Positions 1 through 64,000 of a DNA stretch of 64,000 nt are shown here, piece after piece (the first letter of the stretch is position 1; each line of letters begins with the position of its first letter). Position numbers and translations under genes: made by a program. Source of the DNA: Anaeramoeba ignava BMAN (lineage: Eukaryota > Protista > Anaeramoebae); assembly GCA_028826165.1 (NCBI GenBank), contig JAPDFW010000078.1:124001-188000 (forward strand), given 5' to 3'. The notes under the pieces are model-generated. The model was not told where the DNA came from. It made no database searches and saw nothing but the letters and a program-made list of their open reading frames with translations.

Positions 1-64
1 AAAAAATTATATTGAAAAATTAAATTGAAAAATTAAATTGAAAAATTATATTGAAAAAAAATAG

Positions 65-3000
65 AAACCTGGATTTCAATATTCAAGTAGAGTTACTGAT
101 ATTTTATCAAGAATTAGAGGAAAATCAGGAGAAGAAACAAAAGCAGCATTTTCTAAACTATTCACTAAACCACAAGAAACAAAAGTAAATTTAAGAAAAA
201 AACAAACAAATAAAAATTCCCTTTTTTATAAATTAATATAATTATTTTTATAAATAAAAAAAAATATAAGACTGAAAACAAACCAATAGAAAAACATGAA
301 GAACCCAAAACTGAACCAATTACAAACAAATTTACATCTCCAATTAAAACTAAAGATAATTCTGAAAATGAACAAAAAATTTTTAAACATGAATCAATTT
401 TAAGCAAATTTAAATCTCCAATTAAAACTAAAGATAATTCTGAAAATGAACAAAAAATTGTTAAACCTGAATCAATTTTAAGCAAATTTACATCTCCAAT
501 TAAAACTAAAGATAATTCTGAAAATGAACAAAAAATTTTTAAACATGAATCAATTTTAAACAAATTCAAATCTCCAATTAAAACTAAAGATAATTCCGCA
601 AATGAACAAAAAATTGTTAAACCTGAACCACAAAAATATATAATCAATAAACAAACTGAAATCGAAGAACAAAAAGAAATTATCAAAGAAGATCAAAAAG
701 TTGAATCTGATTCTCATTCTGAAAAACAAATAAGTGATAATGATGATGAAGCTGAAATTTTGGATAATGAAAATGATTTATTTCAAAAAGAAATACAAAT
801 ACAAAATATCAAAAAGAATTACCAATCACAAAAGGATATTTCATATAATAAGCCAAATCAAGAGCAAAAGAAATTCCAACTGCCAAAAGATTCAAATTAT
901 GGAATTTCAGATCTTAATAAAAAAAAGAATTTGGGAATAAATAACGATTTTGTTAAAAAAGACAAAAAAGAAAGTCAAGAAAATGACACTTTATCAAGAG
1001 TTCAGAAAATTGTTCAAGCTCAATTAAAAAAGGAATCCAACTTTAATATTGATGGTATTTATAACTCAACAGAAAAAATTCTGAAAATGATTCAACCGAC
1101 TCCAAATGATGAAGAATTATTTAAAAAAATTGAAGAATTTGAAAAACAAGAGGAACTAAACTCAATGAATATTAAACTTGAACCAAAAATGGATGTTTTT
1201 GATCAATTTCAATTTGAGATCCCACAAGATCTGGACCAAGAATCAATCCAAATATTGAATAGCTACTCTTATTCGTTCCAAGACTTACAAACTAAATGGG
1301 ATCCTTTTAAAAATTCTTTGAATGATATTTTTTCTAATTTCAATCTAATATTTTTAAGGAATTCTGAAAAACTTCGAGAATTATATCATAATTTACCAAC
1401 ATTGAAACCAAAAAAAGAAGTAAAAATACAAATTTTTCCAAATCAAACTCTAAAAAATTCAATTAAAATATTTTCAATTCTTTTCAATTCTTTTAGAAAT
1501 CTCGAGCTGAGACAAGTGAGTTCATTTTAGTTAATGGTGTTTTTAGTATTCTTAAATCTCACAAAATTTCTGATATTCCTACTCCCATAAGAAGTCAAAT
1601 CTTAAAGGAAATTATGTCAATTCCAAAGTTATTGAAAATTGAAGCATTTTTCGATGTTTATAAAAAATTGATTGATCTTCTTGAATCAAAAAATATCATC
1701 AAAAAAGAACAAGAAGATATTTCAAATGCAATAAGATCTTTATTTATAATTTATTGTTACAAGAAAATTCTTAGGAATGAAGTTATCAAAGTTGTTAACA
1801 ATTTATTTCCAAATGAAGAAATTGGTAAAAATAATTTTAATTTTAATTTTAATTTTAAATTTTAAATTTTAAATTTTAAATTTTCAGAAAGAACAAAAGA
1901 AGAAATTGAAGAGGCTTGGGATAAAATTATTAATGTAACAACAGAGAAGAGTATTTTTCAAAAAATAATTAAATTGATTTTAGAAACTACAACTTTTTCA
2001 AATCCAGATCATGTAATGTCAAATTAAAAAAAAAATTTTCAAATCAAATTAAATTAAAAAAAAAATTTTCAAATCAAATTAAAGAAAAGCAAAGAATTGA
2101 CAGAACACATCTTTAATAATGCATATGGAGAAACAACCATCTTATTAATGAAAATTCAAATTCCAGAAGAGAGCAAAAAACAAATTCAAGGGATACTTGA
2201 AAAGGGAATATCGAAAACAGAAACACAACAATCACTTCAATATGCACATGAAGTGTTAGCAGATAAATTATCAAAATCAAGCTTGTCATTTATAGTTATA
2301 ACATTTGAAAATTTCCCAGAAAAAGAAACATTTGGAATAGGAGAATTATTATATCCATTTCTTTCACAATTTGGAATAATTAGTTCATTTACAAATTTCC
2401 TAATTTTTCAACAGATTTTTACTTCAATAAGTGCTGGTCATCTTGTTCAAAAAAAAACATCAATTCTTGGCTCTATTTTACATAAGTATGCAAAAGAACA
2501 TGCATTCAAATATTTCGTTTCCACATTTTCAGATTTAATTACAAGAATTGTTAATGAAAAAATTTATATTGACATTTCAGGATCTGATGAAAATCGAAAT
2601 TCAAGAAATCTTCCTCATCTTCAAAAATGTTTTGGAGAAGTTATTGAGTTATTAATGAATTCAATTTCTCAAATTCCCAATGAACTTCGTTATGTGGGTT
2701 ATTTATTGAAATCTAAAATTATGAGTAGATTTCCTGATAGTGCTACTTCTGTTGTTTGTTCTTATTTCATTCAGAATTTTGTTGCTTATGGAATTAAAAA
2801 TCCTGAGAAGTTTGATATTATTGATTGTAAGGAAATTTTAATTTAAATTTGAAATAAAAAATCAATTTAAATTAAATTTAATTTAATTTAATTTAATTTC
2901 ATGTAAAAATTAAAAATAGTCCCAATATCAGAAAATGCAAAATTAGGATTGTGTAATCTTTCAACTGCTATTAAAACTTTTTCTAGAGGTTCTACTTTCC

Positions 3001-4019
3001 CTCCTCATAAGCCTCAATTCCAACCACTAAATACAACAATAATTTCAAAATTTTCATATCGAAGTCGATTTGTAAACGAATTAACAGTAAGTCAAAAAAA
3101 AAAAAAAATCAATCATTTCAAATGACTTGAAAAAAATTTAATAAATAAAAATATTTGAATTCAAAAGAAAATTAGTTTCTCAGACAAAGAAAAAGAAAAC
3201 TTTGATATCCCATATTGCGAATTAAATACAATGAATCTCCAAGCCAAAATTAGTGAAACATGGACAAAAAATTTCATGTTCTTGACTAATATTGATCAAG
3301 CAGGATACATAGCAAATAACATGCTTGATATTGCGTTGTTGTATTCATCAATATTAAAAAAAGATATCAATTTCTCAAACATTTTAGGCAAAAGACAACT
3401 TGCAAACACATTTGAATCCCTTCGCAAATATCATAAAAAAATCACTGAATTGAATGAATATTTTTCTGGTTTTTTCGAAACATTATTGAAATTCTCACAA
3501 AATAACAAACAATTAATAGAATCAATGAAACAAAAGGAAATTGAGAAACAAATTGAAACCGAAATTCAACTTCGAGAAAAAAGAGAACCTCAATTAAAAC
3601 AAAAACGATCCAGTTTATTTTGGAGAAAAAATCCAACTTTAAAATCAACTGATATTGTTCATGATAATCAACTTGAACTTTACATAACTTTGTGGGATCA
3701 AAGAAAATCAGAAAAACCCGCTAAAGAATGTTCTGTTGGTCACTCTTTAGATCCTAGAAAACAATCTTTTAGTTCGAAATTTATTCGTTTGATTGGAAAT
3801 TTATTGGGTGTTTATGATGAAGAAAATCGTCCAAAACAAACTGATTCTCCTTCTGCTATTTTGAGTGTAAAACGTTTTGTTAAAATGGAGTATCTTCATA
3901 CCAAAAAGAAACATTGTTTGGTTCTTACTTCTCCAAGTGGTTTTGATAATTTTTTTGCTTTGGATTCAAAAGAGGATGTTGAAAATTGGATTAAAATTTT
4001 AAAGAATAATCAAATTTAA
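65..4019 (+). CDS. RasGAP-domain protein with C-terminal PH-like domain (multi-exon, 5' end outside the window)
   Basis: Hand-built exons: 65-184, 271-1419, 1497-~1824, ~1888-2012, ~2084-2827, ~2920-3086, ~3168-4019, joined by GT-AG introns. RasGAP-like segment (SILGSILHKYAK...IPNELRYVGYLLKSKIMSRFPDS...VVCSYFIQNFVAYGIKNPEKFDII). PH-like end (KKHCLVLTSPSGFDNFFALDSKEDVENWIKILK). Confidence 0.7.
328..630 (+). repeat. Coding tandem repeat, about 4 x 78 nt (KF[T/K]SPIKTKDNSENEQKI..ESILS)
   Basis: Units start at about 328, 406, 484 and 562, in frame within exon 271-1419. Confidence 0.85.
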
Positions 4020-4380
4020 ATCAAATTTAATTTAAAATTAAAATCAATTTAAAATTAAAATCAATTTAAAATTAAAATTAAATCAAAATTTAAAAATTAA
4101 AATCAAAATTAAAAATAAAATCAAAATTAAAAATTAAAATTTAAATCAATTTAAATTTAAATCAAAATCATAATTAAAATCAAAATTTAATTAAAATTAA
4201 AATTAAAATCAAAATCAAAATTAAAATCAAAATTAAAATCAAAATTAAAATCAAAATTAAAATTAAATCAAAATTAAAATTAAAATCAAAAATTAAAATT
4301 AAAATTAAAATTAAAATTAAAATTAAAATCAAAAATCAAAATTAAAATTAAAATTAAAATCAAAATTAAAATTAAATTAA
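4020..4380. repeat. (AAAATT/AAAATC)n microsatellite between convergent genes
   Basis: Directly visible hexamer/pentamer run. Confidence 0.9.
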
Positions 4381-4565
4381 TTTTCTTAATTTGGTTTTGA
4401 TTTGAAATGATTTAATTTTTGAGTTAAAATTTGAATTGAATTCTGAATGAAAATGAATTCAAAAAAGAATTTGAATTATTTTCTGAAGTAAAAAGAATTC
4501 AAAAAAAAAAAACTGAAAATGAAAATTAAAATGAAAATGAAAATTAAAATGAAAAAAAATTTAAA

Positions 4566-4628
4566 TTATTTCTCTTTCTTTTCTTCTTTCTTTTCTTCTT
4601 TCTTTTCTTCTTTCTTTTCTTCTTTCTT

Positions 4629-4661
<33 letters not shown>

Positions 4662-6458
4662 CTCTAAATCAATAGACCATTCATGATCAACTTCTCCATA
4701 TTGAATTGAAGTTAAAGCATTCAAAATTCTACTTGTCAACTTTCCAATTTTAGCAGAAGGATCTGAACTATCCAAAGGAATTTGAAGGATTTCATCTTTA
4801 TAAAGAATTTCAGAGACAGGAGTAACAATAGCAGCAGTTCCAGCACCAAACATTTCAATGATACGTTTTTCCTTTAAAGCAAGAAGAACTTCATTCATTG
4901 TGAAATGACCTTCTTTAGTTTTGATACCCCAACTTTTGCAAAGATTAAGAATTGAATCACGAGTGACTCCAGGAAGAATAGTTCCATCATCCAAAGGAGC
5001 GGTAATTAATTCATCTTCTCCTTTTTTATTTTTCCAGAAACAAAAGAAATTCATTGTTCCAACTTCGGTGATGATTTTTTCTTCTCCGTAAAGCCATAAG
5101 ATTTGTTGGCATTTGTATTTGTCAACTTCAACTTGTGGTAGAATTGTTGGTCCGTAATTTGCTCCTAATTTGGCATTTCCTGTTCCTCCAACCCATGCTC
5201 TGCAGTATTTATCTTCTGCGTAAAGTCTAACTGGATTAAATCCTGTTGCATAATAAGGTCCGACTGGTGACATGATAACATAAATTTTAAGGTTATTTGT
5301 TGGTTTTAATCCTAGTGCTGGCTTTTAAAATGAATATAAATATAAAAATAAATATTTGAAATTAAATGAAATTTATATAAATATTTAAAATTATGAAATA
5401 TATAAATATAAATATAAATATAAATATAAATATAAATATAAATATAAATATTTGAAATCAAATGAAATATATAAATATAAATATTTGAAATTACATGAAA
5501 TATATAAATATAAATATTTGAAATTAAATGAAATTTATAAATATAAATATTTGAAATTACATGAAATATATAAATATAAATATTTGAAATATATAAATAT
5601 AAATATAAATATAAATATAAATATAAATATTTGAAATTAATATAAATATAAATATTTGAAATTAAATGAAATATATAAATATAAATATTTGAAATTAAAT
5701 GAAATTTATAAATATAAATATTTGAAATTAAATGAAATATATAAATATAAATATTTGAAATTAATATAAATATAAATATAAATAAATTAATTGAAATTAA
5801 ATAAAATAAAATCATACCGAAGTTCCAATTAATGTTGGTCTAATATAAAGAGAATATCCCTCTTTTTTTGGAATCCAATCTTTATCAAGAAGAACTAATT
5901 CATAAAGGCATTTTAAAAATTCATCGGGACTAAAATCCTACAAAAAAAAAACAATTCAAATTGAAAATAAAATTTATTTAAATTTAAATTAAATTTTTTG
6001 AATTAAATTTTTGAAAATACAGGAAAGGCAAGTCTTTTTGCAGAATTAAGCAAACGTTGAGCATTTCTTTCAGGACGGAAAAGACGAACATGATTATCCT
6101 TATCAAGATAAGCCTTCATACCTTCAAAAGCTTCAACGGCATAATGAAGAGAATTAGCAGCAGGATGCATTTTAAAGTCATGAAAAGGAACAATTCTTGG
6201 AGCAGAAAATCCTTTATCTTTTTGCCAATCGATTTCAAGCATATGGTCAGTAAAATGCTTCCCGAAAACAAGTCCTTTTGTTTCTGGTTTTTGTTTAGGA
6301 TGTTTTGTTTTTGTGATTTTAAGTTCGCTTGATTTAATGTCTGGATATCTTCCTTCGTCTTCAAGTTCTGGTAATTCTTCTTTTGTGTACTTTTCATAAA
6401 GTAAATATCCTACTGCTCCAGCTAATCCTGCTATTAATAAGTTTTTAGCTGTATTCAT
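4566..6458 (-). CDS. BCAT: Branched-chain amino acid aminotransferase (PLP class IV), 3 exons
   Basis: Exons 6458-6021, 5937-5818 and 5321-4566 splice in frame via GT-AG. Motifs LHYAVEAFEGMKAY, YIRPTLIG, AKLGANYGPT, EVGTMN, ILPGVTRDS and EMFGAGTAA. N-terminal hydrophobic stretch and C-terminal (EEKK)n tail. Confidence 0.95.
5324..5815. repeat. Intronic AT-rich tandem repeat in BCAT intron 2
   Basis: Repeated ataaatataaatatttgaaatt(aa/ac)atgaa units plus (ataaat)n. Confidence 0.85.
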
Positions 6459-6539
6459 TTTGTTAAAATAAAAATGAAAAAAAAAAAATAAAAAAAATTT
6501 TTTTTTCTCCTTTTTGTTTTTTCTCCTTTTTAATTTAAA

Positions 6540-7675
6540 TTTTTTAATAAATATTTAATAATAAAAAAAGTGGAATAAAAATATAAATTAATTATTAATA
6601 AAAATTTAAATCAATTCAAATTAAATTTAATAATAAAAAAAGTGGAATAAAAATATAAATTAATTATTAATAAAAATAAAAATCAATTCAAATTAAATTT
6701 AATAATAAAAATATAAATAAATATCAATAAAAATAAAAATCAATTCAAATTAAAATTATTAATAAAAATAAAAATAAATTCAAATAAAAATTTAATAATA
6801 AAAAAAGTGGAATAAAAATATAAATTAATTATTAATAAAAATATAAACAAATTCAAATTAAAATTATTAATAAAAATTTAAACAAATTCAAATTAAATAT
6901 TAATAAAAATTTAATAATAAAAAGTGGAATAAAAATATAAATTAATTATTAATAAAAATATAAACAAATTCAAATTAAATTTAATAATAAAAATATAAAT
7001 AAATATCAATTAAATATTAATAAAAATTTAATAATAAAAAAAGTGGAATAAAAATATAAATAAATTAATAATAAAAATAAAAATAAATTCAAATTAAATT
7101 TAATAATAAAAATATAAATAAATTAAAATTAATTATTAATAAAAATTTAATAATAAAAAGTGGAATAAAAATATAAATTAATTATTAATAAAAATAAAAA
7201 TAAATTCAAATTAAATTTAATAATAAAAATATAAATAAATTAAAAATTAAATATTAATAAAAATTTAATAATAAAAAGTGGAATAAAAATATAAATTAAT
7301 TATTAATAAAAATAAAAAAATCAATTCAAATTAAAATTATTAATAAAAATATAAATAAATATCAATTAATTATTAATAAAAATTTAATAATAAAAAAAGT
7401 GGAATAAAAATAAAAATCAATTATTAATAAAAATAAAAATCAATTCAAATTAAAATTAATAATAAAAATATAAATAAATTCAAATTAAAATTATTAATAA
7501 AAATATAAAAAAATATCAATTAATTATTAATAAAAATTTATTAATAAAAAAAGTGGAATAAAAATATAAATTAATTATTAATAAAAATATAAATAAATAT
7601 CAATTTAAATTTATTAATAAAAATATAAATAAATAAATTTAATAATTAATTTATTTATAAAAAAAGTGGAATGGA
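6540..7675. repeat. Intergenic modular tandem array with about 10 AAAAGTGGAAT cores between divergent BCAT and EPG5
   Basis: GTGGAAT at about 6570, 6642, 6807, 6923, 7043, 7159, 7278, 7399, 7553 and 7666 in otherwise nearly G-free sequence. Confidence 0.85.
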
Positions 7676-7895
7676 AAAATTCCTTTTTTTCTCCTTTTTT
7701 ATCCTCTTTTTCTTTTGTGGTTTTTCGCCTTTTTAAAAAAAAAAAATTTTTTTTTTTAAATAAAAATCGGACACTTTCTAATTAAAAAATAATTAAAAAA
7801 ATAAAAAATAAAAAAGCAAAAAAAAAAGAAAATCAAAATTTTTAAATTCATTTTCATTTTCATTTTCATTTTTATTTTTGTTTTTATATTTTAGA

Positions 7896-10800
7896 ATGAA
7901 CTTCACACTTTCTCCAAATTCAAATCACTTTATCCAAAAATACATTCCAGATTACAAATCACTTCTTACTCCAAAAAGAGACCAACTTTTCTCTCTCATT
8001 TCAACTTTCTACTCTTCAAATATCACATACTTAAAATCACTGTCCAATTTCAAATCACTCAAAAAACAAATAGAAGAACAAGAATCAAATCTTTGGAGAA
8101 TCGAAAATCAAACAAAAATCCAGAAAAAAACTTGTCATTCAAATGAAATAATAACTACAATGGGATTCGTTATTGCGACTTTTGATGATGAACTTGTAGA
8201 AAAGCTCAAATCAAATTATTCTCAATTATCCTCCAATTTAATGTCTGAAATTCCTGATCTTTTTTCCAAACTAAGAATATCAGAAGCAAAAGTATCCCTT
8301 TTTTTCCAAAAATTTCTCAACTCAAAATCCTTAAAAACACTCAAAGAAAAAGAAAAATTGAAGAGCAAAGCAATCCAAAAAACAAAAATATATTTAAACA
8401 CACTGTTTTTCTATGAAAGAATAGCAAAAGAAAACGCGGATCTTGGATTAAATAAATTTTCAAATTCGATCCAAAAATGGATCAGAATTCTTGTCAACAG
8501 ACTTTTTGAATTGGAAACAAAAAACAATTCACTCTTTGTTTTTTTCCATCTTCTAACAACGCCAGGATCATCCAAATGGGCATATGATTTGGTCAATTTC
8601 GATATTGATTTCAACAATCCTTCTATTGAATATTTCGAGGACTTGCTTGGCTTTGTTTTGTTTCCTGTTGTGAAACTCAAAAACGAACCCAACAAAAATT
8701 ACATAAAAGAAAACGACTTTCTTCTTTATTTCCAAAAATTGTTAATTCAAAAACTTTTCCTGTTTTTGTTCGCATTTCCAGGAGAACTCGGTTTCGATTC
8801 AGTTTGGAAAATTTCAGATGAACTGGCAAAAATTCTATCTTCAGCAATCAAGGAATATGATGACTATATAAATATGCAAAAAAAAATTACAAAAACACTT
8901 TCGGAGATCATTTGTCTTGTTGAAGAATATTCTCAGAAAACAAGAACAAAAGAAGCCAAAGAGAAGTTCCCAAAATTGATTGACAAAATATTCTTGGATT
9001 GCATTAAAACAGTCTCGAATTGCAACAACAAAATAATCTTTGGGAATCTTTTGGATCTTCCCTTTTACTCCATTTCCACTTCTTCAGCTTTCCAGATTTT
9101 AAAGCTGGTTGTGACAGGAAACGAGGAAGATAGCCCAATGTTCAGCCAGCAATGGATCAAAGTATTCCAAAAAGGAAACGATATTTTTTCCAATTTCTGC
9201 CATATGTTGAACACTTCAAATGATTCCAAAAACGTTCTTCTTTTTCTGGCAAACTTGGCAATTTTCCAAAATTCAGAAGACTTTGTTTTGTGCATTGCAG
9301 ATACAATATTCAAGGTTGGCTGCACAGACACAGAATGTAATGAGAAGATGTTTGAACACGCAAAGATCGCACTGGGAAAAATATGTGTCAAATTTCCCCA
9401 CTTCATCTCGTTTATATTCAGTCTCACTTCTCAATCAATAGTGGATCTTGAAAGCCAAGTTGTTGAATTGTACGAAGAATTCCCGATACACAAATGGAGA
9501 CTTCTTGACGCAGATGTCCGACAGATTACTGTTTGGCTGAACTTCCCCCCGAACACAATCCTTTTCCAGTTTGCGTGCTGGCTGGTCAATGAGATCACCT
9601 GGGGTTACTCCGAAAAAATATCACAATTTGAAGTTCTGAATCAAATTGAAGTCCAAATGAAGATTGTTGAGTTTATATTAAATCTCTATTACAAATCCCC
9701 AGGTAATATCGATGTTCGCGATTGGTGCTGGAGATCCCTTTTCAAGATGCATCCCTACTCCGATTTGGGTGAACGGAAAATGGAGCTTCTTTCCTTTCCT
9801 GATGATTCTCGGTTGAATCTTACTCAATATTTGGATCAGGATAAAAAACTCCCAAATGAGCCTATTATTGCCTTTGTTGCATTGGTTTTTTGTGATGTTA
9901 AAGATGATTCCGAAATGAAGAAATTATTCCAGATCTTGATTAACGAAAATAAATTATACTCGGCTTCGCTTGTTCTTCGGATCAAAATCCCTCAAATTCT
10001 ATCCTCTATTTTGAAAACGAAAAAATTGAACTGGAATTATGAAGAACGCATTGCCAAAACAGATGAATTAATCAAGCCTTTTTTGAGGTTGGATTCCTTC
10101 AATATTTCTGAAGAAGATGTCGAGAAAAAATCCAAGAACTCAAATCTTCTTGGTTCAATCATTGACTCTTTAATCACAGTAAGAAAGGAAACAAAGGAAC
10201 ACAATTTCGTCAGCATTGAGGAGATGATCCGCTTCTGGTTTTCATACTTCACCTCAATTCCCAAATGGAACAAAGACAAAATGATTGTTTCCCATCTCAA
10301 TGAACTGTTCAAGGTCTCAATCATAAGTGGCCAGCATGCGTTCATTTCCTATCTTGTTGATTGGAAATATTTGGAATTGATGAAAAAAAAAATGTGGCTC
10401 AAAAACCCAAACGAGAAGAAAAAAGGTATTTTTCGCAAGAAGGCAAAGAGGATCACATTGGCGAAAATGAAGAAAAATATCCCCAAAAAGGAAAGATTTG
10501 AGACCATGAACAAAAACTCATGGTTCTATTTCGAAGTGCTTCTCGTTGAGCTTCTCTTCCAAATGAAAACAATCATCAAGCTTGGTTACAAGATTGTCAA
10601 GTTCAAAGGTGTTCCACTCAAGAAAATCCTGAAAAAAAACAAGATTGAAACAAACTTCGAAATCATCAACTCATGGATCGAATTTGCTCAGGAAATCAAC
10701 ACAAACAATTTGATATTCCCTCTCGTTATGCAAGTTCTGTTCTCCTTCTATTTCCTCATTTGGTTCAAAAAAGAAATCACAATCGAAATGGTTGATGATT

Positions 10801-13800
10801 CGCTTTGGTTCGGTAAATATCTCTTCGAGTTCACAAACAAAAGTGTAACAGAGGTCCAAAAAATGATTGTGGATATCCTCAAGAAAAAAATCAAAGAGAT
10901 TGAAACACAGAAAAATTCAAACTTGAAAAACGGTGATACGGAAGATCCACAAATTTACCAAACAATGATCAAATGGATCATTGCGCCAAGTCTTGCCGAA
11001 CTGAAGCAGAAATCCATCCAAAATCAAAACTTGCTCTTTCTTTCTTTGTTTGAGTCCAATATCCTGAATCCCTCCAAAAACAACTACAAGGTCAACATTC
11101 CAAACGCTGAAAATTTTGCGCAACTTCATCAGTCGCTCTGGTTCCAGAATGTGAGTATTGAGAAGGTGAGGAAAAGAATCGAAATAAACAAGAAACTAAC
11201 AGAAGATCTTGCTGGATATCTTTATATTTTTATCAACAAATCAATGCAACCAGAGAAGGAATTTGTAAATGTTGATTTGAAACCAACAAAATATAATAAT
11301 ATCTCGAATCGAAACCGATCCCAAAAAATCCAAAAAAATGCAAAAAACTTGGACTCTTCTCCTCTTTTTAGTCTCTATCAAATATACAAACTTAATGGGA
11401 AAAACTTTTCGCAAATTGAATCAAACTTCAAACAAAAATACCCGCTTCTCAAAAAGCGTGCAAACGATCTTCGCTCGCTTCATGATGAATTTGATTCATG
11501 CAACAAAGATTATCTTACAGCTTGCCAAAATTTGTATTCAAATATCCCCGTTATTGAAATTATCGAAAAGGTCTGTGAATACCAAAAGGAAATAGTGGAA
11601 CCAAATAGCAAAAACAACGCCACAACAACAGTCAAGATGTCTCATATTCTCAAATTCACCTTTACTTATTCCAAAGTGGAAAAAAATTCTTTTGCTGAAA
11701 ATTTTCTCCAAACAAACAGAAAACAAATATCCTCTTTTCTTGATCCAGAAAAAATATCAAATGACACATTTACTCAGCAAGATCTTCTCGTTATTATCTA
11801 TGGACTCGATTTTGCTGAGCAGTGCTCTGCATTAGCAAAGAGACAGAAGAAAAGAACGCTGAAAAATCCTGTGAAAAATATTGATTCAATCGCAACCAAC
11901 TGGTTTTTTGAGATTTTAACTAAAAGTTTTACCGATCCAAAATGCTTGTCCTATCCCGCGATCCAAGTTTTTATTAAGGATTTCTGCCTGGTTTTGGGGT
12001 TCCGTTTTATCAAGAACGAAGTCAAATTTATAGATCAAATTTTCAATGCTTTAACAAAAAACACTCAACAAACTTTTGCTCTTTCAAAACTATTCAATCC
12101 TCAAATAGTTCCAACACGAATGTTAGAGTTCTACTCGAAAATCCTTGATTTTTATGTTGAAAATAAAGAGGAGACTTCTTTTCATGTTCTTTCTTGCTTC
12201 AGATTCAATGAATGGCTCAAAACTAATCCAGACCCAAAAGAAATTGAAAAGGCAGAAAAGATGTTCCTTTCACATTCAAACAAATCAACATACGATTCCT
12301 TCCCCAAACTCGCTGTTTTCAATTCTCAAGCTCTATCTTTTATTCTTGTTCACGATTTTGAATCGAGATTTCTTCCTTTGTTGGACCAATTTCTTGAGCT
12401 CTTTGCCCAAAATCAAACCATTTGCGAATTATGGGATATTTTTGCTCAACTTCCATTTTCTGACTTGAAATTAGATGCATTGGAAAACACCGTTAGTTTG
12501 ATTTCAGAGAAAATGCAAAACCTTCTTAGAGAAATCAATCCTAAAAAGGAATTTTATGAATCAATTGATCAAAAAGTTTTCTTTGCTTTTCTTCGATTTC
12601 TTGACTCTTTGACAAACTCTTTTTGCAAAAATCAGCAAATAACCAATTTGAAACAAGAAGCACACCAAAAGGCTTCATCTCTCGCATTCAAATTATATCT
12701 TCCGCTGTTGGGATTTAGTTTGGATTCAGTTAAAAATACCTATCTATATCAGGAATCATTCAAAATTGTAGATGAATCTTTTTTTTCTTTTTGTCGAGGC
12801 ATTTCGTTACTCGAAACCCATTTACCAGGAACTTTACTGTGCTTTTTGGGCTTCTTCTCAAATACTCTATCCAAAACAAGCAATCAAGACTTGATCAATA
12901 AATTCACATTGCATTTTGGTTGCGGTCTTTTTTGGGAAAAATTTCATCCAACACTCCAAACCATGATCCAAATACTTCAATTTTCAGAAACAAATTTCGG
13001 AGATCTTTTCGGAATGATCTTCGCAAAGATTCAATGGGATATCGTTGAAAAAGAAATTGTAGATCCACAAAAAAATGACTCTCTCAATTTCTACGAATTA
13101 CTCTTCGAAATGGCAGTTAATTTTATTCGAGGATTCAAAAGATTCGCTGATGAAAATTATTCTCAAGCTCTTCTCAAATGTATTTCGAATATATCATCCC
13201 TGATCCACTGGGAGAATTTGCCATCAAAAATCTACAAGCCCACATTGGAACTATTGCAATTTCAAAACAAGATAATGGAATGGGATTATTCAATCCAATT
13301 GAAAGAGTCTTTTGATTATCAACCAAACCAATTCCCAAAACAAATTTCGAATTTTGAGGAGAAAAACCTTGCTTTAATTACTTTTCTTGAGAAAATTGCG
13401 CTTTTCAACAGCGAAAAGAATCTAGAAAATGTAGTTCCTTTTCTTGAATTTGCAAAATATCTTCTTAAATTGTCTTCGGAAATGATCCCAAAAGAAAAAA
13501 TACCCAAAGAAATTGTGTCTTCATCAATCAACGAATTGACAACACCTCTATCAGAAAACAACTTCATTTCTCTCATTAAAGAACTGATTCGAATTTCGCT
13601 TGTGAATGACCAAGAAGCAAGATCAAACCTTTCATATTTATTTGAACTTTATTCAGTGGAAAACTCGAAATTTAGAGAAGTTTTACTTAAAGCATTTGCA
13701 AATCATCTTCTTGAGCATCCCACAGATTCAAGCTTAATACTTTCTCAAGGATGCAAAAAAATTGAGGACATGAACCAATTCATCCCCTTTTCAGAAAGTT

Positions 13801-14564
13801 GTCATGAGGCATTTTTAATCTCCAAAGAAATGTATTCAAATTTTCACGAAAACTTCAAACCGATTGATTTTCATCTCCAAACATTCCAAGAAAAATGTGT
13901 GGAAGCAAAAGGAATTCTGACTTTTTGTTCTTGTATCACAAATCATTTGAAGCTCTGGGAAAACGCATTCACTGTTGAAAGAAGTTTGGGATATTTAGAA
14001 CAGATCCTACTTGTACTAGTCAAATCAAATTGGACAATCAAAGAATCTGTGAAAATTTATTATCTTCTTGATCTTTGGGTTAGAGGATTCAATAAAGTTT
14101 ATTTTTCACTTAAAAAGGAGGAAAACTTACAAGAATTAATGGGAGAAAATGTCAAAAGTTTTATCGAGAAATTATCAATATTAACAAAAAAAGAAAAAAA
14201 TCATAATCAAAACAATTCAGATGAAAACCAACAACAAATCAATCAGTTGATTATTTCACTCAAATTGTTAAAACTTATTTTTGAATTGGTATTCTCGCCA
14301 ATTACAAAGAAAAAGAAAACAAAAGAAAAAATCCAAAAAGATTTCTCAAAAATTCTCAATTCAAAAGAAAATGAAATTTATAAAAGGAAAATTGAAAAAT
14401 TTCGAAAATTTTTTCATCAAAATGTCCAACAAGAAACCCCTCCTTCTGTCATAATAAAAATGACAAGATTTCTTCTAAGTGAATTTTTATTTGCTGATGA
14501 TTATTATTCACTTTCCATTTTTGATAATTTTAGAGATGCAAGTGAATGGAAATTAAGGAAATGA
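7896..14564 (+). CDS. EPG5: EPG5 (ectopic P-granules autophagy protein 5) homologue, about 2220 aa, single long exon
   Basis: Uninterrupted 6.7-kb ORF. Recognisable EPG5 blocks: NLWRIENQ..QKKTC, QKWIRILV...LFVFFHLLTTPGSSKWAY, ENDFLLYFQKL and LYEEFPIHKWRL..ADVRQITVWL. An upstream exon cannot be excluded (ttttag lies just before the ATG). Confidence 0.8.
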   Translation: MNFTLSPNSNHFIQKYIPDYKSLLTPKRDQLFSLISTFYSSNITYLKSLSNFKSLKKQIEEQESNLWRIENQTKIQKKTCHSNEIITTMGFVIATFDDELVEKLKSNYSQLSSNLMSEIPDLFSKLRISEAKVSLFFQKFLNSKSLKTLKEKEKLKSKAIQKTKIYLNTLFFYERIAKENADLGLNKFSNSIQKWIRILVNRLFELETKNNSLFVFFHLLTTPGSSKWAYDLVNFDIDFNNPSIEYFEDLLGFVLFPVVKLKNEPNKNYIKENDFLLYFQKLLIQKLFLFLFAFPGELGFDSVWKISDELAKILSSAIKEYDDYINMQKKITKTLSEIICLVEEYSQKTRTKEAKEKFPKLIDKIFLDCIKTVSNCNNKIIFGNLLDLPFYSISTSSAFQILKLVVTGNEEDSPMFSQQWIKVFQKGNDIFSNFCHMLNTSNDSKNVLLFLANLAIFQNSEDFVLCIADTIFKVGCTDTECNEKMFEHAKIALGKICVKFPHFISFIFSLTSQSIVDLESQVVELYEEFPIHKWRLLDADVRQITVWLNFPPNTILFQFACWLVNEITWGYSEKISQFEVLNQIEVQMKIVEFILNLYYKSPGNIDVRDWCWRSLFKMHPYSDLGERKMELLSFPDDSRLNLTQYLDQDKKLPNEPIIAFVALVFCDVKDDSEMKKLFQILINENKLYSASLVLRIKIPQILSSILKTKKLNWNYEERIAKTDELIKPFLRLDSFNISEEDVEKKSKNSNLLGSIIDSLITVRKETKEHNFVSIEEMIRFWFSYFTSIPKWNKDKMIVSHLNELFKVSIISGQHAFISYLVDWKYLELMKKKMWLKNPNEKKKGIFRKKAKRITLAKMKKNIPKKERFETMNKNSWFYFEVLLVELLFQMKTIIKLGYKIVKFKGVPLKKILKKNKIETNFEIINSWIEFAQEINTNNLIFPLVMQVLFSFYFLIWFKKEITIEMVDDSLWFGKYLFEFTNKSVTEVQKMIVDILKKKIKEIETQKNSNLKNGDTEDPQIYQTMIKWIIAPSLAELKQKSIQNQNLLFLSLFESNILNPSKNNYKVNIPNAENFAQLHQSLWFQNVSIEKVRKRIEINKKLTEDLAGYLYIFINKSMQPEKEFVNVDLKPTKYNNISNRNRSQKIQKNAKNLDSSPLFSLYQIYKLNGKNFSQIESNFKQKYPLLKKRANDLRSLHDEFDSCNKDYLTACQNLYSNIPVIEIIEKVCEYQKEIVEPNSKNNATTTVKMSHILKFTFTYSKVEKNSFAENFLQTNRKQISSFLDPEKISNDTFTQQDLLVIIYGLDFAEQCSALAKRQKKRTLKNPVKNIDSIATNWFFEILTKSFTDPKCLSYPAIQVFIKDFCLVLGFRFIKNEVKFIDQIFNALTKNTQQTFALSKLFNPQIVPTRMLEFYSKILDFYVENKEETSFHVLSCFRFNEWLKTNPDPKEIEKAEKMFLSHSNKSTYDSFPKLAVFNSQALSFILVHDFESRFLPLLDQFLELFAQNQTICELWDIFAQLPFSDLKLDALENTVSLISEKMQNLLREINPKKEFYESIDQKVFFAFLRFLDSLTNSFCKNQQITNLKQEAHQKASSLAFKLYLPLLGFSLDSVKNTYLYQESFKIVDESFFSFCRGISLLETHLPGTLLCFLGFFSNTLSKTSNQDLINKFTLHFGCGLFWEKFHPTLQTMIQILQFSETNFGDLFGMIFAKIQWDIVEKEIVDPQKNDSLNFYELLFEMAVNFIRGFKRFADENYSQALLKCISNISSLIHWENLPSKIYKPTLELLQFQNKIMEWDYSIQLKESFDYQPNQFPKQISNFEEKNLALITFLEKIALFNSEKNLENVVPFLEFAKYLLKLSSEMIPKEKIPKEIVSSSINELTTPLSENNFISLIKELIRISLVNDQEARSNLSYLFELYSVENSKFREVLLKAFANHLLEHPTDSSLILSQGCKKIEDMNQFIPFSESCHEAFLISKEMYSNFHENFKPIDFHLQTFQEKCVEAKGILTFCSCITNHLKLWENAFTVERSLGYLEQILLVLVKSNWTIKESVKIYYLLDLWVRGFNKVYFSLKKEENLQELMGENVKSFIEKLSILTKKEKNHNQNNSDENQQQINQLIISLKLLKLIFELVFSPITKKKKTKEKIQKDFSKILNSKENEIYKRKIEKFRKFFHQNVQQETPPSVIIKMTRFLLSEFLFADDYYSLSIFDNFRDASEWKLRK

Positions 14565-14629
14565 AATTTTTTTTTCTCAATTTATCTTTTTTTCATTTTT
14601 TTTTATTCAGTTTTTAAAAAAATAAATAA

Positions 14630-17070
14630 ATGCAAAAAAAAGAAAAGTCTCCAAAACCAAAAGCATTGAATGATATTTTGTCTTGTGGAAAAAATGTATT
14701 ACAGCATCCAAATTCACGAGATTTTCAATTAAAATTAACTCGTTTAAAAATTATTGAAAAAAAATCACAAATACAAAAAATTCAAACCAATAATTTTTCA
14801 ACAATTTTCCTTTTTCAAAATCACAAAGCAATTGAATATTCAAAACAAAATCTTGAAAAAATACAAATTGAAAAAATTCAAATTGAAAATATTCAAAAAG
14901 TAACTGTTGGTTTTGAAAATGTAGCTATTTTAACAAAAGAAGGAAATGTATTTGCTAAAGGAAAAGATATTAATCCAAGAAAACCAAAAGAATTTATCAA
15001 TATTTCATCATTAATTGAATATACAAATAACAAATTAATTGAAGATACAAATGATAAAATAATTGAATATACAAATGATAAAATAATTAAAGATACAAAT
15101 GATAAAATAATTGAAGATACAAATGATAAATTAATTAAAGATACAAATGATAAAATAATTGAAGATATAAATGATAAAATAATTAAAGATACAAATGATA
15201 AAATAATTGAATATACAAATGATAAATTAATTAAATATACAAATGATAAAATAATTGAAGATATAAATGATAAAATAATTAAATATACAAATGATAAAAT
15301 AATTAAATATACAAATGATAAAATAATTAAATATACAAATGATAAAATAATTAAATATACAAATGATAAAATAATTGAAGATACAAATGATAAAATAATT
15401 GAAGATACAAATGATAAAATAATTAAAGATACAAATGATAAAATAATTAAAGATACAAATGATAAAATAATTGAAGATACAAATGATAAATTAATTAAAG
15501 ATACAAATGATAAAATAATTGAAGATACAAATGATAAAATAATTAAAGATACAAATGATAAAATAATTAAAGATACAAATGATAAAATAATTGAAGATAC
15601 AAATGATAAAATAATTAAAGATACAAATGATAAAATAATTAAAGATACAAATGATAAATTAATTGAAGATACAAATAACAGAATAATTGAAGATACAAAT
15701 GATAGAATAATTGAAGATATTGTTTCTGGTGCTTATTCAATTTATTTATTAACTCCAAATCATAATGCTTATGGGATTGGTTTAAATGATTTTGGTCAAC
15801 TTGGTTTTGATTCATATACACTCCCAAAAACAGAAAAACCAATTTTAATGATGAAAAATGTTTCTAAAATATTTTCAGGAAATTTTTCACTTCATGTTTT
15901 TCTTTTAAATTCAAATCAAGAATTATTTGTATGCGGAAATAATAAATATGGTCAAGCTGGATGTGGTTTTGAAGTAGAAAAAATTACTGATTTTCTCAAG
16001 ATTAAAAACATTCCAAAAGGCAAAATAATTGATATTCAATGTGGATTTGCTCATTCAATGATGTTGATTGAAAATGAAGATGAATATCCAAAAAGAAAAC
16101 TTTATTCATGTGGAGTTTATCCTGCTCATGGAATTGATTTATTTCCTCATTTACTATTTGAATTTACTGAAATCAAATCACCTTTATTTAAAAATGATAA
16201 TATTCTTGAAATTTCTTGTGGATATAGCCATACATTAATTTTAACATCCAAAAAAAATGTTATTAGTTTTGGAAATAATAACTCGGGACAAATTGGAACA
16301 GGTAACATTGGAACAGTATTTATCCCAACGAAAATTGAACTTCCTGATTTAATATTTAATGATGAATTTTCAAGCTATCATTGTTCTTGTGGTACTAACA
16401 ATTCATTGATCTATTCTACTTTTGTTTCTAATCTTGAAGAAGATTTGATAAAATTATTTAGAAGAAAAGAATTTTGTGATATTTCATTTAAAACAAGAAA
16501 TGGAGAAATAATTGAAGCTCATAAATTAATATTGAAATATAGATTAAATCAAAATGAAATTGAAAAACTTAAAGAAATTATTTCAAATAAATCAATTAAA
16601 GAATCAAATCAAATATTTGAAATGATTTATTCAAGCAGAATAATAAATCCAAAATTATATTCTGAAATTAAAGAAATTATAAATTTAAATGAAAAAATTG
16701 AAGAAACAATGAAAAGAATTTATTTAAATGAAAATGAAAAAGATTTTATAATTGAAAGAAAAGAAAAAGAATATAAATTTCCTAAATTAATATTAATAAT
16801 GAGAAGTGATTTATATCGAGGAATGTTTTTATCTGTAACTGAAGATAAATCAAATAAAGTTACAGATTATAGTGAATTAAGTAATAAATCATTTCAAATA
16901 TTTGAATATTGGATTTATTCAAATCAAATTAAAGATGAAATTCAAATTACACAAGAAATGATTGAAGAAATTAAAATTGGAATTGATTATTTTCAATTAA
17001 ATGAAACATAATCCAAATTTATTTGATTTATTAATTAAAAAATTTAATAATCAAAATCAAAATCAAAATT
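14630..17070 (+). CDS. RCC1-repeat + BTB protein (paralogue 1) with internal 8-aa repeat expansion
   Basis: RCC1 blades (GLNDFGQLG, CGNNKYGQAG, SCGYSHTLIL, FGNNNSGQIG) followed by two BTB-like domains (FCDISF...IEAHKLIL; KDFII..FPKLILIMRS). The ORF stop at 17011 arises from a 1-nt insertion relative to paralogues. Confidence 0.85.
15013..15720 (+). repeat. Coding minisatellite, about 29 x 24 nt (I[E/K][D/Y]TNDK[I/L])
   Basis: att(g/a)aa(g/t)atacaaatgataaa(a/t)ta repeated in frame; paralogues have one copy (IEDTNDRIIEDIVSG). Confidence 0.95.
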
Positions 17071-17421
17071 AAAATCAAAATTACAATTAAAATCAAAATC
17101 AAAATTAAAATTAAAATCAAAATCAAAATTAAAATTAAAATTAAAATTAAAATTCAAAATTAAAATCTAAATTAAAATCTAAATTAAAATCAAAATTAAA
17201 ATTAAAATCAAAATTAAAATTAATATTAAAATTTAAAATTTAAAATCAAAATTAAAATTAAAATTAAAATCAAAATTAAAATTAAAATTAAAATTAAAAT
17301 TTAAAATTTAAAATTAAAATTAAAATTAAAATTAAAATCAAAATTAAAATTAAAATTAAAATTTAAAATTAAAATTCAAATTAAAATCAAAATCATTTTT
17401 TCATTTTTTTACTTTTCAAAA

Positions 17422-19163
17422 ATGAATGATTGTTTATTTTTTGGTGATAATAGAAATCCTTATTTGATTCTGAATGAACCAGAAAAAATAATAAAACCAA
17501 TTCAATTTAAATTTGAAAATGAAAATGAAAATGAAAATCAAATTAAACAAATTTCAACAGGAGCTTTTGGAATAATTTTCCTTTTTAAAAATGGAAAAGC
17601 AATAGAATATTTTCAACAAAAACCACAAAAAAATGAAATCAAAAAACCTGAACAAATTCCAATTAAAAAAATTAAGAAGATACAATTAAATGGCTCATTT
17701 GCAACAATTTTAACAAAAGAAGGAAATGCATTCATAAGAAAAACATTACTTAATCCAAAAAATCCAAATGAATTTATCAATATTTCATCACAAATCAAGA
17801 AAAAAAAAGATAGAATAATTGAAAATATTGTTTGTGCAAGAAGTTCAGTTTATTTATTAACTTCAAATCATAATGCTTATGGGATTGGTTCAAATGATTT
17901 TGGTCAACTTGGTTTTGATTCTAAAAAACTTAAAAAAACAGAAAAACCAATTTTAATGATGAAAAATGTTTCTAAAATATTTTCAGGAAATTTTTCATAT
18001 TGTGTTTTTCTTTTAAATTCAAATCAAGAATTATTTGTATGCGGTTATAATGGATATGGCCAATTCGGATTAGGAAAATCAATAATACAAAGACAAGTAG
18101 AAAAATTAACCAAAATCCAAAAATATTCCAAAAGGCAAAATAATTGATATTAAATGTGCACATGATCATTCAATAATGTTGATTGAAAATAAAAATCAAA
18201 ATCGAAAATCCAAAAAGAAAACTTTATTCATGTGGAAATTATCAATATAATGGACTTGGCAAATATGATAAAAATACTTATGAATTTACTGAAATCAAAT
18301 CATCTTTATTTGAAAATGATGATATTCTTGAAATTTCTGTTGGAATCTATCATACTTTGATTTTAACATCCAAAGGAAAATTGATTGTATTTGGGTATAA
18401 TTATTATTGTCAATTAGGAACTGGAGATACAAATGATCAATTAATTCCAATTCAAATCAAATTTCCTAAATTAAGATTTAATGAAGATATTTCTAATTAT
18501 CATATTTCTTGTGGAGGATTTAGTTCATTTATTTATTATTCTTCTCCTTCTTTTTCCAATCTTGAAGAAGATTTGATAAAATTATTTGAAAGAAAAGAAT
18601 TTTGTGATATTTCATTTAAAACCAAAAATGGAGAAATAATTGAAGCTCATAAATTAATATTGAAATATAGATTAAATCAAAATGAAAATGAAATTGAAAA
18701 ACTTAAAGAAATTATTTCAAAAAAATCAATTAAAGAATCAAATCAAATATTTGAAATGATTTATTCAAACAGAATAATAAATCCAAAATTATATTCTGAA
18801 ATTAAAGAAATTATAAATTCAAATGAAAAAATTGAAGAAACAATGAAAAGAATTTATTTAAATGAAAATGAAAAAGATTTTATAATTGAAAGAAAAGAAA
18901 AACAATATAAATTTCCAAAATTAATATTAATAATGAGAAGTGAATTATATCGAGGAATGTTTTTATCTGTAACAAATGATAAATCTAATAAAGTTACAGA
19001 TTATAGTGAATTAAGTAATAAATCATTTCAAATATTTGAATATTGGATTTATTCAAATCAAATTAAAGATAAAATTCAAATTACACAACAAATTATTAAT
19101 GAAATTAAAATTGGAATTGATTATTTTCAATTAAATCAAACAAATCCAAATTTATTTATTTAA
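17422..19163 (+). CDS. RCC1-repeat + BTB protein (paralogue 2), frameshifted near 18120
   Basis: ORFs 17422-18147 and 18183-19163 are the two halves of one gene nearly identical to 19429-21200. The break lies in A/C homopolymers (aaaatccaaaaatatt vs aaaatcaaaaatatt). Confidence 0.8.
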
Positions 19164-19428
19164 ATTTTAATTAAAATTAAAATTAAAATCAAAATCAAAA
19201 TCAAAATTAAAATTAAAATTAAAATTAAAATTAAAATTAAAATTAAAATTAAAATTAAAATTAAAATTAAAATTAAAATTAAAATCAAAATTAAAATTAA
19301 AATTAAAATTAAAATTAAAATTAAAATTAAAATTAAAATTAAAATTAAAATTAAAATTAAAATTAAAATTAAAATTAAAATTAAAATTAAAATCAAAATC
19401 ATTTTTTTCATTTTTTTACTTTTCAAAA

Positions 19429-21200
19429 ATGAATGATTGTTTATTTTTTGGTGACAATAGAAATCCTTATTTGATTCTGAATGAACCAGAAAAAATAATA
19501 AAACCAATTCAATTTAAATTTGAAAATGAAAATGAAAATGAAAATCAAATTAAACAAATTTCAACAAGCTTTCTTTCAACAGTTTTCCTTTTTAAAAATG
19601 GAAAAGCAATAGAATATTTTCAACAAAAACCACAAAAAAATGAAATCAAAAAACCTGAACAAATTCCAATTAAAAAAATTAAGAAGATACAATTAAATGG
19701 CTCATTTGCAACAATTTTAACAAAAGAAGGAAATGCATTCATAAGAAAAACATTACTTAATCCAAAAAATCCAAATGAATTTATCAATATTTCATCGCAA
19801 ATCAAGAAAAAAAAAGATAGAATAATTGAAAATATTGTTTGTGCAAAAAATTCAGTTTATTTATTAACTTCAAATCATAATGTTTATGGAATTGGTTCAA
19901 ATGATTTTGGTCAACTTGGTTTTGATTCTAAAAAACTTAAAAAAACAGAAAAACCAATTTTAATGATGAAAAATGTTTCTAAAATATTTTCAGGAAATTT
20001 TTCATATTGTGTTTTTCTTTTAAATTCAAATCAAGAATTATTTGTATGCGGTTATAATGGATATGGCCAATTCGGATTAGGAAAATCAATAATACAAAGA
20101 CAAGTAGAAAAATTAACCAAAATCAAAAATATTCCAAAAGGCAAAATAATTGATATTAAATGTGCACATGATCATTCAATAATGTTGATTGAAAATCAAA
20201 ATCAAAATCAAAACCCAAAAAGAAAACTTTATTCATGTGGATGGTCTCAATATAATGGACTTGGCAAAAATAAAGATACTTATGAATTTACTGAAATCAA
20301 ATCATCTTTATTTGGAAATGATGATATTCTTGAAATTTCTGTTGGAATCTATCATACTTTGATTTTAACATCCAAAGGAAAATTGATTGTATTTGGTGGT
20401 AACTTATATGGTCAATTAGGAATTGAAGGTATATATTATCAATTAATTCCAATTCAAATTGAATTTCCTGAATTAAGATTTAATGAAGATATTTCTAATT
20501 ATCATATTTCTTGTGGAGGATTTAGTTCATTTATTTATTATTCTCCTCCTTCTTTTTCCAATCTTGAAGAAGATTTGATAAAATTATTTAGAAGAAAAGA
20601 ATTTTGTGATATTTCATTTAAAACCAAAAATGGAGAAATAATCAAAGCTCATAAATTAATATTGAAATATAGATTAAATCAAAATCAAAATCAAAATCAA
20701 ATTGAAAAACTTAAAGAAATTATTTCAAAAAAATCAATTAAAGAATCAAATCAAATATTTGAAATGATTTATTCAAACAGAATAATAAATCCAAAATTAT
20801 ATTCTGAAATTAAAGAAATTATAAATTTAAATGAAAAAATAGAAGAAACAATGAAAAGAATTTATTTAAATGAAAATGAAAAAGATTTTATAATTGAAAG
20901 AAAAGAAAAACAATATAAATTTCCTAAATTAATATTAATAATGAGAAGTGAATTATATCGAGGAATGTTTTTATCTGTAACAAATGATACTTCAAATAAA
21001 GTTACAGATTATAGTGAATTAAGTAATAAATCATTTCAAATATTTGAATATTGGATTTATTCAAATCAAATTAAAAATGAAATTCAAATTACACAACAAA
21101 TTATTAATGAAATTAAAATTGGAATTGATTATTTTCAATTAAATCAAACAAATCCAAATTTATTTGATTTATTAATTAAAAATTTAATAATCAAAATTAA
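19429..21200 (+). CDS. RCC1-repeat + BTB protein (paralogue 3)
   Basis: Intact RCC1 blades plus BTB. The ORF runs on to 21351 as KIKIKI, probably because of a missing A at about 21180; paralogues end ...LIKKFNNQN*. Confidence 0.88.
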
Positions 21201-21417
21201 AATTAAAATTAAAATTAAAATTAAAATTAAAATTAAAATTAAAATTAAAATCAAATTAAAATTAAAATTAAAATTAAAATTAAAATTAAAATTTAAAATT
21301 AAAATTAAAATTAAAATTAAAACATTTTTATTTGTTTTAAATTTTAATTAAAATTAAATTAAAATTAAAATTAAAATTTAAAATTACATTTGGAAAATTT
21401 TGTTTTTAATTTTTAAT

Positions 21418-24365
21418 TAATTTAAACGTCCAAGAACTTTTTTTATTCGCTATTTTGAATTTTGAATTATTTGGAAAATTTTGAAGAGAGGATTGCAAAA
21501 TGGAAATACCATTTAAACGTTTAATTTCTTTTTTATTCGCTATTTTAAATTTTGAATTTTGAATTTTGAATTTTGAATTTTAAATTTTGAATTTTGAATT
21601 TTAAATTTACACTTATTTGATGAAAGATTAAATAAAGCTCCACATCCTTTTTCTTGGATATCTTGATTTTTTGGAAAATTAATCATTGTTTTTATAATAA
21701 TTTCAATTCCCATCTTTTCTCTAATTTCATTTTGATTTTCTTTTTTGATTTATTTTTTAAATTAATTTTTGGATTTTGAATTTTTGGATTTTGAATTTAC
21801 TCTTATTCAATGAAAGATTCAATAAAATTCCACATGCATGTTCTTGAATATCTTGATTATTGGGAAAATTAGTCATTGCTTTTATAATTGTTTCAATTCC
21901 TTTCTTTTCTTTAATTTCATTTTGATTTTCTTTTTTTTTTAAATGGATTTTAATTTTAAATTTTGATTTTGATTTTGAATTTGAATTTGAATTACGATCA
22001 TTAACTGAAAGATTCAATAAAGCTCCACATGCTTTTTCTTGAATACCTTTCTTTTTTGGAAAATTAGTCATTGTTTTTATAATTGTTTCAATTCCTTTCT
22101 TTTCTTTAATTTCATTTTGATTTTCTTTTTTTTTTAAATTGATTTTGATTTTAATTTTAAATTGAAATTTAAATTTGAATTTTAAATTACGATCATTAAA
22201 TGAAAGATTCAATAAAGCCCAACATCCTTTTTCTTGAATAACTTTCTTGTCTTTTGAATCATTCATTGCTTTTATAATTGTTTCAATTCCTCCTTGTTTT
22301 CTAATTTCATTTTGATTTTCTTTTTTTTTTTTAATTGATTTTAATTTTAAATTGTATTTTTTTGTTTGTTTTTGTTTTTTTACCAGAATCAATTGCAATA
22401 TTGATTAAATTTGAAATGGATTTTTCTTGAATCAAAATATTATTTGGGAAATTATTGATTGCATTAATTAATAATTGAATCCCATGAAATTTTGCAATTT
22501 GAATTCCTTGAAGTTTTCTTTTTTCAAGTTTATCTCCTGTTTAGAATTTTTTTAAAAAGAAAAAAAAGAAAATGAAATAAAAGAAAAGAAAAAAATCAGT
22601 TACTTTCTAAATCACCTGAAAATGTAAGTAAAACTGAAGATGCTTTTGTTTGAATATCTGAATTATTGCTGAAATTACTCATTGCATTCAATAAAGGTTG
22701 AATTGCTTTTGTGAATTCATTTCCAATATCTGAATCTTTTTGTTTTTATAATGATAAAGAAGAAAGTTACTTCAAATTTTGATTTCCAAAAAAAAAAATT
22801 CAGAACAAAATTTTACTTTGATTTTCCTTTCCAAATTTTTCTAGAATCAAACAAGAATTTTCTTGAATTTCTTGATTTTGTGGAAATTGAAGCATGTATT
22901 TTATTGTGTCTTCAAATGATTCTTTGTAAAATTTTTATGTATTTTTCGTTTTTTTGTTTTTGATTTTGAAAATCAATTAGGATTTTGAATATTTTTTTTT
23001 TTGAATCCAAAAAAATTTTTACTTTGATTTAATTTGGTTTCATTTTGAAAATTTTGCAACTCTTTGATTGCCTTTTTTTCTGGTTGAAGATTTTCAAGCA
23101 TAATTTCCAATTGTTTTATCTGATTTTCTTTTTCTTGGATTTCTTTTTCTTGCTCATTGAGTTTTTTTGATTGAGCTTTAATTTTTTCATCTTGGATTTT
23201 ATTATTATTTTCCAGTTTTTCAATTTGTTTTTGTAAATTTTGATTGTTTTGATTCATTAATTCAAGTTGATGAGTTGAAGGCAAAATGGGATTTTTTTGA
23301 GTTTTTAAATCAAAAGAAATCTTTCGAGAATTTTTGATGTTATCAATAACAAAATAAAAATTATCAACTTCATTTTTCATTTCTTGAATTTGGATTGGAT
23401 CGACATATTTGTCTTTATCTAATAAATTTGGTTTATTTTTTTCGAATTTTGCTTTCCAATCTTTAGCCAATTTCCAAATCATATCTATTCTTTTATCTTT
23501 TGATGTTGATTGGATAATTTCAATGATTTTTTTTAGTTCATTGTCAGTGATCTCTCCAGTTTGATCTTCTTGGATAATTTTATCAATATTTTCTTTCATA
23601 AAATTTTCACAAAAATTGGAAAGATAAGTTGATTCAATTTTGATACTTTTGAAATATATAACAATAGTGTTTGTTGTATTGACTTTTTCTGAAACTTCTT
23701 TTTCAATTTTAATTGTTAAACTTGTTAATTTAAAATATTTTGCGAGTTGGAAATATTTTTCGAATTTTTTTAAATCAAAATTGAATTGTGAATCATAAAA
23801 AAAAGAGATGATTGGTTCAACAATATCAAATTCAAATTTTGCGAGATATAATTCATTGCTATCTGGGTTTTCATGATGTTTTTCATAGAAAAACCTCGAA
23901 GATGCATTAAGGATTAATTGATGACAAAATATCTTTTGATTTGTTTTTCCAGCATAAATTACAAAATCACATTTTTCTTCATTTTGGAACATTTTTTTAT
24001 AATTTGAAAGATGCTCACAAATTAAAAATTTATTAAATTCTTGAGAAGGAAATTGATATAATTTTGAGATTCTGATATTTTTAGATGTTTTGTGAGAATA
24101 AATTTCTTGAAATGAAATTTTTTTTTCCTCTTTTTTCTTTTTTTCTTTTTTTTCTTTTTTTTTGTGATTTTTTTTAACCAATTTAAAACTTTTGTGCATT
24201 TTTTCCTTTTTTTTCTCTTTTTCCTTATTTTCCTCCTTTTTCTTTTTTTCTTTTTTTTCATTTTTTTTTAACCAATTTAAAACTTTTGTGCATTTTTTCC
24301 AGATTAGATTTCCTTTTTTCCTTTTTTTCCAGTTGAGGTTTACTTAGTATAAAGGATCTGTTCAT
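21418..24365 (-). CDS. BTB + coiled-coil + Armadillo-repeat protein (multi-exon, several apparent frameshifts)
   Basis: BTB (KCDFVIYAG...IFCHQLILNASSRFF) and coiled coil in ORF 22973-24199. ARM exons follow (ENQNEIRKQGGIETIIKAM...IQEKGCWALLNLSFND), each bounded by GTAA donors and AAAG acceptors. Exact joins around 22740-22980 and 24200-24365 are unresolved. Confidence 0.6.
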
Positions 24366-24425
24366 CTTTTATTTAAAAAAAAATGAAAGAAAAAAATTAA
24401 AAATTAAAATTAAAATTAAAATTAA

Positions 24426-26205
24426 AAAATTAAACAAATTTTTTGATTTTGATTTTGATTTTGATTTTGATTATTAAATTTTTTAATTAATAAATCAAAT
24501 AAATTTGGATATGTTTGATTTAATTGAAAATAATCAATTCCAATTTTAATTTCATCAATCATTTCTTGTGTAATTTTAATTCCATCTTTAATTTGATTTG
24601 AATAAATCCAATATTCAAATATTTGGAAATGATTTATTACTTAATTCACTATAATCTGTAACTTTATTAGATTTATCTTCAGTTACAGATAAAAACATTC
24701 CTCGATATAATTCACTTCTCATTATTAATATTAATTTAGGAAATTTATATTCTTTTTCTTTTCTTTCAATAATAAAATCTTTTTCATTTTCATTTAAATA
24801 AATTCTTTTCATTGTTTCTTCAATTTTTTCATTTGAATTTATAATTTCTTTAATTTCTAAATATAATTTTGGATTTATTATTCTGTTTGAATAAATCATT
24901 TCAAATATTTGATTTGATTCTTTAATTGATTTTTTTGAAATAATTTCTTTAAGTTTTTCAATTTCATTTTCATCTTTTAATCTATATTTTAATATTAATT
25001 TATGAGCTTTAATTATTTCTCCATTTTTGGTTTTAAATGAAATATTACAAAATTCTTTTCTTTCAAATAATTTTATCAAATCTTCTTCAATATTGGAAAA
25101 AGAAGAAAGAAAAGGAGAATAATAAAGAAATGAACTGAAATATCCACAAGAAACATGATAATTGGAAATATCTTCATTAAATCTTAATTCAGGAAGTTTG
25201 ATTTGAATTGATTTTGTTTGATTATTTGTATCTCCAGTTCCTAATTGACCATAAGTATTATTTCCAAATACTATTAATTTTGAATTAGATGTTAAAATCA
25301 AAGTATGTTCAAATCCAACAGAAATCTCAAGAATATTATCATTTTCAAATAAAGATGATTTGATTTCAGTAAATTCATAACTATTTGTTCCAAGTCCATT
25401 ATATCGAGACCATCCACATGAATAAAGTTTTCTTTTTGGATTTTGATTTTCATCTTTCAATCAACATTATTGAATGATAATATCCACATTGAATATCAAT
25501 TATTTTGCCTTTTGGAATATTTTGGATTTTGGTTAATTTTTTGATTCTTGTTTCTTCTTTTCTTGATTCTCCTAATCCAACTTGAGTATCACCATTATAT
25601 CCGCATACAAATAATTCTTGATTTGAATTTAAAAGAAAAAGATGATTTGAAGAATTTCCTGAAAATATTTTAGAAACATTTTTCATCATTAAAATTGGTT
25701 TTTCTGTTTTTTCAAGTGTTTCAGAATCAAAACCAAGTTGACCCCAATAATTTGAACCAATTCCATAAGCATTTTGATTTGAAGTTAATAAATAAGTTGA
25801 ATAAGCTCCAGAAACAACATCTTTAATTACTCTATCATTTATATCTTCAATTAATGATGAAATATTGATAAATTCATTTGGATTTTCTGGATTTATAACT
25901 TTTCCTTTGGCAAATACATTTCCTTCTTTTGTTAAAATAGCTTCATTTTCAAAACCAACAGTTACTTTTTGAATATTTTCAATTTGGATTTTTGAAGGAT
26001 TTTTTTTTGAATATTCTATTGCTTTTCCATTTTCAAAAAGGAAAATTGTTGAGAAACCTCCTGATGAAATTTGTTTAATTTGTTTTTCATTTTCATTTTC
26101 ATTTTCATTTTCAAATTTAAATTGAATTGGTTTTGTTATTTTATTTGGTTCATTTTTGATAAGTTTTGGAAATTTGTTCCAACCAAAAAATAAACATTCA
26201 TTCAT
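24426..26205 (-). CDS. RCC1-repeat + BTB protein (paralogue 4), frameshifted near 25455 and 24625
   Basis: ORFs 25450-26205 and 24615-25460 together align with paralogue 5. Confidence 0.8.
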
Positions 26206-26359
26206 TTTTTGAAAAGAAAAAAATGAAAAAATGAATTTTGATTTTAATTTTAATTTTAATTTTAATTTTGATTTTGATTTTAATTTTAATTTTAATTTTA
26301 ATTTTAATTTTAATTTTAATTTTAATTTTAATTTTAATTTTAATTTTAATTTTAATTTT

Positions 26360-28114
26360 AATTTTGATTATTAAATTTTTAATTAATAAATCAAATAAAT
26401 TTGGATTTGTTTGATTTAATTGAAAATAATCTATTCCAATTTGAATTTCATCAATTATTTCTTGTGTAATTTGAATTTCATCTTTAATTTGATTTGAATA
26501 AATCCAATATTCTAATATTTGAAACGATTCATTACTTAATTCACTATAATCTGTAACTTTATTAGATTTATCTTCTGTTACAGATAAAAACATTCCTCGA
26601 TATAATTCACTTCTCAGTATTAATATTAATTTAGGAAATTTATATTGTTTTTCTTTTCTTTCAATTATAAAATCTTTTTCATTTTCATTTAAATAAATTC
26701 TTTTAATTGTTTCTTCAATTTTTTCATTTGAATTTATAATTTCTTTAATTTCATAATATAATTTTGGATTTATTATTCTGTTTGAATAAATCATTTCAAA
26801 TATTTGATTTGATTCTTTAATTGATTTTTTTGAAATAATTTCTTTAAGTTTTTCAATTTCATTTTGATTTTGATTTAATCTATATTTCAATATTAATTTA
26901 TGAGCTTCAATTATTTCTCCATTTTCTGTTTTAAATGAAATATTACAAAATTCTTTTCTTTCAAATAATTTTATCAAATCTTCTTCAAGATTGGAAAAAG
27001 GAGGAGAAGAATAATAAATAAATGAAGTGCCAAATCCACAAGAAATATGATAATTGGAAATATTTTCATTAAATCTTAATTTAGGAAGTTCAATTTGATT
27101 TGGAATCGATTTTGTTTGATTATTTGTATCTCCAGTTCCTAATTGACCATAAGTATTATTTCCAAATACTATCAATTTTGAATTAGAAGTTAAAATCAAA
27201 GTATGTTCAAATCCAACAGAAATCTCAAGAATATAATCATCATCTTCAAATAAAGATGATTTGATTTCAGTAAATTCATAAGTATTTGTTCCAAGTCCAT
27301 TATATCGAGACCATCCACATGAATAAAGTTTTCTTTTTGGATTTTGATTTTGATTTTCATTTTCAATCAACATTATTGAATGATAATATCCACATTGAAT
27401 ATCAATTATTTTACCTTTTGGAATATTTTGAATTTTGGTTAATTTTTCGATTTTTGCTTCTTCTTTTCTTGATTCTCCTAATCCAACTTGAGTATCACCA
27501 TTATATCCGCATCCAAATAATTCTTGATTTGAATTTAAAAGAAAAACATGAATTGAAGTATTTCCTGAAAATATTTTAGAAACATTTTTCATCATTAAAA
27601 TTGGTTTTTCTGTTTTTTTAAGTGTTTTAGAATCAAAACCAAGTTGACCAAAATGATTTGAACCAATTCCATAAATATTATGATTTGAAGTTAATAAATA
27701 AACTGAATAAGCTCCAGAAACAATATCTTCAATTATTCTATCATTTGTATCTTCAATTAATGATAAAATATTGATAAATTCTTTTGGATTTTTTGGATTA
27801 ATATCTCTTCCTTTTGCAAATACATTTCCTTCTATTGTTAAAATAGCTTCATTTTCAAAACTAACAGTTACTTTTTGAATACTTTCTTCAATTTGGATTT
27901 TTGAAGGATTTTGATTTAAATATTCTATTGCTTTTCCATTTTTAAAAAGGAAAATTGTTGAAAAACCTCCTGTTGAAATTTGTTTAATTTGTTTTTCATT
28001 TTCATTTTCATTTTCATTTTCAAATTTAAATTGAATTGGTTTTGTTATTTTATCAGGTTCATTTTTGATAAGTTTTGGATATTCATTTCTTCCAAAAAAT
28101 AAACAATCATTCAT
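26360..28114 (-). CDS. RCC1-repeat + BTB protein (paralogue 5)
   Basis: ORF 26198-28114; the KIKIKI tail is run-through into the (AAAATT)n spacer, and the real stop is probably near 26360. Confidence 0.88.
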
Positions 28115-28174
28115 TTTTGAAAGAAAAAAATGAAAAAAAATGAAAAAATGATTTTGGAATTTTATTTTTAATTT

Positions 28175-29905
28175 TTAAATGAAATAAGTCTCAAGTTCAT
28201 CAACAACCCATGAATTAAAAGAACCGGCTAAGTAATTTTTTGCTTCATTTGTATTATAATCAATTCCATTAGGTAGATTATAACTATTGCCAAAATCTGA
28301 ATAACCAGATTGTAAATTAGATTTTAAACCAATATCGCCATTATGTCCAAATCTTGGACCAGAACTAGAAAGATAATAAATTGCATATTTTTCTTGACCT
28401 TGTTTAATGGTAAATTTATTTGGTTCTCGATCTCCTTTATCATTTCTTAACGAAAAAATAAATGCATTTGAATCACTAATCCATTCTCCACTTGTTGATT
28501 GTTTAAATCCAACTTGAGTAAATCCTCCAAAAATAAAATTATCTTTTGTTTTTATAATAACTAATGTTTTTCCTTTATCATCACAAATATCATGCCATTT
28601 CTTACAATCAAATCCGTCTCTTTTTGCTGAAAATCCTTTTTTCATTTTATAAAAAAAATTATTATCATTTATCCATTCTTGTAATTTCTGAGTATATTCT
28701 TCTTCTGTAACAATTTCTGAATCTGAAAGAATTTTGAGTTTTCTCGCTTCCTTTTTCATTTTCTCAACTTCTGATTTCAAATTTTGATTCTCTTTTTCTT
28801 TCTTTTGATTTTCAAATTTCAAATCTTGATTCTCTTTATCTTTCTTTTGATTTTCCAATTTGATATTTTGATTCTCTTTATCTTTCTGTTCATTTTCCAA
28901 TTTCAAATCTTGATTCTCTTTTTCTTTCTTTTGATTTTCAAATTTAATTGACTTAATCCTTTTATCTCTTCTTTTGATTTTCTTTTCTTTCTCTTTCATT
29001 TCTTTCTCTTTAACCTGAATAACCTTGTTTTGAATATCAATTAAAAAGGAATTTGGAAGAAAATTATTAAATTGATTTAATTTATCAAAATCTTGTTTTG
29101 AAATTGAATCTTTATCAAATAATGAAAAAAAAGAATGAAATAATCTCTTCTTTTCAATTTCCTTTTCTTTTTCTTTCTTCAATTTTAATCTCTTGTTTCT
29201 TTTTTTAACCCAATTATTTAAAAATTCAAAAAAATCAAATTGAAAAATTTCTTTTTTTTCTTGTTTAAATTGAATAAATTTGATAACTTCTTCTTTAGTT
29301 AAATTGAATAAATTCTCATTTTTCTGAATTTGGGAAAAATTTTGATTTATTAATTCAAAACATTTCATTTCAATTTCTTTTAATTTTAAATTTCGATTTT
29401 GGAAAAAAAATTGGAAAAAATTTGAATAATTAATTGAATTTGAAATTTTTTTTTCAAGAATTTTTTTCAATAAATTTAATTGAAAATAAATTGAAATTTC
29501 CATTAATTGGAGAAGATTTTCTTGATTCTCAAAAGAAATATCTCCATGATAAATATAACTCAAAATTGATTTCATTTCTTTTTTATTAAATTGCCTCAAA
29601 AAAATATCCTCAGTTCTTTTTGTTCCTTGTAAAAAACCATGAAAAAAAGGAGATCTTGAAGATAAAATTGATTTATGAACTTTAAATTCAAAAGGATTTG
29701 ATTTATTCTCAACAAAAATTGAAAAATCTTTAAATGAATTTTCTTTTAAAAGGTTTGAATAATCTTCAGCCAAATTTTTTGTTACTTTTTTTTCTAAATT
29801 TTTCATTTCATTTTCATTTTGATTTTGATTTTCATTTTGATTTTGATTTTGATTTTCATTTTGATTTGCATTTTCAATTTCAATTTGATTATTATTATTA
29901 TCCAT
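28175..29905 (-). CDS. BTB/POZ + coiled-coil + TLDc domain protein
   Basis: BTB (FKDFSIFV...FKVHKSILSSRSPFF) and TLDc (FSAKRDGFDCKKWHDICDDKGKTLVIIKTKDNFIFGGFT...DSNAFIFSL...GPRFG...VDELETY). Confidence 0.92.
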   Translation of the reverse strand: MDNNNNQIEIENANQNENQNQNQNENQNQNENEMKNLEKKVTKNLAEDYSNLLKENSFKDFSIFVENKSNPFEFKVHKSILSSRSPFFHGFLQGTKRTEDIFLRQFNKKEMKSILSYIYHGDISFENQENLLQLMEISIYFQLNLLKKILEKKISNSINYSNFFQFFFQNRNLKLKEIEMKCFELINQNFSQIQKNENLFNLTKEEVIKFIQFKQEKKEIFQFDFFEFLNNWVKKRNKRLKLKKEKEKEIEKKRLFHSFFSLFDKDSISKQDFDKLNQFNNFLPNSFLIDIQNKVIQVKEKEMKEKEKKIKRRDKRIKSIKFENQKKEKENQDLKLENEQKDKENQNIKLENQKKDKENQDLKFENQKKEKENQNLKSEVEKMKKEARKLKILSDSEIVTEEEYTQKLQEWINDNNFFYKMKKGFSAKRDGFDCKKWHDICDDKGKTLVIIKTKDNFIFGGFTQVGFKQSTSGEWISDSNAFIFSLRNDKGDREPNKFTIKQGQEKYAIYYLSSSGPRFGHNGDIGLKSNLQSGYSDFGNSYNLPNGIDYNTNEAKNYLAGSFNSWVVDELETYFI

Positions 29906-30054
29906 TTTGTTTTTTGTTTTTTAAAAAAAAAAGGAAAAAAATGAAAAAAATTTAAATAAAAAATATTTTTTTCCTTTTTTTGGAAATTAAATTTATATAA
30001 AAAATGAGAATAAATTTAAATTAATAATTAATTTAATTTTCTTTTTTATTTATT

Positions 30055-30550
30055 ATTTTAAATTAATTTATAAATTAAATATTAAATTAAATCTATTTTC
30101 ATTTTTTATATTTATATGTTAAATATTTAAATAATAAAATATTTAAATCTAAAACAATAAATTATTATTTTAATAATAAAATTAAATATTAAATTATATT
30201 TTTAAATTAATTTATAAATTAAATATTAAATTAAATCTATTTTCATTTTTATATTTATATGTTAAATATTTAAATAATAAAATATTTAAATCTAAAACAA
30301 TAAATTATTATTTTAAACATAAAATTAAATATTAAAAATTAAATATTTTTAAATTGATTTATAAATTAAATATTAAAAATTTAAATCTATTCTTATTTTT
30401 ATATAAAATTTTATATTTTAAAATATTTGAAATAATAAAATATTTAAATCTAAAACATTAAATTATTATTTTAATAATAGAATTAAATATTAAATTATAT
30501 TTTTAAATTATTTTATAAATTAAATATTAAATTAAATCTATTCTTATTTT
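30055..30550. repeat. About 145-bp AT-rich tandem repeat, about 3.3 copies
   Basis: Units begin near 30061, 30205, 30351 and 30506 (aattaatttataaattaaatattaaattaaatctatt...tctaaaaca). Confidence 0.8.
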
Positions 30551-30555
30551 GTCAA

Positions 30556-30884
30556 GAAAATGAAAAAGATTTTATAATTGAAAGAAAAGAAAAACAATAT
30601 AAATTTCAAAATTAATATTAATAATGAGAAGTGAATTATATCGAGGAATGTTTTTATCTGTAACAAAAGATAAATCTAATAAAGTTACAGATTATAGTGA
30701 ATTAAGTAATAAATCATTTCAAATATTTGAATATTGGATTTATTCAAATCAAATTAAAAATGAAATTCAAATTACACAAGAAATAATTAATGAAATTAAA
30801 ATTGGAATTGATTATTTTCAATTAAATCAAACAAATCCAAATTTATTTGATTTATTAATTAAAAAATTTAATAATCAAAATTAA
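30556..30884 (+). pseudogene. 5'-truncated RCC1-BTB fragment (C-terminal BTB only)
   Basis: Starts abruptly at ENEKDFIIERKEKQYKF directly after the 145-bp repeat, has a frameshift at about 30607 and lacks the RCC1 part. Confidence 0.7.
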
Positions 30885-30977
30885 AATTAAAATTAAAATT
30901 AAAATTAAAATAAAAATTCATTTTTTCATTTTTTTTCTTTCATCAAAAATTTTTTTTCATTTTTTTTCTTTTCAAAA

Positions 30978-32765
30978 ATGAATGAAATTTTATTTTTTGG
31001 TTTAAATCAACTCCCAAAACTTATCAAAAATGGACCAAATGCAATAACAAAACCAATTCAATTTAAATTTGAAAATGAAAATGAAAATGAAAATGAAAAT
31101 GAGAATGAAAAGCAAATTAAACAAATTTCAACAGGAGATTTTTCAACAATTTTCCTTTTCAAAAATGGAAAAGCAATAGAATATTTAAAATATTCAAAAC
31201 AAAAATCCTGAAAAAATCCAAATTGAAGAAAATATTCAAAAGTAACTATTGGTTTTGAAAATGAAGCTATTTTAACAAAAGAAGGAAATGTATTTGCAAA
31301 AGGAAGTTATATTAATCCACAAAATCCAAATGAATTTATCAATATTTCATCATTAATTGAAGATACAAATGATAGAATAATTGAAGATATTGTTTCTGGA
31401 AGAAGTTCAATTTACTTATTAACTTCAAATCAAAATGTTTATGGAATTGGTTCAAATGAAGAAGGTCAACTTGGTTTTGATTCTGAAACACTTAAAATAA
31501 CAGAAAAACCAATTTTAATGATGAAAAATGTTTCTAAAATATTTTCAGGAAATTCTTCAATTCATGTTTTTCTTTTAAATTCAAATCAAGAATTATTTGG
31601 ATGCGGATGGAATGAATATGGTCAAGTTGGATTAGGAGAATCAAGAAAAGAAGAAGAATCCAAAATTCAAAATATTCCAAAAGGCAAAATAATTGATATT
31701 AAATGTGGATTTTCTTATTCAATAATGTTGATTGAAAATGAAAATGAAAATGAAAATCCAAAAAGAAAACTTTATTCATGTGGAGATTATCGATATAATG
31801 GACTTGGCCAAAATGAGAAAACTTATGAATTTACTGAAATCAAATCATCTTTATTTGAAAATGATGATAATATTCTTGAGATTTCTGTTGGATTTAAACA
31901 TACTTTGATTTTAACATCTAATTCAAAATTAATAGGATTTGGAGAAAATTTATATGGTCAATTAGGAACTGGAGATACATATTGGAATCAATTAATTCCA
32001 ATTCAAATTGAACTTCCTGAATTAAGATTTAATGAAGATATTTCTAATTATCATATTTCTTGTGGATATTTCAGTTCATTTCTTTATTATTATTTTCCTC
32101 TTTTTTCCAATCTTGAAGAAGATTTGATAAAATTATTTGAAAGAAAAGAATTTTGTGATATTTCATTTAAAACCAAAAATGGAGAAATAATCAAAGCTCA
32201 TAAATTAATATTGAAATATAGATTAAATCAAAATCAAAATAAAATTGAAAAACTTAAAGAAATTATTTCAAAAAAATCAATTAAAGAATCAAATCAAATA
32301 TTTGAAATGATTTATTCAAACAATTCTAAAATAAATCCAAAATTATATTCTGAAATTAAAGAAATTATAAATTCCAATGAAAAAATTGAAGAAACAATGA
32401 AAAAAATTTATTTAAATGAAAATGAAAATGAAAAAGATTTTATAATTGAAAGAAAAGAAAAACAATATAAATTTCCCAAATTAATATTAATAATGAGAAG
32501 TGAATTATATCGAGGAATGTTTTTATCTGTAACAGAAGATAAATCTAATAAAGTTAGAGATTATAGTGAATTAAGTAATAAATCATTTCAAATATTAGAA
32601 TATTGGATTTATTCAAATCAAATTAAAGATGAAATTCAAATTACACAAGAAATGATTGATGAAATTCAAATTGGAATTGATTATTTTCAATTAAATCAAA
32701 CAAATCCAAATTTATTTGATTTATTAATTAACAAATTTAATAATCAAAATCAAAATCAAAATTAA
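30978..32765 (+). CDS. RCC1-repeat + BTB protein (paralogue 6), frameshift near 31200
   Basis: ORF 30978-31211, the intervening frame and ORF 31518-32765 form one gene; the break lies in an A-run. Confidence 0.82.
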
Positions 32766-32791
32766 AATTAAAAAAAAGAAATTTTCAATTT

Positions 32792-34647
32792 CTAATTTTC
32801 ATTATCATTATAAGTTCCAAATTTTTCATTAAATTCTTTGCACTTTCCTAAATCATCAGAAGAAACACTTGGTCTAACTCTTTGGAAAGCATTTTGAAAA
32901 TCAGAAAATAAGATTGGACGAACAGAATTAGCATCAATATTACAAATATCTCCTTTGATTTCTCTAATTGGACCAAGTGCAGCTTCTCTGCATAAATAAT
33001 ACAAATCTGCACCAGAATAACCTTCAGATAGAATTCCAATTTGAGAAATATCTTCATTTGATAAATTATTTTTATATTTTTTTTCTGAAATCAAATTTTG
33101 GATTAAAGTGACTCTTGCTTCTAATTCTGGAAGCGGAATGAAAATTCTTTGAGAAAATCTTCTTCTTGCTGCTTCATCCAATTCATGAGGACTAAATAAT
33201 TCATAAATAGTAAATAATAAATAAAAAATAATAAATATTTTGAAATAATTTTGGAATGCATTATTTATTGTTCAAATTCCTACCGATTTGTTGCTCCAAC
33301 TACAAGTAATCTTTCATCTGGGTTTGAAGATATTCCATCCATTCTCAGAAGAAATTCAGTTTTCATTCTTCTACTTGATTCAAAATCACCTTCTGCACGT
33401 TGACAAAGAAGAGAATCAACTTCGTCAATAAAAATAATAGAAGGTTGATAACATTTTGCAACCTCAAACAAAGCTCGAACCATTTTCTCGCCTTCTCCAA
33501 TCCATTTACTCATTAATGAGCTTGCCGAAACACTAAAAAAAGTGCATCCAGCTTCATTTGCTAAAGCTTTGCATAACATAGTTTTCCCAGTTCCTGGAGG
33601 ACCAAAAAGTAACAATCCTTTTGGTGGTCCGCGTAATCCTGTGAAGATATCTGGTCGCATCATTGGCCAAACAACAATTTCCTTCAAACACATTTTGGCA
33701 AAATGCAGACCTGCAATATCTTTCCAGGAAACTGAGTGAACTGAATCCAAAATTTCAAACCGAACTTGTTCAATCATTTTCGGATCTATTCCTTTTAGTC
33801 TTTCATCTGCTAATAAATTTTCCAATTCTTCATCATCAACTCCATTTGATTTGTTTTTTTCACTTTTTTTTGTTTTCTCCTTATCGTTTTTTTTGTTCTG
33901 AAAAATTGGTTTTAAAAAATTTCGTTTTACACTTGGATGTTCTACAAATTTTGAATTTTGATAAACTTTTTGATAATAAGAATCAGCCGTTCGATTTTTT
34001 TTGCTTGCATTAATTACTAATTGTTCATGAGCCGAAATAAATTCATCATTTTGATTTTCATCTTCATTTTCATTTAAATTTTGATTTTCATCTTCATTTA
34101 AATTTTGATTTTTATTCAATTTTCTATTTTGATTTTTATATTTATTTAAATTTTGATTTTGATTTTGATTTTGATTTTGATTTCCATTCAATTTTCTATT
34201 TTGATTTGGATTTTGATTTGGATTTTGATTTTGATTTTGATTTTTTCTAATTTGATCCAATTTTTCAATTTCTTTTTTTTTTTCATAATTTTTTTTCATC
34301 AATTCATTTTCTCTTTGTGAAATTGATATAATTTCTTGTAATGAAGGATCCAAATATTCAAAAATATCATTCAATCCAAATTGTTCATTTTGTTGCAAAA
34401 GCATTTGATTATTAAATTGTGAATTTAATGATTGTAAATCTGAATAATTTAATTGATTTTCAATTTCTTTTCTTTTTTCAAGTTGAAAATTAATTAATTT
34501 TTGTTTTAATTCTGGTTCAATTTCTTGTGATAAAATATGTGTTAAAGTTTGATCAATTTTGTTTAAATTTATAAAAGGATTTTGATTTTGTTGGTCTTGA
34601 TTTAATAAACTTAATTCTGTTAATAAAGTAAATAAACGAGAATCCAT
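32792..34647 (-). CDS. FIGNL1: Fidgetin-like 1 AAA+ ATPase, 2 exons
   Basis: Exons 34647-33284 and 33191-32792 join as ATNR|[64 protein letters not shown] (Walker A), [11 protein letters not shown] (Walker B), Vps4_C-like end. Confidence 0.88.
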
Positions 34648-34766
34648 TTTAGAAAAAAAAAATGAAAAAAAAAATGAAAAATTTTTTTTCTTTTTAAACT
34701 GTTTTTTTTTTTTATTTTTTTCTTTTTTTTATTTTCATTTTTTTTCTGTTTTATATTTTTTAATCA

Positions 34767-35228
34767 ATGCAAATTAAATTTCTTTTACTTTTTATCCTTT
34801 TTACAACCTCTTTTTGTCGAATTACACATTTTAAAATGAAAAATCGAAATACAAGTGATATCTTCTTAGATCATTTTGGTTTCAATAAAAATGCTCATAT
34901 CAAATTTCAAATTAATTATCTTCAGGTAGTTTTTTGAACTCAGCAAACAAAAACTAAAACCAAACAAAAATTTATTTATAAATTTAATTATATATTTATT
35001 TAAATATTTAATTATATATTTATTTATATATTTACTTATAATTTTTATAAATTTATTTATATATTTATTTATTTATTTATTTATTTATATTTATTTATAT
35101 ATTAATTTATATATTTATTTATATATTTATTTATAAATTTATTTATATATTTATTTATAAATTTATAAATTTATTTATATATTTATTTATATATTTATTT
35201 ATATATTTATTTATATATTTATTTATAT

Positions 35229-35275
<47 letters not shown>

Positions 35276-38200
35276 TATATTTATTTATATATTTATTTAT
35301 ATGTATTTATATTTATTTATATGTTTATTTATTTATTTTATTTATATTTTTTTTTATATATTTATTTTATATATATTTATTTATAAATTTATTTTATATA
35401 TTTATTTATAAATTTATTTATATATTTTATTTATTTTATATGTTGTATTTATTTTTTATTTATAAATTTATTTATATTTTTTTTATAAATTTTTTTATAT
35501 TTATTTATATGTTTGTTTTATATATTGTTTATATATTTTTTTATATATTTATTTATATAATTTATTTATATATTATTTATAATTTATTTATATTTATTTT
35601 ATATATTTATTTATTTTATTTATTTATTTTATTTTATATTATATTTGTTATATGTTATTTATATAATTTATTTATTTTATATATTTATTTATTTATTTGT
35701 TATATATTTATTTTATTTTATATATTTGTTTATATATATTTATTTTATATATTTATTTGTTTTATATATATTTTTTTTATATATTTATTTATATATTTGT
35801 TTTTTATGTATTTTTTATATTTATTTATATATTTTATATATCCATATTTATTTTATATATTTTATTTTATATATTTGTTTTTTATTTATATATTTATTTC
35901 ATTTTATTTATTTATTTATATATTTTTTTTTATTTTTTATTTATTTTATTTTATGTTGTTTTTATTTATATTTATTTTATATGTTTTTATATTTATTTAT
36001 ATATTTTATTTTATATTTATATGTTTTATTTATTTATTTTGTTTATTTATGTTATTTATATATTTATTTATATATTTATTTTATTTTTATATATTTAATT
36101 TTATATAAATTTTATTTTATATATTTATTTTATATATTTATTTATATATTTTATTTTTTATATTTAAGATATATTTTATTTTATATATTTTTATTTATTT
36201 ATATTTATTTTGTTTAATTTATATATTTATTTATATATTTAATTATATATTTATTTTATATATTTATTTTATATGTTTATTTATATATTTTTGTTTATTT
36301 TTATTTATTTATTTATTTATTTATTTATATATTTATTTTATATATTTATTTATATATATTTATTTTATATTTTTTTTATTTATTTTATTTTTATAATTTT
36401 GTTTATAAATTTATTTATATATTTTATTTTATATATTTTTATATATTTTTTATTATATATTTATTTATTATATTTTTTATATATTTATTTATATATTTAT
36501 TTATATATTTATTTATATATTTATTTATAAATTTTTTGTATTTATTTATATATTTATTTATAAATTTATTTATAAATTTTATTTATATATTTATTTATAA
36601 ATTTATTTTTTATTTATTTATATATTTATTTATTTTATTATATTTTATTTATTTTATATATTTATTTCATTTATATTTTATTTATTTATTTATTTATCAT
36701 ATTTTATTTATATATTTGTTTATATTTATTTATAAATTTATTTATATATTTATTTATATATTTTTGTAAATTTATTTTATATAATTTATTTTATATATTT
36801 ATTTATATAAATTTATTTATATTTATTTATATATTTATTTTATATATTTATTTATATATTTATTTATATATTTATTTTATATATTTATTTATATATTTAT
36901 TTATAAATTTATTTAAATTTTATTTATTTTATTTATATATTTGTTTATATATTTTATTTATTATTTTTTATATATTTTATTTATTTATTATATTTCATTT
37001 TATATATTTATTTATATATATTTATTTATATATTTATTTATATATTTATTTATATATTTATTTATATATTTTATTTATATATTTATTTATATATTTATTT
37101 ATATATTTATTTATATATTTATTTATATTTATTTATATATTTATTTATATATTTATTTATATATTTATTTATATATTTATTTATATATTTATTTATATAT
37201 TTATTTATATATTTATTTATATATTTAATTATATATTTATTTATATATTTATTTATATATTTATTTATAAATTTTTTATATATTTATTTATTTAATTTAA
37301 CCAAAATTTTAATAATCAAGTTCGGAGAAAAATTTTCACATTTTGTTCCAATAGATATTGGATTTGTATTTCAGAAAATTGATGATCCTAGATATGATCC
37401 TGGAGATTGGCCTGCATGTCCACAAGCTTTTGAACGTAATTTTGCAATTATCGCAAAACAAGAAGAGTGGAAAAAAGGATTTATTTGGGAAACAACAATA
37501 AATGAAACTCAAGAAGGAGAATATTATATTTATTATTTAAATTGTGAGAATGTTGGAGTTTCTTTTGATGTATTTTTTTTTGAATTGATTATTTTTTTTT
37601 TGGATTGATTATTTTTTTTTTAAATTGATTATTTTTAGTTTGTTATGACTTTATATAATGAAGGTCCTAATTATCTTAGTTCCAATCAGTTTTCTTTACC
37701 AGGAATTTATTTGTTCTTGCTTTTCTTATATTTAAGTTTTACTTCATTATGGACCTTTTTTATTTTTACTAATACAAAGTATTTTTAATCATTCATCTTT
37801 TAAATATTTTAATTTAAATGTAATTTTATTAGACAAAATACAGTTAATAGAATTCATCTTGTAATTACGATTCTTCTCGTTTCTCAAACTTTATCATCAT
37901 TTTTCAGATCAATTGAATATTATAATATTAAAAGCACAGGACTTCCAAAAGCATGGAATTATCTTCGTTATATTTGTGGAATGTAAATATTTTTTAACAA
38001 GAAATTAAATTTTAAAAAACAAAAAACCCTAATTTATTCCGATTTAGGTTTAAAGGAATTTTAGCTTTTTTTATTTTGTTTTTGATTGAATTTCGAGATT
38101 CTTCTATTCATCGTTTTTTCTCTTTAAAAGAAAAAATTTTTTTTTTATCCCTCGTTTCAATTCAATCATTAGATTATCTTTTACTCAGTTCTCTATTTCA

Positions 38201-38956
38201 ATTTCCAGATGAACCAAAATATTGGATTAGTTGGATATCCTTTAAAATTTATTTCTATTTTTCAATTTAATTAATTTTAATTTTTAATTTAACTCTAATT
38301 TTAAATTTAATTTTTCCTTGACTTTTTTTCTTCTTTTTTTTTGAATTATTTTCGTTTACGAGACTTTATTTCGTTTAATTGATATTATTTGCGTTTGTTT
38401 GATATTATATCAATTTAATTGGATTATTAACCATTTGAAATCTGTTGCATCAAATGATGGAAAAGTAGCAAAAAGTTTAGAAAAATTAAAATTATTTAAA
38501 GAATTTTATATTTTAACTGTTGCTTTCATGTTCGTTTAAATTTTTGGATTTAAAATTTCTAAATGTCATTTTTATTTCTAAATTTAAATTAATAATTTTT
38601 CATTCAAATTTAGATATGCTACTCAAATAATTTTAATCTTAATTGAAACAACATTGCCTTTCAAAGATCGATGGTTTTCTTATTTTTTTGATGAATTAGC
38701 AACATTCCTGTTTTTCATTTATATTGGATATAAATTTAGACCTGAACCAAATAATCCATATTTAAAGTTATTAGAAACTTATCAAAAATTACCAGAAAAA
38801 GAAGCTATTGATGCAATAAATATTGGAGATGCTTTTAATAATCAATTTATTTCAAGAAATATTAATGAAAATGACAAAAATCCAAAATCAAATTCTCAAA
38901 TTCAAGAAATGAAAACAAGTCATCGAAATGAAATTGCGAAAGATAAAGTAAATTGA
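34767..38956 (+). CDS. GPR107/GPR108-like (lung seven-TM/GOST family) protein, divergent copy A, 7 exons
   Basis: Exons 34767-34925, 37321-37569, 37639-37778, 37833-37982, 38048-38234, 38360-38529 and 38614-38956. Signal peptide, NYLS..FSLPG, DGKVAKSLEKLKLFKEFY, GYKFRPEPNNPYL. Confidence 0.85.
34970..37300. repeat. Intronic (TATT/TATA)n low-complexity array in intron 1 of GPR107-like A
   Basis: About 2.3 kb of almost pure T/A; the source of the spurious FIYLFIY ORFs. Confidence 0.9.
38235..38359 (+). other. U12-type (minor spliceosome) AT-AC intron
   Basis: 5' site ATATCCTTT (38235-38243), branch site TTCCTTGAC (38314-38322), 3' end AC (38358-38359). Removal restores ...YWISW|ETLFRLIDIIC in frame. 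Confidence 0.88.
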
Positions 38957-39150
38957 TTTCTTTTGGAATTCTTTTTCTTTTTTTTTTTTCATTCCACTTT
39001 TTCAATTTTTTTTTTAATAAATAATAATTAAACTTTTTTTTTTCTCCTTTATTTATTTTTTTCTCCTTTTTATTTTTTTAATTTTTTTTTTCATTTTTTT
39101 TTTTTTCATTTTTTTCATTTTTTTCATTTTCTTTCTCTTTCAAATTATAA

Positions 39151-42100
39151 ATGAAACACGTTTTTTATTTTATTTTCTTTTTACTTTTTTCAACTACATT
39201 TTGTCGAATAACAAAATTTAAAATTGATAATGATGATCGAGATGGTTTTCTTCTTCGTGATTTTGGTTTCAATAAAAAAGGAACAATTAAATTCAATATA
39301 AAATTTTTAGAGGTTTTCTTTCAAAGAAATTAATTCATCAAATTATAAAATTAATTTATAAAATTTAAAAAACATTATTTATTAAATTATTTATTAAATT
39401 ATTTATAAAATTAATTATAAAATTATTTATAAAATTATTTATAAAATTTAAAAAACATTATTTATTAAATTATTTATTAAATTATTTATAAAATTAATTA
39501 TAAAATTTAAAAAACATTATTTATTAAATTATTTATTAAATTATTTATTAAAATTAATTATAAAATTAAATATAAAATTATTTATAAAATTATTTATAAA
39601 ATTATATATAAAATTAATTTATAAAATTTAAAAAACATTATTTATAAAATTAATTATAAAATTAATTATAAAATTATTTATAAAATTATTTATAAAATTA
39701 TTTATAAAATTAATTTATAAAATTAGTTTATAAAATTATTTATAAAATTAAATATAAAATTAAATATAAAATTATTTATAAAATTATTTATAAAATTAAT
39801 TATAAAATTATTTATAAAATTATTTATAAAATTATTTATAAATTTATTTATAAAATTAATTATAAAATTAATTATAAATTATTTATAAAATTAATTATAA
39901 ATTATTTATTAAATTAATTATAAAATTATTTATAAAATTATTTATAAAATTATTTATAAAATTTAAAAACATTATTTATAAAATTAATTATAAAATTATT
40001 TATAAAATTATTTATAAAATTAATTATAAAATTAATTATAAAAATTATTTATAAAATTATTTATAAAATTATTAATAAAATTAAATATAAAATTAATTAT
40101 AAAAATTATTTATAAAATTATTTATAAAATTAATTATAAAATTAATTATAAAATTAATTTATAAAATTATTTATAAAATTAAATATAAAATTATTTATAA
40201 AATTATTTATAAAATTAAATATAAAATTATTTATAAAATTATTTATAAAATTTATTTATAAAATTATTTATAAAATTATTTATAAAATTATATATTAAAT
40301 TATTTATTAAAATTAATTATAAAATTATATTATAAAATTAATTATAAAATTATTTATAAAATTAATTATAAAATTAATTATAAAATTAATTATAAAATTA
40401 ATTATAAAATTATTTATAAAATTATTTATAAAATTATTTATAAAATTATTTATAAAATTATTTATAAAATTATTTATAAAATTAATTATAAAATTATTTA
40501 TAAAATTATTTATAAAATTATTTATAAAATTAAATATAAAATTAATTATAAAATTAATTATAAAATTAAATATAAAATTAAATATAAAATTATTTATAAA
40601 ATTATTTATAAATTTATTTATAAAATTATTTATAAAATTATTTATAAAAATTATTTATAAAATTATTTATAAAATTATTTATAAAATTATTTATAAAATT
40701 ATTTATAAAATTATTTATAAAATTATTTATAAAATTATTTATAAAATTATTTATAAAATTATTTATAAAATTAATTATAAAATTATTTATAAAATTATAT
40801 ATAAAATTATTTATAAAATTATTTATAAAATTATTTATAAAATTAATTATAAAATTAATTTATAAAATTATTTATAAAATTATTTATAAAATTATTTATA
40901 AAATTATTTATAAAATTATTTATAAAATTATTTATAAAATTATTTATAAAATTATTTATAAAATTATTTATAAAATTATTAATAAAATTATTTATAAAAT
41001 TAAATATAAAATTATTTATAAAATTATTTATAAAATTAATTATAAAATTATTAATAAAATTATTTATAAAATTATTAATAAAATTATTTATAAAATTATT
41101 TATAAAATTATTTATAAAATTATTTATAAAATTATTTATAAAAATAAAGATTGATTCTTTCATGAGTAATCCTCCAGATGTTGGTTTTGTGATTCAAAAA
41201 ATTGATGATGAAGATTTTGATCAACTTGATTGGCCTAATTGCCCAAATAATTTTGCGGATAATTTTGCAATTATCGCAAAACAAGAAGATTGGAAAAAAG
41301 GATTTGTTTGGCAAACAACAATAAATGAAACCCAAGAAGGAGAATATAGTATTTATTATCGAAATTGTGAAAGCTCTCAAGTTTCATTTGATGTATTTTT
41401 AATTAAATTTAATTTAATTTAATTTGAATTGATTTCCAAAATTGATTTAAATTGTTTTTTTTAGATTGTTTTGACTTTATATAATGAAGGTCCTAATTAT
41501 CTTAGTGCTGGTGAATTTCCTTTACCAGGAATATATCTTTTATTTTTTCTCTTATATTTGAGTGTTACTTCTTTATGGATAATGTTTTTAGTGAAGAATC
41601 GAAAGTAATTTTAATTTTAATTAATTTTAATTAATTTTAATTAATTTTAATTTTAATTTTAATTTTAATTTTAATTTTAATTTTGATTTTAATTTTAATT
41701 TTAATTTTAATTTTAATTTTAATTTTTAATTTTAATTTTAATTTTAATTTTAATTTTAATTTTAATTTTGTTTTTAATTCATTTTAATTTTAATTTTGTT
41801 TAGAAAAACTAGAGTTAACAGAGTTCATATTTTGATGAGTGTTTTACTTGTTTCTAAAATGTTAGCAATGCTATGCAAATCAATTGAATATTATTATATA
41901 AAAAACACAGGACTTCCAAATGGTTGGAATTATCCCTATTATATTTTTGCAATGTAACTATTTATCAAATTCAAATATTTAATTCAAAATAAATTATCAA
42001 ATTCAAATTAAAATATTTAATTCAAAATAAATTATTAAATTCAAATAAAAATATTAAATTCAAATAAAATATTAAATTCAAAATAAAATATTAAATTCAA

Positions 42101-43368
42101 ATAAATTATTAAATTCAAATATTTAATTCAAAATAAATTATTAAATTCAAATTAAATTATTAAATTCAAATTCAAATATTAAATTCAAAATAAAATATTT
42201 AATTCAAAATAAATTATTAAATTCAAATTCAAAATAAATTATTTAATTCAAATATTAAATTCAAATATTAAATTCAAATAAAAATATTAAATTCAAATAA
42301 AATATTAAATTCAAAATAAATTATTAAATTCAAAATAAATTATTTAATTCAAATATTAAATTTAAATTCAAATATTAAATTCAAATAAAATATTAAATTC
42401 AAATAATTTTTTCTGATTTAGTTTCAAAGGAATTTTGCTGTTTATTGTTTTACTCTTTATTGGAACTGGTTGGGCTTTTATTAAACGTTCTTTATCTTCA
42501 AAAGAAAAAAAACTTTTTGCAATAATTATTCCATTACAATGGTTAGATAATATGGCAATGGTTATTGTTTCTGAAACAACACAAGCATCAAAAGAATGGA
42601 CGACTTGGATATCCTTTTAAATTTTCAATTTAATTAATTTCTAATTTTAATTTCTAATTTTAAATTTTCAAATTAATTAATTTTAATTTTTAATTTAATT
42701 TCTAATTTTAAATTTAATTTTTCCTTGACTTTTTTCTTCTTTTTTTTTGAATTATTTTCGTTTACGAGACTTTATTTCGTTTAATTGATATTATTTGCGT
42801 TTGTTTGATTCTTTTTCCAATTGTTTGGAGTATTAACCATTTGAAATCTGTTGCATCAATTGATGGAAAAGTAGCAAAAAGTTTAGAAAAATTAAAATTA
42901 TTTAGACAATTTTATATTTTAACTGTTGCTTTCATGTTCGTTTAAATTTTTGGATTTAAAATTTCTAAATGTCATTTTCATTTCTAAATTTAAATTAATA
43001 ATTTTTCATTCAAATTTAGATATTTCACTCGAATAATTTTAATCTTATTTGAAAGAGCTTTAACTTATCAAACTAAATGGGTTTCACCATTTTTTGATGA
43101 ATTAGCAACATTCCTGTTTTTCATTTATATTGGATATAAATTTAGACCTGAACCAAATAATCCATATTTAAGAATAGGAGAAGTTGATGAAGAATCTTCA
43201 GAAGAAGATGATATTGATGCAATAAATCTTGATGATTTTTCTTTTCAAGAACCAACATTGAGAAATCTTAATGAAAATAGTCAAAAAGATGAAGAATCAG
43301 CTGATCCAAATGATGGAAATGAAAATGATGATGATAATGATAATGAAAATGAAAATGATAAGAAATAA
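39151..43368 (+). CDS. GPR107/GPR108-like protein, canonical copy B, 7 exons
   Basis: Exons 39151-39312, 41150-41392, 41465-41604, 41804-41953, 42422-42608, 42766-42935 and 43020-43368. Family motifs YLSAGEFPLP, IGTGWAFIK, IIIPLQ.LDNMA, ILFPIVWSI.HL, KLKLFRQFY, YFTRII and GYKFRP. Confidence 0.92.
39340..41145. repeat. Intronic 12-mer satellite (ATTATTTATAAA)n in intron 1 of GPR107-like B
   Basis: About 1.8 kb array; the source of the spurious NNFINNFI ORF. Confidence 0.9.
42609..42765 (+). other. U12-type AT-AC intron
   Basis: ATATCCTTT at 42609, TTCCTTGAC at 42721-42729, AC at 42764-42765. Spliced product is ...EWTTW|ETLFRLIDIICVCLILFPIVWSI. Confidence 0.9.
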
Positions 43369-43617
43369 AATTCCATATTTTTTTTCCTCATTCCACTTTT
43401 TTTTTTCTTTTTTTTTCTTTTCTTTTCTTTTCTTTTCTTTCAAGAAAACAATAAAAAAATCTTTTTTTTTAAAACAAACAAACAAACCAAACAAAAAAAA
43501 TTAATAAATGACGTTTTTTTTTTAAATTAAATTATTTTTTTTCATTTTTTTCTTTTTCATTTTTTTTTAAAATAAATAAATAGAGAATATAAATTCAAAT
43601 TTTAGAATAAAAATTAA

Positions 43618-45899
43618 ATGGCATTAATTGTTCAACCAACAGAAATTGAAATTGAAAAAGCATCTAATTATTTAAAACAAGGAAATCTTGTTGCATTTCC
43701 AACAGAAACAGGTTTTAAATTTTTAACTTAAAATTTTTAACTTAAAATTTTTAAATTAAATTTTTTAACTTAAATTTTTTAACTTAATTGTATTAAAGTT
43801 TATGGACTTGGTGCAGATGCTTTGAATGAAGAAGCAGTAAAAAAAATATTCCAATATAAAGATCGACCACTTAATGATCCAGTTATAGTTCATGTTGAAA
43901 AATATTCACAAGTTCAAGATTTAATAAATTTAACGGAAAAAGAATCAAAATTTTACAAACATTTAACTCAAAATTTTTGGCCTGGTCCTTTAACCATAGT
44001 TGCAAAAGCAACAAGTAAAGTTCCTGATATTATTACTGCTAAATCTGGTTTTGTTGGAATTCGTTCTCCTTCTCATAAAGTTGCTCATGATTTACTTAAA
44101 GTTTCTCAACTTCCTATTGCTGCTCCAAGTGCAAATAGATTTGGTATCATTTGTTTTTTTCTCTTCTTATTCTTTTTTCTTATATTTTTTAGATTGTTAT
44201 TATTATTAAAATTCATTTTAAAATTAAAATTAAAATTCATTTTGAAATTAAAATTAAAATTAAAATTAAAATTAAAATTGAAATTAAAATCAAAATTCAT
44301 TTTAAAATTAAAATTCATTTTAAAATTCATTTTGAAATTAAAATTCATTTTAAAATTCATTTTGAAATTAAAATTAAAATTCATTTTGAAATTAAAATTC
44401 ATTTTGAAATTAAAATTAAAATTAAAATTGAAATTAAAATTAAAATTCATTTTGAAATTAAAATTCATTTTAAAATTCATTTTGAAATTAAAATTCATTT
44501 TAAAATTCATTTTGAAATTAAAATTCATTTTGAAATTAAAATTAAAATTAAAATTAAAATTCATTTTAAAATTAAAATTAAAATTCATTTTGAAATTAAA
44601 ATTCATTTTGAAATTAAAATTAAAATTAAAATTAAAATTCATTTTGAAATTAAAATTAAAATTAAAATTAAAATTCATTTTAAAATTAAAATTCATTTTA
44701 AAATTGAAATTAAAATTCATTTTGAAATTAAAATTCATTTTGAAATTAAAATTAAAATTGAAATTAAAATTAAAATTAAAATTAAAATTCATTTTGAAAT
44801 TAAAATTAAAATTGAAATTAAAATTAAAATTGAAATTAAAATTCATTTTGAAATTAAAATTAAAATTAAAATTAAAATTAAAATTAAAATTAATTTATAA
44901 AATTAAAATTCATTTTGAAATTAAAATTAAAATTAAAATTAAAATTTTGAAATTCATTTTAAAATTAAAATTAAAATTCATTTTGAAATTAAAATTAATT
45001 TATAAATTTAAAATCGGATAAAAAATTTTCATTAAAAAAAAAAAGGTCATGTTTCACCAACAACAGCACAACATGTTTTTGAAGATCTTGGAAAATATCC
45101 TATTACTATTCTTGATGGAGGAAGTACAGTTGTTGGAATAGAATCAACTGTTATGAAATTACAAGAAATTAACGGAAAAATTCAACTTACTTTTTTAAGA
45201 AAAGGAGCAATTTCACCTGAAAATATCAAAGAATCAATTAAAAATATACCTGAATTTAATGATATAGTTGAAATAAATGTTGTTCAAAGAGTTGTTGATT
45301 TGAAGAAAAAAGAAGAAGAACAAAAAGCAAAAGAAAATGAAAATGAAAATGAAAATCAAAATGAAAATCAAAATGAAAATGAAAATGAAGTTTCACCTGG
45401 TTTACACATTACACATTATGCACCTGATAAAGAAACATATTTAATATTGAATATTGATTTAAAACAAGATTTAAAAACTGATTCAAATATCAATCCAAAT
45501 ATTAATTTAAAAAATTATTCAAATATCAATTCAAATTATGAAAAAAAATTCACATTTTCAGAAACTGTTTTAATTGATTTTAAATCACAATTTTTGGATA
45601 TCAAAGATAAATTTTTTGCTTACTCGGATTTATCACCAAATGGAGACGTTGAAGAATCTTCAGTTAATTTATATTCTTTGTTAAGATGGTCTGAAACATT
45701 TCCTCAAACAAAAGTTGTTATTTTGCCTGAAATTACTCAATTTTTTAAAAATTTAACAAAAAATCAAAAAATTCCTTCAATTTTAGATGCTTTAGCTGAT
45801 AGAATGTTTCGTGCTTCATCTGGAAAAACAGCTTTTTTAGATCTTCATAATTATTTTGTTTGTGTTTTTTCAAAATTAGAAAATTTGAAGGAAAATTAA
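43618..45899 (+). CDS. SUA5: Threonylcarbamoyl-AMP synthase Sua5 (YrdC + SUA5 domains), 3 exons
   Basis: Exons 43618-43711, 43799-44143 and 45046-45899. VAFPTET|VYGLGADA, KDRPLNDPVIVHV, FWPGPLT, IAAPSANRF|GHVSPT, GIESTV, SPGLHITHYAP. Confidence 0.93.
44200..45010. repeat. Intronic (AAAATT/AAAATTCATTTT)n array in SUA5 intron 2
   Basis: Directly visible; the source of the LKLKFI and FNFKMN ORFs. Confidence 0.9.
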
Positions 45900-46050
45900 A
45901 AAATTAAAATTAAAAATTAAAAATTAAAATTAAAAATTAAAAATAAATTCCTTTTCTTTCCAAATTGGATTTTTATTTTATATTTTATTTAAAAATTTTT
46001 ATTGAAATTTTTATTGAAAATTTAATTGAAAATTGAAAAAGATTTGTTGA

Positions 46051-47581
46051 TTATTTTTCAAAAAAAGGAGAAAAAACTTTTTCAATATAAGATAATTTTG
46101 TGAAATCTTTCAATGATGGTGTATTAAAATGAAGAGGAATTCGTTTTCTTTGAGGTGTTTTTGGTTCATTTCTAATTTGAATTTGATTTTGATTTTGAAT
46201 TTGATTTTGAATTTGATTTTGATTTTGGTTTTGGTTTTGATTTTGAATTTGAATTTGATTTTCATCCGTATCTTCTGTTTTGATTTCATATTCATTTTCC
46301 ATTTCAATTTGATTTTCAGTTTCAGTTTCAGTTTCATTTTCCATTTCAATTAAATTTTCATTTTCATTTTCATTCTCATTTTCATCTGTATTTTCTGTTT
46401 TGATTTCATCTGTATTTTCTGATTCAATTAAATTTTCATTTTCATTTTCATTTTCATTTTCATTTTCATTTTCATTTTCATTTTCATTTTCATTTTCATT
46501 TTCATATTCATATTCATTTTCATATTCATATTCATTTTGATTTTCATTTTCTTTTTCATATTCATATTCATTTTCATTTTCATATTTATATTGATTTTCA
46601 TTTTCATATTCATTTTGATTTTCATTTTCAGTTAAATTTTGATTTTCATTTTCATTTTCATTTTGATTTTGTTTTTGTTTTGAAATTAATCCTAAATCCT
46701 CTTGAAGTAACCTTAGGTTTTCTTCCTCCGAATCTGAATCTGAATCAAATTGTTGAATTTCTTGTTGATTTTCTTGTTGATTTTCTTGTTGAATTTTCTT
46801 GTTGAATTTCTTGTTGAATTTCTTGTTGATTTTCTTGTTGATTTTCTTGTTGAATTTCTTGTTGAATTTCTTGTTGAATTTCTTGTTGATTTTCTTGTTG
46901 ATTTTCTTGTTGATTTTCTTGTTGATTTTTAACTTGAGTATTATTGAGAATAATTGAAGAAGAAACAATTTTATTATCATTTTTTGATTTTTTATATGGT
47001 TCAAATAAAGATAAAAGTGGAAAATCGATTTTTTGATTCTGAATAATAGGAATTCCAATATTTTCATTACAAATTGATAAATTAATAATATATTTAAAAG
47101 AATAAAAATTAAGAATTTCAAAACGCCGAGTTAATCCAAATAATTCTTTTGTTGTTAATTGTTCTTTTTCTAATTATAATTTTTCAATTTAATTTTTTTC
47201 AATTTAATTTTTTTCAATTTAATTTTTTTCAATTTAATTTTTTTTCAATTTAATTTTTTTCAATTTAATTTTTTTTACCGAATTGAAACATTAATCCATT
47301 TGAAATAAATGGATTTTCTAAAACTTCATATTTAAAAATTATTCGTGAAATCATTTCTTGTAAAAAATCTTGTTTGTTTTGTAAATATTTTTTAATCCTT
47401 TTATGACTTTTTAAATTAAAAATTATTTTTAAAAAAAAAATTTAAATTAATTTTTTTAATTTTTTTAATTTTTTTAATAAAAAAATTTCAACTTTTGAAA
47501 TGAAGAAATTAATTGAACAATAATTAATTTTGGGTCTAAAAGAAGAAGATTTGGTTTTGAAAAATGAAATTTAAAAGACAT
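46051..47581 (-). CDS. Hypothetical protein with QQE[N/I] repeats and acidic EN/EY tract, 3 exons
   Basis: ATG at 47581. Introns at about 47492-47408 and 47278-47170. The frame NTQVKNQQENQQEIQQ... shifts by one base near 46795 into the acidic C-terminus of ORF 46051-47121. No family recognised. Confidence 0.5.
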
Positions 47582-47673
47582 TTAAAAGAAATGAAAAGAA
47601 AAAAAATGAAAAAATGAAATTGGAAAAAAATATTTTTCATTTTTTTTTTTCATTTTTTTTAAATTAATTATTT

Positions 47674-50600
47674 ATGAAAAAATTTTTTCAATTACTTGAA
47701 AAGGAATCATTTCAAAAACATGTAAAATTTACAAATTCAAATTCAAAAATCAAATTCAAAAATCAAATTCAAAAATCAATTAAAAAATCAATTTCAAAAA
47801 TAAATTTTTTTAGTTGAGTTTATTAAAAAATCAAAGGCTGGGTTTTTATCAAGAAAGAATATTTCCTTCTTGGGTAGAACTTGTTGTATCAATGATTACA
47901 CAATCCAAAATTTCTCAAAATCAAACCAATTCTAATGTTTTTATGAAAAGATGTTCTAAAGTTTGTTAAAATATAAAATTCAAGATTTAAATTTAAAAAA
48001 TATCAAACAGATTTATTTTATTTGAAGATTTAAATTTAAATTATTTTAATTCAAGATTTAAATTTAAAAAATATCAAACAGATTTAAATCAATTCAAGAT
48101 TTAAATTTAATTTATTTTGTTTCAAGATTTAAATTTAAAAAATATCAAACAGATTTATTTTATTTCAAGATTTAAATTTAAAAAATATCAAACAAATTTA
48201 TTTTATTTCAAGATTTAAATTTAATTTATTTATTTGAAGATTTAAATTTAATTTATTTCATTTCAAGATTTAAATTTAATTTATTTTATTTCAAGATTTA
48301 AATTTAAAAAATATCAAACAGATTTATTTTATTTCAAGATTTAAATTTAATTTAATTCATTTCAAGATTTAAATTTAAAAAATATCAAAACAAATTTATT
48401 TTATTTCAAGATTTAAATTTAATTCATTTTATTTCAAGATTTAAATTTAATTTATTTCAATTCAAGATTTATTTTATTTCAAGATTTAAATTTAAAAAAT
48501 ATCAAACAAATTTATTTCAATTCAAGATTTAAATTTAATTCATTTTATTTGAAGATTTAAATTTAAAAAATATCAAACAGATTTATTTTATTTCAAGATT
48601 TAAATTTAATTTATTTTATTTCAAGATTTAAATTTAAAAAATATCAAACAGATTTATTTCAATTCAAGATTTAAATTTAATTTATTTTAATTCAAGATTT
48701 AAATTTAATTTATTTCAATTCAAGATTTAAATTTAAAAAATATCAAACAGATTTATTTTAATTCAAGATTTAAATTTAATTTATTTTATTTGAAGATTTA
48801 AATTTAAAAAATATCAAACAAATTTATTTTAATTCAAGATTTAAATTTAAAAAATATCAAACAAATTTAAATCAATTCAAGATTTAAATTTAATTTAATT
48901 CAATTCAAGATTTAAATTTAATTTATTTTAATTCAAGATTTAAATTTAATTTATTTTAATTCAAGATTTAAATTTAATTTATTTTATTTCAAGATTTAAA
49001 TTTAATTTATTTTATTTCAAGATTTAAATTTAAAAAATATCAAACAGATTTATTTTAATTCAAGATTTAAATTTAATTTATTTTAATTCAAGATTTAAAT
49101 TTAATTCATTTTATTTCAAGATTTAAATTTAATTTATTTTAATTCAAGATTTAAATTTAATTTATTTTAATTCAAGATTTAAATTTAAAAAATATCGAAA
49201 CAGATTTAAATTAATTCAAGATTTAAATTTAATTTATTTTATTTCAAGATTTAAATTTATTTCATTTTATTTCAAGATTTAAATTTAATTTATTTTAATT
49301 CAAGATTTAAATTAAATTTTATTTTAATTTCTAAAATTTTATTTAAAAAATTTAAAAAAATTCTTAGATCATATCTGTTCTTGAAATCCCTCTTAATGAA
49401 TTATTTTTCGAAATTCCTCAACAACACCTTGACTTATTAATAAACCAAATTGATCAATATTGTGAAAAAAAATCAAAATATCTTTCATATTACATCTCAT
49501 TTAATTGCTCTTTACTTAGATATAATCTTGGAATACTCCCAAAATTTAACCTTTCAACAGAAATTGAAAATTGCATAAATTTACTGGAAAACCCCAAAGA
49601 TTCAATTCAAATTTGTGATTTTCTTTTCAAATTTCTGGAACCAATTTCAAAACAGCAAACCAAAAGAAGAAAAAAACAATCAAACAAAAACGATCAAGAA
49701 TTTAATCAAATTTCCCAGAAAGATGCTTTCAATATTTATTCAACTCTTACAGATTATTTTTTCATGCATCAAAAATATCAAAATGCTTATGAATTAATCA
49801 CCCAATTTGAATCATTACAAAAATCAAGTAATTTCGATATTGACAAAGACCAAGATCAAAATAAATCAATTTGGATTAGGATGATGAATGTTAAAAATTT
49901 CAGTTCTTTCATTCTATCTTCAAGAAATAAGGATAATATTAATCCATCCGATTACGAAACCGCACAAAAAGAGCCAATATACCAAATTGAAAAAATGATA
50001 CTCCAAAAAAATATGCAAGAAAATATCATCCTTTTTCTAGAAAATGAACTGATCGAAAACAAACTTGAGTCGCTTCCATTGATTTATCTTTTAAACCTTC
50101 AACAAAGATTTCCCAACAATAACAACTCAAAACAAATTGAAAATGAATCTATTCTCCAAAACCAAATATCTATTTTCGTTCTTTTCAAATTTATTATTCT
50201 TGATGTGGAAAGAAAATCTTATGAAAGAATATTTATTTATCAATTAGCAAAAATTTTTTCTATTTGGAACCAAAAAACAACTTCATTATTCCGAAACATT
50301 TCAATCAAACTCTCTACAAAATATCCCGATCTGAAACAAACTTTGAATTTTTTTTGTAATCATATCCAACTTAAAAGCATTACAGATTCTTTTTTTATCC
50401 AAAAAGATTTAAAATCTCCTTTTAAAAATTCAATATTAGCTCAAATTGAATTGAAAAAAAAAACTATTGACTCTTCACAAAATCCAATTCTTTCGTTTTG
50501 TATGAATCAGAAATATAATCTTTCTCATTTTTTTGTTGATTTATCCTTTCCAAATGAAATGAAAATTGAAAATCAAAACGAAAATAATCAAAATGAAAAT

Positions 50601-52088
50601 CAAAATGAAATGAAAATTGAAAATCAAAAAATCGTTTCTTCTCCAATTTCCAAAAAATCCACATTAATAGATCCCATTTCAATATACTCTAAAAAACTAA
50701 ATATTTTTTATCAATCAAAAAACTTCACAAAAGCTCAAGAATTAATTGAAATTTTGACTCAATCATTCCCAAAAATTCAACAGTTTCATTTCGACAAAAT
50801 CATTTGTAAATACAAAGAAATGGAAATTAACAACAAAAACAACATAGATTCAAAGGAATTAGTAAATCAATCAATAACACTTTTCCAAGAATTTATTCCA
50901 TCTTCAAAATTTATAGAAGATTTTTCATTCCATTTAATAAATTCGAAGCAATATTCTTTATATATTGAATTTTCAACTGAATTGGAAAAAAAATTCCAAA
51001 TAATTCCAAAAGAAACACTGTTATTTACTCAAATATTCCGATTGCTTACTCAAATATTTATTCCTTTCCAAAACAATTATCCTTTTCCAAAACAAATTCA
51101 ACAACAACAACAACAACAACCACCTTTTGACATGGAATTGGAAAAGGAAATTCAAAACAACATTCATTTATTCCGAGAATTTTGGAAAATGATGTTCAAG
51201 CAAAATGTTTCTGAACAAACAAATGGATACCAATTATTTTTTGAACAAGAATCACTTTTCCCGTTGAAAAATATTGCATTTATTGAATTTATCATTTCAC
51301 TTGGAGCAAATGCATTGCATTTTCTAAAGTCAGGAAGACAAATTTCTGTGGATTTGTTTGCGTTATCTCGTTATGGATATTTAGCAACTTTACTTCCGAA
51401 ATTTGAAAATCAAATTTTTGAATTAGAAAATCTCCACAATTTAATTTCTCCAAATAGCGAACCAAGTTTGATCAGATTTACACGCAAATCATTAAAGAAA
51501 GCAATTGTCTGTTATCAAGAAATGAGACGGGAGCAAGAAATAGAAATGACAGAAAATCAGGAATATTTATATCATGTCTGTCTTGGTGATGTATATTTCT
51601 CAAATGCAGATTATTTCAAGGCAATTTCTTCTTATATTTCAGCCTCTTTCCGTTTGTCCAAAATGTTCCAAAATCAAGACCATCTTCTCAAATCAATATT
51701 TGTTGGCTCAACAGTTTTGGAACCACTTGTTTTCTCTTTAAAAACAATTGGAGCTGATAGTTATGTTGCCATTTTGTCTCAATTTACAGAACCTGTTGAT
51801 TATTCGCTTGCTTTCAAATCAATCAAACAAGTTGCTCAAGGTTTTGAACCTCGTATTTTCCAGTTTTTCTGGGATACTACAATTCTCGAAATGCTTGCAA
51901 ATTATCATAAGTCTCTTGGTTTTGATGATTTAGTTGAAAAAATCAATATCTTGATTGCTCAGAAAGAAAGAAATAAACACAATCCTCAAGAAATTCGTTT
52001 GAAATTTATAAATCGTTTGAAAGTTTTTGTTTTCAAAGAACTTTTCAATTCTTTTTGCTCTTTTTCTTCTGATTCTCAATTAAAATAA
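47674..52088 (+). CDS. INTS8: Integrator complex subunit 8 homologue, 3 exons
   Basis: Exons 47674-47721, 47814-47960 and 49368-52088 are in frame. The C-terminus matches the INTS8 signature (VAILSQF..VDYSLAFKSI...FFWDTTILEMLA.YH...ERN.HNP.EI). Confidence 0.78.
47980..49320. repeat. Intronic modular minisatellite (TTCAAGATTTAAATTTAA core) in INTS8 intron 2
   Basis: Dozens of cores, each followed by either a short tttatttta linker or a long aaaatatcaaaca(g/a)atttatttta linker. Confidence 0.9.
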
Positions 52089-52197
52089 AAATAAAAATAA
52101 AAATTAAAGATAAATTAAAAAAGTCCCGAAAAGTAAAAAAAATTTTTTACTCTTTTAAAAAAAAAATTTTTTTAATTTGATTAAGTAATTGAAATTT

Positions 52198-53936
52198 TTA
52201 TAAAAAATTTCTTAATTCTTCAAGAATTTTTCGATTTAAAAAAGCAACCATTTGAGAAGAAGGAAGAAAACCAAACAAAGAAAAAAACTCAAAGCAATTT
52301 GCATTTTTATGTTGAGGAACAAGTTGCTTTCTTAAATTTCTGTAAAAATTTGAAGAAAAAACTAAATTTCGAGAATTTTCAATAACAAATTCTTTATAAG
52401 GTTCAATTCTTTCATGATTTTCATCTTCAAACCAAAGTTGGTAAGAATAGAAAAATGGAGATGAATTTGAAATTGCATAAAGATTGCCATTATATAATGA
52501 TTTTTGAGCAAAATCACACACTTTCCAAAATTCTTGTTTGATATCATCTTTTGATAACAATTTTTGTTTAAAATCAAAGTGCACATTTTTCTTCCTCATT
52601 TTCTTTGGTATTTTTAATGAAAACCCACTAATTTTTGGTTTAACCATTGTGTTTTTTGTGCGATTAATTAAAACAAAGTGCAAAATTCCTGGATATAATT
52701 TGATATAAGAAGAAATTGTGAATTCTGGAATTGGAAGAATATTCAAATAGTTTCTGATTGTAAATTTGAATTTCTCAGCAATTTCTCTCATTTTTTTTCT
52801 TTGAGCTTCTTGTGCAATTTCTTGGTATTCAGGATCAATTATAAAAACTAAAAATAGTGAATCCATAAGTTTTGCTGAATAAACAGGAAAAGATTGTTCT
52901 TCTGGTTGAGAGAAATACAGCATTTCTTGAGAATCATGTAAAATTGATCTATATTCAAGACTTTGAGCATTATTTGAAATCAAGTTTTCGTCTTTTTCTT
53001 TTTCTTTTTCTTTTCTATTTTTATATTTTTATATTTTAATATTTTAATATTTATTTAATATTTTAATATTTATTTAATATTTAAATATTTTTATATTTTA
53101 TACTCATCATCTTGTTCTTGTTGCACTTTTTCATGAAGAAATGAACTTGTGGAAATCATACTATCATTCATATCAACTTCCAAATCAGAATTATCACTAG
53201 TTTTTTCATTTTCTAAAGCAAATTGATCAACAAATTTATCATCACTATTTTCCGTTTTAGATTTCTTTTTAAAATTATCTTCAAAATGAAATAAACTTTC
53301 CAAATAAATCATTAAATTCAAAAGATCATTTTCATTCACAATCAATTTATGTTTTTTTTTAGATTTGACTTGAGATAAAATCTTAAGATCAGAAAACAAA
53401 AAAGCTTGCAAAATACCATCATTTTGATAAACAGTGTCTTGCAAAAAAGTATGGAATTGAACATATAAAGATTTATTTCGAGTTGCCTCCAAAGAATGGA
53501 GTCTAAAATTCTGGAAATTATCACACAAATAATTATAACTGTGAATTAATTTATGGATTTCTTGTTTAACTGAAGCTTGAATTTGTCGAGATTGTTGAAG
53601 ATTTTTGAAATATTCTTTTCCAAATCGAAAAAGGAAAATATTATGAATTATATTTAGTTGATGAATTGAAAAAATAAATGGTTCTTCCTTTGTTGTCAAA
53701 ACTAAAAAAATCACATTGTCAAAATTAATTGTAATTAAACTTGATTTTTCTGCTTTTATAATTTCTAATTTTTCATTTAATTTGTGAAGAATTGTATTGC
53801 ATGTTAAAAATGGTAAAATTAATGCATCATATCTTATTTCTTTTAAATCCCATTTCCTTTTTTTTGCTTGTTGGGGATCAAGTTGTTGATGAAAAATTGG
53901 AAGACCTAATTCATTTGTAATATGAAATCTTTTCAT
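52198..53936 (-). CDS. HPS1: HPS1 (BLOC-3 subunit, tri-longin family) homologue, 2 exons
   Basis: Exons 53936-53104 and 53014-52198 splice in frame. N-terminal longin start (FHITNELGLPIF). C-terminal HPS1-type motifs YPGILHFVLINRT..MV.P, FFYSYQLWFED and FYRNL...CFEFFSL. Confidence 0.8.
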
Positions 53937-53994
53937 TTTTATTATTAATTAATTAAAAAAGAAAAAAAATGAAAAAAAATAAAATTAAATTAAA

Positions 53995-54290
53995 TTAAAA
54001 AGATTTTCTCCTTTTTTTTTTTTTAATTAAATTTTCTCCTTTTTTACGTTAAAAAAAAATAAAATTAAAACTTAGAATTAAACTTAGAATTAAATTTCGA
54101 AATTATTCCTTTTAATAAATTTAATCAAAAATGGTCAAAATTCTTTTTATTTTTCTTTTGTTTAACGTTTTTTTTTTTTTAATTAATTAAATAATTAAAA
54201 AATTTTTTTTTGTTTTTTTTTTCAATTATATTTTTTCATTTTTTTTTCTTGTTGTTTCTTCTTCTTCTTTTTTTTTGGTTTTTTTTTTAA
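53995..54290. promoter_or_regulatory. Short bidirectional promoter region (HPS1 / ankyrin gene) with TTCTCCTTT and TCATTT motifs
   Basis: About 350 bp between divergent ATGs. TTTTCTCCTTT at about 54004 and 54032; tttttcattttt at about 54233. The same motifs recur upstream of other genes in the window. Confidence 0.4.
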
Positions 54291-57200
54291 ATGGTAATAA
54301 AGAATAAATTTTAAATTTTAAATTTTAAATTTTAATTTTAATTTTTAATTTTAATTTTAGTCTAACAAATTAATTGAAGCGATCAAATCAGGAGATATTA
54401 AACTTATAGAAGAACTTATTAAGAATGGAACTAATGTTAAAGTTTTTGATGTAAAAAAAAAATTTTTTTAATTTAAAAAAAATTTAAATTCATTTTAAAA
54501 AAGAAAGAATAATTAAAAAATATTTTAATATTTTATTCTACTTTTTATTTCCAATATAATTTCTTTTTCCTAAATTTCTCTTCTTCTCTTTTTTTTTATT
54601 ACAGGAAGTAATTATTTTAGTTAATCAAGAAAAATTAAATCAAATCAAATCAAATCAAATCTAAATTAAATTAAATTTCAAAAGAATGTAAAAAAAAAAC
54701 AAAAAGGAATTTTTAAGTTAAATGATTTAATATAAAAAAAATTATTATGATTAATTTTCATTTCATTTAGAAAATTACTCCATTGCATTATGCAAGTGGA
54801 TTAGAAATTGGACCTGAAATTATTCCTCTTCTTATTAATGCTGGAGCACGAGTTAATGCAATTGATGTGAATTTATATTTAAATTTATATTTAAATTTAA
54901 ATTTTTTTAATAAAAAAAAAATCTTTAATATTAATCATTTTAAATAGAAAGTATTTTCAAAAAAAGTTTAAAATGAAATTCAATCAAAAAAGATATATTT
55001 AAAAATTTATAAAAATCCCTTCAAATTTTTATAATTTGAAAACATTTTAGTTTGTAAATTTTTTTCATTTAATTTTTATTACAAAAAATTTTGTTTATAT
55101 TTTTTTTAAAAAAAATTTTTTAGAAAAATACTCCTTTACATTATGCTTTTGAAAGTAAATCTGCATTTGAGAATTCCAAATTACTCATTTCTGCAAATGC
55201 AAATGTGAATGCAATAAATGTAATTGGGATAAATATAAATATTTAAAATATAAATATAAATTCTATAATTTTTTTTAGATTGTAAAATTTTTTTTATAAC
55301 AAAGATATTTAAAATCAAATTTAAAATCAAATTTAAAATTAAATTTAAAATCAAATTTAAAATCAAATTTAAAATTAAATTTAAAATTAAATTTAAAATC
55401 AAATTTAAAATTAAATTTAAAATTAAATTTAAAATTAAATTTAAAATCAAATTTAAAATCAAATTTAAAATTAAATTTAAAATTAAATTTAAAATCAAAT
55501 TTAAAATTAAATTTAAAATCAAATTTAAAATTAAATTTAAAATCAAATTTAAAATCAAATTTAAAATCAAATTTAGCATCAAATTTAAAATTAAATTTAA
55601 AATCAAATTTAAAATCAAATTTAAAATCAAATTCTAAAATCAAATTTAAAATCAAATTTAAAATCAAATTTAAAATCAAATTTAAAATCAAATTCAAAAT
55701 CAAATTTAAAATCAAATTTAAAATCAAATTTAAAATCAAATTCAAAATCAAATTTAAAATCAAATTCAAAATCAAATTTAAAATCAAATTTAAAATTAAA
55801 TTTAAAATCAAATTCAAAATCAAATTTAAAATCAAATTTAAAATTAAATTTAAAATTAAATTTAGCATGTAAATTAATATATAAATCAAAAAAAAAAAAT
55901 AATAATTGAATAATTTGTTTACTTTTTGCATCATTTTTATATCAAAATAGAAAGCAACTCCTCTTCATTATGCTTGTGAAAATGGAATGGAATTTAAAAT
56001 TATACAATTATTACTTGAAGCAAAAGCTCAAACTGATATAATTAATGTAATTAAAAAATTTGAAAGAAAAAGAATTTTTTAATTTTTATTTTTTAATTTT
56101 CTTAATTTTAAAATAGGATGTTTGTTTTATTATTTTATAATCATTGTTCAATAATTTTTTTTTTTACATTCTGTAAATTATTTAATGTTAAATTTTTATT
56201 CATTTCAATTATTTTTTTTTAGGATGTAAATTTAATAATTTTCAGAAAAAAATATTTTTGTTTAAAAATATAAATTATTTTAAAAATAAAAAGAATAATC
56301 ATCCTTTAAATTGTGCGATTATTGGAGGATGTGAGAATGAAATAATTAATGCTTTAATATCTGCTAATTCTCCAGTGAATCTACCTGAAAATGTAAATTA
56401 AATTTTATTTTTAAATAAAAAAATATTTTGTTTGATTTATTCTTTTTTTTCGAAATAAAAAAGAGCATTCCACCACTTCAATTAGCTTTAAAGAATAAAA
56501 GAGATATAGATATTATTAAATCTTTGATTGTTGCTGGAGCAAATATTAACTCTAGAGATGTATTTAATTAAAATTTAATTTTTTATATTTAATTGAAATT
56601 TAATTTTTTATATTTAATTGAAATTTAATTTTTTATATTTAATTGAAATTTTAGTCAGTAATAAATTTTATTTTAACTCAAAGAAAAAAAGATTTTTTTT
56701 TAATTTTTAATTTTTAATTTTTAATTTTTAATTTTTAATTTTTAATTTTTAATTTTTAATTTTTAATTTTTAATTTTTAATTTTTAATTTTTAATTTTTA
56801 ATTTTTAATTTTTAATTTTTAATTTTTAATTTTTAATTTTTAATTTTTAATTTAGCTTGTAAATATTTTTTTTTGAAAATTTTATTATGAATAAATAAAT
56901 ATTTATTTAAATTTAAATAGATGAATACGCCTCTTCATGAGGCTTGTAATACTAAATGTTCCTCAGAGATCTTGAAACTTCTCATATCATTAGGAAGTGA
57001 TGTTAATGCAATAAATGTAAATTTATTATATCGAAAAATTCTTTTAAAAAGTTTTTCTTTTCATTAAATTTATTTTTTTTTATTGAATATTAATTTTAGG
57101 ATGTAAATTTAAAAAAAAAATGAAATTATTTATTTTTATATCAATATTTTCTTTTTCTTTTTAGTTTGTAAATATTTCATTTCATTTTATTTTATTTAGT

Positions 57201-59077
57201 AATTTTGATCTAAAAAAATATTCCTAACTTTCTTTTTTTTGAAAAAAAAAAATAATAAAAATAATAATATATGTATATATAAAATATAAAGGAATTATCT
57301 CCTCTTCATATTTTAATTGAAAATGATATAGATTTTTCTGTTGTTGAAATGATTCTTGATTCCGGTGCTGATGTTACATTAACATCTGTATTAATAATTG
57401 ATAATAATAAAAAATAATAATTATAAAAATTAATTTGAAAAAATTTTTTTGTTATTTTTAGTACGTAAATTATTTTACAATAAAAAAAATTAATTATTAT
57501 TAAAAATTTTAAATTATTTTATTTTTATTTCTAGGATGTTTGAATTAAAATATTTTTTTTAGAATGAAAATAATCTTGATTTATTTAAATTTTTTGTTTT
57601 AAAAAAATGTTTTAGAGAAGAACTGTTCTTCATTATGCTTGTATGAAGAAGGTTCCACTTGTGATTATTCAGAAAATACTACAAAATGGAGCTGATGTTA
57701 ATGCAACTGATGTAAATTTATTTTAATTTTAATTTTAATTTTTAATTTTTAATTTTTAATTTTTAATTTTTAATTTTTAATTTTTAATTTTTAATTTTTA
57801 ATTTTTAATTTTTAATTTTTAATTTTTAATTTTTAATTTTTAATTTTTAATAGGATGTAAAAATTTATTATTATTTAAAAAAATTTTTGATTTTATAATT
57901 TATTTATATAATTTATTTTAGTTCAATAATACACCACTTCATGCAGCTTGTCAATGGAATGCTCCACTTGATAATATTAAATTGTTATTAGATTCTGCTT
58001 CTGATGTTAATGCAACAAATGTAAAAATATTTTTATTTTTTGAATTTGTTATTTTTATTTTTATTTTTATTTTTATTTTTTTTAGCGAGTCGTAAAATTT
58101 GTTTTTTATATTTAAAATTAGAATTTTAAAAAAAAAACTTTATTTAATGATTTTAGAAAGATACACCTCTTCATTGTGCTTGTAGAGGTGAGACAATACC
58201 TGATGTTATTGATTTACTTGTTTCTTATGGAGCTGATCCAAATTCTCGAGCTGTAAAAAATTAAATTAAAAAATTAAATTAAATATAAAATATAAAATAT
58301 AAAAATATAAATATTAAAAAATATAAAAATATAAAAATATAAAAATATAAAAATAAAAATATTAAAAATATAAAATATAAAATATAAAATATAAAATATA
58401 AAAATATAAAAATATAAATATAGGCTGTAATTTTGTTTAATTAAATTTATTTTTGTATTTTTATTAATTTTTATTACTTTTTTTAGTGGGTTTGAAAAAA
58501 TGAAAATTTAAAAAATTTTTTCTTCAATTTGGATTAGATGTTTATTATTTTTATTATGATTTTTTTTTCAATCATTAGGATAAAACTCCACTTCATATTG
58601 CATGTGAATATAATTCATCAATTGATGTAATTGAAGCTTTATTAAAGAATGGTGCTCGTGTTGATGCTGAAGATGTAATTAATTTTATTTGTTTTAATTA
58701 ATATGATTTATTTATTTTAATTTTTAAATATAATTTAGATTGTAATTTTGATTTCTATTTAATTTATCAAATTAATTTAATTTAATTTAATTTAATTTAA
58801 TTTAATTTATTTTTAGGATGTAAATTTTAATTTTAATTTTAAATTTTAATTTTAATTTTAATTTTAATTTTGATTTTAATTTTAATTTTAATTTTAATTT
58901 TAATTTTGATTTAAATTTTAATTTTAATTTTAATTTTAATTTTAATTTTAATTTTAATTTTAATTTTGATTTAAATTTTAATTTTAATTTTAATTTTAAT
59001 TTTAATTTTAATTTTAGGGAAAAACTCCAATTCAATTTACTCAAGATGGAGAAATTATGAAAGTTTTGCAGAAATAA
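54291..59077 (+). CDS. Ankyrin-repeat protein (about 12 repeats, about 425 aa) encoded by 34 phase-0 exons, including 20 microexons
   Basis: ATG exon 54291-54293. Repeat exons 54361-54450, 54771-54866, 55124-55219, 55951-56046, 56294-56392, 56464-56559, 56921-57016, 57292-57387, 57616-57711, 57922-58020, 58157-58252, 58579-58674 and 59018-59077, with xxTPLH.A.......I..LL..GA.VNA.D pattern. All are bounded by AG/GT. Not in the ORF track. Confidence 0.9.
54605..58819 (+). other. Set of AG-NNN-GT microexons in the ankyrin gene
   Basis: GAA 54605, AAT 54685; AAA 54948, TTT 55051; ATT 55279, CAT 55866; GAT 56117, GAT 56223; TCA 56655, CTT 56856; GAT 57100, TTT 57165; TAC 57462, GAT 57535; GAT 57854; CGAGTC 58086; GCT 58424, TGG 58487; ATT 58739, GAT 58817. 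Confidence 0.85.
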
Positions 59078-59635
59078 ATTTAGGTTTTGTGATAATTTTT
59101 CAAGTTCCAAAAATTATAAATTTTTCTTTTTTCTTTTTCTTCATTTTAATTTTTCATGTGTTTTTAAAACAATTTCTTCATTCATTCTTAAAAGAAAAAT
59201 CCTTTTTATCTTTTTCAAAAACATCAAATAAAAATCATTTTAACCAAAAATTTTTGTTTTTCTTTTTAATTTTAATTTTAATTTTAATTTTAATTTTAAT
59301 AAAAATTTTAATTTGGAAAAATTTGAAAATTTGAAATTAAAAAATTTTAATTTTAATTTTAATTTTAATTTTAATTTTGATTTTAATTTTATAAAAACAA
59401 TTTAAAAATAAAATAAATAAATTATAAATAAAATATATAAAAAGTTTTGCAGAAATAAATTTAGGTTTTGTGATAATTTTTCAAGTTCCAAAATTATAAA
59501 GAATTTTTTCTTTTTCTTTTTCTTTTTCTTCATTTTAATTTTTCATGTGTTTTTTAAACAAATTTCTTAATTCATTCTTAAAGAAAAATCCTTTTTTATC
59601 TTTTTTCAAAACATCAAATAAAAATCATTTTATAA
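59061..59635 (+). repeat. About 190-bp direct duplication of the ankyrin gene's last codons and 3' UTR
   Basis: aagttttgcagaaataaatttaggttttgtgataat...acatcaaataaaaatcatttt occurs at about 59061-59241 and about 59442-59631. Confidence 0.85.
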
Positions 59636-59769
59636 AAAAAAAAAAAAATTTGTTTTTCTTCATTGCAAAATTGAAAAAAAAATTGAAAGAAAGAAATCAA
59701 AATTTGATAAAAATTGAAGAATTTGGAAAAATTTGAAAAGATTTGAAAGATAAAAAGTAGTAAATGAAT

Positions 59770-61875
<2,106 letters not shown>

Positions 61876-62021
61876 TTAAAAGGAAAAAAAAGTAAGTAAA
61901 AAAGTAAGTAAAAAAGAAACTAAAGAAAAAAGAAAAATGAAAAATAAAAATAATTAAAAATTTTTTTTTCATTTTTTTTTCATTTTTTTTTTTAATTTTT
62001 TTTTTTTAATTAATATTAAAT

Positions 62022-62662
62022 ATGATCAAAGCAGTTATAGTTGTTAATAATCATGGAAAACCTCGATTTATAAAATTTTATGATGAAATTCCAGAAGAAA
62101 AAAGAATTAAATTAGTGAAAGAAGTATTTCAAAAAATAACTCAAAGAGGTGATGTTTTATGTAATTTTTTAGATGGAAGTAAGTTAATAAATAATTTATT
62201 ATTGATTATTTTTTTATTTAAAAAAAAAAAAGGAGAAAAAAAAATTAAAAGGAGAAAATTTTTTATGAATCAAAAAAATACACAAAACAAAAACAATAAC
62301 TAGCACATGTGTCCACAGAAATCGCGGATTGGAGTTCAGATATCAAATTTGTTTATCGACACTTTGCAACACTTTATTTTATTTTTGTTATTGATTCATC
62401 AGAAAGTGAACTTGGAACTTTAGATTTAATACAAGTTTTTGTTGAGGCACTTGATCAAGCATTCGAAAATATATGCGAACTAGATATTATCTTTCATCCT
62501 GATCGAGTTTTGTATATTTTAGACCAAATGATTATGGGCGGGCTTGTTTTCGAAACTGATATTAAACAAATCGTTTTTATTTCAGAGGAATGTGATAGAC
62601 TTGCTGATGAAGCAAAGATTAAAGGGCAGGGAAGGGATAAAGATCCTTCTTTCAGGAAATAA
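62022..62662 (+). CDS. AP3S: AP-3 complex sigma subunit, 2 exons
   Basis: Exon 62022-62178, then 62304 (or 62319)-62662. MIKAVIVVNNHGKPRFIKFY, VLCNFLDG, VYRHFATLYFIF.IDSSESELGTLDLIQVFVEALDQAFENICELDIIFH are sigma-3 specific. Confidence 0.93.
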
Positions 62663-62965
62663 GAATTAGAAGTTAAAATTTCCATTCAAAAATTTAATTG
62701 AAAAACTTTTTTAATTTTTGAAACATTTTTTAAACATTTTTTAAACATTTTTTAAACATTTTTTAAATTAAATTTTTAGAGAAGAAATTTTGAATTTAAA
62801 AAGAATTTAAAATTTAGAAATAATTTAAAATTTAGAAATACTTTAAAATTTAGAAATAATTTAAATAAAGAAAAATAATTTAAATAAAGAAAAAGAATTG
62901 AAAAATTTTTTTAATTTAAAAAAAAGTGAAAAAAATTATTCGCTAAAAAAAATGTCAAAAAAAAA

Positions 62966-63927
62966 TTAGCAAATTGAACCATGATTTGAATAAAATAAAG
63001 ATTCAACATAATAACGGAAATTAATAGATCGACAAAATAAAGTACCAGTTGGACAACTAAAAGAATCACTGTTAACATTATTAGCGATATTAAACAAATC
63101 AAAAGCAGCATTAATACCCCAAGCAAATTCCTTCTTAACATCATTAAGAGTTGCATCAAAATTCCCACGAGAACAATAATCTTCTTGAATCATATTAGTT
63201 TTATAATAAGGGATTTCTTTTGTGAGATTTTGAACATAAACTGGAAATTCAATTGAGGCTTGTGTTGTTACGTTTAAAAGTGTTGTTGAATCCCATTCTG
63301 AACCTCCCCACCAAAATGAAAGTGTTTGATAGTAACTTTGTGATACTGCTACTACAAAGTTAATTAATCCATTTGGGATATTTGGTAATGTTATTATTTC
63401 TGGTAATTGTATTGCAAGTTCATATGTATCAATATCAATTGTTGAATTTGTAAATCCTGTTGAAAAACTAAATGGATGAGCGGAAACACTTTCAACTTAA
63501 ATTTAAATTTTAAATTCAATTTTAATTTTAATTTTAAATTCAAAATAAATTTTAATTTTAATTTTAAATTCAAAATAAATTTTAATTTCATTCAAAATAA
63601 ATTTTAATTACTCGCCATTCTTGCTAAACATCCTAAAGTAAAAGAAGTTGAATTGAAATCTTGAGTAATATATTGAGGATGAGCTTTAGCAAAATCAAAC
63701 ATAAATAAACCAAAATCTGTATCAGTTCCAAAAAGATAACCAAAAAAAGAACCAAGAAGAAAAGATTTTTGATTTATTGTTTGAGTGCAATTAACCCAAT
63801 CATTCTTAAATGGAAAATCTTGGTTCATTTTTGCAAGAATTTCACAACCAAGAGTTAAATGAGTATAATTTCCAAAACAAGAAACAAAACTAATAAAACC
63901 AATTAAAAAAATTAATTCAATTTTCAT
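62966..63927 (-). CDS. Secreted protein, weakly resembling the Zn-dependent phospholipase C / GPI-PLD N-terminal fold, 2 exons
   Basis: Signal peptide MKIELIFLIGFISFVSC. Exons 63927-63612 and 63495-62966 splice in frame. FGNYTH and SFLLGSFF resemble this family, but other metal ligands are not evident. Confidence 0.55.

Positions 63928-64000: not shown

Follow-up and report, generated by a model that had tools for sequence, protein, structure and literature searches.

The ankyrin gene at 54292-59077 on the + strand of the Anaeramoeba ignava window (the window being the whole 64-kb stretch of DNA that was analysed) raises the question of where the two residues at the hairpin tip of its repeats are encoded, as its large exons do not contain them. 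It is very likely that in almost every repeat these two loop-tip residues sit on their own 3-nt exons, with the inclusion of those exons in the mRNA of this particular gene remaining an inference.

Layout of the ankyrin gene

The gene has 13 large exons, all in phase 0 and mostly of 96 nt (of the 11 internal repeat exons nine have this length and two are 99 nt), that begin two residues ahead of TPLH and stop at the D or N of 'VNxxD'. Its introns contain 19 ag-NNN-gt islands and one ag-NNNNNN-gt island, with exactly two AG-NNN-GT islands in nine of the 12 inter-repeat intervals. Interval 9 has a single island followed by a 99-nt exon, interval 10 a single island that is best taken as 6 nt (CGAGTC then gtaaaa), and interval 5 has none, the exon 5' of it being 99 nt. 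The coding sum per repeat unit is 102 nt, reached as 96+3+3, as 96+3 with a fused 3, or as 96+6, and these three arrangements of a constant sum serve as internal controls; there is one exception (99+0). The 6-nt reading of CGAGTC preserves the sum and is without verified precedent.

All 20 tiny exons have canonical ag/gt borders, every island keeps the reading frame, none of the island triplets is a stop codon and all exons are intact. The acceptor is TTTAG at 12 of 19 tiny exons, the donors are GTAA, GTAT or GTTTG, and the implied introns range from 59 to 584 nt. The codons at the two hairpin positions differ widely from repeat to repeat. The resulting model (Table 1) consists of ankyrin repeats only, has 34 exons separated by 33 introns, and is 425 codons long as against 404 without the islands; it is very likely correct, again with the islands' inclusion in the gene's own mRNA inferred. 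The start codon was placed in an upstream exon because there is an in-frame TAG directly 5' of exon 2; the predicted N-terminus, M-SNKLIEAI, resembles the MNELIQAI of NCBI model P0085, and the putative ATG-only first exon has no verified precedent.

The initial annotation had described 96-nt phase-0 exons starting two residues ahead of TPLH and ending at D or N, two islands in nine of 12 intervals, and introns of at least about 59 nt; these claims all held, and the nine junction peptides that it gave are all correct.

Table 1. Predicted exons of the window's ankyrin gene, in window positions; use of the 3-nt and 6-nt exons in its own mRNA is inferred.
Feature	Position	Strand	Borders or evidence
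Start codon ATG, end of first exon, gtaata directly after	54292..54294	+	inferred; 5' UTR start not set
Large exon, 90 nt, N-terminal cap (..VKVFD end)	54361..54450	+	unique in genome
3-nt exon GAA (E)	54605..54607	+	cag-GAA-gtaatt
3-nt exon AAT (N)	54685..54687	+	aag-AAT-gtaaaa
Repeat exon, 96 nt (KITPLH..NAID)	54771..54866	+	Pfam Ank positions 4-32 of 33
3-nt exon AAA (K)	54948..54950	+	tag-AAA-gtattt
3-nt exon TTT (F)	55051..55053	+	tag-TTT-gtaaat
Repeat exon, 96 nt (KNTPLH..NAIN)	55124..55219	+	exon layout, Pfam Ank
3-nt exon ATT (I)	55279..55281	+	tag-ATT-gtaaaa
3-nt exon CAT (H), 3' of 584-nt microsatellite intron	55866..55868	+	tag-CAT-gtaaat
Repeat exon, 96 nt (KATPLH..DIIN)	55951..56046	+	exon layout, Pfam Ank
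3-nt exon GAT (D)	56117..56119	+	tag-GAT-gtttgt
3-nt exon GAT (D)	56223..56225	+	tag-GAT-gtaaat
Repeat exon, 99 nt (NNHPLN..NLPEN); next intron 71 nt, no island	56294..56392	+	exon layout, island scan
Repeat exon, 96 nt (SIPPLQ..NSRD)	56464..56559	+	exon layout, Pfam Ank
3-nt exon TCA (S)	56655..56657	+	tag-TCA-gtaata
3-nt exon CTT (L)	56856..56858	+	tag-CTT-gtaaat
Repeat exon, 96 nt (MNTPLH..NAIN)	56921..57016	+	exon layout, Pfam Ank
3-nt exon GAT (D)	57100..57102	+	tag-GAT-gtaaat
3-nt exon TTT (F)	57165..57167	+	tag-TTT-gtaaat
Repeat exon, 96 nt (ELSPLH..TLTS)	57292..57387	+	exon layout
3-nt exon TAC (Y)	57462..57464	+	tag-TAC-gtaaat
3-nt exon GAT (D)	57535..57537	+	tag-GAT-gtttga; unusual donor gtttga also in transcript-verified set
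Repeat exon, 96 nt (RRTVLH..NATD)	57616..57711	+	exon layout, Pfam Ank
3-nt exon GAT (D), sole island of its interval	57854..57856	+	tag-GAT-gtaaaa
Repeat exon, 99 nt (FNNTPLH..NATN); codon 1 is second hairpin residue, fused	57922..58020	+	exon layout, Pfam Ank
6-nt exon CGAGTC (R-V); alternatively 3 nt, CGA with donor gtcgta	58086..58091	+	tag-CGAGTC-gtaaaa
Repeat exon, 96 nt (KDTPLH..NSRA)	58157..58252	+	exon layout, Pfam Ank
3-nt exon GCT (A)	58424..58426	+	tag-GCT-gtaatt
3-nt exon TGG (W)	58487..58489	+	tag-TGG-gtttga
Repeat exon, 96 nt (DKTPLH..DAED)	58579..58674	+	exon layout, Pfam Ank
3-nt exon ATT (I)	58739..58741	+	tag-ATT-gtaatt
3-nt exon GAT (D)	58817..58819	+	tag-GAT-gtaaat
Last exon, 60 nt including TAA stop (GKTPIQ..VLQK-stop)	59018..59077	+	exon layout

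Fit to the ankyrin repeat

Searches for the gene were run one exon at a time, by reference. On the 96-nt exons Pfam Ank (PF00023) covers profile positions 2/3-32 of 33, therefore exactly two positions are absent at each junction; in the fused 99-nt exon residue 2 falls on profile position 2, one earlier than in the 96-nt exons. The Ank gathering score (21.1 bits) is exceeded by seven of ten single exons (22.9-33.1 bits), with two more at 20.6-20.8.

Across 50 intronless ankyrin ORFs from the same genome a TPLH spacing of 32 was found in 0 of 172 cases, and the hairpin's N-to-T distance was 8 in 86 of 92 and never less than 8. With the islands left out, the window gene has values of 32 and 6 respectively; with the islands it has 34 and 8, and only their inclusion gives the full repeat length, in which the hairpin tip between D and G-x-TPLH has two residues. 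P0028, a candidate with a 32-residue spacing, turned out to be an unrelated intronless gene.

Statistics of the islands

In the 3,571 nt of window-gene intron, AG-N(k)-GT occurs 20 times on the sense strand at k=3; in 2,000 dinucleotide shuffles of the introns the count averages 0.87 and never exceeds 5. The antisense strand has only two such islands, and the other spacings tested (k of 0 to 15) have between 0 and 3 sites each with none enriched. In the whole window TAG-NNN-GTA is found 14 times on the + strand, always within the ankyrin gene, and twice on the - strand. The introns are 92% A+T, yet a G or C is present in 15 of 21 island codons (p about 2e-6). The absence of stops from the 19 triplets, which had been put forward as evidence, held as a fact but is weak when taken alone (p about 0.05, with AT-rich background sites of the window as the reference).

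It could be argued that the islands are chance matches, or that they are recursive-splicing ratchet points that contribute nothing to the coding sequence. Nothing favours this except that A/T-rich near-splice motifs are common in general, and the idea is all but excluded by the excess over shuffles and by a spacing that is only ever 3, plus the one case of 6; zero-length ratchet points are absent because there is no k=0 (AG-GT) site in the introns. The reading of the islands as single-codon exons is instead supported by the spike at k=3, its limitation to the sense strand, the 102-nt sum and the two absent Pfam positions.

Over the whole genome TTTAG-N(k)-GTAAAT has 332 sites at k=3, 123 at k=2 and 66 at k=4, and there is no stop codon among 100 listed k=3 triplets in this context. 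Same-strand ankyrin exons adjoin 15 of 20 sampled k=3 sites, compared with 2 of 20 k=4 control sites, and the finding set in advance as refuting the reading, that islands are equally frequent away from ankyrin exons, was therefore not obtained. In one duplicated pair (L036 and L037) every island is identical at ~2% divergence, a test that is without power.

RNA-level evidence from a sister gene

A sister gene in the same genome is represented both by a genome-derived model, NCBI KAJ5073982.1 (P0051) of 771 aa, and by a transcriptome-derived ORF, EukProt EP01156_P006249 (P0381) of 792 aa. The two are identical except for 21 residues present only in the latter, as 11 insertions at repeat junctions, and 20 of these are in-order translations of the ag-NNN-gt islands in the introns of the sister gene. 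All 20 of its islands are used, with none left over and none skipped; the remaining residue, a Q, has no canonical island and therefore the simple island rule is incomplete. Such islands are thus spliced into mRNA in the sister gene though the genome annotation omits them, as shown by one assembled transcript of one gene, and an assembled contig reveals only the dominant isoform.

The candidate exons of the window gene match the 20 verified exons in their donors, acceptors, intron lengths and codon preferences. The central claim of the initial annotation, namely that the islands are genuine exons of one codon each and provide the two hairpin residues, is therefore supported by the sequence of the locus together with the sister transcript, whilst for the window gene's own mRNA it is inferred. 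Its prediction that standard annotation would miss the islands held for the NCBI models P0051 and P0085, both of which fuse the 96-nt exons directly.

Other searches added little. Reads of two sequencing runs on 53900-55310 gave low-complexity fragments only, with zero depth on three exons, and are uninformative either way. A single-exon search of protein representatives placed long multi-repeat ankyrin proteins on top and did not list the product of the window gene. A profile query made of the window-gene exons, whose length was set by adding a non-ankyrin scaffold taken from the window, ranked those exons first in a local test (404 vs 200 bits) and had no library match at E<=1e-20, which is not evidence of absence.

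In the absence of RNA evidence at the window locus it remains conceivable that the islands are unused there, with the 96-nt exons joined directly as in the NCBI sister-gene models, or that the gene is a silent or decaying copy. This seems very unlikely, as unused islands would hardly persist two per interval and on the sense strand only in introns so rich in A+T, the compensating variants (the fused codon and the 6-nt exon) hold the 102-nt sum, no exon is damaged, and the direct-join style of annotation is shown to be wrong where a transcript exists, in the sister gene.

A second alternative is that the islands are real but optional, any subset being skippable, and that the gene would yield numerous isoforms with different target-binding hairpin tips. 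In its bolder form independent skipping would create combinatorial binding surfaces, with about 2^20 in-frame isoforms for the window gene, an idea that is likewise improbable and for which there are no isoform data. In favour of optional use are the 3-nt length, which lets any subset be dropped without breaking the frame, and the wide variation of island codons between repeats. In designed ankyrin proteins (DARPins) the two hairpin positions are among the target contacts. However, the sole transcript ORF of the sister gene has 20 of 20 islands, and skipping would leave hairpins two residues short, a length never found in the intronless ankyrin genes here; we therefore regard optional cassettes as unlikely.

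Proposed mechanism

In the reading that we prefer, constitutive inclusion of single-codon exons, each 34-residue repeat would be split into a 96-nt exon and two separate 3-nt exons, the latter encoding the beta-hairpin tip, where Pfam Ank positions 33 and 1 form the x-x in D-x-x-G-x-TPLH. These 3-nt exons would be spliceosomal exons of the usual kind, bounded by canonical ag...gt, with acceptors rich in T and donors of the GTAA type. As a 3-nt exon leaves too little room for its acceptor and its donor to be occupied simultaneously, the introns are inferred to be recognised singly (intron definition) and excised one after another. The islands appear to be included constitutively, which would restore a hairpin of normal length.

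Implications

An exon of 3 nt is near the smallest that a spliceosome can process and is normally a rare curiosity, whereas the A. ignava genome has hundreds of them or more, all included where RNA exists (one sister transcript). What would be new relative to known microexons is their number, ~20 per gene, their pairing and their codon-precise placement at one structural position of a repeat; this is shown by transcript for the sister gene and very likely for the window gene, where inclusion is inferred. The literature that was searched contained no description of paired single-codon exons at ankyrin hairpin tips. These genes offer a natural system for studying the recognition of splice sites three bases apart and the order of intron removal, and raise the question of whether two extra introns were gained per repeat or one split unit was amplified.

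The public A. ignava proteome mispredicts an entire class of ankyrin proteins, and as the residues omitted are those expected to contact targets, comparative and structural work on these families inherits the error. If independent skipping were true, the genes would amount to a natural equivalent of the designed ankyrin libraries, with binding diversity made by splicing.

Comparison with known systems

In schistosome micro-exon genes (MEGs), numerous frame-symmetric exons of only 3-81 bp alternate regularly with introns (PMC10526429), and the window gene is predicted to be alike in having many tiny frame-symmetric exons among its introns. However, the coding sequence of MEGs is mostly micro-exons, a criterion not met by the window gene, in which tiny exons are 63 of 1,278 coding nt. 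MEG products are secreted, largely disordered and varied by exon skipping; the tiny exons here are nearly all of exactly 3 nt, occupy a single fixed structural position within a folded repeat and, in the one transcript available, that of the sister gene, appear to be constitutive.

Isolated microexons of 3 nt and less in animals, plants and fungi have canonical borders and are missed by standard annotation (PMC8831610, PMC4674806, PMC12940212), and the islands in A. ignava resemble them in being canonically bordered, probably of spliceosomal type and, in the sister-gene models, skipped by annotation. Isolated microexons number one or a few in a gene and are often regulated, whereas A. ignava has about 20 in a gene, arranged in pairs and recurring in dozens of genes, and the 332 genome sites match just one stringent 11-base context.

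As in ankyrin genes with one exon per repeat, the repeat corresponds to a phase-0 exon with an intron after the D or N of 'VNxxD'. Human ANK genes use 99-nt exons. At locus L089 of the relative A. flamelloides there are 102-nt single-repeat exons that open with the two hairpin codons, whereas in A. ignava these first two codons of the repeat are cut off by extra introns (3 + 3 + 96 vs 102). There was no k=3 enrichment at the two A. flamelloides loci examined, and the split layout is therefore possibly specific to A. ignava.

Finally, the islands resemble recursive splicing in that a 3' splice site has a 5' splice site almost directly after it, within what is annotated as a single intron, probably with stepwise removal. 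Ratchet points are of zero length and add nothing to the mRNA, whereas in A. ignava the spacing is one codon and, in the verified sister gene, that codon is kept.

Exon layout and single-codon islands of the ankyrin gene

The DNA of the window is very A+T-rich and eukaryotic, and a 2,228-codon ORF without in-frame stops indicates that the standard genetic code is used. The introns of the ankyrin gene have a measured A+T content of 92.1%, in agreement with the published value for A. ignava introns (91.86%, in a genome of 80.65% A+T; PMC11550330). All 13 large exons are in phase 0, and the 33 implied introns are 59-198 nt long with the single exception of one of 584 nt, which is filled by a 12-mer microsatellite. 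A TAG immediately 5' of the first large exon closes its frame, so the start codon is best placed at 54292-54294 (ATG/gtaata) with a 66-nt intron after it; the first exon would then probably contribute only the ATG to the coding sequence (54292-54360, ATG/gtaata ... ttttag/TCT), a reading inferred from sequence alone. Long microsatellites with 12-mer, 7-mer and 6-mer units make up almost the whole of several introns, and the islands at the ends of the 584-nt intron still have perfect splice contexts.

Features of the ankyrin gene and its surroundings in the window
Feature	Position	Length	Strand	Remark
Ankyrin gene	54292-59077		+	13 large exons
N-terminal cap exon		90 nt	+	First large exon
Repeat exons		nine of 96 nt, two of 99 nt	+	n = 11
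Last exon		60 nt	+	Ends in TAA
Microsatellite introns	55305-55860, 56697-56853, 57720-57850, 58260-58420, 58830-59015			
Cluster of RCC1-repeat plus BTB genes	14630-32765		both	At least six paralogues

The gene region contains 24 AG-NNN-GT sites, 20 in introns and four within large exons. The initial annotation had claimed exactly two such islands, read as single-codon exons, in nine of the 12 inter-repeat intervals, and this held. One interval has a single island and is followed by a 99-nt exon that opens with the "missing" codon, another has a 6-nt island (tag/CGAGTC/gtaaaa), and the island-free interval is preceded by an exon of 99 nt. Paired islands, a fused codon or a 6-nt island are thus three arrangements that give 102 nt per repeat unit, the sole exception being 99 nt.

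Within the introns, which total 3,571 nt, the motif AG-N(k)-GT (k being the number of bases between AG and GT) occurs 20 times on the sense strand at k=3 and only 0-3 times at any other k in 0-15; the antisense strand of the same introns has two at k=3. Dinucleotide-preserving shuffles (n=2,000) gave a mean of 0.87 k=3 sites and a maximum of 5, against the 20 observed, and the islands are not due to chance. In the window, TAG-NNN-GTA has 14 matches on the + strand, all of them in this gene, and two on the - strand. G or C is present in 15 of 21 island codons, against the 22% expected from the composition of the introns (p about 2e-6). That no island triplet is a stop is weak evidence (p about 0.05); three of the six chance AG-NNN-GT sites shortly 3' of the gene carry TAA.

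The ankyrin repeat requires two further residues

When aligned to the 33 positions of Pfam Ank, each 96-nt exon matches position 3 or 4 with its residue 2 or 3 and position 32 with its final residue, therefore exactly two positions (33 and 1) are absent at each junction; the 99-nt exon at 57922 matches position 2 with its residue 2 and so starts one position further forward in the profile. Among 50 long ankyrin ORFs without introns from the A. ignava genome the spacing from TPLH to TPLH is 33-39 residues and never 32 (0/172), and the N of "GAxVN" and the T of "TPLH" lie 8 apart in 86 of 92 cases and never closer. Without the islands the window gene has values of 32 and 6; their inclusion brings these to 34 and 8. 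It would therefore seem that its protein needs the island-encoded residues, as judged by the profile and the intronless ORFs.

Transcript evidence from a sister gene

Queries in this work were single exons, database proteins or an exon alignment. Screening database proteins for the abnormal 32-residue spacing revealed NCBI genome models of A. ignava in which 96-nt exons are joined directly. One, P0085 ("ankyrin repeat-containing protein [Anaeramoeba ignava]"), has exons that map exactly to 96-nt exons of contig C114 of G000, the genome to which the window belongs, its C-terminal 255 residues being 97% identical in a six-frame search with two stops run through, and six introns of its gene each hold two unannotated islands. 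P0085 also has a 48-nt "exon" (FSLLFNFAKIYLSSGL; 2719-2766 of L090, G000:C114:134000-139600) in an interval holding a GAT island, which is probably an annotation artefact of missed microexons.

A second model, P0051 (KAJ5073982.1, 771 aa, ankyrin and kinase), shares a 90% cluster with P0381 (EukProt EP01156_Anaeramoeba_ignava_P006249, 792 aa). The source name of P0381, "a348135_112.p1 ... ORF type:complete", has the format of a TransDecoder ORF from a de novo transcript contig, and from this format we consider it likely that P0381 derives from a transcript. The two are identical at 771/771 aligned positions, and P0381 differs only by 11 insertions, each at an inter-repeat junction: LE, NS, KD, ND, KY, D, EI, KI, IY, LN and QD. 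Islands in successive introns of the P0051 gene (L092, G000:C72) translate to LE, NS, KD, ND, KY, D, EI, KI, IY, LN and D; 20 of the 21 extra residues are therefore predicted in order, and 20 of 20 islands are used. The exon after the one-residue insertion has 99 nt, which is the "fused" variant also seen in interval 9 of the window gene. The Q of the last ankyrin junction has no canonical island, the D beside it being aag/GAT/gtaaaa; no CAA or CAG flanked by AG...GT was found in that intron (8441-8717 in reverse-complement coordinates of G000:C72:368400-378399, reverse strand), so the Q presumably arises from an exon that is non-canonical or divided in another way. With the caveat that this is one transcript-derived ORF whose origin is read from its name, there is little doubt that the sister gene's islands are spliced into mRNA (20/20).

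The 19 three-base candidates of the window gene were compared with the 20 verified exons of this sister gene. Both sets use GTAAxx, GTATTT and the unusual GTTTGA as donors, both have TTTAG as majority acceptor, and GAT is the most frequent codon in each; the T/C content of the upstream tract is 0.74 in the window gene and 0.68 in the verified set, and introns are 59-198 and 57-171 nt respectively. On these shared signals it is very probable that the islands of the window gene are also spliced into its mRNA, residual doubt remaining because there is no RNA for the locus, and because of the 6-nt island and the ATG-only start.

Mechanism

Canonical borders flank the islands, so the parsimonious view is that the introns around the 3-nt exons are removed by the ordinary spliceosome. 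Because acceptor and donor of a 3-nt exon lie three bases apart, we infer that the short introns would be defined individually and removed one after another; removal of the first would fuse the codon to a large exon, where it may then act as a normal exon end. Constitutive use appears more likely than combinatorial skipping, given full inclusion in one sister-gene transcript, though an assembled contig represents the dominant isoform only.

Genome-wide distribution

The sense-strand k=3 spike is also seen at other exon-per-repeat ankyrin loci of A. ignava (15, 7 and 6 islands) and is absent at its intronless ankyrin loci. Counts of TTTAG-N(k)-GTAAAT over the whole 42.8-Mb genome are 332 for k=3, 123 for k=2 and 66 for k=4, the latter two partly from satellite arrays, and none of 100 listed k=3 sites has a stop triplet. 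In an unbiased sample of every fifth listed site, 15 of 20 k=3 sites had ankyrin exons no more than 1 kb away, without exception on the same strand, compared with 2 of 20 k=4 controls (Fisher p = 7e-5). The initial annotation would have been refuted by islands equally frequent in non-ankyrin introns; these samples show that this is not so, and single-codon islands are very likely a genome-wide trait of A. ignava ankyrin genes.

The five sampled k=3 sites without a detectable ankyrin exon nearby (L046, L051, L052, L057 and L063, on G000 C2, C29, C31, C57 and C64) may be chance sites or microexons of other gene families. Among the first 100 mixed matches genome-wide there were about 9 TTTAG-GTAAAT (k=0) and 15 k=2 sites, many of the latter in satellite arrays. 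Microexon-type ankyrin genes are also carried on large inverted duplications, on C61, C46 and C69 (L036/L037, at about 301-304 and 408-411 kb). Between the C69 copies there are ~2% substitutions and many microsatellite indels, with exons and islands identical.

Comparison with other species and known systems

In A. flamelloides (~37% protein identity to A. ignava; PMC11550330) the relative P0159, at locus L089, carries one repeat per exon, most of these exons being 102 nt long; they open with the two hairpin codons (e.g. K-T-G-D-TPLH), and the intron position at their end is shared with A. ignava. The repeat unit is therefore 34 codons in both species. Each unit of A. ignava contains two additional introns, and whether these were gained there or lost in the other lineage is undecided by the data. 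The public L089 model (GCA_028892595.1 JAOAOG010000040.1; 10121-11017 and the 7.6-kb intron 1930-9558) has two short junctions as well, one between an 81-nt exon with the end ..ENGAN and a 96-nt exon, the other ..NVNQLN/KISALH, so that A. flamelloides may also have a few missed small exons, despite the absence of k=3 enrichment at L089.

Part of this layout has known precedents: one-exon-per-repeat ankyrin genes and, for very small exons, isolated exons of 3 nt or even 1 nt (PMC8831610, PMC4674806, PMC12940212) and the micro-exon genes of schistosomes, whose exons measure 3-81 bp (PMC10526429). The searchable literature holds no paper on Anaeramoeba and microexons under any spelling, and none that describes single-codon exons in pairs at a constant site of a protein repeat. 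The splicing machinery is probably ordinary; it is the scale and regularity of the single-codon exons that are extreme.

Neighbouring genes

Elsewhere in the window the clustered paralogues, which combine RCC1 repeats with BTB, are almost intron-free, several being split into two ORFs, and the cluster also has BTB-only and BTB-TLDc-like genes.
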